Assembly (NCBI GenBank): GCA_015680685.1
Contig: MNCI01002977.1
Location: 62,001 to 126,000 of the forward strand
DNA: 64,000 bases
Direction of reading: 5' to 3'
DNA from: Gnetum montanum
Taxonomy: Eukaryota > Plantae > Gnetophyta
Position 1 is the first letter of the stretch; each line of letters opens with the position of its first letter. Under the pieces are notes generated by a model that was not told the origin of the DNA, made no database searches, and saw only the letters and a list, made by a program, of their open reading frames with translations. Below, in pieces: positions 1-64,000 of this stretch. A program made the position numbers and the translations under genes.

Positions 1-1262
1 CCAATTTGAATGGCCAAGGCCCCCTTTGGGCCCACTAATGACTACTCCAAATTTCAGCATCCAAAACCTAATATTTCAAGACAAAATTACACAAATCTTG
101 CTACTCACACCCAGGTCACGTTGGCAGTGTGAGCCCAGCGTGAGTCCAGCGTGAGTAACTCAAAACTGCCTCAAAAAAGCCCCAAAACAGTGTCAAAATG
201 GTCTGATTTTGAGGCTACAACTCACCCTCAAGGTCCATTAATAATTTCTCCAAGTTTCAAACTCTAGAACTTCAAATTTCAGCTCCAAAAATGCTAATTT
301 ACATTGCTCACGCCTAGGTCATGCCCAAGTCACGCTGGCAGCGTGAACCGAACATGAGTTGCCAAAATGACCTAAATCAAGGCACAAACAGACTCAAATT
401 TAGCATCCTAGCCACCCTAGAGAGCAAGCAGCAATTTCACTTCAAAGAATAGGTGTCAAAGGTAAAATTTCAGCTCAAAATGTGTCACTTCCATTTGGTC
501 ACGCCTAGGTCACGCTGGCAACATGAGCCCAGTGTGAGCTACCAAAGTGGCCTAAATCTAGGCACAAACAGGCTCAAACTTAGCATGCAGGTTGTCCCCA
601 AGGGCAGGTAGTAGGTACACTTGAAAGGCAGGTCTCAAAAATCAAAATTTGATGTGAAAGAAACCATTCCACATTTCTCACGCCTTACTCACGCCCAGCT
701 CACGCCTAGGTCACACTGAGGTCATGCTAACAGCGTGAGCCCAGCGTGAGCTGCCAAAAGTGGCCTAGAGCACTTCAGACACATGTCGAGGGCACGCTAG
801 GATAAGATCAATTCACATTGATAGACTTTATGAAGCAAAAAAATCTCAAACAGCCACAGAACCACTCATGTCAGCATCCTGTAGCAACTAGTTCATGAAT
901 CGAGAAGTCCCAAGTGGGCCAGAATCAAGATCTCTCGTTCTACATTTGTAAATTTGTAACATTTATGAGCTTGTCAAGCTCTTACGCTTCAAATTGTATG
1001 CATGAGCATAATGTAAATCAATACACATTGTAAGATACAGTGCATCTGGTCCAGAACATAGTCTACCCATGTACACCTGTCACGTGATCCATTTTTCTCT
1101 CATCTCATAGCCATTGATCTCATTCACAAATCCTACTCCTGATCCTTGCAAAATGCATAAATACCCTATTCATTGACATAAAAAAGGTTGGTAATTTTGG
1201 CAAAAAGGTTGACCTAAAGAGCATTAACTAGCAACCTTGGATGCTTGAGTGCACGCGATCCC
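1..1262 (+). repeat. 5' LTR of element B, first part
   Basis: Diverged reverse complement of element A's LTR (1-100 vs ~2835-2935; ~1125-1200 vs ~1745-1820); ends at TSD ATCCC 1258-1262. Confidence 0.88.
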
Positions 1263-3153
1263 TGTACTATCCAAAATCGTCGGCGTAAAGCTGGAGGAAA
1301 ACGAACACCTAAAGATCTCCAAAGAGACATAGAACACCCTACCTTCGCGTGAGGGCAAGCTAGAAAAATGAAGGTAGAGTGCCTTGGATGGTCTACACGT
1401 AGATCAACCAAGGACTTCACTGAGTGTATGCTATGGTTTGCGCTGGGGTTATCGTAATGAAATGTAAAATGAAGAACTTAATGCAATGAACTGTAAACGT
1501 GAATATAACATGCAAACGTAAATGCAGAAACATGCAATAAAATAGGATGACACAAAAAATGAACTAGAAACAACATAATGGAGGGCAAAAATGAAACTAT
1601 ATTGTATTAATTGACAAAATGTGTACTGGTCAAAACGTAGTTGCATGTCTGGATTGCAAGTCAGAAGTTAAGATCCGATGTGGGGTGTTTGTAGGTGCTG
1701 GGGATCATGTGCATCTGGGCTCAGGATTACTGGGTTTTTTGCTTCAAAATTTCCAACCCTGTTTATGTCAATGAACAGGGTATTTATGCATTTCGCTAGG
1801 CTCGAGAGTAGGATTTGTGACAGAGATCAATGGCTATGAGATGAGAGAAAAACAGATTGTGTGATAGGTGTACATGGGAAGACTACCTTCTAGACCATAT
1901 GCACTGTATCTTATAATTGCAAGTTGGCTTATGCCCATGGAAGCAATGTAAGAGCTTGACAAGATCACAGATGGTGAGGCTTATAATGAAAATTTACAAT
2001 GCATTCCAAGAGGGATTGACGTCAACTTGCTCAAAACTTCGTGGTCCTTTGAATCGACTACTGCGGGATGTCGATTTGAGTGGTTTGGTGGCTGTTTGAG
2101 CCATCTCTACTTCACAAGGGCTTCCAGCGTGAGTTGATTTGCTCTTGGCATGTCTTCAACATGTGTTTGGAGTGCTTTTTTCTAGGCATCAATAGTACTC
2201 ATGCTGATGAATAGTGCTCACACTGGACTCACGCTGGATTTACGCTACAGCGTGACCTAGGCATGAGCAAGCTGGAATGGTTCATTTCACACCAAATTTT
2301 GACTTTTGAGACCTATTTTTCAAGTGTAAATGCCACCTGCTCTTGGGGGAAATCTACATGCGGAGTTTGGGCCTATTTGTGCTTGGATTTGGGCCACCTT
2401 TGGCAGCTCACATAAGGCTCACGCTGCCAGCGTGACCTCAGTGTGACTAAGCTAGAATGCTATGTTTCATGCCCAAATTTTGATTTTCTGGAGCCTGTGA
2501 ATAAGTAGAACTATTGCCTATCCTAGGGGATTGAGTTGATGCTAAAAATTATGCTTGGAAATACTTGATTTAATCTATTTTTGTTTGGTCACACTGGGCT
2601 CACACTGTCAGCATGACCCCAGTGTGACCTGGGCGTAAGTGAATAAATCATGTGACTTTTAGCTTAGTTTTCAAGGTTCTGGAGGCTGTGAGCTGCAATG
2701 AACATCAGTGAAACTCAAGGGAATTATGCATGCTTGAATTCAAATAGTTTGGACTTGGTTTCAAGGCTCTGAAAGCTGGTCAAGCTGTACTCATGCTAGG
2801 CATCATGACCTTAGCATGACCTCAACGTAAGTGGAAAGATTCATGCGATTATGACTTGAAATCTTGGGTTCTGGGTGTTGAAGCTTGGAGTGATCATCAG
2901 TGGACCCTGAGGGGGCCTTGCCCATTCAAGGTAGGATCATTTTAACCTGATTTGGAAGCTGTCAGTGTTGGTCACATTGAGGGCAAGCTAGCTTGATACC
3001 ATGAGCAAGCTGGCTTGAACAAGTAGGGTGTGGGCAAGCTTGACTAGTTGAACATGAGTTTCATGCCTTAGTCAAATTTTTGCCTTCCAAAACTCAAGAG
3101 GCTCTGAATTATTCTCGTTTCAAAGTGTTGAGCTAAAATTTTTTGGCATTTCA
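1263..3153 (-). repeat. 3' LTR of element A (1891 bp)
   Basis: TGTACTATCC...GGCATTTCA; direct repeat of 16996-18913. Confidence 0.95.
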
Positions 3154-3166
3154 TCGGCCCCTCTTT
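3154..3166 (-). promoter_or_regulatory. Polypurine tract of element A
   Basis: Minus strand AAAGAGGGGCCGA abuts the 3' LTR; C has the equivalent AAAGAGGGTCCAT. Confidence 0.8.
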
Positions 3167-4329
3167 GTTGACTTCTGGAGGAATCCACCCGAGAGACGTC
3201 GACAAAGAAGTGCAAAACACCATGAACAATCAAGCACCAACATGAACCGTCAGCCCTTGGTCGGATGTTATCGCACCATGTCCAAAAGTACATGGGATTG
3301 AAGGAATGTGGTTCAAGATGCAAGGGATTGTAACTGGGAGAAGTTAGGAATTAATCAAGGGTGATAATTACTATTGGAATTGTGGGATGATCTCATGTGA
3401 GCGAGCCAGTTTTTGGGTCCTTTTCAACAGCCAATGTATAGCAGACTTGGAACCAAGGCATAGGAAGTGTGTTCTTTGGAGAAATAGGACCCTTGTGTCA
3501 TGTTTTAAGAAAGCCTGTTGTAAATAGCCAAAGCCACATAATGATGTGCAACATGATCATTTGAGACATGAGTGTTTTCCAAGACAATTGCCTTCTCATC
3601 TAGAGCTTGTATGAGAAGAGCCAATAATCTTTAGTCTATGATGTTAATGGGGTCATGAAGACCTTTTCTGTGCATTTTTCTCTTTGAAAATTTTGTTCTC
3701 TTTTTCTTTTTTCTTTATTTCTTCTTTTCTTTTTTTTTTTCTTTCTTTTTCTTTTATTTTTATTTTTCCTTTTGAAAGAGCCTACTTTTTGTGCCTCGCT
3801 CGTGTTTGAGCACTTGCATTTTATGTCATGCACCATGTACTGTGTTTTGTGTTACAACTGCTTAGAGGATCACAGTGTGCAACAATGCATCAAGGGCTTT
3901 GGAGGATTAGAATGTATCCAAGGGATGTAATTAAATAAGATAATTGGGACATGATGTGGAATACGGAATGTATCAGGGGTCGGGAATGTACTTATGAATA
4001 GATTTATTAACCTAGTTGTGTGCGTCAAGAAAAATGTGATACCCTATCGTCATGATGAAATGCATCTATGCATGAATGCCTCAAGCGTGTCATCCAGCAA
4101 ACACAACTCCAAGGGGACAAGTAAAACACACATGATTCAGTTACCTAAAGCACTTTAAACTTGAACATAGCTGATGGAATGGAGCCATCATGTGAAGTTT
4201 CAAGGTAAACAAAATCTTGAACAGCAGCAATTCCATCAAGATCTATGTGACAGATCATGCAGCAAGTTTTTTGGTGAGTACATACAGCCGATTGTAGCAA
4301 CATGTCTTTTCAAATGATGCCAGGTTGTT

Positions 4330-4650
4330 CATGATGTCACCAGTTGATAGTCTTGGTAGACTATTGTGGATTAGTGTAATGTCATAATCCTTTGGACATT
4401 GCCAATTTATCATCATAAGGGGCGATGCAGTGCTAGTTTAGAGTCATGACGGACTATGAAGAGGCAAGCTCATTTATAGTCTTAGTGGACTCTAGTGGAT
4501 AAGTGTGGTGGTTTAGTGTCATGTGGGATAGGATTGTGTGGTGTCAATTTACTGTCATGGCACTAGGACGTTCTATGGTGCTAGTTTTAAGTCATAGCTC
4601 CAAGATTATTCTGTGGTATCAATTTTAGGTCATGATGCTAGGACCAAGAC
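4330..4650 (-). repeat. Post-integrase degenerate motif array (catgac-N3-aaactRgca) of element A
   Basis: Repeated plus-strand tgctagttt(t)a..gtcatg units; homologous to 50700-51010. Confidence 0.7.
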
Positions 4651-4664
4651 ATACCTTTAACTCA

Positions 4665-7600
4665 TTAGATGTAGAATGGTTTTAGGTACACATGATTTGT
4701 AGGATTGGTGAACTCGTTTCCATCCATATCAGCGAGTTTGAATGCCCCATTATCAAATCATTTGGTGACTAAGTAAGACCCTTCCCAGTTAGCTGAGAAT
4801 TTGTCTGAGTATTCATGGACTACCTTGAGAACTAGGTCACCTTCCTTGATCGGCCGCTTATGTGGGTCATCTTGATGACATCGCCATTGTTGTTTCTGGT
4901 CCCATTCGATTTGATCAACTGCTCATGCCCTTTCTTCTTCTACCAAGTCGAGGTCAATAATGCGCAACTCATTATTCTGATCTTCATCGAGGAGGCTAGA
5001 GAGCATTATCCACAACGAGGGAACCTGTAACTCCAAAGGTAACACAACTTCAGATCCATATACAAGGCTATATGATATCTTACCTATGGATGTTCAATGC
5101 GTTGTTCGGTATGCCCATAATGCATGGATTAAATGCTCGTGCCATCGTCTCTTGCTTTGATTCAACATCTTTTTGAGCACCATGATGATCTTTTTCTTCG
5201 TAGACTCTACTTGACTATTTCTATGTGGGTAGTAGGGTGATGAAAATGAGTGTTTAACACCTAGGCATTTGCAGAAGCTTTTAGTATCTGTACTGCTGAA
5301 CTGTGGTCCATTATCAATAACTATGATCATCAAGATACCAAAGTAGGTCACAATGTTTTCTAATATGAAATTTCAAACATGTTTGGATGTGATTTTCCTA
5401 AGGGGAATAGCTTCTACCCATTTTATGAAATATTCAGTCACGGTGATGATGAAGTTATGTCCTGCTGAAGATGGTGATGTTATCGACCCAATGATGTTTA
5501 ATCCCCATTTTTGGAATGGCCATGTGATTTGTGTAGTATGAAACTCATTAGGTGGTATGTGTATTAGGTTAATGTGCCTTTGGCAAGTGTTACATTTCCT
5601 AACCCTGGAGAAGCAATCGTACTCCATGTGTGGCCAGTAATAGCCCAAGCAACTAATTTTTGTTGCCATTTCTTTGGGTGATATATGCCCTCCGCAAAGT
5701 CCTTCATGAACTTGTTCCATGATCATTTGACCATCAATGCTACTAATGCACACTAACAAAATCCCCTCATAGGATCTACGACACAAGATGTCTCTTATTA
5801 ATGCATATTGCCGAGAGCATTTTCTCACTGTGTCCTTTTGAGCACTCGTCAAGTGTTGCGGTGGTTTGCCTCATAGAAGGTACTCTTTTATTTCATCATA
5901 CCATTCTATTGCTTGTGTAGTAATAATAGATGCTATGGGTATTTTGTCGAGGGTTTCAGTTACAGGTTTGACAATATTTGCTATAGAACTAGGCAACGCA
6001 TGGAACATCTCAGGTCTCATGTTCAAGGCTAGTATAGCGAGTGCATTGGCAATGGTATTTTCATTCCTAGGAATATGTTCCACATCTACATTGATTAATT
6101 ATTTTAGCAAGTGCTTATTCAGGTCATAGTATGATTGCAAATGAGAAGCCTTGCATGCGTAAACTTCTGTGACTTGATTAATTACTAACTGTGAGTCACC
6201 TTGGACTACAAGACGTGTGATTCCCAAAGTCAGTGTTGCCATAAGACCTCTAAGAAGACCTTTGTACTCTGCCACATTGTTGGTACAAGGGAATGTTAGT
6301 CAAGAAGCAAAGGATCAAATTTCTCTAGAGGGAGATGTTATGATGGCTGCGGCACTTCCTCCTTGGGAGGTGGATGCTCCATCGAAGTACAAGATTTCAT
6401 CATAGTTATCGGGCACTATGTCTATACTATTGATATTCTCATCAAGGAATTCAAGGTTGATTATCACTTGATCTTGTGTCGGTGATGCAGTCAATTGATT
6501 GGATATTGCTTGACCTTTAGTGAAGGATTGAGCAACATAGTGTAGGTCAAACTCTGCAATCATCGCCTTCCATCTAGCTATCTTACCTGATTCATAGATT
6601 TTTTTGGTGATAGCTCGCAGCAAGTTGTCTTTGCAAATGATATTGACTTGATTGCGAAAGAGGTAATGTCTCCAATTTTTTAAGGAAAAGACTATGGCAA
6701 GGCATGATCTCTCCATGCCATTGCATCATTGTTCGTAGGCAATCAATGCATGGCTTAAATAGTAAATGGGGATCTTAGCTCCATCTTCTCATTTTTGGCA
6801 AAGCATGGATGTAATGGATGAATCAGATGTAGCAAGGTAGATGTAAAAAGGTTTATTGCTTTGCTGGGGGTGAATTGTCGGCGGTTGAGCTAGCTTCATG
6901 TTTATGTTCTCAAAGGCTTCTTTGCAGTGTTGAGTCCATTGAAAATGGACATTCTTTCGCAGTAAATGTTGCATCGGTTTCAACTTGTCTATTAGTTTTG
7001 CAATAAAACGTCTAATGAACTGTAGTCTGCCTTGTAAGCTGCATAGTTTAGTAAGGTTCTTAGGTGGTTGCATGCTAGTTATTTCTTTAACCTTATCGGG
7101 GTCTACTCATATCCCTGTTTCTAAGACTATCAAGCCAAGAATTTTACCCATTTTAACTCCAAAGACACATTTCTTTGGATTAAGTCTAAGGTCGTATTCG
7201 AGACAACATTTGAGTATCAAGTCTAGGTGCTTTGCATGTTTCTCAGTTTTTTTGGACTTGACTGTGATATCATCTACATAATCATTGAGCAAATCAAGCA
7301 TATAATTGCTAAATATATATGTCATTGCGCATTGATATGTAGCACCTACATTTTTGAGGCCGAAAGGCATCATTGTATAACAAAACGTGTCCCAAGGTGT
7401 CATGAAGGTTGTCTTGAGTTGGTGTTCTGGGTTGATCCTAATTTGGTTGTATCCTGAGAATTCGTCCATAAAGGATAACAATGCATACCCAATAGTTGAG
7501 TCAACGAATTGATCGATACTAGGTAGCGGGAAGTCATCTTTTATAGTGGCTATGTCAAGGTCATGAAATTCAATGCATATGCAAATGCTGTCATTCTTTT

Positions 7601-8116
7601 TGGGGACTACAACAATGTTGGATACCCGATCAGCATAGTCAATAGCTCGGATGAAACTAGCTTGGTAGAGCTTCATGATTTTGTTACGAACTACCAACGC
7701 TACCTCAAGTTTAACCTTTTGTGCTTTTTGCTTTACTGGTCTAAGTTTTTCATCAAGGATGATGTTATGCTAGATGATTCAAAGGTCTCGTCCTGGCATA
7801 TCGGTATATGACCAAGCAAATGTTTTAATGTTGTTCTTAAGCACTTGTGTAATGTCATTGGCAAGTTGTGGGTTTAGTAGAGTACTCAATTTTAATGTTT
7901 TAACTCCGCCACTAGACATGGTGATGGGGACTTGTCAGCTTCTAAGTCCAAAGTTTTAGTCATACCCTTGGGGTAGTCTGATGTTTCTTGAGTGGATGCC
8001 ATGAAATTAGCATGAGTAGATGAGTCTAGATCTAAGGATTCTAAATTAATCATACTTTTTATGGCCCCATGAGGTCCATTGATAGACAACGTTGAAAAGA
8101 GGTTCTTGCTGTCCAT
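4665..8116 (-). pseudogene. pol: pol remnant of A: RT - RNase H - additional (archaeal-type) RNase H - integrase
   Basis: ORF fragments: RT KDDFPLPSID, YTMMPFGLKN, YVDD; RH FYIYLATSD; aRH ILYFDGAS, HIPRNENTIANALA; INT HEGLCGGH, YYWP, CNTCQ, DNGPQF. Many stops and frameshifts. Confidence 0.95.
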
Positions 8117-8663
8117 GTGCTTGTTCCTGCCAATTTAAACTAGGAGCACCGTGAGCGAGAGATTTTCTTGACGGACGAATTACTAAATGTAAACTAGCTT
8201 CATTTAACTTATGTTTTGATGAAACTGTGAAATGTAGGGGTAGTTTAATGTCATACCGAGACCACATTGTAGTTTTAGGCCTTACCGGGCCATATGGTGT
8301 TCATATCACCTGTGAATACTAATGTTGTAATTGTTTTTTCATGATTTTTGAATTTTTAATTTTCATACTTCATTTTGTGTTTAATGTTTAGGCATTAATG
8401 CATAAAAAAGGAATAGAAGAAACTATCCTGAGAGCATGAAAATGAAGACAATGTGGGAAGAAATAAAAATAATAAAAATAAAATATCCAATAAGAAAAAA
8501 TGCAATGTAGCCACGTGGGATAAGTTAAAACATGGTGAAAGGGGATTGAAGTGTAGAGCATGAGTTAGCATTAGAGCATGAGTAACTAGGTGTACAGCGT
8601 AGCGTGAGCAACAAGGCAGGGTGTGGAGCGTGTGCAGCAAGGCAAGGGTGGAGTGTGAGCAAG

Positions 8664-8797
8664 ATGAAGGGTAAGGAAGGGTAAGAATGAGGCAAAGGGA
8701 AGAAGCAGGTAAGCTTGGCATTCATGGAGGAAAGTGAAGAACTACTCCAACACCTTCCCCAACCTAGGATTTCTTCATGGGCTGGGACTTTACGCAG
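8664..8797 (+). pseudogene. Relic putative first exon of the antisense gene in element A
   Basis: Translates to MKGKEG..GKGKKQVSLAFMEESEELLQHLPQPRISSWAGTLR followed by CAG|GTATG; homologous to B 46533-46654(-) and D 63428-63558(-). Confidence 0.6.
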
Positions 8798-9459
8798 GTA
8801 TGTTTTTTTCCGTTCTTGTTTAGCGCAGCGTGAGCAACCGCGTGAGCCATTAGGACCACCATTTTGACACGATTTTGAAGTAAGAATGATTTGATTTTTG
8901 TGTTGGGTTTCTTGTTTTGGGCTGTAAATTTGAGGTATCCAAGGCATTATAGGGTATTTTGGGGCTTGCCATTTTTTCTTTGGGCCCTGGCATGAGTCGC
9001 AAGTTGCAGGGATGCGTATGTGATGGCCAAAGCTCTTGCAAAATTTCTTGTTTCTGCATGATGATCAGCAGTTGGCGTGAGAAGGCTAGGGCATGCTTAG
9101 TGTGAACAACCCAGGGTACCTCAATGTGAGTGATGAGGATTTTGTATGAAGAGGGTGCCATTTTTATTACGTTTTTGGTTCCTAACGCATTAGATTTAGG
9201 GCCATTTCCTGTTGCTATCTTTTTGGTTCCTTCCATGAGCATTCTAGGGTGTGAATGTTAAAACTTATTTCTAAAATTTCTCAGGGCACAAGTGTTTCTA
9301 GGGTAGGATTTTTTTTCAGTGTTAAGGCAGATCATTCCATTAATTAGGTATATCTATTTTTTACCCTTGTGGCACCCTGGGCAAGTTGCGGTGTAGTTTG
9401 CAAGGTTGCACGGTGTACATTACAGATTGTAGGGTTGGGAGAATTTCCAAGAATATGCA

Positions 9460-9600
9460 TTGCAGCGTGAGCTACGAGGAGTGTGCATTGCAGTGTGAGC
9501 TGCCAGGAGTGTGCATTGTAGTGTGAGCTGCCAGTAGTGTTCGTTGGAGCATGAGCTGCCAGGAGCATAAACTTTCCATATCGTAGCGTGAGCCGCAAGG
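9460..9600. repeat. Short tandem repeat (~28 bp; gcattgcagtgtgagctgccaggagtgt) in spacer of A
   Basis: Four to five degenerate copies visible. Confidence 0.7.
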
Positions 9601-9836
9601 GAGGTGAGGAGTTATTGAGGATAGCATGAATCATAGAATGCTCACTCCTTGTTGATGCTATGTTTCTTAGAACTACAAGATTTAAATATCTTTATGTGAA
9701 TTTTGATTTCATATTGCTTGTAAAGAACTATTGTCTAGTATTTAATGGATCCCAATGTTCCCCATCAAGCATCAAATACACCAAACAAACACTGATGTTC
9801 TTGTCTCATGGGGTGGTCTTGTGTATGCATTGAATG

Positions 9837-11102
9837 TTATTTACTTGTTAACACTAATGTTCTTGTCTCATGGGGTGGTCTTTTGTATGTTACTTGTTTT
9901 CCATTTGAATTAATATTATCTATCATCAAAGGTTCGCTATAGATGTAGATTTGATTTGGTTCTCCCTTCCAAGGTAACCACATGTGAGAATAATTTGTTG
10001 ATATGTAACCTGAGAAATTCTTACTCCAACTTCTACTCAATAAGAGACTATGTGAATCTGGTATATCTGCCACTTGAATAGTTACTTTACTTCTAATGCA
10101 GGGTTCAGAAGCAATTTCCAATAGAACATTTGGTAATTGACCCACAATCTTCACTCTACTTTTATCCACTTGAACAATCTTTTTGTTTGATTTTTCAGGA
10201 ATCAAACCAAGTTTCTTACATATAGACAATGGCATTATAGTAGACGTAGCTCCAGAATCAACCAAGCAATTGTGTAAGTATTTATCCTTTAATTTAATTT
10301 TCAAAAGAAAAGGAGGAGCTTCCTTATTATATGAGGTCTTCAATTTCTCATCATTATTAGATACATAACTTAACTCTGATTCTCTAACTCTCCTTTTACC
10401 TTTAATGAACTCTAAGGCCTTTCTTTGCTGATCTCCTATTTGAAGCAACTGATAAAAGCTAATATTGGCCTTGACATGTTTAAGGTCTTCAATCAAATCA
10501 TACTCTCCATCACCAATAAAGCTTGATCTCTTTATCCATTTATTAAAAGACTGATTTGGAGTGCTTTGCTCCACTTGATTGTCTTTACCTTTATTTCTAT
10601 CTCTTCTATTTGGCTCAAAAGCTTTTCTCTTAGTAGATGGATTCATAATAACATTTGGTGGTCTAGAAGTAGTTAATCTTTCTTTAGATGAGAGATTATA
10701 TCCATTTTCCTCATTATTATTACATTCTTCATCTGAAGACATATCTTCTTCAGAACTTGATAGAGAAGAAGTATCACTTGATCCATTGCTAGAAGATTTA
10801 CTTGCATAATGAACACTAGATAAGTCATTATCAGATTCAATATCAAGAAAGTTGGACATTATAAGATCACTTTCATCCTCATCTTCTGCTAACTTAGTGT
10901 CTTGATGTTTATGCTTCCTATTTTTCCTTTCTTCCTTGATATTAACTCTTGCCAAAGCTTTTTCAAGCTTCACTATTTTGTTGGACATATATCTCATTAA
11001 TTGTCCTTTTCCAAATTCTACTCTTTCATGTTCTTGCTCTATCTTAACATGAGATGGACCTGGTAAAGATTTAAATCGAGCTAAATCTTGCATAGGGATC
11101 AT
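9837..11102 (-). CDS. Gag C-terminus plus retropepsin aspartic protease of insert E (421-aa open fragment)
   Basis: PPFLLKIKL...HNCLVDSGATSTIMP, LLLSRSW, upstream YDLIEDLKHVKANISFYQLL. Gag-like sequence continues upstream to ~11287 with stops. No RT follows. Confidence 0.8.
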   Translation of the reverse strand: MIPMQDLARFKSLPGPSHVKIEQEHERVEFGKGQLMRYMSNKIVKLEKALARVNIKEERKNRKHKHQDTKLAEDEDESDLIMSNFLDIESDNDLSSVHYASKSSSNGSSDTSSLSSSEEDMSSDEECNNNEENGYNLSSKERLTTSRPPNVIMNPSTKRKAFEPNRRDRNKGKDNQVEQSTPNQSFNKWIKRSSFIGDGEYDLIEDLKHVKANISFYQLLQIGDQQRKALEFIKGKRRVRESELSYVSNNDEKLKTSYNKEAPPFLLKIKLKDKYLHNCLVDSGATSTIMPLSICKKLGLIPEKSNKKIVQVDKSRVKIVGQLPNVLLEIASEPCIRSKVTIQVADIPDSHSLLLSRSWSKNFSGYISTNYSHMWLPWKGEPNQIYIYSEPLMIDNINSNGKQVTYKRPPHETRTLVLTSK

Positions 11103-11387
11103 AACTCTTTCTTCTCTTTTTGGTATTGCATATTTTCTTCAAGATTCAAGTTCAGCTATTTCTCTAACTATATAGCTTCACTAAAGTAGTCATTTAGTGT
11201 ACTTAAGTTTGGATTTCTCCTTAACCAAATTGAAATGTTGGGGTTGACCACCTTAAGATAAGTTTCCTTAAGCATTTCTTCTGATGGNGGTCAACCCCAA
11301 CATTTCAATTTGGTTAAGGAGAAATCCAAACTTAACTACACTAAATGACTACTTTAGTGAAGCTATACAGTTAGAAAAATAGTTGAA

Positions 11388-12081
11388 NNNNNNNNNNNNN
11401 NNNNNNNNNNNNNNNNNNNNNNNNNNNNNNNNNNNNNNNNNNNNNNNNNNNNNNNNNNNNNNNNNNNNNNNNNNNNNNNNNNNNNNNNNNNNNNNNNNNN
11501 NNNNNNNNNNNNNNNNNNNNNNNNNNNNNNNNNNNNNNNNNNNNNNNNNNNNNNNNNNNNNNNNNNNNNNNNNNNNNNNNNNNNNNNNNNNNNNNNNNNN
11601 NNNNNNNNNNNNNNNNNNNNNNNNNNNNNNNNNNNNNNNNNNNNNNNNNNNNNNNNNNNNNNNNNNNNNNNNNNNNNNNNNNNNNNNNNNNNNNNNNNNN
11701 NNNNNNNNNNNNNNNNNNNNNNNNNNNNNNNNNNNNNNNNNNNNNNNNNNNNNNNNNNNNNNNNNNNNNNNNNNNNNNNNNNNNNNNNNNNNNNNNNNNN
11801 NNNNNNNNNNNNNNNNNNNNNNNNNNNNNNNNNNNNNNNNNNNNNNNNNNNNNNNNNNNNNNNNNNNNNNNNNNNNNNNNNNNNNNNNNNNNNNNNNNNN
11901 NNNNNNNNNNNNNNNNNNNNNNNNNNNNNNNNNNNNNNNNNNNNNNNNNNNNNNNNNNNNNNNNNNNNNNNNNNNNNNNNNNNNNNNNNNNNNNNNNNNN
12001 NNNNNNNNNNNNNNNNNNNNNNNNNNNNNNNNNNNNNNNNNNNNNNNNNNNNNNNNNNNNNNNNNNNNNNNNNNNNNNNNN
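11388..12081. other. Assembly gap (694 N)
   Basis: Run of N. Confidence 1.
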
Positions 12082-14534
12082 ATTTTGCAAAAACATTTGA
12101 GCACAACTCCGCAAATCTACTCCTAATTTTCCCCAGAGAAAGAGATAGTTCCACAAGAAAACTAGAAATAGAGCAAGATTCAATGGAAATAGACAGAAAA
12201 GAAAGGAAACCAGATTTTTGTAGACCTCAAATATTTAAACAAAGTAAAATGACACGAGTAAACACTTAGCAATAAAGCTATTCCAAATTCAATATTTACA
12301 AATTGTTCAAACTTCCAAGGCTCAAATAAGCAATTTCTTCAAGACAATCCTACTATGCTACAAAAAATTGCTGTGTAAACTACCACGTACGAGACTCCAT
12401 TTGACTAGATAATAGATATCAACAATTGCATTCAAACAAAACCTTTGAAAGACTTGATAATTTCTGATTGAAATACCATGGAAATTCACTTTAAAGATAA
12501 AAAGAAGTTATTCTGGTCCCATCAAAATACCAAAGATTTTCTGAACCCTCTTGACTACTAAATTGTTCAACAGCATGACTACAAGCAAAGGCTCTATTAC
12601 AATAATCCCAATAGCAGTTCCCACATGTTGCACAATAAAAATTATCAAAATGCTCTTAAGGCTTTTAAACACAAGCGCTTCTACGACAAAATTTTAATAG
12701 AAAACTTTCAATCGTGCAACAAGAACAATAAGAGCAATCTAAAAATCCCAAAATTACTTGTCAATGATGATACTATCTAAACCACTAGCTAAACAATTTA
12801 AACAAAAAAAAAATAAAACATAACTCACAGGACTATGACAAAGAGGCTGAAATATTTCCTTTAGCAAGCCATCTTACAAGCAATCGTCTTTACAAATCTT
12901 CTTTACAAATGCTCTTCTCAAGACCCCAAAGTGTGTCTTCAAGTGAGAGCCTAAGTGTTAGCTAATAGCTTTTCAAAGTATGATCTCCAAAAATGTGATG
13001 TATGAGACCTACCCCCAAAAAAGTCCTCCTTCTCCTTGACCCCTGAAGCCTTTTTATAGGGTTCCAAGGTAGGTAGGGAAGTTACATATTAAAAAATATC
13101 TTACCTAACTTCTCTCCCAAGTAACTTGCCCAACAAGTTAGGGAGTATTAACTTAGGAAGTTAGGAGATAAATATTTCTTTTGAAAAATAAATCCAGTAA
13201 TTTCATATTATAGCTTTAATAGCCTTTCATTTTTTACTTGTTTTAAAATTTTGAAGAATGCTTATTAAAGTTCTTAGTGATTTTATAAACAAGGTGATAA
13301 CATAATATCTACCTTGGCATAAATGTTGCTAGTACCTTAATCCTAAATAATTCATGTGCACTTTCACCCGTATGAAAATGGCTGGAAAATTTAAATTCAA
13401 AATATCAAGCCCGAATGTGAAGGTGCTAGGCCTGGAACTACCAGCAATTAATTCAAATTATCTTGCCCTGCCGAAAATTGTTACCAACAACTGCCATCAT
13501 GGGAGAAGGCTCAGCCACCGCGTTAGGAAATGTCGCCCTGTGTCCCGTAAGATTCTGCAACCGTTCTAACCTTCGCCTCTCCCAAGTGCTCTTCCAGTTT
13601 TGATGATTATACAAAAATTTTGCAAGGTGTTTTATCCTTGAACAGAGCAAATTCGTATCCGCCGCTGCCGCCATCGAAGCTGACGTTGTCGCGCTTCAAG
13701 GAGAAACTTCCGCTAGATCTGTGAAACCTGGAACTGCCACCGCCCTCGGTGTACGTGGATGAGGCATCTCTGGATCGATCAAATCCTTGGTCACACCTAG
13801 AAACCCTATCAATCCCAGATGAGGTGAAGACTTGCTGACATTCGCTTTATGTTACTTGCCCCTTTGCCCGCTGGCTGCGCCTCCCTCTACCGGATCTATG
13901 CCAAAGCCGAGGTTGTAGCCCCGCGCACGCGACAGAGGCTTCTCTTCTACTGTCGTTGATCTTCTGCCCGTCGCTGACCTTTCATCCTCCGCTGTGCATC
14001 CTCCCACTGCTGGCCATCTGTCCTCCACTTGTAGGTTCTAGAAGTATTCCTTGAGAATCTGGAGCCATTTCTGGCGATGCCGATGCCCAGGGTCACACCC
14101 AAGCCCAAGCCAATGCCAATGTCTCTAATATTTTTGCTATTTTATTCGGTTGATTCTGCAACATAAACCTTCTCATCCTTTGTTAATTAAATTTACCGAA
14201 TGAAATTCAAAACTTGTTGGTAATCCATTCATGAGATCTTCTGCACGCTTCCAACTCTTAAGTGGACCTTAATAATCCATTATCCAACATTAGCGGGAAG
14301 TATGCTTTTTATGGTAAATAATTTCATCCTTTGTTTGCTATTTCAATATTCAATAAAGGCATTTTAATCTTGATTTCCAAGAAGACCTTAACATCGAAAT
14401 TATTTACCAGTGGATGTTTCTTCAAAAATACCCATCAACTCACAATACTAAAACTACAAATTTACAACCAGGGATTGTGCCAATTTTAAATAAAATATTC
14501 CAACTGTTCCATGGAATGGCCAAATGTGCCAACA

Positions 14535-16332
14535 CTTTCTACCCTGCATTGTTGGGTTGAGCTACTTTCGCCACTACTACAACCATCATTTTAGACTTGT
14601 CCTTATCTTTCCTCGTATGTTGACTTTTAAAAGTCAAGTAAGCTGGGTCATGACTTGCCTTTGCCACCTCTTCTATGTTCTTGATTTGGACAAATGCCTG
14701 ACTCAAAATATGAGCATTCAGATAATAGAGTTTTGACTTAATGAAGTCATTCAAAGCACCTTTGAGGATTGTAAGTAAATACATTTCCAGGATGGGCTCG
14801 CGAAGTTCGTTAAGGGAAGCGCTCCATCTTTGGATGAACTTTTGTACAAGCTCCAACGATCCTTGTTTTATTTGGATTAGATTGTCTAGTATTACTTCAG
14901 GATTTAGGTTATACTTAAAATGGGTAATGAATTGACGTAACAAATCCTCTAGAGAGGATATGGAGTTACGTGGTAGAGCTCGGTACCAGTCTAAGGCTCT
15001 CCCAGTTAAGGACATGGCAAACACATGCAGGATTACATGAGGCCAGGCCTGAAGTAATAGACACTCTAATCGAAATGTCACTAAGTGAGCATTTGGATCT
15101 CCCTCTTTGTTATACTTGGTCAACTGCAGCAATGAAATTCCTTTTGGTAGAGTCAATGGTGACATTGAAGAGCTAATCGGATCATCCTGATAAAAATCCA
15201 TCACCTTGACTTCTTCAGTGTTTGCAATTTTGAGACGCTTTACCTCATTGGTCAATTCTTGCATCATTTTCTTAGCCTCTACCCATTCTTGGGCACTAGG
15301 TGGACTAACTAGTTGGTTAGATTGAGCATGATAGTAGTTAGATTGTTGTGTAGTTTTCGGGAAGGATGACTGTAAGGTTGTCGATGGTTGTACTTGGCGG
15401 ACATTCATAGATGGAATTGTGATAGGTGGTATGTTGTTATGAGCCGGTTGATATTGTTGAATCCCAGGTGTGGGCCACTGTCTAGTTACAAGTTGTGAGG
15501 AAACACCTTGAACCTGTTGAGTCGAAGTAGTGAAGTGTGTTCCTTGGATTTGCACTCATGGTATATAATGAGTAGATGTAGAAGCGGGTATCACAAATGG
15601 AATCCCAATTATTTGGGATGGGAAGGTTGCTCCTACATTAGTTTGAGAGGAGAGTTTTTGGGGTTTTACTTCTCGGAGAGGGGACAAAGTGGTGACCAGA
15701 GGAATAAGAGAGATGGATGCATTGAATTGGGTGTTGGTCGTGGGGAGAGTAGGAATGAGAGTAGGTTCTTTCTATTGAGAAACAGGTTGTTGAGTGCTTT
15801 TAAATGCATGAAGAGACATGGTCTCTCTCGTGAAAGGATGGAATAATGAGTTTGCATAAGGATGAGGACTGAGAGTGTGGTACGAATCCCCATGTTCTGA
15901 TTCAGCCGAGAAATCATCTTTCTTGTCTTCGTTTTGAGGCTCTACGGCAGGTTTCTGAAAGGCTTAATTCCTTGCCATGAGGAGCTGGGATATTAGTTCA
16001 TGGTAGGATTCAAAGAGGGGAATTACATCATATGCTGAAGGGATAAATTTATGGTCTCCCTTATATATGAGTTCGTAGTGTCATTTTTCTTCCATTTTCG
16101 TGCGATCAATGGGCAGGTTATCTTGCATCTTTAAGCATATGAAGTTTTACTATTCCAGGGTGAGAATTGTATAGGCGAAATCCTTGCCTTATAACCTAAG
16201 TGACCGACGAGTTGGTCCTTGAGGGTTCATTTCTCCAACTACGACTATGGATTCAGTTGTGGTCATAGGGTTTGGGATTCTAGCATTAAGGTTAGAAACA
16301 GGTAATGTTGCTTTGATCTGAGAAGATTCCAT
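14535..16332 (-). pseudogene. gag: gag remnant of element A, truncated by insert E
   Basis: P/Q-rich N-terminus, KYNKEGDPNAHLVTF, SLTGRALDWYRALPRNSISS (Retrotrans_gag-type); colinear with B 19916-21712. Confidence 0.9.
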
Positions 16333-16486
16333 GTGTAACTGAGCTTGAGCAAGCTAGGCATATGTAAGCTGAGCTTGAGCAAGATGAGTAGCATGTGCAA
16401 CTTTACAGTGTGTGCAACTATAGCGTAACAAGCAACGTGGCTAATAAGGGGCGTAATTAATCTCAGTGTTTTCAACGTAGCTTATA

Positions 16487-16802
16487 AGCAGCATGTGCAA
16501 GCCAGCGTGACCAAATAGCATGTGCAAGCCAGCATGACCTAGCAACATATGCAAGCCAACACGAACTAGTAGCTTGTGCAAGCTACCATGACCTAGCAGC
16601 GTATGCAAGCCAGCGTGACCAAATAGCGTGTGCAAGCCAGCGTGACCTACCAACGAGTGCAAGCCAACTTGACCAAAAAGCATGTGCAAGCTAGCGTGAC
16701 CTAGTAGCGTGTGCAAGCCAGTGTGACCTAGTAGCATGTGCAAGCCAGCGTCACCTAGCAGCAAGTGCAAGTCAACATGACCTATAAGCAGCATGTGCAA
16801 GC
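16487..16802. repeat. 30-bp tandem array in 5' UTR of A (agcatgtgcaagccagcgtgacctagc...), about 10-11 copies
   Basis: Directly visible; produces the HAGLHMLLG-repeat ORF. Confidence 0.9.
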
Positions 16803-16973
16803 ATGATCAACTTGCAACATGACTGGGTGGCCAGCGTGAGCAAGGTCAGTGTGACTAACAGGGGTTAGCGTGAGTAGCTCAACATGGGCTTTAGTTTCCA
16901 ACACTTGATCTATGCGACGTTTAATAGGAAAATGTGATCAAGGTTTTGATTAAATAGAAAATGAGTTTGGAGG

Positions 16974-16990
16974 CCCTCCTTCTAGCACCA
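16974..16990 (-). promoter_or_regulatory. Primer binding site of A (tRNA-Asn)
   Basis: Minus strand TGGTGCTAGAAGGAGGG, 5 nt from the LTR; complementary to the plant tRNA-Asn 3' end CCCUCCUUCUAGCGCCA (recalled). Confidence 0.85.
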
Positions 16991-16995
16991 ATTTC

Positions 16996-18913
16996 TATAC
17001 TATCTGAAATCGTTAGCGTAAGGCTGGAGGAAAACGAACGTCGAAAGATCTCCAAAGAGACACAGACGAGCCTACCTTCACATGAGGGAAAGCTAGAAAA
17101 TAAAGGTAGAGTGCCTTGGATGGTCTACACACAAATCAACCAAGGACTTCCTTGAGCGTATGCTATGGCCTATGCTGAGGTTATCTTCACGAAATGTAAA
17201 ACGAAGAACTTAATGCAACAAAACGTAAACATGAATATAACGTGCAAACGTAAATGCATAAACGTGCAATAAAATTGGATGACACAAACAATGAACCAGA
17301 AACAACAAAATGGAGGAAAAAAATGAAACTGTATTGTATTAATTGACGAAATGTACACTAGTCAAAACATAGTTGCGTGTCTCGATTGCAAGTCAGACGT
17401 TAAGATCCGATGTGGGGTGTTTGCAAGTGCTGGGGATCATGTGCATCTGGGCTTAGGATTACTGGTTTTTTTGCTTCAAAATTGCCAACCCTGTTTATGT
17501 CAATGAATGGGGTGTTTATGCATTTCACTAGGCTCAAGAGTAGGATTTTTGACTGAGATCAATGGCTATGAGATGAGAGAAAAATAGATCGTATGACAAG
17601 TGTACATGGGCAAACTACATTCTAGACCGGATGCACTGTATCTTATAATTGCAAGCTGGCTTACGCCCATGGAAGCAACGTAAGAGCTTGAAAAGCTCAC
17701 AGATGGTGAGGCTTACAATGAAAATTTACAATGGATTCCAAAAGGGATTGACATCAGCTCGCTCAAAACTTCGTGGTCCTTTGAATCAACTATTGCAGGA
17801 TGTCAATTTGAGTGGTTTGATAGCTATTTGAGGCATCTCTACTTCACTGGGGCTCCCAGTGTGAATTGATTTGGTCCTAGTGTGTCTTCAGCATGCATTT
17901 GTAGTGCTTTTGTCTACGCATGAATAGTACTCATGTTGGACTCATGCTGGATTCACGTTGCAGAGTGACCTGGGCATGAGCTGGGCGTGAGCAAGCTGGA
18001 ATGGTTCATTTCACACCAAATTTTCACTTTTGAGAACTGTTTTTCAAGTGTAACTACCACCTGCTCTTGGGGGAAATCTACATGCAGAGTTTGGGCCTAT
18101 TTGTGCTTGGATTTGGGCCACCTTTAGTAGCTCATGCTGGGCTCAAGCTGCCAGTGTGACCTCAGCATGACCCCAGCGTGACCTCAGTGTGACCTCAGCG
18201 TGACTAAGCTAGAATGTTGTCTTTCATGCCCGAATTTTGATTTTCTAGAGCCTGCGAACAAGTAGAAGTATTGCTTGCCCTAGGGGATTGAGTTGATGCT
18301 GAAAATTATGCTTGGGACTGCTTGATTTGATCTATTTTTATTTGGTCATGCTGGTCTCATGCTGTTAGCGTGACCCCAGCATGACCTAGGCATAAGTGAA
18401 AAAATCATGTGATTTTTAGCTTAGTTTTCAAGGTTCTAGAGGCCGTGAGCTGCAATCAACATCAGTGAAACTCGAGGGGAGTCCACATGCTTGAATTTAG
18501 ACTATTTGGACTTGGTTTTAGGGCTTTGAAAGTTGGTCAAGTTGTACTCATGTTCTACTCATGCTGGGCAGTGTGACCTTAGCGTGACCTCATCGTGAGT
18601 GGCAAGATTCATGCGATTCTAGCTTGGGTTATGGGTGCTGAAGCTTGGATTGATCATCAGTGGGCCTCGAGGGGGCCTTGCCCATTCAAATTAGGATTTT
18701 TTTGACCTGATTTGGAAGCTTTCAGGGTTGGTCACATTGAGGGAAAGTTAGCTTGATACCATGAGCAAGCTGGCTTGAACAAGTTGGATGTGGGCAAGCT
18801 TAACTAGTTGAATGTGAGTTTCATGCCTTAGTCAAATTTTTGCCTCCAAAAACTTAAGAGGATCTGAATTGTTCTCGTTTCAAATTTTTGAGCTAAAATT
18901 TTGTGGCATTTCA
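16996..18913 (-). repeat. 5' LTR of element A (1918 bp)
   Basis: Direct repeat of 1263-3153; terminal CA mutated to TA on the element strand; followed by PBS. Confidence 0.95.
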
Positions 18914-18918
18914 ATCCC

Positions 18919-19380
18919 TAGCACTTGAGCATCTGCAAACGCTTCATCCTTCATCCTGGGGCTTAATGCTTGACCTGCCATCTACACATGCAGCTATGTT
19001 TTGACCAGTGCACTTTATTCTCTAAGTCAATACAATACAGTCTTTTGCCTTCCATTGCACTATTTACATTATTCTGATTCATTGCGCTATTTACATTATC
19101 CTATTTCATTGTTTTACATTTTCATTATTCTAGTCCATTTTTACATTACATCTACACTTCGCTTACATATTCGTGTTATGTTTCTTACGATAAACCCAAC
19201 GCAAGCCGTAGCTTACACTTGGGGAAGTACTTGGTTGATTTTTGTGTAGACCATCCAAGGAACTCTACCTTCATTTTTCCAGCTTGCCCTCATGTGAAGG
19301 TAGGGTCATCTATATCTCTCTGGAGATCTTTCAGTGTTCATTTCTCCTCTAGCCTTCTGTCGACGATTTCGAATAGTACA
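18919..19380 (+). repeat. 5' LTR of element B, second part
   Basis: Resumes after TSD; ends CGATTTCGAATAGTACA, matching the LTR 3' ends of A and D. Confidence 0.9.
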
Positions 19381-19385
19381 GAGAT

Positions 19386-19402
19386 TGTCACTAGAAGGAG
19401 AG
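19386..19402 (+). promoter_or_regulatory. Degenerate PBS of B (tRNA-Asn)
   Basis: TGTCACTAGAAGGAGAG versus consensus TGGCGCTAGAAGGAGGG. Confidence 0.8.
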
Positions 19403-19717
19403 CCTTGTTTTCCATCCCCATAAAACATTGATTTTGTTATCCTTCACGTGGTGCAGATCAGGTGTAGAACGCATGCTTACCTCACTTAAACCATACCAAC
19501 CTATTTACGATTGGATTAAATCCTCGTAAAACTCTTACGTTGCTGCCAATACTATAATTTCTATGACTGCCACTAAAAACATTAAGTAAAGCATACACAT
19601 GCTGCAAAATCCAACACAACATACAACTCAACGCAGCGTACACACGTGCTACTACACATGCTACAAAATGCACATCACACACGCATGTTCAGGTTGCACT
19701 CATGGTAACATTCACCC

Positions 19718-19880
19718 CGGCTTGCTCAAGCTAGCTTGCTTATGCTTGAGTTTCTTAAGCCAGCTTGCTTACGCCTAACTTGCTCAAGCTAGCTTGCTTA
19801 TGTCCAACTTGCTCAAGCCCAACTTTCTTATGCTTGGCTTGCTAAAGCCAGCTTGCTCAAGCCCAACTTGCTTACGCTAC
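19718..19880. repeat. Tandem array (gcttgctcaagctagcttgcttatgc) in 5' UTR of B
   Basis: About 12 copies of a ~14-bp subunit. Confidence 0.8.
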
Positions 19881-19915
19881 TTACACACATCTAGCTAGTC
19901 AAGCCAGTTACACAC

Positions 19916-22900
19916 ATGGAATCTTCGCAGATCAAAGCAACATTGCCCATCTCTGACCTTAATGTCGAAATCTCAAATCCTGTGACTGCAACTGAACCCA
20001 TAGTCGTCGTTGGAGAGATAAATCCTCAAGGGTCGATTCGCCGATCACTTAGGTTATAAGACAAAGATCCCACTTATACAATTCTCATCCCAAAACAATA
20101 CAACTTCATCTGCGTAAAGATCCAAGCTAACCTACCCATTGATCGCATAGAAATGAAAGCAAAACAACATTATGAACTCATCTATAAAGGAGGCCATAAC
20201 TTTATCCCTTCAGCATATGACGTAATTCCCCTCTTTGAATCCCATCATGAACTCATATCCCAGATCCTCATGGCAAGGAATCAAACCTTGTAGCAACCCA
20301 CTGTAGAGCCTCAAAATGGAGATGAGGAAGATGATTTCGTAGCTCAATCCGAACATGCGGATTTGTACCACACTCTCAATCCTCATACTTACAAAAATCC
20401 ATTATTCCACCCTTTCATGGAAGAGACCATGCCTCTTCATGCATTTAAAAGCACTCAAGCATCTATTTCTCAATAGGAAGCTTCCATCCCCATTCCTACT
20501 TTCCCTATGACCAACACCCAATTCAAGGCGGCCACCCCTGTTATTCCTCTAGTTACTACATTACCCCCTCTTCTACAAGTACAACCCCAACAACTCTCCT
20601 CTCAAGTTAATATAGGAGTGACATTCCCACCCCAAATAATTGGGATGCCATCCGTAATACCCACTTCTACATCTACTCATTCTATACCACGAGTGCAAAT
20701 CTAAGAAATACCCTTCACTACTTCAACTCAATAGATTCAAGGTGTTTCCTCACAACTTGTAACTGGGCAGTGGCCCACACCCGGCATTCAACAACATCAA
20801 CCGGCTCATTACAGCATACCACCTGTTACAATCCCATCCATGAATGTCCCTCAAGTACAACCATCAACAACCCTATAGTCATCTTTCCCACAAATCACAC
20901 AACAATATAACCATTATCATGCTCAATCTAGCCAACTCGCTAGTCCACCTAGTGCCCAAGAATGGGTAGAGGCTAGAAAAACAATGCAAGCATTGATTGA
21001 TGAGGTAAAGCGCCTCAAAATTGCAAACACTAAAGAAGTCAAGGTGATGGATTTTTATCAGGATGATCCAATTAGCTCTTTAGTGCCACCATTAACTCTG
21101 CCAAAAGGAATTTCATGGCCACAGTTGACCAAGTATAATGAAGAGGGAGATCCAAATGCTCACCTAGTGACATTTTGATTAGAGTGTCTATTACTTCAAG
21201 CCTAGCCTCACGCAATCCTACATGTGTTTTCCATGTCCTTAACTAGAAGAGCTTTAGACTAGTACCGAGCCCTACCACGTAACTCCATATCCTCTCTAGA
21301 GGATTTGTTACATTAATTCATTGCCTGTTTTAAGTATAACCTGAAGCCTGAAGCCACGCTAGACAGTCTAATTCAAATAAAACAAGCACCATTAGAGCTC
21401 ATAAAAAAGTTCATCCAAAGATGGAGTGCTACTCTTAATGAACTTCACGAGCCTATCCTGGAAACGTATTTACTTACCATCCTCAAGAGTGCCGTGAATG
21501 ATTTCATTAAGTCAAAACTCTATTATCTGAACACTCGTACTTTGAGTTAGGCATTTGTCCAAATAAAAAACATAGAAGATGTGGCATAGACAAGTCATGA
21601 CCCAGCTTACCTAACTTTCAAAAGCCAACATACAAAGAAAGATAAAGACAAGTCTAAAGTAATAGGCGCAGCAGTGGTAGAGACATTTCGACCCAACAAT
21701 GCGGGATAGAAAGGGAAACAATCCACTGCCCCCACTGGTCATGAAAGAACCACTCCTACACCTACACCTGAACCCTCTTCTACTCAAACTGCTAACACAA
21801 GACATACTCATACCTTCAAATGAAAAGACCCTGCCCAGTACACACCCTTACCCATGAAGCCTTCACAACTACTAGACCAACTTCTAAAGGCCAGGTTGAT
21901 TCAACATAAACAAATATCCCCTGTAGCATCTCAAAGACACGACTGATACTATTAGTTGGTTAAAAACCCAATGTTGGAAATAGCTAATGAACCCCCTGTC
22001 CCAAGGGGTTTCAGGTTAGACATATTCTGTGAGTATCACCAATGATGTGGGCATGGAACCGACTATTAATTTACCCTAAAATAAGACATACAATGTATGA
22101 TTAATAGAGGTGAGATAGTCTTTGATGAAGCCAACTGAGTAAGACCTCAAAATTAGTCTATGGGGGTCTACAAAGACCCTCTTAACACCAAAGAGTTGCC
22201 CTATGTGATTAACACCATACATGTCGGCAATGAACAAGACATCCCACGAAGGCCTTTTATGATTCATGTGCCTGCTAAAATCCTTTCTTTTGCTACATAT
22301 ACATCTTCTACATCCTGAAAATTGTTCGTCATCCAAGTGCACCCTGAGGTTGCAACAGCAAACTTGCCATCGCAAACTCGACCCACTTCATTTGTAATTC
22401 GGGTGCCGAAACACTCCGATGTGAAACCCCCAATAGTTCTCCCACAACCCTCGCGACAACACCTCACTGATAAACTGACCAGAGAACGTTTGGCCAAAGA
22501 AAATCATGGTCATGAGTTAGGACCACCAAAACCCACACCACTGAATGTTGTCCCTATGGTTCCAACTACTGATTAGCCTAGCACGAGTCATCAAGACAAG
22601 AACTCGGGAATGTCCAATGTCCCGAACCTACTAGCTATAGTTAATAACGCAAAAGTTTTTTCATGAGAGATACAAATGTTGGATCAAATGGATCCAATTT
22701 CAATAGATAAAAATATTTTAAATAGCAAAGACTTGGAAAGTGCCCTAACCCAAGTTACACAGGCCTTAAAACAAAAGAACACCTCTCTAAGCCTATATGA
22801 CCTAGTAATGACCTCCCTAGTACATCGGGAAGCTCTAGTGCGTATGTTGACTTCAATTCCTGTTAGTGAAGACCTTCATGCGAATGAACCATCTATTTAC

Positions 22901-23677
22901 GTCATATTGTCTCCACATCAAGAATCGAGGTCCACATCTCTAGGATTTCATGCCAATGACATTAAACGAGATGAAAAAATAGGAGAGGTCACTACCACCC
23001 CTATGCTTATAACAATACAAGTTAACCAATTTAAGATACATAGGGTGCATGTTGATGACAGAGCAGCTACAAATGTAATACCTTTTTCTATCATTGAGTG
23101 ACTGGGCCTCATAGAACAAATGTGGCCAACAACAACATCATTTTTGAAATCTTTCAGTGGTTCCCGTGTCATGGTAAAAGGCATGGTTACCCTGTGTTTC
23201 ATAGCAGGGGACCAATTCCCCACATCGACCGAATTTGTGATCGTGGATGAAATGTTGGGGTTCAATCTAATTTTGGGATGCCCTTGGTTAGCTCAATTGA
23301 AAGCCGTATCCTCATCGATTCATCAAGAAATCCACCTACCTTATGAGGGTGGTGAAATCGTAATACACGAGGATGCGGCAACATCACTTACTTCCTCACA
23401 CGTAGGAACGAACCAAGAGTCAAAGATTGAACTCTCTGAATCTAGACAAGACACCACTAATGAAAACCTAGACATTGGTCAATCTCCAACCCATGACCTT
23501 CCTAAAATAGAGGAATCATCAGAAGAGGCAGACATAGGAGCCATTCCCATAGATGTCCCTTAGTCAGAACTACCATTTGACATATTCAGCGAAGGGGATG
23601 ACGAGTATAAGATCACACCTACAAGTCCCACCCTTCACAACAAATTACAAAAATTAAAGAAACAAACCAAAAACTAA
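19916..23677 (+). pseudogene. gag: gag-protease remnant of element B
   Basis: KYNEEGDPNAHLVTF, degenerate CxxHxxxxHxxxxC knuckle at ~22027, protease HRVHVDDRAATNV...FNLILGCPWL; many stops. Confidence 0.9.
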
Positions 23678-24185
23678 GATAAACCACCATGCGTCTGAAA
23701 TTACATTAAACTACCAAATGTTAGCAACGACGTTAAACTAGCCACGATCAAAGATGACCAGTTCTTCTAAATTCACTGAAATAGCTACGGTCTCCTCCCT
23801 TTCTTTGACAAATATCCAACAGTCCATCATGACTTTAAACTGATGAGCATGGCCCAAAATTTCCTTAAACTAGAGCACAGTACATTAATAATTTACCAAA
23901 ATCTCGCTACGGTATTCTCGTTTACATTCAGCAAATTACGATTTCCGTTTATCTTATGTTTACCGGTCATGTTTCCAGTTTGCGTTTACCTTCACAAATA
24001 AACTTGAAAAAATGAAATAAAATATATAAAATATGGTGTTAACATGGAAATAGGATGACGACATATTACACCATGATCATGGTTATATCTGTTCTCATAC
24101 ATCCCAAAAAACAACAAAACAAGCTAAAAAACTAAAGAAAAAACTGACAAAAAAATGTCAACACTGACAAGACTAACAAGCCAAA

Positions 24186-25929
24186 TCATGCACCAGCATT
24201 AGGAGGGGGCTGATCCACAAACTCCTCTATGTCATCAACTCCCATCCCATTGGGCCAGCCTCACAACCACCACGTCCCTATCACAAAAAAGAAAAAAAAA
24301 ACAACAAAATAAGTAAACACAAACAAACAGATTAAAAGAGCAAAAACACTAAGAAAAATGATGATGACTAAAGGAAATAAAACGATACAAGACTAAAACA
24401 CTCACATGTGAGCAAGGCCTGAGATTAGTTTTCAAGCATCGTAGAATCTCTTCTTTGGACACACAAGCCCAGTCTTTCTCAAGTCCAAGGTCAATATTGG
24501 CTAAGGTTTTACCTTTGTCCACTAAAGACCAGGAAGGGCGCTCAAGAGAAAACATACTTGTTGAAGCTTCCTCAGACATAGTGGTAATGGATCTCTCAGG
24601 AGACCCCTCCACTTCTGTACACTCAACAAACTTATCATAGGAAGAGCGCAAGCCTAACCCCTTGACAAACATCTCCAACCAGCGTCGTTCAATTGATTCC
24701 TCCTTCAACCACTTTTTGTATTGATGCTTATGATCCTTCTAATCCTAGTCCCATTTACGTACTTTGGATGCTTTATAATCCTTCTAATCCTATTCAATAA
24801 ATTTATTTGATCCCCTTGCTCAGCTAGATCCTGAGTTGCCTACACCTTGTTATTCAAGACTGTCCAATAGCATGCATAGGTGATCTCAGACGTACACCAG
24901 GTACTATCACTAGCCAATCTAGCAGAGGAAAAATCATAACGAGCTTGCAAGTCATTCCTTTCCTCTACTACCTTCGTCAAATTTTCTTTCAATGATTGAA
25001 ATTCATGCCATAAATGTTCAATCGAGTGCCTGGAAGCCCAAAGAGACTTGGCATTCAGAACAACACAACCCGAAACTACATCATAAATCCCTCTTAGGAT
25101 CTGCTCAATATCTTTGGGCAATTTAGGGAGACCATCAATATGGGTGGCCTTGGAAGGACTGCATTGAAGCTTTGCACCTACAAGTACAAACATCACACAT
25201 ATGAGCTAATAAGATCACTAATAGATACAATAGCATAATGAGTTCAGGCACTTGGTATAAAATACACACCTAATTCAGGATGAGCCTGTTGTAGACGAGC
25301 AACAAAATCATTGATGATGCCCGTAACAAAGTCTAATTTATTGGGCATCTTAGGCCATGACCTAAATTGACCAGTAGATGCTGAATCTAGATGGGAGGGT
25401 ACCTCAACTGGGGCCTGTAGCTCTAACACATCTTCTTGTGATGCATGTGCTTCAGGCGCTTCAACATCCACATCTAGTGTTAAGACAAGTCATGATAATC
25501 AAAACAATCTGCAAAGCTAAGAAGTACGAAATGCCAATCAAACTATAAAAACATACCAAGGAACCCTTTGCTGGTCAGCTCAGGTGGATCACCAAGGTGT
25601 AAAGACCCATCAAATAAGTTGTCAAAAACACCTTTCTCCTAGCTTGAATGCTTAAGGGCATCTAAAGCCTCAGCAAGTGTTACTTCCATGGCATCTGTTT
25701 CATCCTCTCCTCGTAAGATGGGAATATCCTCAGTTGTTTCTTATCTCATTTCCTCCTATTCATTTAGCCCAGTGATAACCATTTTGGGCTTACCCATTGG
25801 AGCTAATTCTTCCCTTTCCTTCTCAAGGGTATCCTCTATAATCACCAAAACATCTAAAGTTAGCATGACATAATAGGTACGCATACTTAAGCAAGAAAAT
25901 AAATTAAAAAAGTGTTAAAAACACTTAAA

Positions 25930-25965
<36 letters not shown>

Positions 25966-28110
25966 AATAAAAATAATACTTATCCACCCCTAGCAAGATG
26001 AATCGAATCTTCTTGGCTTTCAGCGGTCTCGCCTCCATACCAAGCTTCCTTGAACGCTCAACCTTTCTCACCTTGGCCTTGGCCTTCCCGACGGTCTTCT
26101 AAATCAAACACTCAGCTCTCCTAATAGCTGTGTGCATTTTAGGTGGTTTCAACCCCAATTTATCATGCGAATGGTTGGAACGACTAACTGCACCCCCTGT
26201 TGTGATGGAGACTGATTCTTCGATGCCTTCGGGTGGATATTGGCATCTAGTGGTGTTAAATAGATGATGGATCCAGGGGCAAGACAATGGTGAACAATCC
26301 CATAACACATAATGGTTATCTCCATAGACCACTAAGAACTCAACAAACCTACAAAGATAGCCCATGAAAAAGGCAAAGTAAAATGGGATCTAGCATCAAC
26401 ATTCGATCGTAGCCTGATGATCTCTCCATGGAGCCCTAACCCAAGGAACTGTGCCTAATTGTAGCACATACCAGTCTCCAAGACTGAGCGCATAACACGT
26501 GCTGACTCAACCCCAAGATTTCTCTCCTGAGAAAGGGACTTAGGAAATGCTCGTGCTCTGAAGAGCGGATACAAAAAATTGACCTCTGTCAAACAGGTAT
26601 CAACTTGCATAGTAAAACCCTTAGGACCCTGTGGTACACCTAACCAATCCTCAAATTCCTTGATCACACAGCCTTCTCTAGTTCCTCTATCCACCGCCAC
26701 CTTAGCACCATCCACTGGTACACCGAAAAGATCGGAAGGCACTAAATAGGTCCATCAAGCTCGCATTGGTAAGGCAGCTAATGATTTGTTTAGGTACCTT
26801 CTTGTGTAGCCATCGTTGTGACTCCTCTGTCTTTCCAAACTTCATAGAGAGCGTGGCCTCAGTGCGCCTGGATAGAACAGTAACCTCATCAAGAGGAACA
26901 GCCACTGTAGAAAAGACAAAGAAGACATTGAGCAAAAAGTTAAGAGTATGATAAGCAATGATGTAACAAAAATGAAAACCAAGCCTGAAACATAATCATT
27001 CACCGTTAGCAAATGGAGTAGGTACATTTGGTACACGATCAACCATTTGGGGAAAAACTGGCCCATCAAGAGACCAATCCTCATGCAGCCAGCCATAAAC
27101 TTTACAACATTCAAAGGCCCTATAAAATTGCCTAGGATAATTGCTAATAGCACCCTTGGTTTTATCTAGCACCATAGCACGAAGAGTGGGGTCCATCATG
27201 AATGCCTCCAAAGTTGTGCCTGCTAAAGCAAGCCCACTATCATCCTCATGCAATCCATGCCCATCAACACGAGGCCTGTGAAGGCAAAGCATTCATACGT
27301 AAGCAATGATACAACGTTAAAGGAACCAAAGTAAAGATGAGTATAAAAGAGCATACATGTCTACTTTGTACACTGTTCCAGGTGGATTTTGGAACAATGT
27401 ATGCACATAGAAAGCTAGAAAAATAGTGTTACTACTATTGTAATGGCTGCAAGATGGTAATCTCCACACACAGGTCAGGGGACATGTGGATCTAGGGTCT
27501 TCAGGAACACCTCCCTCGACTGTATATAGTCCCTCATCTATGTCAACAACGAAGGCTAACATACCTCATGTTGAGCCAGGCAACATGGTCTCAATAATAT
27601 CACGAGTCAGCTACTCACTCAAATGAGACCATATGACAATGCTAAAATTCTACAAAATAAATGATAGAAATTCACCAACATTTGGACAAAACCATATTAC
27701 ATGAGGCCTGATCCGCATGTCATAGCTAGGTATGTTTGGTTCTAAAAGGCCAAACCAAGATAGCACACTGACAAGTTCAACCACAAGGAGAAAACGCCTA
27801 AGCCCCGTGCATAGAGTAAGAACTTTAGGTAAGTGAATTAAAACATATAAAACATATAAATTAAAAATGAAATAAAATAAGGCAATAAATAAACCCAACA
27901 AGTAAATAATGTTCAACACACTCACGTCACCCCATGAGACAAGGACATCAATGTCTATTTGATGAATGTAATGCTCGTTGGGGTACATTTAAAAAATTCA
28001 TTTACAAATACAAAACATGTACATTCACTGTCTAGCCCAAGAAACTAAAAACAAAAGGGCATAAATAACCAACAACATCGAATGAATAAGTTACTCACAC
28101 ACCAGTTCTA
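24186..28110 (-). pseudogene. Antisense multi-exon gene of B (FCP1/NIF-like domain 27357-27806, helical domain, coiled coil); putative exon 1 displaced to 46533-46654 by insertion C
   Basis: ORF pieces are homologous, in the same order, to C 35736-39410(+) and D 59304-62972(-); GT-AG boundaries at equivalent positions. Confidence 0.8.
25933..25962. repeat. (TA)n microsatellite in a predicted intron of B's antisense gene
   Basis: About 14-15 TA units. Confidence 0.95.
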
Positions 28111-28158
28111 GGGAATTCATGTTATAGTGCACGTTGCAGTAAAAGTAAAAGTGACAAG

Positions 28159-29740
28159 TGTAACGACGGAAAATGTCGGTAGCTAAAAAAAACCAAACAA
28201 AACTCCGTGTACATAGTTTTAACCACGGATCTGTGTAAGGGCTATGCTAGAAAAATGAATTCATGGCACCCTGAATGGTCTTGTCGATCAGACAGGGACT
28301 TACTAAATCAGTAAACCGATGGAAATTACGAATGTTGGGTGGAACGATTTGATTCGACGAGTCGCGAAATGGGGGGAAAACAACGTAGATGAATTATAAT
28401 GATGGTAATGCAAACACGGTAAGAGGAAGCAGACACGAAAGAAACGCGTGGTTTCAAGATCTATGCTTTGACTTGAAGAATGAATATTTTGTATATCACG
28501 TTACAGCGGGGAGACCCCGATTACTTGGTGTAAAGTAAACACAAAATAACAAGAAAGCTGCCTAAGCAGAAGTATAGAATGGAGTCCGATCTACCTCGTA
28601 AGCTAGAGGTGGGATGCAATGAAGGTCAAGTTATGACATCTATCGATCAACTGCTTTTGATCAATAGAGCTCGCAAACTATGCCAGATGATCTCACGATC
28701 TCTGATCTGCTCCTTTTGCCTTGGGTAGTCTCTACTCGGAACTGCCAGCGATCACCAATGGAGAAAGTTGTGTCTTCACCAACGGACCAATCGCTCCTAC
28801 TGCCAATGCTCAAGGAAACTAAGCTCTATCTCTATTAGAATGTGATGCTGTCAAAAATTGCCAAAGTGCTGCTCTCTCTGTTTCTGTCTCTTGTTGTGTA
28901 TCTCCCGTTGTCTTCCTGTCCATCTCTTTATGTTTTCACTAACTGAAGTATTTATAGGTTTGACGACATGTGGAGAAGGCCTGGCTGTGATAACACGTGT
29001 CTCAGACCTTTCGAGATGCCGTTGACCTAACCCTCTTTGTGTTGAACTTTGTGATAATGCACAATACGCTCATTTGCATACTGTGCGTGTGAATAACAAA
29101 TGTGTGTCGGGCATGTTTTAGCTGACTTTGGGCTATATTACGCTCATTCGCGTTGCGTCGGGTGCAAGAGCGTAACAAAGCATGAAAACAAAGGGTTCAA
29201 GCTATTTTACGCTCGCTTGCGTCGCCGAGCGTAGTGAAGCGTAAATGATGATTAGCTTGGCGATGAATTACACTGAGATATGCTACGTTGCGTAACGAGC
29301 GTAAGGTGATCCATCCGCAAGAAAGGGAAAAGAGTTGATCTGTTGCGCTTCTTCTGGACTTTCTTTGACTTTTTCGAAGCTCATTACGCTGCCATGCGTA
29401 ACAGAGCGTAAACTCGGCCTTGGAAAAAAGACTTAGCAAAATACACAAGAAGTCGCATATTACGCTGCTTAAGCCTCTCCAGATGCTGAAGTAAGTCACC
29501 TTCTGATATTAGACTATGTTGAATAGAATCACGCTAAGCGTCATTACGCTATGTCGCGTGATATAGCGTACAGAGATAAAACATAGTGATATTGGAAATC
29601 TGCAAAGAAAATCGAAGACTTGATGCTACGCACCTTTTTGCCTTACTCTGCCTTGTTCTTCCTTCTGGAATTCTGACATGTGCTCTCGCCTGATCGCGAA
29701 TCTTTGCTTGAGGCCAACTCACAATTTTCACGGTGTTTCA
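28159..29740 (-). repeat. 3' LTR of element C (1582 bp)
   Basis: TGTAACGAC...GGTGTTTCA; repeat of 44021-45602; TATA-like CTATAAATA on the minus strand at ~28949-28957. Confidence 0.97.
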
Positions 29741-29753
29741 ATGGACCCTCTTT
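29741..29753 (-). promoter_or_regulatory. Polypurine tract of C
   Basis: Minus strand AAAGAGGGTCCAT abuts the LTR. Confidence 0.75.
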
Positions 29754-30903
29754 GTTGATGGTTAGAGGGCTTGCCCGAAAGATGTCGATAAAGAATACGA
29801 AACACCGGATTGGTGAGAGTACCAACAGCGTCCATCAATGGCTACTCAAGTGTTGCCCTGTCAACATAGAAGAGCAAGAATGGAGGGTATGGGAGATAAG
29901 ATGATTTGGCAGGAAACAGGTTCGAGGAAGACTCAAATAAGTTAGGATGGCGGAACTATGGAATACGCTCGTTGAACATGCAGAAACGTATGCATACTTA
30001 TATTAATAGGAATGCTTTCAGATGAGCGTAGCACATCAGTTTGAGATTTCTCTGTTACAGAATATAGCATGAATGCTTGTAAAAGAAGCACAGCACGTCA
30101 CTTCTACGATATCTCTGCTATGACATTTAATTGCGTTACGCAAGTTTATGGACTTGATGGCAATATGAGTGCGGGAAACGGGTGCTTGCGTGTGTAGCTT
30201 TTGCGTATAAGAAGCAAATGGTAGCATTGAAGAGAATTAAGAGCCAAGGATAGAATTATAAGGGGAAAAGGGGATGCACTTCTAAGTGGACAGGCTAACC
30301 TGAGCAGCCATCTCAAAACGTTGTTTGTACTTCACCGCCTAGATGGATGCACCTTTGAACGATGTCCTCAAAGCAAGTAACCTGCAACCACAAAAGAAAA
30401 CAGAGGATACCATTGTTTGTGCGAATCGTGGGCGAGGTTGTTGAAACAAGTGCCATTAGAGGCGAGATAAAGCGATCGGGCCATGAAGGAGTAACTGTAG
30501 CACGAGGCCAGAGACCTCAATCTTGATGCTCGGCCCAGCATATTGCCGCCAAAGGACGTCAGACTCAGCGTGCCTATCTGGTTATGCAAAAAACTAGCTA
30601 GGTAAATTTGCGAAGCCAGAGTTTGATAGCGATGATCGGCGGAGGTCCCCGAGGTTGTTGTTGACGAGAATCCAGTCGAGGCTCCGGTCGGCGAAACTAA
30701 ACCCTCAGATGTACCACTGCTGTAGTGGGCGCAACGATGGCATCTCCGAGGGGTTAGTAGTATGCCTATTAGCACATCCAAGGAATCAGTAGAATGCCGG
30801 TGGGGTGGCGACGTTGGGATTGTCCCAGCATCCCACCCCGCTTGTTGTGAAGCTGCACAGGGATGATTACGCTCGCTTGATTTTCATGGTGACGACCTGT
30901 AAG

Positions 30904-31428
30904 TCTCAGTTTTAAGTCTTGGTAGACTATTGTTGCTGGTTTTAAGTCTCAGCAGACCATGGTCCCAGTTTAAAGTCCGGGCGGACCGAGAGATGCTAGT
31001 TTTACGTCGTAGCGGACGGTGGTGTGTCTAATTTATGGTCTCAGCAGACCGTGCTGTGGATGTCAGTTTTATGTCATGACCCAAGGACAGATCTGTGCTA
31101 GTTTTACATCTCAGCAGACGGTTGCTTACCTTTGCCAATTTTATGTCATGATGGACAGTTGGTGCCAGTTTAGCAACGTGGTGGATGCGTGCAAAAGATA
31201 CCAGTTTTTCATCTTGGCAGACCTATACAACACTGCCAGTTTTACGTCGTAGCGGATAGTTACAACTTGCCAGTTTAGCATCATGGCGGATGATCAGTGC
31301 CAGTTTAGCATCATGGCGGATGATCAGTGCCAGTTTAGCGTCATGGCAGACGCGTGGGGGGTGTGCCAGTTTTACATCATAGCGGACGTTTGTCACCAAT
31401 TTAACGTCGTAGCAAACGATTGTTGCCA
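30904..31428. repeat. Array of ~16 degenerate ~24-bp repeats (tgccagttttacgtcRtRgcRgac) with 5-13-nt variable spacers, after integrase of C
   Basis: Units read directly from the sequence. Confidence 0.85.
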
Positions 31429-31455
31429 TACCTGATATTCACACTGGAGATGCCA

Positions 31456-34400
31456 CTATATGTAATACCACTTCAGATATATGTGATTGACAGGGTTCAG
31501 CAACTCGTGGCTATCGACATCTGCTAACTTGAATGCTCCGTTGCTGTACGCATCATTCACCAAGAAAGGGCCCTCCCAGTGTGCAGAGAATTTGCTTACT
31601 GGTTTACGAACAGCCTTGAGAACTAAATCTCCCTTCTTGATCGGACGTTGTTGAATATTGTGACGATGCTTTTGCCTCTGCTTGTCTTGATACTTTTCAA
31701 TTGCATCAAGCGTTTGTATTCGCTTCTCCTCCACTGAATCCAAATCCGTGATCTGAGACTCGGTGTGTTGAGCTTCATTTATAATGGTGGAGAGGACCAT
31801 TCTTAGAGAAGAAATTTGCAACTCGAGAGGCAGTACTGCTTCAGACCCGTAGACTAGGCTATAGGGCGTACTACCAGTAGCCGTCCTACATGTAGTACGA
31901 TACACCCATAGCACATAGAAAATTTTTTCGTGCCACCATCTTTTGTTGCTGGCGAGCATTTTCTTGAGCAGATTGATGATGACTTTATTTGTTGCTTCAG
32001 TTTGACCATTTGCTTGTAGGTAGTAGGGAGAGGAAAAAGATTGTTTAATGCCAAGGCTATCACAGAAGGATTTGGTTTCCGTGCTACTAAATTGTGGCCC
32101 ATTGTCCATCACGATAGTAATCGGGAGACCAAATCTGGTTACTATATTGTCTAGGATAAAATGGCAAATCTATTGAGATGTGATCTTCTGTAAAGGAACA
32201 GCTTCTACCCACTTCGTAAAATACTCAGTAGCGGTAATTATGAAGCTATGACCTGCAGAAGATTTCGGCGTGATGGGACCTATGATGTCCAATCCCCATC
32301 GTTGAAATGGCCATGTTATCTGAGTTGTATGTAACTCTGTACGTGACACATGTATCAAATTTGCGTGACGTTGACACGTTTCACAGGTTTTAACCTTTGT
32401 CATGAAATCTTTTTCCATGCGTGGCCAGTAGTACCCTAAGAGTCGGATTTTTAAAGCCATAGCCCATGGTGCTACGTGTCCTCCGCATAATCCCTTGTGA
32501 AACCTCACCAACTATATGCTGCGCTTGGTTCTTGTCAACACAAGTAAGAAGCACGCCATCAAAAGAGCGTCTACAAAGAGTATTGTCTCCTACGATGATG
32601 TATTGCCTAGCCCGCTTGCGGATCGTATCTTTTTGCGCATGTCAATTCAGGCAGTAGCTCGCCCTGCAGGAGGTAATTTTTAATGTTGTCGTACCATTCT
32701 AGCATGCTTTCCTCGAGAAGAGAAGATATTTGTGCCGCCTGAATGATAGGATCTGTACAATCTACTATTAATGCAGAACAGGTGTCGAACAAGTGCGAGG
32801 GTACGTTCAAAGCTAGTGTAGCCAAGGCATCGGCCAGCGTGTTATCAGTGCATGGCACGTGTTGGGCATCGATGGTCATGAACCGCTTCAGAAGATCTTT
32901 AGCCTTATCGCAGTAGGGCTGCAAGTGTACAGCTTTGCAGGCGTAGACTCCTGTGATCTAATTTATGATGAGCATCGAATCACCCCTAATTGCCAAGTGT
33001 TGAACATCAAGTTCGCTAGCAATTAGTAATCCCCTGAGGAGCCCCTCATACTCTGCCATGTTGTTCGTACAGGGGAAGGTTAAGCGATAAGCGTGGAGAT
33101 GCACATCCTCAGGTGATAGCGTAATAACGGTGGCAGCACTGCCACCTCTAGCGGTTGAAGCTCCATCGAAATACAACGTCGCTTCGAGGCCTGTCAAGAC
33201 AGGGCTTAAACTATGTACATGTTCGTCTGGAAACTCAGGCTCTATGGTTGCCTGATTATTAATGGGTGACGTTACTAACTGGTCAACTATCGCCTGCCCT
33301 CTCGTAGAAGATTGGCCAATATAGTGCAAATCGAATTCTGCCGTGATAGCCTTCCAGCGAGCTATTTTGCTACTCTCGTATAGGTTGTGCGTAATGGCCC
33401 TAAGGATGTTGTTTTTACAGATGATGTTAACCTGGCTACGGAAAAGATAATGTCTAGACTTTTTTAGCGTAAATACTAATGCTAGGAAATTACGCTCTAC
33501 TTCGTTGTACCTCGTTTCGTACGCACATAGAGCATGACTCAAGTAGTAGATGGGCACTTCTGACCCATCATCCCTCCTTTGACAAAGTAATGCTGCTAAC
33601 GCTACGTCCGAAGTTACGAGGTAAATGTAAAATGGTTGATCCCTTTGCGGCGGGAAAACTGTTGGTAAGCATTGAAGCTCCTCCTTCAAGTTGTCGAACG
33701 CACGTTGACAATCATTTGTCCATTCGAAATTAACCCCCTTTTTAAGCAAATGTTGCATAGGTTGTAACTTGTCGGTTAATCTAGAAATGAACTACCTGAT
33801 GAACTGTAACCTCCCCTGTAATCCATGTAATTGCTTAAGATTTGTAGGGGGTGCCAATTCAACAATGGCTTTGCCCTTGTCAGGGTCTACGCGTATGCTA
33901 GTTTCCGATACCACGAAACCTAGCATGCATCCGGTTTTAACTCCGAACACACACTTCTTTTGGTTGAGTCGGAGGTCATACTTAGAACATCTTTTGAGGA
34001 CTAACTCTAGATCCTCTGAATGATCCTCTGACTTTATAGACTTAACAGCTATATCATTGACATAATCATTTAGTCTCCCCAGGAGATAATTGCTGAAGAT
34101 GTATGTCATGGCTCGTTGATATGTTGCTCCGGCGTTTTTCAGGCCAAAAGGCATCATAGTGTAGCAAAAGGTGCCCCAAGGTGTCATGAACGTTGTTGTC
34201 AATTGATGTTCTGGGTTAATGTGAATCTAATTATAGCCCGAAAAGCCATCCATGAAGGATAGAGGCGCATGCCCAGCTGTCGTATCTACTAGCTGGTCGA
34301 TACTCGGTAGTGGGAAATTATCCTTGATTGTGGCCTTGTTTAGATCTCGAAAGTCTATGCAGATGCGTATGCTTCCGGTCTTCTTTGGGATGACTACAAT

Positions 34401-34914
34401 GTTAGATACCCAATCCGAGTAATCGACCGCGCGGATGAAACCAGCCTGATACAGTTTGGTGATTTCATCACGCATAGCTAGCTGGCTTGATTTTTGGTAC
34501 CTTTTGCCTAATTGCTTTAATTTGCGGGTCTAAAATTATGTTATGCTACATTAACTTAGGATCTAATCCCAGCATATCCTCGTATGACCACACAAATACT
34601 GTAATGTTGTCTTGCAGGACCTATTTCATAGAATCGTGCGTTTTCTCGTCTAGTAAAGAACTGACTTTCAGCGTTTTGTCCTTACCTTTATGCGTAACGA
34701 TAGAAACCTCATTGAGGAGGTCCTCGATTATGTCCCCAGCTTCCAGGTCTAGCGTGCGCGTTGACTGTTCTGGCCATTCTGGGGACATCTCCGACCTGGC
34801 TATGGTTACGTCGTCAAAGCGAGGGTTAATTTCTACTAATGTAGGGTTGAATTGCCTAACTACTCTCCCGTATGGGCCTGTCAAAGTTAGAGGTGCTAAA
34901 AATGTTGCGTCCAT
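31456..34914 (-). pseudogene. pol: pol remnant of C: RT - RH - aRH - INT
   Basis: RICIDFRDLNKA, MDGFSGYN, MPFGLKNAGATYQR, YVND (mutated YVDD), LYFDGAS, TNNMAEYEGL, RGDS, GLCGGH, WGLDIIG, DNGPQF, WEGPF. Confidence 0.95.
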
Positions 34915-35332
34915 TTGCCCACCGCCCTGCAAAATCGCCAAATGCGTAAATGATTAGGAGAAAGCATGAGGTGGCGTTGTCGAACGTGGAAAGCTAACTG
35001 AATTTTGAATATTGTAAACAGGCTGTGATTAATGCTACCCAATTACGAGATGATAAGATGTGGTAGTTTAACGTCATTTCGGACAGTGGCGCATGTGATA
35101 TCTACCGCATTAATATCTTGATTTTCAGGTTCCGTTTTAAGAAAGTCCCGCTGAAATCGGATATTAAGTCGGTGATTTTCGCATATAAGTAAGTAGTTTT
35201 CGGTGAAAACGGACTGCTGGCTATCGCGAATTCAAATTCCTAACTGTTATGAAGCGAGAGAAAGAGGAGCAGAAGATTGTAACGTGTAACTTGCAAAGCC
35301 GTGAATGTGTGAAGCTTTGAAGGTTTTAAGAC

Positions 35333-38300
35333 TATGACAATGACACCTAAAGTGAAAAGGAAGAACACAAAATTGGCTTAAATTGATGAGGTGCAAGAGA
35401 ATCTGGAGCGTGCTTCGCAGGCAATGGTCGAAGTGAGGGACCCTACGCCCTTGAACCGGTAGGCCGTCTCTTGCATATTTGCGTTATTATAGCATTGTTT
35501 ATTGTTGTAGCGTTATTTGCATAAACGAGGGTTTTAAACTATGGACCTCGCGTTAAGACGAGTGTTTAGAGGGGATTGCGTCTATCGCCGTTGTCAGGGA
35601 CAAGCCTTGCGCTGTTGCAAAGGCTTGGGCGATTTCGACATGGATAACTAGACGTAATTTGTACGTTTTCTGTGTTTAAACACATAAATGTGAATCTAGA
35701 TTTTGATCTGTGTATTGTGTTTTCTGTACAGTGTTATGCTAAAGCCTGTCTTAATCGTCTTGGACATCATTGGGGTTTTGTGCTGTATAAACCCGATCAT
35801 GCCTAATGTCCCTCCCCCGCAAACTTGATTGCATGGGAAGGCCATTTGGTTTCAAAAGGGTGTGCTGGAGTTTCTGCAGTTCTTACTATGCAACTACAAC
35901 GTTATTATATGGTCTGATTTGTCAGGAGATATTGCTGGCGCCATTTTGGAGCACCTGCTAGTGGGTTCCGTACAGGGAATTTTGGCCTTCTTGACAGACG
36001 GAGCCATTGATACTGGTCATCCCGAGGACCGAGAACTTAGCGCCCGAGGTTTGAGGCACTTAGGTTGGATCTGGGAGATGGCCCAGTTTAGTTGTTACCA
36101 CACCTATAACACTCTGTTTGTGGCTCGCCACGTCTCGACCTACTTCCAGAACCCACCAGGCACCATGTAGTACTCAGGCGGGTAAGCGATTTTGTTGGAT
36201 ATATTGTTACATGTCTATTGTCTAAGCTTTGTAAAGTGTAAGATAAATCTATGTGGTATGGTACAGGTTTTTCATTCATGAGAACAGGTTAGTAGGAGAT
36301 GGTGATACGTTGTCATGGACCGAAACGGCAATAAAGGCGTTTACCTCAACTAGCAACGTACGCACTGGTGTGATGGGGTAGATCGGCTTTGACATTCGTG
36401 AGTACCCCACCCGCTATGCTGATGTTTTTGAAAATTTCCAGAAACTCGTGTGGCTACATGATGACTGGACCTTGGATCCACCCCTTACCATTGAGGACGT
36501 GCAGAGGAACCTTCCTTCATTTCCTTTCCCATTTGGACCTAGTAAAACCGCTGCGTATTCTATTGTTGCGTGATGTAGTTGTGAACTGTGAACATTGCGT
36601 AATAATGTTTTTTCCTGAACTATGTCTCACATTGTTTAGTCAGGGAATCCCGGGAGATTACCCTTACAATTTCTGGCCATGAGGCGAATACGGTCCTCTT
36701 CCGCTACGGTGACATCAAGGATGCACAACGCTGGCTTGGCCACGCGGAGGCCCCGGTTGCGGTGGTCACCAAGATCCAAGAAGCGAGGTTATTGCATTTA
36801 TTTTTAGCCGCAACTCCTGATGTCCCCGCTAGTGAGATGCTAACCCTGGTCAACTCCTTCAACAAAAAGGCAAAGCGTTTTTGCACACGCGTTCATAATG
36901 TGTGTGTAAGTTTCGACATTGATGCTCAGCTCTTTACAGACCTTTTTGGCATCCCCTCTGACAGCCTTCCCATAGACGAGAAGGCGAAGAGGAGTCTCGA
37001 CTATCAGAAGTGGCTGGAGGAGTGGGTAAGGGTCACGAAGGAGACTAAAGGGTTTTCTTGTGAACGATTCAAACTAGGCGTCGTCAAGACAATTTATCCC
37101 CTTTTCTGGGCCCAGGCTTTTCCCAAAACGCTCTCGCAAGGGAAGTTCTTTTCTATAGAGCAGACCCATATTATGCGGGAGGTTTTGGAAGAAGGGACCT
37201 AGTTCAATTGGGCAAGATATTTCACTGTGGGACTGCGCACTAAGATGATGAGGCTTCGCCAGAAGCTCGAGTCTCGTTTCAATGTGCATTACGCCTTCTT
37301 CATAGCTTGCCTTCGACGTTTTGCTGAGTTTTTGGTTGTCCAAAGGGATGGGGTTTGGGTGCAACAAGACCGAGACCAGCTATCCAAACCTTGGATTATG
37401 CATATCCTCAGCACTACCCATGGGTAGGATCCTCCAAAAGGGATTGGGAAATCTCTGTCTGTAATGACCAGAGGTTTGGCGGTGCCTCGAGTGCCAGGCC
37501 TCGACAGTGTAGGCAGGATAATGCCTACTTACACTGGCGATGCCTCACGAGGGAAACGTCTGGCGATAGAAATTGTAGAACCTGCAGCTCAGTGTAAAAG
37601 GCTTCGCATAACCGAGGCCTCTGAGAGCAGCGCAGGCTGAACTGTGGTGGTCAGGGTTCAACAGAGTAAGCCTCTGCCTGGTAAGCGTAAAGGAGATGTA
37701 TTGAAAACTGTATGACGCACTGTTTATTCAAGATATTTGAAATGATGTACTAAGAGCATTGTGATATGACCAGTGAAAATTACAGAGAAAATGACCCCTA
37801 AGACAGGGGCAGTGGTACTAATTTGTGGAGAAGGTGCCTCAGTTTTAGAAGGAGAGGCCCCAGCTGTTAGAGTGAGCCACGCACAGACCCTTATGCGTGA
37901 GGAGGTCCTAGCTGGAGGGGCAAGCGACGCACAGACTCATGTGCGTGAAGAGAAGAAAGAGACGGAAGATGTTGGCAAAGTCGCCACTATCACCGGCAGA
38001 GGTAGTGAGCGTATTAGAAATTTTACGTAATTTTGTCAATAATTAGAGTTTCTAACTTGACTACACTACAGGAGAAGAGGATGCCTCCACGTCCGTTGCT
38101 GTGAGCAGAGCGTGGAGAGACTTTCCTGACAAGTTCGCCTTCATGGAAGGTGTTGTCAGTGATATGATCGAGCACCTGGAGCACGTCAAACCTGGAGCTA
38201 GTATGCTGTAGTTATAAAAGGTTTATTTTACTATACAGTAATAATGTGTCATATTGCAGTGATGATGTTTGCTGTTAGGAGCTCGCCTTCGATGGGACCC

Positions 38301-39410
38301 AACGGAGCCCATTGATTTGGACACAGTGGAGCCTCCATATGATGGGGCAGTCGTGCCACGTCACATTTATGAGGAGATGCGTAAATGTGCGTTACGCTCG
38401 ACACACTCCTTATGGGAGAGTAAAGGCATCAATGAAGGCCTTTGGAAAAGGCTGCAGAGGTTAGAGCAGAGGATTGAGGCTCTGACCAAAGAGGTTGGAG
38501 ACCTGAGGTCACGATGCGAATTCCTACAGGCCCGGGAGACGGGCGATGAAGATTGGCGTACCGCTATTATCGACTACTCCCGTTATTGGACCGCCATCAA
38601 AAACAACGTGCAAACCAGTCGGGCGTTGGTAGAGCAACAAATGCAGATAGAGCTCCTAGCTCAGAAAAGCCAGGATTGGAGGGATTACTGTGCAAGCATG
38701 CAAGAGTGGGGGCAGAAGGAAAAGGACCACAAACATTTGTATAAGCGAGAAAGCATCGCTTATCGTAAACTTTATCGCGATTCTGCCGTCAAAGCTCAAT
38801 CCTTGGAAGTCTTCCTTGACGTTATTGGAGCATCTAAGGTCTTCAAGAAGTTGGAAGAGCAAGTGACTGTAAGTGCATCCTCGGAAAGGGAGATGACTCT
38901 CCCAGGGGGCTAGACTACAGTCCCTACATTCTTCCCGGACCCACCTCGCTGGACTGACGTAGAGAAAGAGAAGGTGAAGGCTGGAGCTGCCCTGGGAGAT
39001 GATGTGTGGTCGGACCTAACTAAGGAGGAAATTATGAAGCGCCTATGGGCCGGCCTAGAAAAGATTCCTTTTGCTGCCGAAGCAGGGCCATCGTGAGTAA
39101 TTTTGATCATGGCTAAGTCTAAATTTTTCTATTGCGTTGTTAAGTTTTGTCTTGCTAATATGTTTTCTATATCTAGGTACCCGAAGAGGATAGAGAAGGT
39201 GAGCCGGTTGAGGAGCAAGCACAGGACGAAGAACGCGGAGATGAAGGGCACCCTCCCGTGGAGCCGATACTAGAGCAGGGACCTCATGAAGAGGAGATTC
39301 CTTGTGAAGGAATACTTCCCAGGAGAGAAGGCCTACTAGAGGAGGATCTATCAGGTCTAGAGCCTAATTTAAGAGACACTGGTGACAACGGCATTAGGGG
39401 AGATGCGTAA
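35333..39410 (+). pseudogene. Antisense multi-exon gene of C (about 8-9 predicted exons): FCP1/NIF-like domain 35736-36181, helical domain ~36690-37430, acidic linker, coiled coil ~38430-38870
   Basis: Predicted introns include 36182-36266, ~36542-36643, 37681-37773, 38002-38071, ~38201-38278 and ~39093-39176; protein homology to the B and D copies. The 5' exons are least certain. Confidence 0.8.
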
Positions 39411-39981
39411 TTGTGGTTTACGCATAGTTTTGTTGATGTGAAGTCAAGTAGTGTTTTGTGAATGACTGAAAGACGCGCTATAAGACCTTCTGGTATTTTT
39501 AAATGTCAATTATTATTTTTTTGTCTTTTATGTTTTTATCTTCAAAGCATAAGCGTAATTGTTAAGGATTTTGCCTAAGTTATGGCGATGGAATAGAAGA
39601 GCTAGTTTAAGGCCATTGCGGGCCATATGCGTAATCTGGAGACTAGTTTTAAGCCGTTACGGGCCATCATAGGAGTCTGCGTAGACTAGAAATTAGTTTA
39701 AGGCCGTTACGGGCCATGACGGGCATTCGCGTAATCTGGAAACTGGCCATGACGTAATATAGGAAGCGTAAATGATGACAGTATATAATTCTGCGTAATT
39801 AGGCTAAAGTGATTAAGCAACATGAATAACGTACGTAAAAGAAATGCAATAGCGTAAAGAGATGGCAAGCGTAAAAACTGAAAACTTTTATAGCGTAAAC
39901 ATGTATTGAATGAAAAACAAACTGCTGAATGCAAATAGCGATAGCTGATAAAAATGTAATAATGTGCGTAAATGCCATTCT

Positions 39982-42900
39982 TCAACCATCAATCCTCAGT
40001 TGTCTCTTAATGGCCTTCACATTGAGTGTTGCGTAAGGGCGGAGGGGTTTACGCTCTGACTCCTCCATGTCACCATCCTGAAATGGTAGGTCGGCCCAGG
40101 CTAGCCTTTCATCATTGGTGTCAATTTGTTGAGGGGTTTGGAGATGGGTCTGATCATCCGATGTTTCTATCTCCAAACCTCATTCTTCTTCAATGTTATT
40201 GACAGTCCTGGGGGTGATTTCATCACCGCGAATTACGACCTCTCCTCCAGTGTAGGGTAGGTGTATCTCTTGGTGTATCGATGATGAAACCACCCTCAGC
40301 TGGGCTAACCACGATCTCCCTAAGATCAAGTTGAATCCAGGCATCTCCTCGACGACTAGGAATGTGGCCTCTCTTGGGAATTGATCTCCTGCCACAAATT
40401 CGATACGGACCGTCCCTTTGACCTGAACCTTTGCCCCATTGAACGATTTTACGCAAGCTGTCGTTGTGGGAGCGATTTGGTCACCCAGACCTAACCTATC
40501 CACGATGGAATAAGGAACGACGTTTGTAGCTGTGCCATCGTCCACGTGTACCCTCCGGATTCAGTACTGACCAAACCGAATGGTGATGAACATGGGTTCA
40601 GTTGTCACCTGACCTTTCTCAGGATCGTCTTTGATAGACTCGTCATGAAAGGTCAGCGAGGTAGGCCTAGATTGCTCAGCTTCAGAAGGAAACATGACAG
40701 CATGTATCGCTTCCTCCTCTGCTGGCAAGCTTTCATCCACCAATATGGATGTAAGCATGCGGACCATAGCCTCACGGTGTTCCCAGGATGTCATGAGCAG
40801 GTCGTAGAGGCTCAGCGTTGTATTTTTTTGTTTGAGAGCCTGTTTGACCTACTTAAACGCATCGAGGAGGTCCTTCTCTCGACTGGGTTGTTTATCTCCC
40901 TTGTCCTCTTCCATTCGGCCCAAGAGACGAATCTCTTGAGGTGGAACGGTGTCAGTGGTGGGATTGTTCTTTTTTTTGCCAAGAAGAGGTGGTTGCGTTT
41001 CCACGCCTTTATTCTACTTTTGAGGTACAGGCGAAGGCACAGAGGCCAGGGGCCTAGGCTTAGGGAAGCCGAGCGTAAAATGATCTTTCGTCGCGTTAAT
41101 AGATGTGTCCGCTCCCTTTTGTTTGTCAGGCGACAGTTGACGATTTTGGTTATAGGTCTGCCCCTGCATAAGAGGGGTAGCCGGTGGTTTTGGCACCCTG
41201 ATTATGAAAGGCACCCTAGGCATGGGCGCGAATGAGGCCGCGGCTCTACTGTTACTGCATGGCTGAGTGGAGTTCTGAGAAGGTGCACAGATGATAAAAG
41301 GTGGCCTTGAAGCACCACTAGCTGTCGATGAAGGGTTTGCCTCCTTGTGTGAGTTGGTAGGTACACGCAAAATAAATGGTTGTTTGGGTGGTACTTTCCT
41401 CTCACCGTCCGTACTCACTACGTTGATTGTATAAGGTGCGTCGTTTACATTCAACGAATCCTTATACACGTGCAATTCTTGGTTTTCTGGACGTCTTGGA
41501 CTACTACCGTCTAGTTTTAGATGACCGTCATCGATCATGCATTGAATGTCGTCCTTCAATGCCCAGCAGTAATCCGTGTCGTGACCACATAGCTAGTGGT
41601 AGTCATAGAAATGGTCCAGCCTGAAAGATCTCGAAACTGGTGATTCGTTAGGCAGGGCTAGAGAAGGGTTCTTCAGCAATTCACAATGACGTCTGTGACG
41701 CTTCAGAGCTTCTTCGGATACCCTTTTGGGTTGAATGTGTCCTGACCCTAACAATTGTTTCAACTGTTCTGAATGCTTTACAGGGAGGGTTGTATACTTT
41801 GAGCGATCTTTACGTTCAAAGTTTGGTTTTGGCTGGGGGGCCTTTCAGCGGAAACTTTGTCTTGCCCAGTGCTGCCCGTGCTGGCTGAGACCGTGGTCTC
41901 AGGAGGCGCTGTAGGTGCCTTCTTGTTCTTGTTCTTTGTGCCCTCAGCCAACGCAGCTACTGTCGTCGTCCTTGCCTTCCCTTTATCCTTAGCCTTGTTG
42001 TGCGCATTCTTGTAGGCGACATACACTGGGTCTTTGCTAGCCTCTGCAGCATCTTGAATGCTTCTGATTTGAGCGAAGGCCTGATGTAAAGAGCTAGGGA
42101 AAAGATAATACAGCTTTGACTTGATAAAGTCATTGACTGCTCCTTTGAAGATAGCCAGTAGATGTGAGTCCACGATCGGCTCACGGATTTCATTCAGAGT
42201 AGCACTCCAACGCTGTATGAACTTGTGGACAGGTTCGAGCGGGTCTTGTTTCACCCTCGTGAGCTGATCCAACGTGACTTCCGGCTTTAAGTTGTATTTA
42301 AATCGGGTCACGAATTGTGTCTGTAGCTCTTCCAAGGTTGAGATGGAAGAGCGTGGGAGGGCTCGATAACAATCCAAAGCTTTCCCTGTTAAAGACATGG
42401 CAAAGACTCAGATAATCGTGTGTGGCCACTGTTGTAACAACAAGGACTCAGATCTGAAGGTGACCAAGTGAGCATTAGGATCTCCCTCCCCATTATACTT
42501 GGTAAAATGAGGCAAGGACATCCCCGGTGGCAACGACAGCATAGGGACGGCTGAGTTAATAGGATCATCTTGGTAAAATTCCATGATCTGTACAGTGTCT
42601 GAGCCAGCGGCCTTAAGGTGCCTAACCTCCTCAGTGAGGGTTTGAATAAGTAAAAAGGCTTGGTCTAAACCTGTTGATGGAGGCACCTGCGCAGGAGGAG
42701 CAGGGTGCTGACTCGGGAGAGCAGTGCTAGGGAGTGGAAATGGTGGAATGGCTTGCCCGGAAGATGGTGGGGAGGGGATCCCTACAGGCAGGGGGGCCTA
42801 TGAAGACCACCACCCACCGGTTTGTGAAGAGAGGTTAGCCGCCCCCTGCTGCGCGAAATAGGGATAGGGATATTGCAGGACCGTCTGCGGAACCTGTGTC

Positions 42901-43778
42901 GTGGGTGCAACCAAGGGCTACACACCATATACCACAGGCTGGTTATGTTGCGCTGCGGGATTGGCCCATTGACTCATGGCAGGCTGTTGAATATATGTTT
43001 GAGGCTAAACGACTGCGGTGATATGTTGGGTTGGAGGGGGCAGAAGTGATAAAGTCTGCACCGGGCAAGTTGTGGATATGGTGTGGGATTGAATTTGAGG
43101 GATGAAATCGGGCGTGGTGGTCGCTAGAACCACTACCGGAATGCTGAGTACACGTGGTGAAGATACCGTTCCCATGTTATTGTGGGGTATTTGTACTTGC
43201 AGCCTAGACGGCTGCACGGTGGCTTGCGGAACGACAGGGATATGCATCTGTGTGGTCATGGCTGGGTTAAGAGGGGTGGCTTCTCCGTTGAGCAGGAATG
43301 ATGGATTGACGTAAGTATGGGGGCTCAGAGTGTGGTATGAGTGCTCAGATTGGGCCGCAAACTCATCATCTTCTTCCTCCCCATTCTGGGGTTCCGTCAT
43401 AGCCCGCATAGCCTGGCTCTTGGCCATGACCAACTGTGTTATAATCTCATGTTGATGTTCGGTCAAAGGAATGATGTTGTAGGCTGTTGGGGTGAAATCC
43501 TGACCCCCTCGATGGATCATCTCAAAGTTTCGTTTTGCTTCGATCTCAGCTCGGCTGAGAGCCAGCTTCGCTTGGATCTTAACACAGATAAAGTTATATT
43601 CTTCAGGTGTTATGACCGTGAAAACAGGCTCTTTACCTTGCAGTCTCAATGATCGATGCGATGGTCCTTGCGGTCCTGCTGCACCAAGAGCTGGCCTGGT
43701 GACAGCGATAGGGTTCACAGATGTGGCACCCATATCGGCAGGGACCATGGCGGTTGTGGTTGTGTAAAATGAATCCAT
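39982..43778 (-). pseudogene. gag: gag-protease remnant of element C
   Basis: KYNGEGDPNAHLVTF, SLTGKALDCYRALPRSSI, knuckle near 41560-41610, protease HVDDGTATNVVP...FNLILGRSWL; ends with a stop at 39982. Confidence 0.92.
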
Positions 43779-43997
43779 TAATCAAGGAGATTAACAATAA
43801 CTGACGACTGGATCTAAAAGATGGCTGGCAAAAAGATCGCGGATAAGCTTTCTACCCTGTAGGATTCCAAAGGAATCGTTCCTGTGACCGATCTACACCA
43901 CGTGATTTGCCGTAGACTTCCCTAGAGGTATTACGTCTATGGTTTTGGGTATAAATCACTAACAAGGCTACCCGAAAAATATGGATCGGAGCCAAGG

Positions 43998-44014
43998 CCC
44001 TCCTTCTAGTGCCA
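43998..44014 (-). promoter_or_regulatory. PBS of C (tRNA-Asn)
   Basis: Minus strand TGGCACTAGAAGGAGGG, 6 nt from the LTR end. Confidence 0.88.
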
Positions 44015-44020
44015 GAAAAC

Positions 44021-45602
44021 TGTAACGATGAAAAATGTCGGCAGCTGGAAAATACCAAACAAAATTCTGTGTACACATTTTTAACCACGGATCCGTACGA
44101 GGGCTATGCTAGAAAAATGAATTCGTGGCACCCTGAATGGTCTTGTCGATCAGACAGGGACTTACTAAATCAGTAAACCGATGGAAATTACGAATGTTGG
44201 GTGGAACGATTTGATTCGACGAGTCGCGAAATGGAGGGAAAACAACGTAGATGAATTATAATGATGGTAACACAAACATAGTAAGAGGAAGCAGACACGA
44301 AAGAAACGTGTGGTTTCAAGATCTACGCTTTGACTTGAAGAATGAATATTTTGTATACCACGTTACAGCGGGGAGACCCCGATTACTTGGTGTAAAGTAA
44401 ACACAAAATAACAAGAAAGCTGCCTAAGCAGAAGTACAGAATGGAGTCCGATCTACCTCGTAAGCCAGAGGTGGGATGCAAGGAAGGTCAAGTTCTGATG
44501 TCTATCAATCAACTGCTTCTGATCAATAGAGCTTGCAAACCGTGCCAGATGATCTTGCGATCTCTGATCTGCTCCTTTTGCCTTGGGTAGTCTCTACTCG
44601 GAACTACCAGCAATCACAAATGGAGAAAGTTGTGTCTTCACCAACGGACCAATTGCTCCTACTGCCAATGCTCAAGGAAAATAAGCTCTATCTCTGTTAG
44701 AATGTGATGCTGTCAAAAATTGCCAAAGTGCTACTCTCTCTATTTCTGTCTCTTGTTGTGTATCTCCCGTCGTCTTCCTGTCCATCTCTTTATGTTTTCG
44801 CTAACTGAAGTATTTATAGGTTTGAAAACATGTGGAGAAGGCCTGGCTATGATAACACGTGTCTCAGACCTTTCGAGATGCCGTTGACCTAACCCTCTTT
44901 GTGTTGAACTTTGTGATAATGCAAAATACGCTCATTTGCGTACTGTGCGTGTGAATAACAGATGTGCGTCGGGCATGTTTTAGCTGACTTTGGGCTATAT
45001 TACGCTCATTCGCGTTGCGTCGCGTGCAAGAGTGTAACAAAGCATGAAAACAAAGGGTTCAAGCTATTTTATGCTCGCTTGCGTTGCCGAGCGTAGTGAA
45101 GCGTAAATGATGATTAGCTTGGTGATGAATTACGCTGAGATACGTTGCGTTGCGTAACGAGCGTAAGGTGATCCATCTGCAAGAAAGGGAAAAGAGTTGA
45201 TCTGTTGCGCTTCTTCTGGACTTTCTTTTACTTTTTCGAAGCTCATTACGCTACCATGCGTAACAGAGCGTAAACTCGGCCTTGGACAAAAGACTTAGCA
45301 AAATACACGAGAAGTCACATATTACGCTGCTTAAGCCTCTCCAGATGCTGAAGTAAGTCGCCTTCTAATATTAGACTATGTTGAACAGAATCACGCTAAG
45401 CGTCATTATGCTATGTCACGTGATATAGCGTACAGAGAGAAAACATAGTGATATTCGAAATCTGCAAAGGAAATCGAAGACTTGATGCTACGTGCCTTTT
45501 TGCCTTACTCTGCCTTGTTCTTCCTTCTTGAATTCTGACATGTGCTCTCGCCTGATCGCGAATCTTTGCCTGAGGCCGACTCACAATTTTCATGGTGTTT
45601 CA
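44021..45602 (-). repeat. 5' LTR of element C (1582 bp)
   Basis: Direct repeat of 28159-29740, differing mostly by transitions. Confidence 0.97.
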
Positions 45603-45711
45603 ACAAGGGAACTCATTCACAACATAGACGCTACAACCCACAAACGTGGCTCACACTGTAAATCATGCAATGGCACAACTCACACTGCAGAAGCAATTGA
45701 GAAGTAGTGCT

Positions 45712-46045
45712 AGAACAAAAATCACAGTTTCCCTAGGTAACTCACGCCGAGACAAAAAAATCATAGTTTCCCTGGGTAACTCACGCCTAGACACAAAAAT
45801 CGCAGTTTCCCTGGGATACTCATGTCTAGGCAAAAACAAAAATAAAAAATCAACAAAAATCAGCTTTCTCTAGGATACTCACACCCAGGCCAAAAAACAA
45901 AAAATTAGCAAAAATTAGCTTTCCCTGGGATACTCATGCCCAGGCCAAAAAAACAAAAAATCAGCAAAAATCAAGTTTCCTGTGGCGCTCATGCAAATCA
46001 GAAAAAATAGGTTTTCTATGGGATGCTAACACCCAGGCACAAAAA
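45712..46045. repeat. Tandem array (aaaatcRcagtttccctggRtaactcacgcc...) in spacer of B
   Basis: About 7 degenerate copies of 38-55 bp. Confidence 0.8.
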
Positions 46046-46532
46046 TAAATCTTTTCTCTACGCATTCTTGCCCTGTTTCCCCCGCACACACCTTGCAATA
46101 TGCATTCGTGCCCTATTCAACACCAAAATAACGTCCCTTAAACCTCTGCACCCAACTCACGCCCTCACCACTCACGTTGAGCATGTCCTGGGTCACTCTG
46201 GCTGATCCTCTGCAATGAATGAATAGTATAAAAATAAGAAATTTTACAGGATTGAGCATTTCCTGGCCATTCTTTACCTTTCCCACACTCACGCCATCGC
46301 ATAAAATAGCAACCACAAAAAAGTAGCAAATATTAAGACCCTAGTGACGTCCTAGACATCCAAAATGTGCTACAGAATGCAGCAAAAAATTCATGATAAC
46401 AGATCACACTGAAAAAACCCATGATCCAATAAAATTCTCACTCTGTAAATGTAGCAAAAAAAAATGGAAGCGCTAATGGCTCACGCCAGTATTCATGCTA
46501 TGATAAAATGGCAAGAAGGAAAGAAAACATAA

Positions 46533-46654
46533 CTACGCAGGGTCCCTGCCCATGACGAAACCCTAGGTTGAGGAAGGAGTTGGAGTAGTTCTTTTCTCTC
46601 TGCCATGAACGCCAAGCTTGCCTGCTTCTTCCCTTTGCCTCCCTTTCCCTTCAT
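46533..46654 (-). pseudogene. Putative first exon of B's antisense gene
   Basis: MKGKGGKGKKQASLAFMAERKELLQLLPQPRVSSWAGTLR; homologs in A and D end at CAG|GTA; the donor is mutated here. Confidence 0.6.
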
Positions 46655-47203
46655 CCTACTCATGCTGCACACCCTACCCTGTAACTCATGCTGCCCTGCC
46701 CTGTTTCCCATGCTATCTTGCACGCCCTATAACTCACGCTACCCTCTGTAAATCATGCTACGCTATGCACCCAGTTAGTCACACTGCCAACACTAACTCA
46801 CACCATGCCCTTTTAAATTCCTTTGGCACGCCTGATTCAGTTTAGTTCACTTTATTTCCCTTCTCTTCTATTTTACTTTGTTCTGCCTTTTTTTTTAATT
46901 TATTACTCACTTTTTTTCCATTTTCATGTTCTCAGGATAGTTTTCTTTTCATTTTTTTTATAAAGTAAGGCATAAATAAAAAAAAGAGCATGAAGACTGA
47001 ATATCTATGAAACCATGAACATCATTACACTATTATTTACATGAAACATGAATGCCATGGATGACTTGGTATGGCCTAAAACTGCAATTACATTCCACAA
47101 TTTCGTTAGACTAGTCATGTGAAACTCATCTATACTTAAAACCTTCCTCATCAAGAAAATGTTGCTCACTCTAGTCCTGGTTTAAATTGGCAGGAACAAG
47201 CAT

Positions 47204-50200
47204 ATGGATAGCAACAACCTCTTTTCAACGTTGTCTATCAATGGACCTCACGGGGCCATAAAAAGAGCGATTAATCTAGAATCCTTAGATCTAGACTCAT
47301 ATACTCATGCTAATTTCGTGGCATCCACTCAAGAAACATTAGACTACCCTGAGGGTATGACTAAAAATTTAGACTTAGAAGCCAAGAACATCATTGAAGA
47401 TCCCCTCGTTGAAGTCCCCATCACTATGTCTAGTGGCGAAGTTAAAACATTAAAACTGAGTACTCTACTAAACCCACAACTTGCCAATGACATTACACAA
47501 GTGCTGAAGAACAACATCAAAACATTCGCTTGGTCATATACCGATATGCCAGGACCAGACCCTCGACTCATCAAGCATAACATCATCCTCGATGAAAAAC
47601 TCAGACCAATAAAGCAAAAAGCACAAAAGGTTAAACCTAAGGTAGCATTGGCATTTCATAACAAAGTCACGAAGCTCTACCAAGCCGGCTTCATCCGAGC
47701 TGTTGACTATGCCGATTGGGTATCCAACATTGTTGTAGTTCCCAAGAAGAATAGCAACAGTCGCATATGCATTGACTTCCATGACCTCAACATAGCCACT
47801 ATAAAGGATGACTTCCTGCTACCCAGTATCGATCAACTCGTTAACTCAACTACTTGGCATGCATTCTTATCCTTCATGGACAGATTTTCAGGATACAACC
47901 AAATCAGGATCAACCCGAAACACCAACTCAGGACAACCTTCATGACACCTTGGGGCATGTTCTATTATACAATGATGCCATTCAGTCTCAAAAACGTAGG
48001 TGCTACATATCAACAAGCAATGACATATATATTTAGCGATTATATGCTTGATTCGCTCAACAATTATGTAGATGACATCGTAGTCAAGTCCAAAACAACC
48101 GAGCAACACCTAAAGGACCTAGACCTAGTACTCAAACATTGTCTCAAATATGACCTTAGACTTAATCCAAAGAAATGTGTCTTTGGAGTTAAAACGGGCA
48201 AAATTCTTGGCTTCATAGTCTCAGAAACAGGGATACGAGTAGACCTCGATAAGGTTAAAGAAATAACTAGCATGCAACCACCTAAGAACCTTACCGAACT
48301 ACGCGGCCTGCAAGGTAGACTACAATTCATTAGACGTTTTATTGCAAAATTGACAGATAAGTTGAAACCCATGGAGCATTTACTATGAAAGAATGTCCAT
48401 TTTCAATGGACTCAATAGTGCAAAGAAGCCTTTGAGAACATAAAAATGGAGTTGGCTCAACTGCTGATAGTTCATCCCCCACAAAGCAATAAACCTTTTC
48501 ACATCTACCTCGCGACATCTGATTTATCTATTGCATCTATTCTTTGTCAAAAACGAGAAGATGGAATCGAGATCCCCATTTACTATTTAAGCCATGCCTT
48601 AGTTTCCTATGAACAACGATACAACGATGTGGAGAGATCATGTCTTGCCCTGATCTTTTCCTTGAAAAAGTGACAACATTATCTCTTCCATAACCAAGTC
48701 TATATCATTTGCAAAGATACTGTGCTTCGAGCTATCACTAACAACATCTATGAATCAAGTAATATAGCTAGATGGAAGGTGATGATTGCTGAATTTAACC
48801 TACACTATGTAACTCAATCCTCCACTAAGGGTCAAGAAGTAGTCAATCAAATGACCGCTTCACCAACACAAGATCAAGCATCAATTAACCCTGAATTCCC
48901 TGATGATAATATTAACAGCATCAACATTGTGCCTGATAATTACGATATAATCCTTTACTTCGATGGGGCTTCAACCGCCCGAGGAGAAAGTGCTACGGCC
49001 ATCATAATGTATCCCTCTAGAGAAATTTGACCCTTTTCCTATCAACTAACATTCCCTTGTACGAACAACATAGCAGAGTACGAAAGTATTCTTAGAGGTC
49101 TGGTAGCAGCACTAACTTCGAGAATCACATGTCTTGTAGTCTGAGGTGACTCACAATTAGTAATCAATCAAGTCACAAAATTTTACACATGTAAGGCTTC
49201 TCATTTACAACCATACTATGACCTAACCAAACACTTGCTAAAAGAACTGATGAACGTAGATATGCAACATGTTCCTAGAAACGAAAATACCATCGATGAT
49301 GCACTTGCTACACTAGCCTTAAACATGACACCTGAGATGTTCCATACATTACCTACTTCCATAAAAAATTGTACTAAACCCATAACCGACGCTCTCGATG
49401 AAATACCCATAGCATCCGTCAGTACTACACAGAAGATAGAATGGTATGATGACATAAAGGAGTACCTTCTACATGGCGAACCGTCACAACATCTGATGAG
49501 TGCTAAAAAATACATAGTACGAAAACGCTCTCGGCAATATGCATTAATAGGAGACACATTATGTCATAGATCCTATGAAGGAATTCTATTAGTGTGTGTT
49601 AATAGCATTGATGGTCAAACAATCGTGGAATAGATTCACGAAGGACTTTGCGGAGGGCATATAGCACCCAAAGTAATGGCAATGAAAATTAGACATTTGG
49701 GCTACTACTAGCCACACATGGAGTACGATTGTTTCTCCAGGGTCAAGAAATGTAACATTTTCCAAAAGCATGGTAACCTAATACATGTGCCACCTAATGA
49801 GTTGTATACTACACAAATCACATGGCCATTCCAAAGATGGGGATTAAACATCATTGGCTCGATAACACCAACATCCTCAGCAGGACATAGCTTCATCATC
49901 ACCGTGATCGAATATTTCACAAAATCGGTAGAAGCTATTCCTGTTAGAAAAACCACATCTAAACATGTTTGCAATTTCATATTAGAAAACATCGTGACCT
50001 GCTTTGGTATCCTAATGACCATAGTTACCGATAATGGACCACAGTTCAGCAATACGGATACTAAAAGCTTCTATGAAAGCCTAGGTATTAGACACTCGTT
50101 TTCATTGCCCTACTACCCATAGATCAATGGTCAAGTGGAGTCTATGAACAAAAAGATAATCATGGTGCTCAAAAATATGTTGAATCAAAGCAAGAGACGA

Positions 50201-50680
50201 TGGCACAAGCAGTTAATCTATGCACTATGGGCATATCGAACAACGCATCGAACGTCCACAGGTAAGACACCATATAGCCTTGTATACGGATCTGAAGCTG
50301 TGTTACCTTTAGAGTTACAGGTTTCCTTGTTGCAAATAACACTCTCTAGCCTTCTCAATGAAGGTCAGAACAACAAGCTATGCATTGTTGACCTTTACTC
50401 GGTGGAAGAAGAAAGGGTACGAGCGCTTGATCAAATCGAATGGTATGAAAGACAAAAATGGCAACATCATCAACATGATCCACATAAGTAGTTGATCAAC
50501 GAAGGTGACCTAGTTCTCAAGGCAGTCTGCGAACACTCAAAAAAATTCTCAGCTAACTGGGAAGGGCCTTACTTAGTCATCAAAGCATATGATAATGAGG
50601 CATTTAAGCTCGTCGACATGAACGAAAATGAGTTCGCCAATCCTACAAATCACATGTACCTAAAACCATACTACATATGA
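47204..50680 (+). pseudogene. pol: pol remnant of B: RT - RH - aRH - INT
   Basis: 394-aa RT ORF with YVDD; FHIYLATSD; ILYFDGAS; TDNGPQF; WEGPY; internal stops. Confidence 0.95.
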
Positions 50681-50699
50681 TGAGCTTAAGGTACATATT

Positions 50700-51010
50700 G
50701 GTCCCGGCATCATGACCTAAAACTGACACCATAGAATAGTCCTGGAGCTATGACTTAAAACTAGCACCACAGAATGTCTTGGCATCATGACAGTAAACTG
50801 ACACCACATAGTTTAGTCCAGCATGACACTAAATTGCCACGCTTGTCCACCGGAGTCCACTAAGACTATAAATAGGCTTGCCTCTTCATAGTCTACCATG
50901 ACTCTAAACTAGCACTACATCATCTGCTATGATGATAAACAGGCAACATCCAAAGGATTATGATGTGAAACTAATCCACAACAGTCTGCTAAGACTATAA
51001 ACTAGTGACT
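50700..51010 (+). repeat. Post-integrase motif array of B (gtcc..catgacNNNaaactRgca), about 9-10 units
   Basis: Units visible; reverse complement of the C array unit. Confidence 0.75.
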
Positions 51011-52057
51011 TCATCGACAACCTAGCATTATCTGAAAAAACATGTTGCTACAATCAGTTGTATGTGCTCACACATAAACCTGCTACCTGATCTGTCACAT
51101 GGATCTAGATGAAATTGACGTTGTTCAAGATCTTGTTTGTCTCAAAACTCCCCATGATGGATCCATTCCATCAGCTGTGTTCAAGTTTAAAGTGCTTTAG
51201 CTAACTGAATCATTTATGGTTTTCTTATCCTCTTGGAGTTGTATTTGCAGGATGACATGCTTGAGATGTTCATGCACAGATGCATTTCATCATGACGATA
51301 GGGTATCACATTCTTCCTGACGCACGCAACTGGGTTAATCAATCCGTTCATAAGTACATTCCCAACCCCTGATACATTCCCTATTCCACGTCATGTCCTA
51401 ATTATCCTATTTAACTACATCTCCTGGATACATTCTACTCCCCCAAAGCCCTTGATACATTGTTGCACACTATGATTCTCTAAGCAGTTGCAACACAAAA
51501 CACAATACATGTTGCACGACACAGAATGCAAGCGCTCGAACATGAGCAAGGCACAAAAGGTAGGCTCTTCCAAAAAGACCAAAAGAAAAAAAGCAAAAAC
51601 AAAAGAAATGAAAAACAAAGAAAAAAGAAAAAAGAACAAAAATATCAAAGAGCAAAATGCACAACAAAGGTCTTCATGACCCCGTTGACATCATAAACTA
51701 AAGATCATTGGCTCTTCTCATACAAGCCCCAAGCGAGAAGGCAATTATCTTGGAAAAACACTTGTGTCTCAAATGATCATGTCACACATCATCGCGTGGC
51801 TTTGGCTATTTACAAAGGGCTCCCTTAGACACGACACAAGGGTCCTATTTCTCCAAAGAACATACCTCCTATGCCTTGGCTCCAATTCTTCTATACATTG
51901 GTTGTTGACAAGGACAGAAAACTAGCTCGTTCACATGAGAGCATTCCTCTCTCGCAGTTCAAACAACGACACCCTTGATCAATTCCTAACTTTCCCTAGT
52001 TACAATTCCTTGCATCTTGAACCACATTCCCTCAATCCCATGTACTTTTGAACCTGG

Positions 52058-53320
52058 TGAAACACCACAAAATTCTGAGCTTAGTACTTCTCCAACGAGA
52101 ATCGAGCTAATTCATGATGCTCACTAGCATGATTGAAGCTTGAGGACCCCATAGATAGCTTCAAGCAAAGTCGAACTCAACAAGAAATGGTTCCCTGGGA
52201 CCCGCAGAAAACCACGGCGACATCTGGAATCAAACATGGAAAATTCGGAGCTTAAGATACTTAGTTTTCACTGAGTATGCTGTCTGCAGCGTGTACGCCC
52301 AGCGTATATGCTTAGCGTGCACGCCTCACATGTATGCTCAACACGTACGACTGACGTGTACACCCAGCATGTGACTCCAAAGATTGCATGGAAAAGGTAC
52401 TTCAGAGCAAGATTTTGTACAAGGCATCAACTCTTAGAGATAGGGCGTCATCGTGGGCTCAAGAAAATCCAGTTCTAAGCTTGAAATCATGCACTCCTAA
52501 GTTCACACATTGAACAGGAACACCGTGTAGGCCCAACATGCGTGCCCAGTGTACACGCTCAGCATACATGCCCAGCGTGCACACACAACATGTATATGTT
52601 GGCATGATTCACACTGTATATTTGTAAAATTTCATTCTTTCACACTCAGTCAATGCACCACATGTCACCCGATCCGAGAGTCCAGCATCCCACAGCCAAC
52701 CATCCCCTCTCAGATCCGAGTCTAAGTCTAAACTTGTATAAAAACCCTGGCTTTTGACCAGATAGGGGTTTGAAAAATTGAAAGGATCTGGGCAAAAATA
52801 TAGGGGCGAAAAAAGGCATCGAGGAAATCATAGACATTAATCCTACACACTGGACTTCCATCCTGCACGCTGAGCATACAACCTTTACGCTATGCTTGCA
52901 GTCGAATCCAGCGAACATTAACCCCACTGCATCCACCAGAGCCTTCCGCCCGTCTTGTGTCAAAACCACAACTCCATTAGACCGGTGCATTGTAATTTCC
53001 ATTATGCAATGATATTGCCACAATTCTTTTGCTAAGATTCATTACAGTTTTTCGTTCATTCTTGTATGCTTATTGTTTATATTTCTGTACGATTACGCTC
53101 AGTTTTACATTTGTTACGTCGTTTACATTTAATCTAGCATATTGCGTATTGGCATATGTTTGGGGAAATCCTTGTCTAATCTGCGTGCAGACCACCAAGG
53201 TACTCTACCTTCGTTAGCTCCAGCTCGCCCTCAGGCGAAGGTAGGGTCTTCTGTGCTTGTCAGGTGATCTCTTGGTCTCTGTTCCGTTCTAGCTGGCGAC
53301 CGACGATTTCGGACAGTACA
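52058..53320 (+). repeat. 5' LTR of element D (1263 bp)
   Basis: Starts TGAAACACC like C; ends CGATTTCGGACAGTACA like A/B; PBS follows. Confidence 0.88.
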
Positions 53321-53325
53321 AAAAA

Positions 53326-53342
53326 TGGCACTAGAAGAAGGG
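53326..53342 (+). promoter_or_regulatory. PBS of D (tRNA-Asn)
   Basis: TGGCACTAGAAGAAGGG, 5 nt after the LTR. Confidence 0.85.
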
Positions 53343-53509
53343 CCTAAAACTGTTTAAACCCACTCTGATCTCATACACGCACCTCATGCTTCAGATCGGT
53401 ACTCTGGTTTTCCCAGATTCACATTACGCCAACATTAAACTCGATTCTAAACTTCTCGAATCTACACCCTGTTCCACATCATTCTCAACATCTACATGCT
53501 GCACGATCC

Positions 53510-54120
53510 TATCTATACACTGCCTTCAACCTGCATGCTATAGACTTTGTCTACACGCTGCTACCAACCTGCATGCTGTAGAATTTGTTTGCACGCTGCC
53601 GCCACTCTGCACGTTGTAGACTTTGTCTACACACTGCTACCACTCTACACGCTGCCACCAACCTGCACACTATAGAATTTTTCTACACGCTGTCGTCACT
53701 CTGCACGCTGTACATTTGTTCTACATGCTACCTCCACTCTGCATGCTATAGCCTTTTTCTGCACGCTACTGCCACTCTGCACGCTGCTGCTACTCTGCAC
53801 GCTGTAGACTTTGTCTGCACACTGCCGTCAACATGCACACTATAGACTTTTTCTGCACGCTGCCGCCAACCTACATGCTGTAGACTTTGTCTGCACGCTG
53901 CCACCAACCTGCACACTGTAGACTTTGTCTGCACGCTGCCGCCACTTGCAACACATTGACCACTCTAGTTTTATGCTAATAGTCGTATTTTGCACGCTGC
54001 CTCCACTTGCAACACGTTGACCACTCTATTTTTACGCTAATAGTCATAGTCTGCACGCTGCCACCACTTGCAACACATTGACCACTCTATTTTTATGCTA
54101 ATAGTCATAGTCTGCATGCC
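53510..54120. repeat. Tandem arrays in 5' UTR of D (~38-bp ctgcacgctgtagactttgt... units, then three ~61-bp units)
   Basis: Directly visible. Confidence 0.88.
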
Positions 54121-54297
54121 GCGACCTTAGCTTACACGCCGTGATCAGTTTCTGTACACTGGTCATGGAAGCCTGTATGCTTAAGATCTAGTCTGCATGC
54201 TTTGTAAACAGGCTACATGCCGCGAACTTAGGTGTACGCTGATAGGTATACCCGTTTCACATTTCTTCCACCTCGTTACATTCACGACCTTTCCATC

Positions 54298-57200
54298 ATG
54301 AACCCTGCAAACATCAACATTACAACTAGGCCCATCACAAATACTTCTGGCCCTATGACCATCCCTCCACCTACAGCACAACTCATGATAGGACCTCTCC
54401 AGTCTCTCAGGCTGCAAGGGAAGAACCCATCATTTAATGTTATAACACAAGAGCAATATAATTTTATATGCGTAAAAATCCAAGCTGGCCTAGCAGTTGA
54501 TCAAATTGAAATGGAGGCTAAGAGACAATACGAACTGTTTCATAGGGGAGGACATGAGTTCATCCCTTCCTCATATGACATCATCCCTCCTCCAGAGCAC
54601 TACTCTGAGCTCATCTCACAGCTCCTCCTACTAAGGAGTCAGTCTCTGGAATAGTTTATGGAAAATTCTCAATTGGAAGAGGAGGATGACTTCGCAGCTC
54701 AGTCCGAGCATGAAGATTCATACCATACCCTCAGCCCACAAACTTACGCAAACCCGTTGTTTCACCCATTCATGGGGGAAACTACGTCCCTCCAGCCATT
54801 TAAAATCACCCAAGCACATATACCTCAACAGGAATCATCCATGCTTATCCCTACTCCTCCTATGACCGATACACAATTCAACACACTTCCCCTTGCTATT
54901 CCCCCTGCTGCAACAGTATCTCCATTCTCACAAATACAACCTCCTCAAAATAATGTAGGAGTAACCTTCCCACCCCGAGTGATCGAGATGCCACATGTGA
55001 TACCAGCTTCTACATCTGCTCACTATATACAGCGGATCCAAACCCAAGGAACACCCTTCACCACTGGAACTCAACAAGTTCAGGGTGTTCCTGCACAAAA
55101 CGTGATCGGGCAGTGGGCTGCGACTGGTGTTCAACCGCATTAACCCCCTCACTACAACGTATCACCTTATACAATCCCACCCATGAACGTCCCTCAAGTG
55201 CAACAACAATAACAACCCCAGCAAACCTTTCCCTACAATGCGCCGTCCTTTGTACCACCCGCTATGAATATTCCACAAGCACAACCTCCAACTACACAAC
55301 TCTCCTCCTTCCAGCCCACTGTACAACAATCTAGTTTGTATACTACACAACATCATCAACCTACTATCTCACCTAGTGCCCAAGACTGGGCTGATGCCAA
55401 AAAGCTAATGCAAGAGCTAACTAACGAGGTCAAGCACCTCAAAACAACTGCCGACGAAGAGCTTAAGGTCGTGGATTTCTATCAAGATGATCCTATCAGC
55501 TCTTCGGTTCCACCTCTAACGTTACCTAAAGGTGTTTCCTTACCCACGTTAACTAAGTACAATGGGGAGACAGACCCCAACGCCCATCTTATAACGTTTA
55601 GATTAGAATGCGCATTACTTTAGGCGTGGCCACATGCCATTCTGCGAGTGTTCCCCATGTCCCTCACAGGGAGAGCACTTGATTGGTATCGGGCTTTGCC
55701 CCAAAACTCAATATCTTCTCTAGAAGATTGTTACACCAATTCGTTACCATGTTCAAGTATAACTTAAAGCCTGAAGTAACACTTGACAGTCTCATACAGG
55801 TCAAGCAAGCACCGCTTGAGCCTGTTCAAAAATTTATTCAGCAGTGGAGTGCTGCCCTCAATGAGCTCCAAGAGCTAATCCTGGAGATGTATCTCCTCAC
55901 CATCCTAAAAGGGGTCGTCCATGATTTTGTCAAGTCCAAATTATATTATCTCAATGCACGCACTCTTAGTCAAGCATTTGTACAAATTAAGAACATAGAG
56001 GAGGCAGCCCAAAATAGCCATGGCCCTGCCTATTCAGCCTTTAAAAACCAACATAATAAGAAAGACAAAGAAAAGGCTAAAACAACTATAGCAGTAGTAG
56101 CGGAAACACACCAAGCGAATGTGGGACAACAAGGCAAACCGACTGCTGCCCCTACTAATTATGCTAGACCCACTCCTGCGACTGCACCCAAATCGTCCAC
56201 GTCACAAAATCCTACACCGGGTCATGCGAGAAACTTCGAGAAGAGGGACCCCTCTCAATACACACCGTTGCCCATGAAACCCCCACAATTATTCGACCAA
56301 CTCTTGAAGGCTGGACTAATGAAACATAAACAATTGTTTCCCACAGCAATCCAAAGACATGATTGATTCTGTCAATTGGTTCAGAACCCAAGCCTGGTAA
56401 TGCCAGATGAGCCCCCAGTTCCAAGGGGCTTTAGAATGGACCATTTTTGTAATTATCATCAACGTAATGGGCATGGCACTGACTATTGTTTCACCCTAAA
56501 ACAAGATATTCAACGGATGATCGACGGAGGTCAAATCACTTTCAATGAAGCCAACCCGGTCCAACCACAAAACCAGGCCATGGGTGTATATAAAGATCCT
56601 CTAAATACTAAGGAAGAACCATATGTAATTAACACCATCTACTTGGATAACGAACCGAAAAAACCTAGGATTAACACCATCTATTCAAAAATCAAGCAGA
56701 AAATACCTAAGAGATCATTTGTAGTGCATATTCTGCCCACTGCACAAACACCCGCACCTCAATCATCATACTCTCCATGTAACCCGCCTACCCTGCAAAC
56801 ACCCTATGTCATCTGAATATCCCCCTACCGTAGCAACCTCTACCATACCACCACATGAAAAACCATACATAGTGCATGTACCTCCCATCTCTACTACCGC
56901 AGACATACAACCTCTTACCCGGCCTGCTCCCTACGTAGTCCAAGTGTCACCTGCGGTCGCACCTATGGAGGTACAACCCCCAGCTAGACCAACATAATAT
57001 GTTGTTAGGATACCCGAACGTCCTGATGACCACCAATCCTCCACTCCGCAAGCACAGAATAAACCGATCCCCTATGTTGTTAGGGTGCCTAGGCAGCCCG
57101 ACACTCAACCGCATTCAACTGTCCAACCGCAACCCCATCCTACTCCATATGTCATACGAGTTCCAAAGCAACCTGAAGTCCAGAAACCAACTGTTCCCCC

Positions 57201-58521
57201 GCGCCACACACGAGAATGCCTGGCAGACAAGCTCACACGGGAACGCTTGGAGAAAGAACGTCAACGACTTGCCTTAGGACCCCCCAAGCCTACCCCATTA
57301 AGTGTAGTGCCCATGACATCACCTAACAATAAACTAAACACAAGCTATGAGGGAGAATCATCAGGAACACATGATACATCTAGATCAATGGTTATGGATA
57401 AAAATGACAAACCAACTACGCATGAGATAAAACTGTTGGGCCCAATGGACCAAATGACTATCGACAAACATACACCCAACAGTAAAGATTTAGCAACAAC
57501 TCTAACATAGGTCACATAGGCAGTTAAACAAAAAAACACTTCATTAAGCCTATACGACCTAGTGTTAACTTCTCAAACTCACCATGAAGCCCTAGTAAGC
57601 ATGTTGACATCCATCCCAGTAAGTGAAGACTTACCTCCAAATGAACCTTCAATTCATGTGGTAATGTATTCGCCTCAAGGATCGATTTCTAAATCACTAG
57701 GTTTTCACAATGACAACATCAAAATGGATGAGAAAATAGGAGAAGTGACAACCGCACCTATGTTCATAATGATACAAGTAAACTAATTCAAAATACATAG
57801 AATGCATGTAGATGATGGAGATGCTACAAACGTAGTACCCTATCCCATCGTCGAACAATTAGGGCTTACAGAACTAATTAGACCAACTGCCACCACATGT
57901 TTAAAATCGTTTATTGGATCACACGTAGTAGTAAAAGGCACCATAACTTTGGACATTATAGTAGGGGATTAATTCCCCACATCCGCTAACTTTATGGTCA
58001 TCGATGAAATTCTAGGGTTCAATTTAATATTAGGAAGGCCTTGGTAATCCCAACTGAAAGCAGTCTCTTCCCCCATACACCAAGAGATTCACCTGTCTTA
58101 CAAAGGTGGTGAAATCATTATACACGGGGAGGCTGCTACACCTACCATCTCGTCACATATAGATATAGACCAAGGCTCGGAGGTTAAGTTTGAAGAGCCT
58201 AAATAGGATGATACAAACGAACAACAAAGATGCACGCAACCAGTAAGCAATGATCCATTAAACATAAAGAAAAATTTACCCAACACAGAAATACTCGGGT
58301 CTAAAACTGCACATATACCGCCTAATCTGGAAATTACAATGAACGCAGAAACTACTGTACATGTGGAAACACTAGAGGATGCTAACACAGAACCGGTTTC
58401 ATCAAATGTCCCTTGCGCTGAATTACCATTCAACGTGATCAATGAAGGGGACGCTGAGTATAGAATCATACCCATCAACGCTACTTCTAATGTTAAGATA
58501 AGGAAAATAAAAAATTACTAA
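54298..58521 (+). pseudogene. gag: gag-protease remnant of element D
   Basis: KYNGETDPNAHLITF, FCNYHQRNGHGTDYC knuckle, protease HVDDGDATNVVP...FNLILGRPW; start codon uncertain. Confidence 0.9.
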
Positions 58522-59303
58522 ACCAATAAACAACATTCAAGTTTGAAACAACATTAAACTACATTTATCGTCCGAAATGACGCTAAACTATCACATGTCN
58601 GTTAAACTACATTTATCGTCCGAAATGACGCTAAACTATCACATGTCTACAATGACATAAAACTAGCCATGGTCAGAAATGGCCGATCTACCAAGAAACC
58701 CACCAGTATCATTTGGAATTTCCCTCATCTGCACGTGGCCCAAGATGGCCTTAAACTAGTGCGTGGGGCTTGAAATGGCCTTAAACTAGAACATCAAGAT
58801 TATAGTCCGTCATGACTTTAAACTGACACACAAGTATGCATGACTCGGAACGGCCCTAAACTAGAGCACTTTCTTACGTTTTCCTTCTCTCAATTCAGGT
58901 TCAGCCTCCGAAGTTATGCTTAGATTGTTGTGTTATTAATTACAGTTTTTCTTCACATTCCCCTTTTCACAATTATCCATCGATTACAATTACATTCCTA
59001 CTGGCATCCCTACTTCGTGCATTACACTTAAACAACAAAACAAACCAAAAAATCTTACATTGCTGCATCGTGTTTACATTTAAACAAAAACAGCCAAAAG
59101 AACAAAAATATTTCCACTTTAAATCTACGTTTTTCAGTGTTCAAACAAACTCAAAATTCAAAAATATATATATATAGTCATATACAGTTGGACAATTACA
59201 ACAGTTAACTAATTCCATTCATCAGTTCATGAATAACCCAAGGCAAAACCTTCAGTTTACGACTCATGTAAAAATATGAGCCATGATAATGTCAAAATGA
59301 AAA

Positions 59304-62300
59304 CTAAATATCAGGGTCAGGAGGGCTATCCCCTTCAGACTCTCCAACATCATGGGTCCCCGCTCCGCTGGGGCCACCTTCTTGAACATCGTCATTGTCC
59401 TCACCCTATGAAAAGGTAAAAGAAAACAATCAACACAAAAAAAGAAAAGAGAAAAATCCCAAGCATTATTCAACGAAAAAAATTCACAAGAATAAACTGC
59501 TTACCGTAGGAGACCCCCCTAAAATGAATTCCAACCAATGGAGAATTTCTTCCTCGGAGACACTAGCCCAGTCAGTCCCATCGAGGCCCAGATCGATGTT
59601 CGCTAAGGCCTTCCCTTTGTCAACCGTCGACCATGTGAGACGTTTCAAGCAAAATTCACCCACAAAGACCTCCCCAAAAGTAGTCATAATTACCCTCTTG
59701 GGCGATTCCATCTCAACAATGGTATTCTTAGCAAATGTATCAAATGCAGAGCGTAGACCCAGACCCTCTATGAACATCTCAAGCTGACGCTTCTCTATAG
59801 ATACCTCTTTTAGCAATTTCTTATAATGATACTTATGGGTCTTTTCATCTTGACCCCATTTCTGCACCTTAGAAGCAAAAGCCTTCCAATCCTGACACTT
59901 GAGGTTCAGTAAATCTATCTGGGCCTTATGTTCTGCTAGCTCCCGAGTCAGTGATACTTGACAATTCAGCAAGTTCCAATATCTGGTATAAGTGATCTTG
60001 GAAGTTTGCTAAGAACGATCACCTATTAATCTTGCCGAGGTGAACTCATAACAAGATTTGAGATCATCACATTCAGCCGATAACTCGGAAACCTCCCTTT
60101 CCCTTGCCTAGATCTACAACCATAGTTGTTCAATGGAGCACCTACAGGTCCAAAGTGATTTGGCGTTATGCACAAGACATTCCACCACTTCATCATAGAA
60201 CTGTCTTGGTACTTGTTCGACTTCAGGTGGTAGTGCAAGCAAGCTGTCAATACAAATAGCCTCAGAAAAATCCCACTTCAGTTTAGACCCTACCCACACA
60301 AAAAGAACAGGCATTAGACCTTAGATGGCAAGAAAGACTATGAAAACAGAAGGAAGCAAAACGCTTCAGACATTTGTACCTATCTTAGGGTGAGCATGTT
60401 GAATGCGTTTGACCACCTCGTCAACGATATTGGTGACAAAATCCATTTTTCTTGGCATTTTGGTCCAGGTAAACGGTTCATGCGTGCAAGATGGATTGGA
60501 TTCAGCAATCATTTCAGCGGGAACCTCTATCATAGGCACTTCTAACCACATGGTAGGAACCATCCTAGTTTCAATATCTACATCTGGAAGTGGTAAAAAC
60601 ATAAATTAAAACACCAAATAAAGGAAATAATGACTCAAAAGGCAATGCAATAAAGTAAAAAAAAAACAAACAACATATCGGATTCTCTGTTTCCTTCCCG
60701 GTTTGGAGGGTCGCCAAGGTCGACCCTTCCCCTAAGGAAGCCATCAAATATCTCATCAACACCATCTCAGTCATCGACCAGTTCTGTCTCTGTGGTGTCT
60801 TGCGCCAGCTCTTCGGTCACTTCCACCTGATCTTTGCCGACCTCTTCCTCCTTAATTAAATCCGTTGGGACTTCCTCCTCCTTGATAATCATTTCTAGCT
60901 CCTGTCTTCTTACTTCAGGAGTTAGCTCTGAAGACATTCATAGATCCAACATTAGTTTCATGTAAACAGTCAAAAAGAAAAAAATAAATAAGACGAAAAT
61001 AACGATAATGGCAATAAAACAAGTGCATCAGGCTTACTTACCCTGTGCAGGCATTTTAAATCGTATACATTTCACCCTTGGCTCTTCTACAGTTGGGGCC
61101 ACCTCTCTAGGGCGCTCGCGCTTCTGAACCTTCAATTTGGCTTTCCCGATAGTCTCCTTGATCACCCAACCAGCTCTCCTGGCAGTGTAGGGTACACTGT
61201 CTGGTTCCAACCCCATGCTATCACGTGTATGGATTGAACCACTAGATGACCCCTCCGTTGTGACAGAAACTGATTCATTGATCCCCTCGAGTGCATCCTG
61301 AGACTTAGCTACCTCAAATAAATGGTCAATCCATGGGTAAGATAATTGAGTACAATCCCGCAAAAAATATTTTTTATCCACATGAACCACCAAAAATTCA
61401 GCTAGGCGACGCAGATAACCGGTGAAGAACGCAAGAGTAAAGTGGGATTGTGCCTCAATATTCAAATGTAACCTCACTATCTCCCCATGGAAACCCGAGA
61501 GCAGAAATTGGGCCCAGTTATAACGTACCCCAATCTCTAGAATAGTGTGCATGATACGCACGGGTTCTACCCCAAAGGTCTTTACCTGAGAAAGAGACTT
61601 GGGAAACACCCGCACTCTAAACAAAAGATACAGCTCATTGACTTCGGCCACTTTCGACTTGCCTTGCATAGAAAACCCCTTAGAGCCTTTGGGAATGCCT
61701 AACCAGTCCTCTAATTCTTGCACAATGTGGAGTTCTTTCTGTGCCCTATCCACATCCACTTTGACACCATTTGCTAGTACGCCAAAGAGGTCCGACAAAA
61801 ATTCCACCGACAGACAAAAAACCACTTTAGCACCCTTGATACGTGTTCCATAGTAGGTTATGGATCTGTTGAAAGAGTCAACGATTCCAATCATCTCTGT
61901 CACGGACACATCATGACTAGGAGTAATAAATAAATCCATGAGGCCCATGTCACTTAAACAACTGATGATCTACAGCAGTGCCTTAGTGCGTAACCACCTT
62001 CGTGCAACAGTAACCTCCCCGAATTTCATGGATAGAGTGCCTTCAGTCCACCCAGTTGTGATAGTAGCTCCACCAGGGGGAACATCCACTGTACGCACAG
62101 GATAACACCGAGGAGTCAATATAACCAATTATATAGCAGAACGAACAAAATAAGGCATCAAAAAAATACTGTGACTTACCGTTAGATGATGGATCGGTGC
62201 TAGATGTCAAATCTGAATCACGTGGAAAAATTGGCCCACTTTGGGACCAATCCCCATTCAACCACCCCCGAGCTACACATTGCGCAAATGCCCTGGAGTA

Positions 62301-63558
62301 TCGCTTATGAAAATGAACAATGTCACCCTTCGTCTGAGCTAACACAGCTCCATGGAGGGTGGGACCTACCATAAAAGTCTCTAAAGCAATGTGAGCCAAT
62401 GCAAGTCCATCATCGCCTATGTGTATTCCATCTTTGTCAACTTGGGGCCTACAAAAGAACGGTAATAAAAATAGGAGGAAACACTAAAAATCAGAATAGA
62501 AACGACGAATTAAACAACCTTACCTCTCCACCCTGTATACCGTGCCCAAAGGATTCTAAAATAATGTATGCGCACGAGTGGCTAAAAATAAGGTGCTATT
62601 GAGATAGTGAGGGCCATGTGACAATAAGTCCCATACACGTGATAACCGACGGGTAGATCTGGGCCCCCTAGAGGAACCATCCTCAATCGTAAGTGGTCCC
62701 TCATCGATGTCCACCATGAAAGCCATAATGCCAGTTGAAGACCCTGGTAACATCGTCTCAAGCACGCTTCGCACTAATTGCTCGCTTAGATGGGACCATA
62801 TTACTAATCTGAATCTGTCTAAAATAAAGGCAAGGAACTCACAAGCCCCTTCCCTGAACCATAACCCATTGTTATCAATAGTCATATCAGGGGTAGGTTC
62901 GTCAGAATCAATGGGCCCAAACCACGCCAGAACCCCAACCAGCTCAACCACTAAGAGGAAAGGCTTAGGATCCCTACAAATACCCAGAATGCTATGGTAA
63001 ATCAGTTATACATGAAAATGAAATAATGAAATGAAGTTCCACATTGGGGGCCAATACTTCGAAAAAGTTGCTAACTATTTATGTTCAGCATGCAGATCCT
63101 ACACGCTGGAAAACTATTTATGCTCAGCGTGCAGATCCTACACGCTGGAAAACTGTGCATGCTGGAAAACTATTTATGCTCAACATGCAGACCTTGCACA
63201 CTGGAAAACTGTTTACGCTCAGCGTGTAGATCCTGCACGCTAGAAAACTGTTTATGCTGGAAAACTATTTACGCTCAGCGTGCAGACCCTGCACGCTGCG
63301 AAAACTGTTCACGCTCAACATCGTCCCCGTATGTCGAAACATACAACCAGAGACCTTGTGCAAATCCCGTATGTCCATATAGCAAATACAAAAGAAAAAA
63401 ATTACCTGAGACAAGATTAGAGCCTACCTGCGTGTCGATCCAAGCCACGATGGAATCCTAGGCCTAGGCAAACACTGAAGCATGGCCTCACTTACCTCTG
63501 CAAAGGTCAAGCTGGGCTCCTTCCTCCCCTGGCCCTCTACCTCCTTTCCCTTGCCCAT
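59304..63558 (-). pseudogene. Antisense multi-exon gene of D (FCP1/NIF-like domain ~62525-62972; 304-aa open helical-domain exon 61034-61948; coiled coil ~59700-60130)
   Basis: Homologous to the B and C copies; donors GAG|GTAAGG (62524), ACG|GTAAGT (~62179), GG|GTAAGT (~61041), CAG|GTAGG (63427). Confidence 0.82.
63060..63320. repeat. Tandem array (ctggaaaactatttatgctcagcgtgcagatcctacacg) in a predicted intron of D's antisense gene
   Basis: About 6 copies of ~39 bp; a second short array lies at 63598-63715. Confidence 0.85.
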
Positions 63559-64000
63559 TCCAGCATCTTATACGCTAAATCTCACAGGTTCACGTTCGGG
63601 TTTTAACCCTGCATGCTGGGGTTTGATCCTATACACCACGCTAATTTCTGCATGCTGGGGTTTTAATTCCTGCATGCTGGGGTTTTAACCCTACATGCTC
63701 AGGTTTTATCTTGTACGCTATGCTGAACCCTACACGTCAAAGATGACTGTTCCTTCACGCTGAAACCGTGGTTCTGAGGTTCACGCTGAAACTATTTCCT
63801 GAAGTCCACATTCACATTGAAACTATCGCCTGAAATGTACATTCACGCTGTGATTTGGGCTTACGCTCGCGCTACGATTTGGCTCAGGTTCACGCTACCT
63901 TTGTTGACTGACGAGTTCATGCTCACGCCTTGCATTATATATACCGCCGTGTTGACCCTGCCCTCACCGCCACCACCTTGAATATTTTATTTAATTTAAT

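Follow-up and report, generated by a model that had tools for sequence, protein, structure and literature searches.

Structure of the nested elements

The window, a 64,000-nucleotide stretch of Gnetum montanum DNA, contains LTR retrotransposons nested in one another: element B is the host of the nested insertions A, C and D. Element C (28159..45602, minus strand, 17,444 bp) is a complete nested element with an LTR pair and a perfect 5-bp TSD, ACAAG, at 28154–28158 and 45603–45607. Its LTRs were first called at 28153–29741 and 44015–45603 (1589 nt, 94.7% identical), and refinement to TG..CA ends sets the 3′ LTR at 28159–29740 and the 5′ LTR at 44021–45602, each of 1.58 kb. After a 6-nt spacer, the 5′ LTR is followed by the PBS-like TGGCACTAGAAGGAGGGCC (44014–43996), a motif that A, B and D also have after their LTRs, and the PPT-like CAACAAAGAGGG stands just ahead of the 3′ LTR, at about 29745–29757.

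The gag-protease module of C (39982..43775, minus strand) was delimited by Pfam matches to Retrotrans_gag and Asp protease, by cross-copy tblastn and by alignment of the module's tail. The gag pieces span 43775–41014, with the Retrotrans_gag domain at 41778–42395, and the aspartic protease domain lies at 40180–40542. If one internal TGA is read through, the gag-pro frame ends near 39982, and the C-terminal tail of the module, A[DE]LPF..[ED]GD..NVK, which is kept in the copies, reaches its stop there. The pol module (31456..34941, minus strand) opens at 34941 with a conserved Met-Asp start and holds, by Pfam, RVT_1 (34472–33792), RT_RNaseH_2/RT_RNaseH (33755–32958), RVT_3, which corresponds to aRH (about 33170–32607), Integrase_H2C2 (32508–32170) and rve (32109–31456), an order shared by A and B. 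The PR-RT interval (34942..39981) is about 5.0 kb long and contains a plus-strand gene, hereafter the cargo. Domains, LTRs and TSD thus agree with the module order of the original prediction: LTR, PBS, gag-protease, gene-bearing gap, RT-RH-aRH-INT, PPT and LTR. That prediction also called C intact, which is right for its structure and wrong for its coding state: pol has at least two frameshifts and at least four in-frame stops, and stops also occur in gag and in the cargo. Every copy within the window is mutated, and there is no intact master copy among them.

Element B carries its gag-protease module at 19952..23563 (plus strand, protease domain at 23054–23404), a cargo copy at 24352..27988 that is antisense to B (minus strand) and has a short first exon with an ATG at 27988, and its pol module at 47204..50680 (plus strand). 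The intact TSD of C shows that B continues unbroken on the far side of C; with C and the TSD taken out, the pol of B adjoins its cargo, as had been proposed, and the PR-to-RT distance is about 6.8 kb. Element D is a nested insertion within the 3′ internal region of B. Its 5′ LTR (52058..53320, plus strand) is followed by the PBS-like motif at 53326–53345, a gag-protease module at 54247..58521 (plus strand, protease domain at 57811–58164, stop at 58521) and, again as expected, an antisense cargo copy at 59487..63005 (minus strand, longest exon ORF 61034–61948); the pol of D falls past the end of the window. The LTRs of the three elements do differ in length, being about 1.9 kb in B (A-type, split by A), 1.58 kb in C and 1.26 kb in D.

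Element A (1263..18913, minus strand, TSD ATCCC) sits in the 5′ LTR of B and is a B-type relative, with gag and pol about 85% identical to those of B at the nucleotide level. Its cargo is reduced to a 5′ remnant at 9754–9907 (plus strand), and the cargo site is filled by foreign sequence, with a different protease ORF at 9837–11102 and an assembly gap at 11388–12081. Since A and C both carry TSDs, they are real single insertions, and the insertion of the cargo-less A shows that the cargo is dispensable in cis.

The antisense gene

In C, the cargo (35700..38913, plus strand) consists of blocks separated by GT-AG introns: a NIF/FCP1-like block 1 (35700–36167), a block at 36298–36570, an orphan block (36606–37424), a block at 38056–38208 and a coiled-coil block (38266–38913, with weak matches of coiled-coil type) that ends in a stop at 38911–38913. 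These blocks have antisense homologues in B (27988–24352) and D (63005–59487), with tblastn E values of 1e-15 to 1e-36. At least five introns with GT-AG borders, conserved in position, support the original prediction of an intron-containing gene: GT-AG junctions are kept in all three copies, the first junction also keeps its intron phase, and three further junctions are common to B and D.

The cargo proteins of B, C and D are 34–51% identical, and blastn detected no DNA similarity in the cargo between C and B or D. Identities at codon positions 1, 2 and 3 are 0.44–0.69, 0.61–0.78 and 0.29–0.52, so that third positions are near random, and dN/dS is 0.18–0.30 (B vs D), below one as anticipated. 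The cargo is evolving under purifying selection at the codon level. In the three pairs among B, C and D, cargo dN is 2.05, 2.11 and 2.02 times the dN of gag+PR, and this constant ratio of 2.0–2.1 indicates that the gene was inherited together with the element.

Block 1 shows weak likenesses, all of them below family thresholds, to the NIF/FCP1/SCP phosphatases, which include the non-catalytic TIM50. Pfam NIF (PF03031) matches block 1 in the D copy only (E 0.007, 16.4 bits vs a gathering score of 21.8), and UBLCP1 is the top match in a PDB profile search (E 0.012). The top Foldseek rows include TIM50, Fcp1, UBLCP1 and CTDNEP1, at E values above 0.05 and with a model pLDDT of 52, and the strand-helix order of this predicted model fits the HAD/FCP fold. 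At the DxDxT position, as placed from the predicted strand, C has DIIGV, D has ELVGV and B has ELVSV, so that no copy keeps the second aspartate and only C keeps the first; the similarly placed DD motif reads LA, VA or LA. With these aspartates lost, phosphatase activity is not expected. From sequence and structural models, the product probably begins with a non-catalytic domain of NIF/FCP1 type (HAD fold) and continues with an orphan domain, an acidic linker and a coiled coil. Most likely it serves the element as a regulator or scaffold, for instance in transcription or in escape from silencing. In addition, a HMMER profile of the cargo returned a single match among 1.84 billion representative proteins (E 3.5e-4), in our reading a repeat protein with no relation to the cargo; having no credible match in that set, the cargo represents a new accessory protein family.

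Relation to Tat-clade elements

Element C has the PR-RT-RH-INT order with the extra archaeal-type RNase H (aRH) that defines the Tat clade. The best RH matches are Tat-type proteins of pea, Silene, Mucuna and Vicia (31–38% identity), and identity to the RH of 80 metagenomic Tat loci is 29–37%. The lineage is likely to belong to the Tat clade of Ty3/gypsy (OTA superclade), with aRH between RH and INT and, like Ogre and Retand, a fused gag-protease. In eleven distant metagenomic contigs of Tat relatives with both domains, PR-RT spacing is 1.1–1.7 kb, and in the better-preserved distant relatives the gag-pro stop is about 200–640 nt from the opening of the pol ORF. The cargo was found in none of the 80 metagenomic Tat relatives.

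A close likeness is to Ogre (Tat lineage IV, known from pea and Medicago), which shares the gag-pro/pol split, the aRH between RH and INT and the possession of an accessory ORF. Ogre has a gag-protease ORF and a separate pol ORF, and the spacer between them has been reported as a partly spliced intron (PMC6317226, PMC4408406). The Ogre-like contigs L003 and L006 also share with our elements the arrangement of a stop followed by a CAG|G acceptor at the start of pol. However, the Ogre spacer is short and spliceable (about 0.2–0.3 kb, mean 274 bp), whereas here it is 5–7 kb and gene-bearing. Moreover, the extra ORF of Ogre is a sense PMD ORF upstream of gag, and the cargo is antisense, multi-exon and not detectably related to it. 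Such a sense PMD ORF is present in Ogre-like contigs and absent here: the leaders are 245–900 nt long, repetitive and without an ORF, and the N-terminal gag ORF has no PMD match.

Conserved antisense accessory genes are also a feature of Retand, Grande and RIRE2 (Tat lineage VI) and of the gymnosperm Tat lineages III and V. Tat extra ORFs have been described at the 3′ end in antisense or at the 5′ end in sense, and in lineages III and V the antisense ORF codes for PMD, alone or together with a coiled coil (Ustyantsev 2015, PMC4408406). The antisense ORFs of Retand are placed after integrase (PMC11963269, PMC7264820), and Grande gene23 is reported to be transcribed from its own promoter and to give a nuclear product (PMC7264820, PMC11963269). 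All of these genes are located past integrase, ahead of the 3′ LTR, and their products are Transposase_28 or PMD. Unlike them, the cargo splits the coding region and carries several introns, and C lacks the long POL–3′LTR region with an antisense Transposase_28 ORF: its INT-to-LTR region is 1.7 kb, with ORFs of 74, 77 and 137 aa, none longer, and without a Pfam match.

Outside plants, HBZ of HTLV-1 is spliced and has its own promoter. It differs in lying at the 3′ end and starting in the 3′ LTR, with protease and RT not separated, in encoding an unrelated protein and in having an animal host. Complex retroviruses are cited as carrying antisense accessory genes, HBZ among them (PMC7264820, PMC11963269).

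We consider it probable that an Ogre-type gag-pro/pol spacer has grown to 5–7 kb and permanently houses an opposite-strand accessory gene. The term split-pol in the original prediction is sound in that the split is real; more exactly, it is the Ogre-type split between gag-pro and pol, with the spacer greatly enlarged.

Origin and novelty of the cargo

Gag-pro followed by the antisense gene occurs in three diverged elements, with the downstream pol seen in B and C, and the view that the cargo is part of the element lineage rather than a one-off capture is supported, as originally proposed, by homology, shared position and orientation across three LTR types, co-divergence and purifying selection. 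Given that nesting is rife in the window and that A contains an assembly gap, one might instead suppose that the cargo is foreign, an independent transposon or host gene having landed in each copy, or that the layout is an assembly chimera of gag-pro-only and pol-only elements. The recurrence in elements with different LTRs and the divergence proportional to gag+PR speak against independent landings, as does the result of the search for the cargo's own ends, in which no TIRs, LTRs or TSDs were found around the copies. A chimera is contradicted by C: all three modules lie within its matched LTRs and TSD, and that TSD proves B contiguous. Either version is highly improbable and is largely refuted.

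A different question is whether the novelty is only positional, the cargo being one of the classical extra ORFs of Tat elements, with a plant mobile domain (PMD) and a coiled coil, that was relocated. Such ORFs code for PMD, with or without a coiled coil, and have been relocated before (PMC4408406), and the cargo also ends in a coiled coil and has a weak DUF1409 match. Language-model look-alikes of its central block fall in PMD and DUF1985 clusters with scores of 0.82–0.85, although atlas scores under 0.9 count as leads only. Yet hmmscan, with E values up to 10 admitted, matched no part of the cargo to Pfam PMD (PF10536), and the sole HMMER match was the apparent repeat protein noted above. 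When profiles were compared by hhalign with the PMD/DUF7745 ORFs of Ogre-like contigs (loci L002, L006, L011 and L052), the central cargo profile reached 0.3% and the C-terminal one 0.4% probability, in alignments that are shallow and of limited power. On balance, we think relocation unlikely. That the layout has already been described for some Tat lineage, in literature beyond our full-text search such as subscription papers and genome supplements, seems quite improbable: the search found no antisense gene between PROT and RT, in line with the original claim, and surveys place the extra ORFs of plant LTR retrotransposons either 5′ of gag or 3′ of integrase and nowhere else (PMC6317226, PMC4408406, PMC7264820, PMC11963269, PMC13468544).

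A conserved gene within the coding region would mean that the Ogre-type spacer can act as a cargo bay. DANTE_LTR rejects domain clusters in which neighbour distances exceed lineage thresholds (PMC11358816), and as a result an element of this kind may be divided or scored as truncated. The layout would probably be broken up or overlooked under standard annotation rules, with a consequent bias in repeat annotation.

Expression of pol

A CAG|G followed by ATG is conserved ahead of pol in A, B and C, where the Met-Asp start stands in a GCAnATGG context, and a stop lies just upstream, within a few codons, in A and B. In C, a candidate sense intron of 5,094 nt would run from the donor AAT|GTGAAG (40021/40020) to the acceptor TTTTGCAG|GGC (34927/34926); both sites are in phase 0, and the predicted junction is open and in frame. 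Judging from these predicted splice sites, the PR-RT interval of C may thus be a sense-strand intron. Only in C does the splice model keep the frame: B has no candidate donor, the acceptor phase of A and B differs from that of C, and a single phase match is expected by chance in 1 of 3 cases. No donor conserved across all copies was found at the end of gag-pro, nor was a conserved donor found in the leaders.

In the reading that we favour, unspliced sense RNA would serve as genome and gag-pro mRNA, and Pol would come from spliced sense RNA joined at the CAG|G acceptor ahead of the Met-Asp start, perhaps as an Ogre-like gag-pro-pol fusion or as a subgenomic mRNA using pol's own ATG. The cargo would have a promoter of its own, in head-to-head orientation to pol. 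Being antisense, its introns would not be recognised in the sense-strand genomic RNA, and for this reason they would survive reverse transcription.

With the same architecture, pol might be translated only from its own ATG, on a subgenomic RNA not spliced to gag-pro, this RNA being spliced from a leader donor or started at an internal promoter that also drives the cargo and may be bidirectional. Foamy viruses, with their separate Pol mRNA, are a parallel. The conserved start and its context, the upstream stop in A and B, the gag-pro tail conserved up to its own stop and the want of a common donor at the gag-pro end all favour this reading; the leaders without a conserved donor and the in-frame candidate junction of C count against it, as do Ogre-like relatives, which use the same stop-then-acceptor layout for a gag-pro-pol splice (reported for Ogre, PMC6317226). 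We regard it as quite possible, if short of the expected outcome.

The most far-reaching form of the splicing reading is an obligate three-part element in which Pol is made solely by splicing out the 5-kb gene-housing intron. Competition between the two strands in transcription and splicing would then fix the Gag:Pol:accessory ratio, the accessory protein, a dead CTD-phosphatase-like scaffold, would target host RNA polymerase II or the silencing machinery to the benefit of the element, and the cap that annotation rules put on the PROT-RT distance would explain why the arrangement has gone undescribed. Taken as a whole, this is speculative and rather doubtful. The lineage offers a natural test case for Pol expression across a multi-kb interval and for the persistence of introns in a carried gene.

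Architecture of the elements

Self-comparison of the window resolves four related LTR retrotransposons of Tat type, A to D, and in three of them (B, C, and D) an intron-containing gene, here called the cargo, lies antisense to the element between protease and reverse transcriptase (RT). Element C (28159-45602, minus strand) has 1.58-kb LTRs with 94.7% identity and is bounded on both sides by the target site duplication (TSD) ACAAG, a perfect 5-bp repeat. A (1263-18913, minus strand) has LTRs that are ~85% identical and the TSD ATCCC. B, on the plus strand, is the host element: its A-type 5′ LTR of ~1.9 kb starts ~220 bp before the window and is interrupted by A, both pieces of this LTR being collinear with A's own. 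D, also on the plus strand, has its 5′ LTR at 52058-53320 and a motif resembling a primer binding site (PBS) 3′ of it. Because the internal sequence of B breaks off ~120 bp before its polypurine tract, exactly where the D LTR starts, we read D as a third insertion nested in B, with the 3′ LTR of B outside the window.

On the minus strand of C, the Pfam domains follow in the order Retrotrans_gag, aspartic protease, RVT_1, RT_RNaseH_2/RT_RNaseH, RVT_3, Integrase_H2C2, and rve; RVT_3 is the extra RNase H, the defining mark of Tat elements. The protease domain ends at 40180, and the frame runs on through one internal TGA to a stop near 39982. This C-terminal tail of gag-pro, A[DE]LPF..[ED]GD..NVK, is common to C (39982-40180), B (23404-23700), and D (58164-58521), lies 3′ of the protease fold, and has no Pfam match. 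The pol frame of C opens at 34941, which leaves a gap of ~5.0 kb from the gag-pro stop, and on the plus strand of this gap lie the cargo blocks (35700-36167, 36298-36570, 36606-37424, 38056-38208, and 38266-38913). Searched by tblastn, the plus-strand ORFs of the gap find homologues in B (27988-24352) and D (63005-59487) with E values of 1e-15 to 1e-36, in both cases antisense to the element and directly after the protease. Since the TSD of C is intact, the cargo side and the pol side of B were contiguous before C inserted. Once C is excised, protease and RT of B lie ~6.8 kb apart; in C itself this distance is 5.7 kb.

The domains, the gap, and the LTRs with their TSD bear out the original prediction of a gag-pro, antisense gene, pol order in C; the B homologue together with the intact TSD of C extends it to B without C, and the tblastn match confirms an antisense cargo after the gag-pro of D. 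The description of C as intact holds for its structure and fails for its coding capacity: no copy is coding-intact, the pol of C has at least two frameshifts and at least four in-frame stops, and each cargo copy has at least one stop. The cargo had been expected, if it were a separate mobile unit, to have its own terminal inverted repeats (TIRs) or LTRs, and no inverted or long direct repeats were found around the module when its flanks were searched for them. Arrays of the motif ATGGCC..GGCCTTAAACTA were considered as cargo ends and rejected, since they are also present 3′ of integrase.

Short motifs of the type ATGGCCCnnnnnGGCCTTAAACTA or GTCCGAAATGACGTTAAACTA, oriented with the element, are found repeatedly in each of the four, downstream of the gag-pro stop, ahead of pol, and beyond integrase (C 39610-39744, 35071, and 31004-31106; B 23706-23865 and 50756; D 58554-58781; A 8248-8277 and 4589). 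The PBS-like 19-mer TGGCACTAGAAGGAGGGCC is likewise kept in all four (C 43996-44014; B 19386-19405; D 53326-53345; A ~16972-16990), beginning in each 4-6 nt past the LTR end and so not in direct contact with it; scanning the window for RNA genes with Rfam and for tRNAs gave no match. Tandem-repeat arrays, of a kind typical of non-chromovirus elements, lie in the leaders of A (16487-16802) and D (53512-54126), upstream of the D cargo (63073-63317), and in B right after the C insertion site (45793-45971). Single N bases occur at 11288 in A and at 58600 in D, the latter within a motif array of the post-protease region.

Inheritance and intron structure of the cargo

The C cargo has no blastn similarity to the B or D cargo, yet at the protein level the three can be aligned across 440-590 codons, with 34-51% of residues identical. 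Identity at third codon positions is close to random (0.29-0.52), against 0.44-0.78 at first and second positions, and dN/dS is 0.18-0.30 for B versus D, where dS is unsaturated, a value below 1 having been named beforehand as support for the cargo. The ratio of cargo dN to gag+PR dN is 2.05 for B-D, 2.11 for B-C, and 2.02 for D-C, and this constancy indicates that the cargo was present in the common ancestor of B, C, and D and diverged together with the rest of the element. Judged by these rates, the cargo was inherited from that shared ancestor and not captured three times, in agreement with the earlier view that it is a lineage trait, not a one-off capture.

Between the coding blocks lie stretches of ~85-115 nt, each opening with a GT that abuts the final conserved codon and closing with a pyrimidine-rich tract and AG. 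Two such junctions are common to B, C, and D, with identical intron phase in all three copies at the first, and three more are common to B and D; A and B also have a short, ATG-containing first exon followed by GT. From junctions at matching positions across copies, we predict at least five GT-AG introns, in line with the intron-containing gene of the first description. In C, blocks 3 and 4 are far apart, and the non-conserved sequence that separates them contains a 48-nt tandem duplication, 73% identical (37854-37949).

Product of the cargo

All cargo searches were run per exon. The first large exon gave a sub-threshold match to Pfam NIF (PF03031; E 0.007), and when its three copies were combined into a profile, the top PDB match was UBLCP1, a phosphatase of the FCP/SCP family (E 0.012). 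In a low-confidence predicted model (pLDDT 52), strands and helices follow one another as in the HAD/FCP fold, and the Foldseek list of the model, in which no match is significant, has TIM50 on top and includes Fcp1, UBLCP1, and CTDNEP1. The inferred position of the catalytic DxDxT reads DIIGV, ELVGV, and ELVSV in the cargo copies. With moderate confidence, we consider this exon probably a dead phosphatase domain.

The last exon gave weak matches only, of coiled-coil type, and the central block (~310 residues) is an orphan, with no match in Pfam or in a PDB profile search. A search of the exons for protein homologues returned nothing, within a length window that would leave out a full-length product, as did a metagenome scan with the C-terminal block. 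When 1.84 billion representative proteins were searched with a HMMER profile built from the central block, a single match came back (E 3.5e-4), a repetitive protein that we judged unrelated, and the AlphaFold model of this block was set aside for its pLDDT of 37. The cargo encodes a new protein family.

A different reading would make the cargo the classical Tat ORF, a plant mobile domain (PMD, PF10536) followed by a coiled coil, moved to an internal site. The language-model look-alikes of the central block offer a lead in this direction, being PMD and DUF1985 clusters at 0.82-0.85. We therefore took the PMD/DUF7745 extra ORFs of Ogre-like metagenomic contigs and compared their profiles by hhalign with those of the cargo: the probability was 0.3% with the central block and 0.4% with the C-terminal one. 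Relocation is thus unsupported, in a test whose power is limited by shallow alignments. Host PMD proteins pair with or are fused to PP7-type phosphatase-like proteins active in transposon silencing (PMC7156037); the likeness to the cargo is a parallel only, as the folds of PP7 and NIF are unrelated and the profile comparison gave no support for a PMD in the cargo. In the Ogre-like JGI contigs, sense ORFs with DUF7745, a recent Pfam family, lie upstream of gag (L002:2037-3713, L006:1666-2439, L052:19167-20489), and in L002 the DUF7745 and PMD matches fall on the same residues, so both families seem related.

Comparison with other Tat elements

Extra ORFs of Tat elements have been described at the 3′ end (antisense) or the 5′ end (sense), together with the gag-PR fusion and the Ogre intron (Ustyantsev et al. 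2015, PMC4408406), and in papers on Retand and in reviews the antisense ORFs lie downstream of pol, ahead of the 3′ LTR (PMC11963269, PMC7264820). No internal gene is mentioned in a survey from 2026 that compares Tat structures among land plants (PMC13468544). Our full-text literature search, outside which some key subscription papers fall, turned up no account of a gene lodged between protease and RT, and within the literature searched the layout is undescribed, as had been supposed. DANTE_LTR discards a domain cluster when neighbouring domains lie farther apart than the threshold for the lineage allows (PMC11358816), which could account for cargo-bearing elements going unreported.

In the protein database, the RNase H (RH) segment of C is matched best by Tat-type proteins from pea, Silene, Mucuna, and Vicia, with identities of only 31-38%, and a metagenome scan recovered 80 plant-derived contigs with relatives of RH and the extra archaeal-type RNase H at 29-37% identity. 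None of the 80 has a cargo homologue. In the 11 with both protease and RT, the two matches lie 1.1-1.7 kb apart, less than in C (5.7 kb) or B (6.8 kb), and in better-preserved contigs the gag-pro stop lies ~200-640 nt from the pol-frame opening. Contigs L003 and L006 are laid out as in a classic Ogre: the gag-pro stop overlaps a GTAA donor, ~200 nt of T-rich spacer follow, and at the start of pol another stop precedes TGCAG|. From the short spacing and the lack of cargo in these contigs we conclude that the cargo-bearing gap is a trait of the present element lineage and not of Tat elements generally. We regard the finding as real and the original prediction as essentially right: this is a Tat/Ogre-type element with a multi-exon accessory gene at a new, internal site, and not a new element class.

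Proposed working and pol expression

Our data establish the architecture, from which we infer how it may work. An intron-containing gene could last in a retroelement only if antisense, where its introns would go unrecognised in the genomic RNA, and this would account for both the orientation of the cargo and its kept introns. The introns also suggest that what was captured was unspliced sequence and not a mature mRNA.

For pol, expression may proceed by an Ogre-like gag-pro-pol fusion through splicing or from a separate mRNA using pol's own ATG. In A, B, and C, pol starts with a conserved Met-Asp 10-13 nt past a conserved CAG|G, and in A and B the CAG|G is preceded, 8 nt upstream, by a stop, an arrangement shared with the Ogre-like contigs. 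C has a candidate donor at 40021/40020 (AAT|GTGAAG; in D, AAT|GTTAAG) in phase with the acceptor at 34927/34926, which would give an open junction over a candidate intron of 5,094 nt. This single phase match is weak evidence for such splicing in C; B lacks a donor of this type and the acceptor phase of A and B differs from that of C, so we keep both models. No conserved sense-strand donor was found in the element leaders, and the candidate TC|GTAAT immediately 3′ of the protease domain was discarded, since the part of the ORF that follows it is a tail of conserved coding sequence.

A probable cargo-less derivative

The gag and pol of A are ~85% identical to those of B, and its cargo is reduced to the first ~150 nt (remnant 9754-9907). 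In its interior (8171-14535) it lacks the B-type protease, and foreign sequence takes the place of protease and cargo, with a minus-strand ORF of 421 aa (9837-11102) for a different aspartic protease (DSGA) that is 23% identical to the gag-PR of C; an assembly gap (N) lies at 11388-12081. A thus looks like a recombinant, cargo-less derivative, and since it carries a TSD it was still able to insert, presumably with help in trans.
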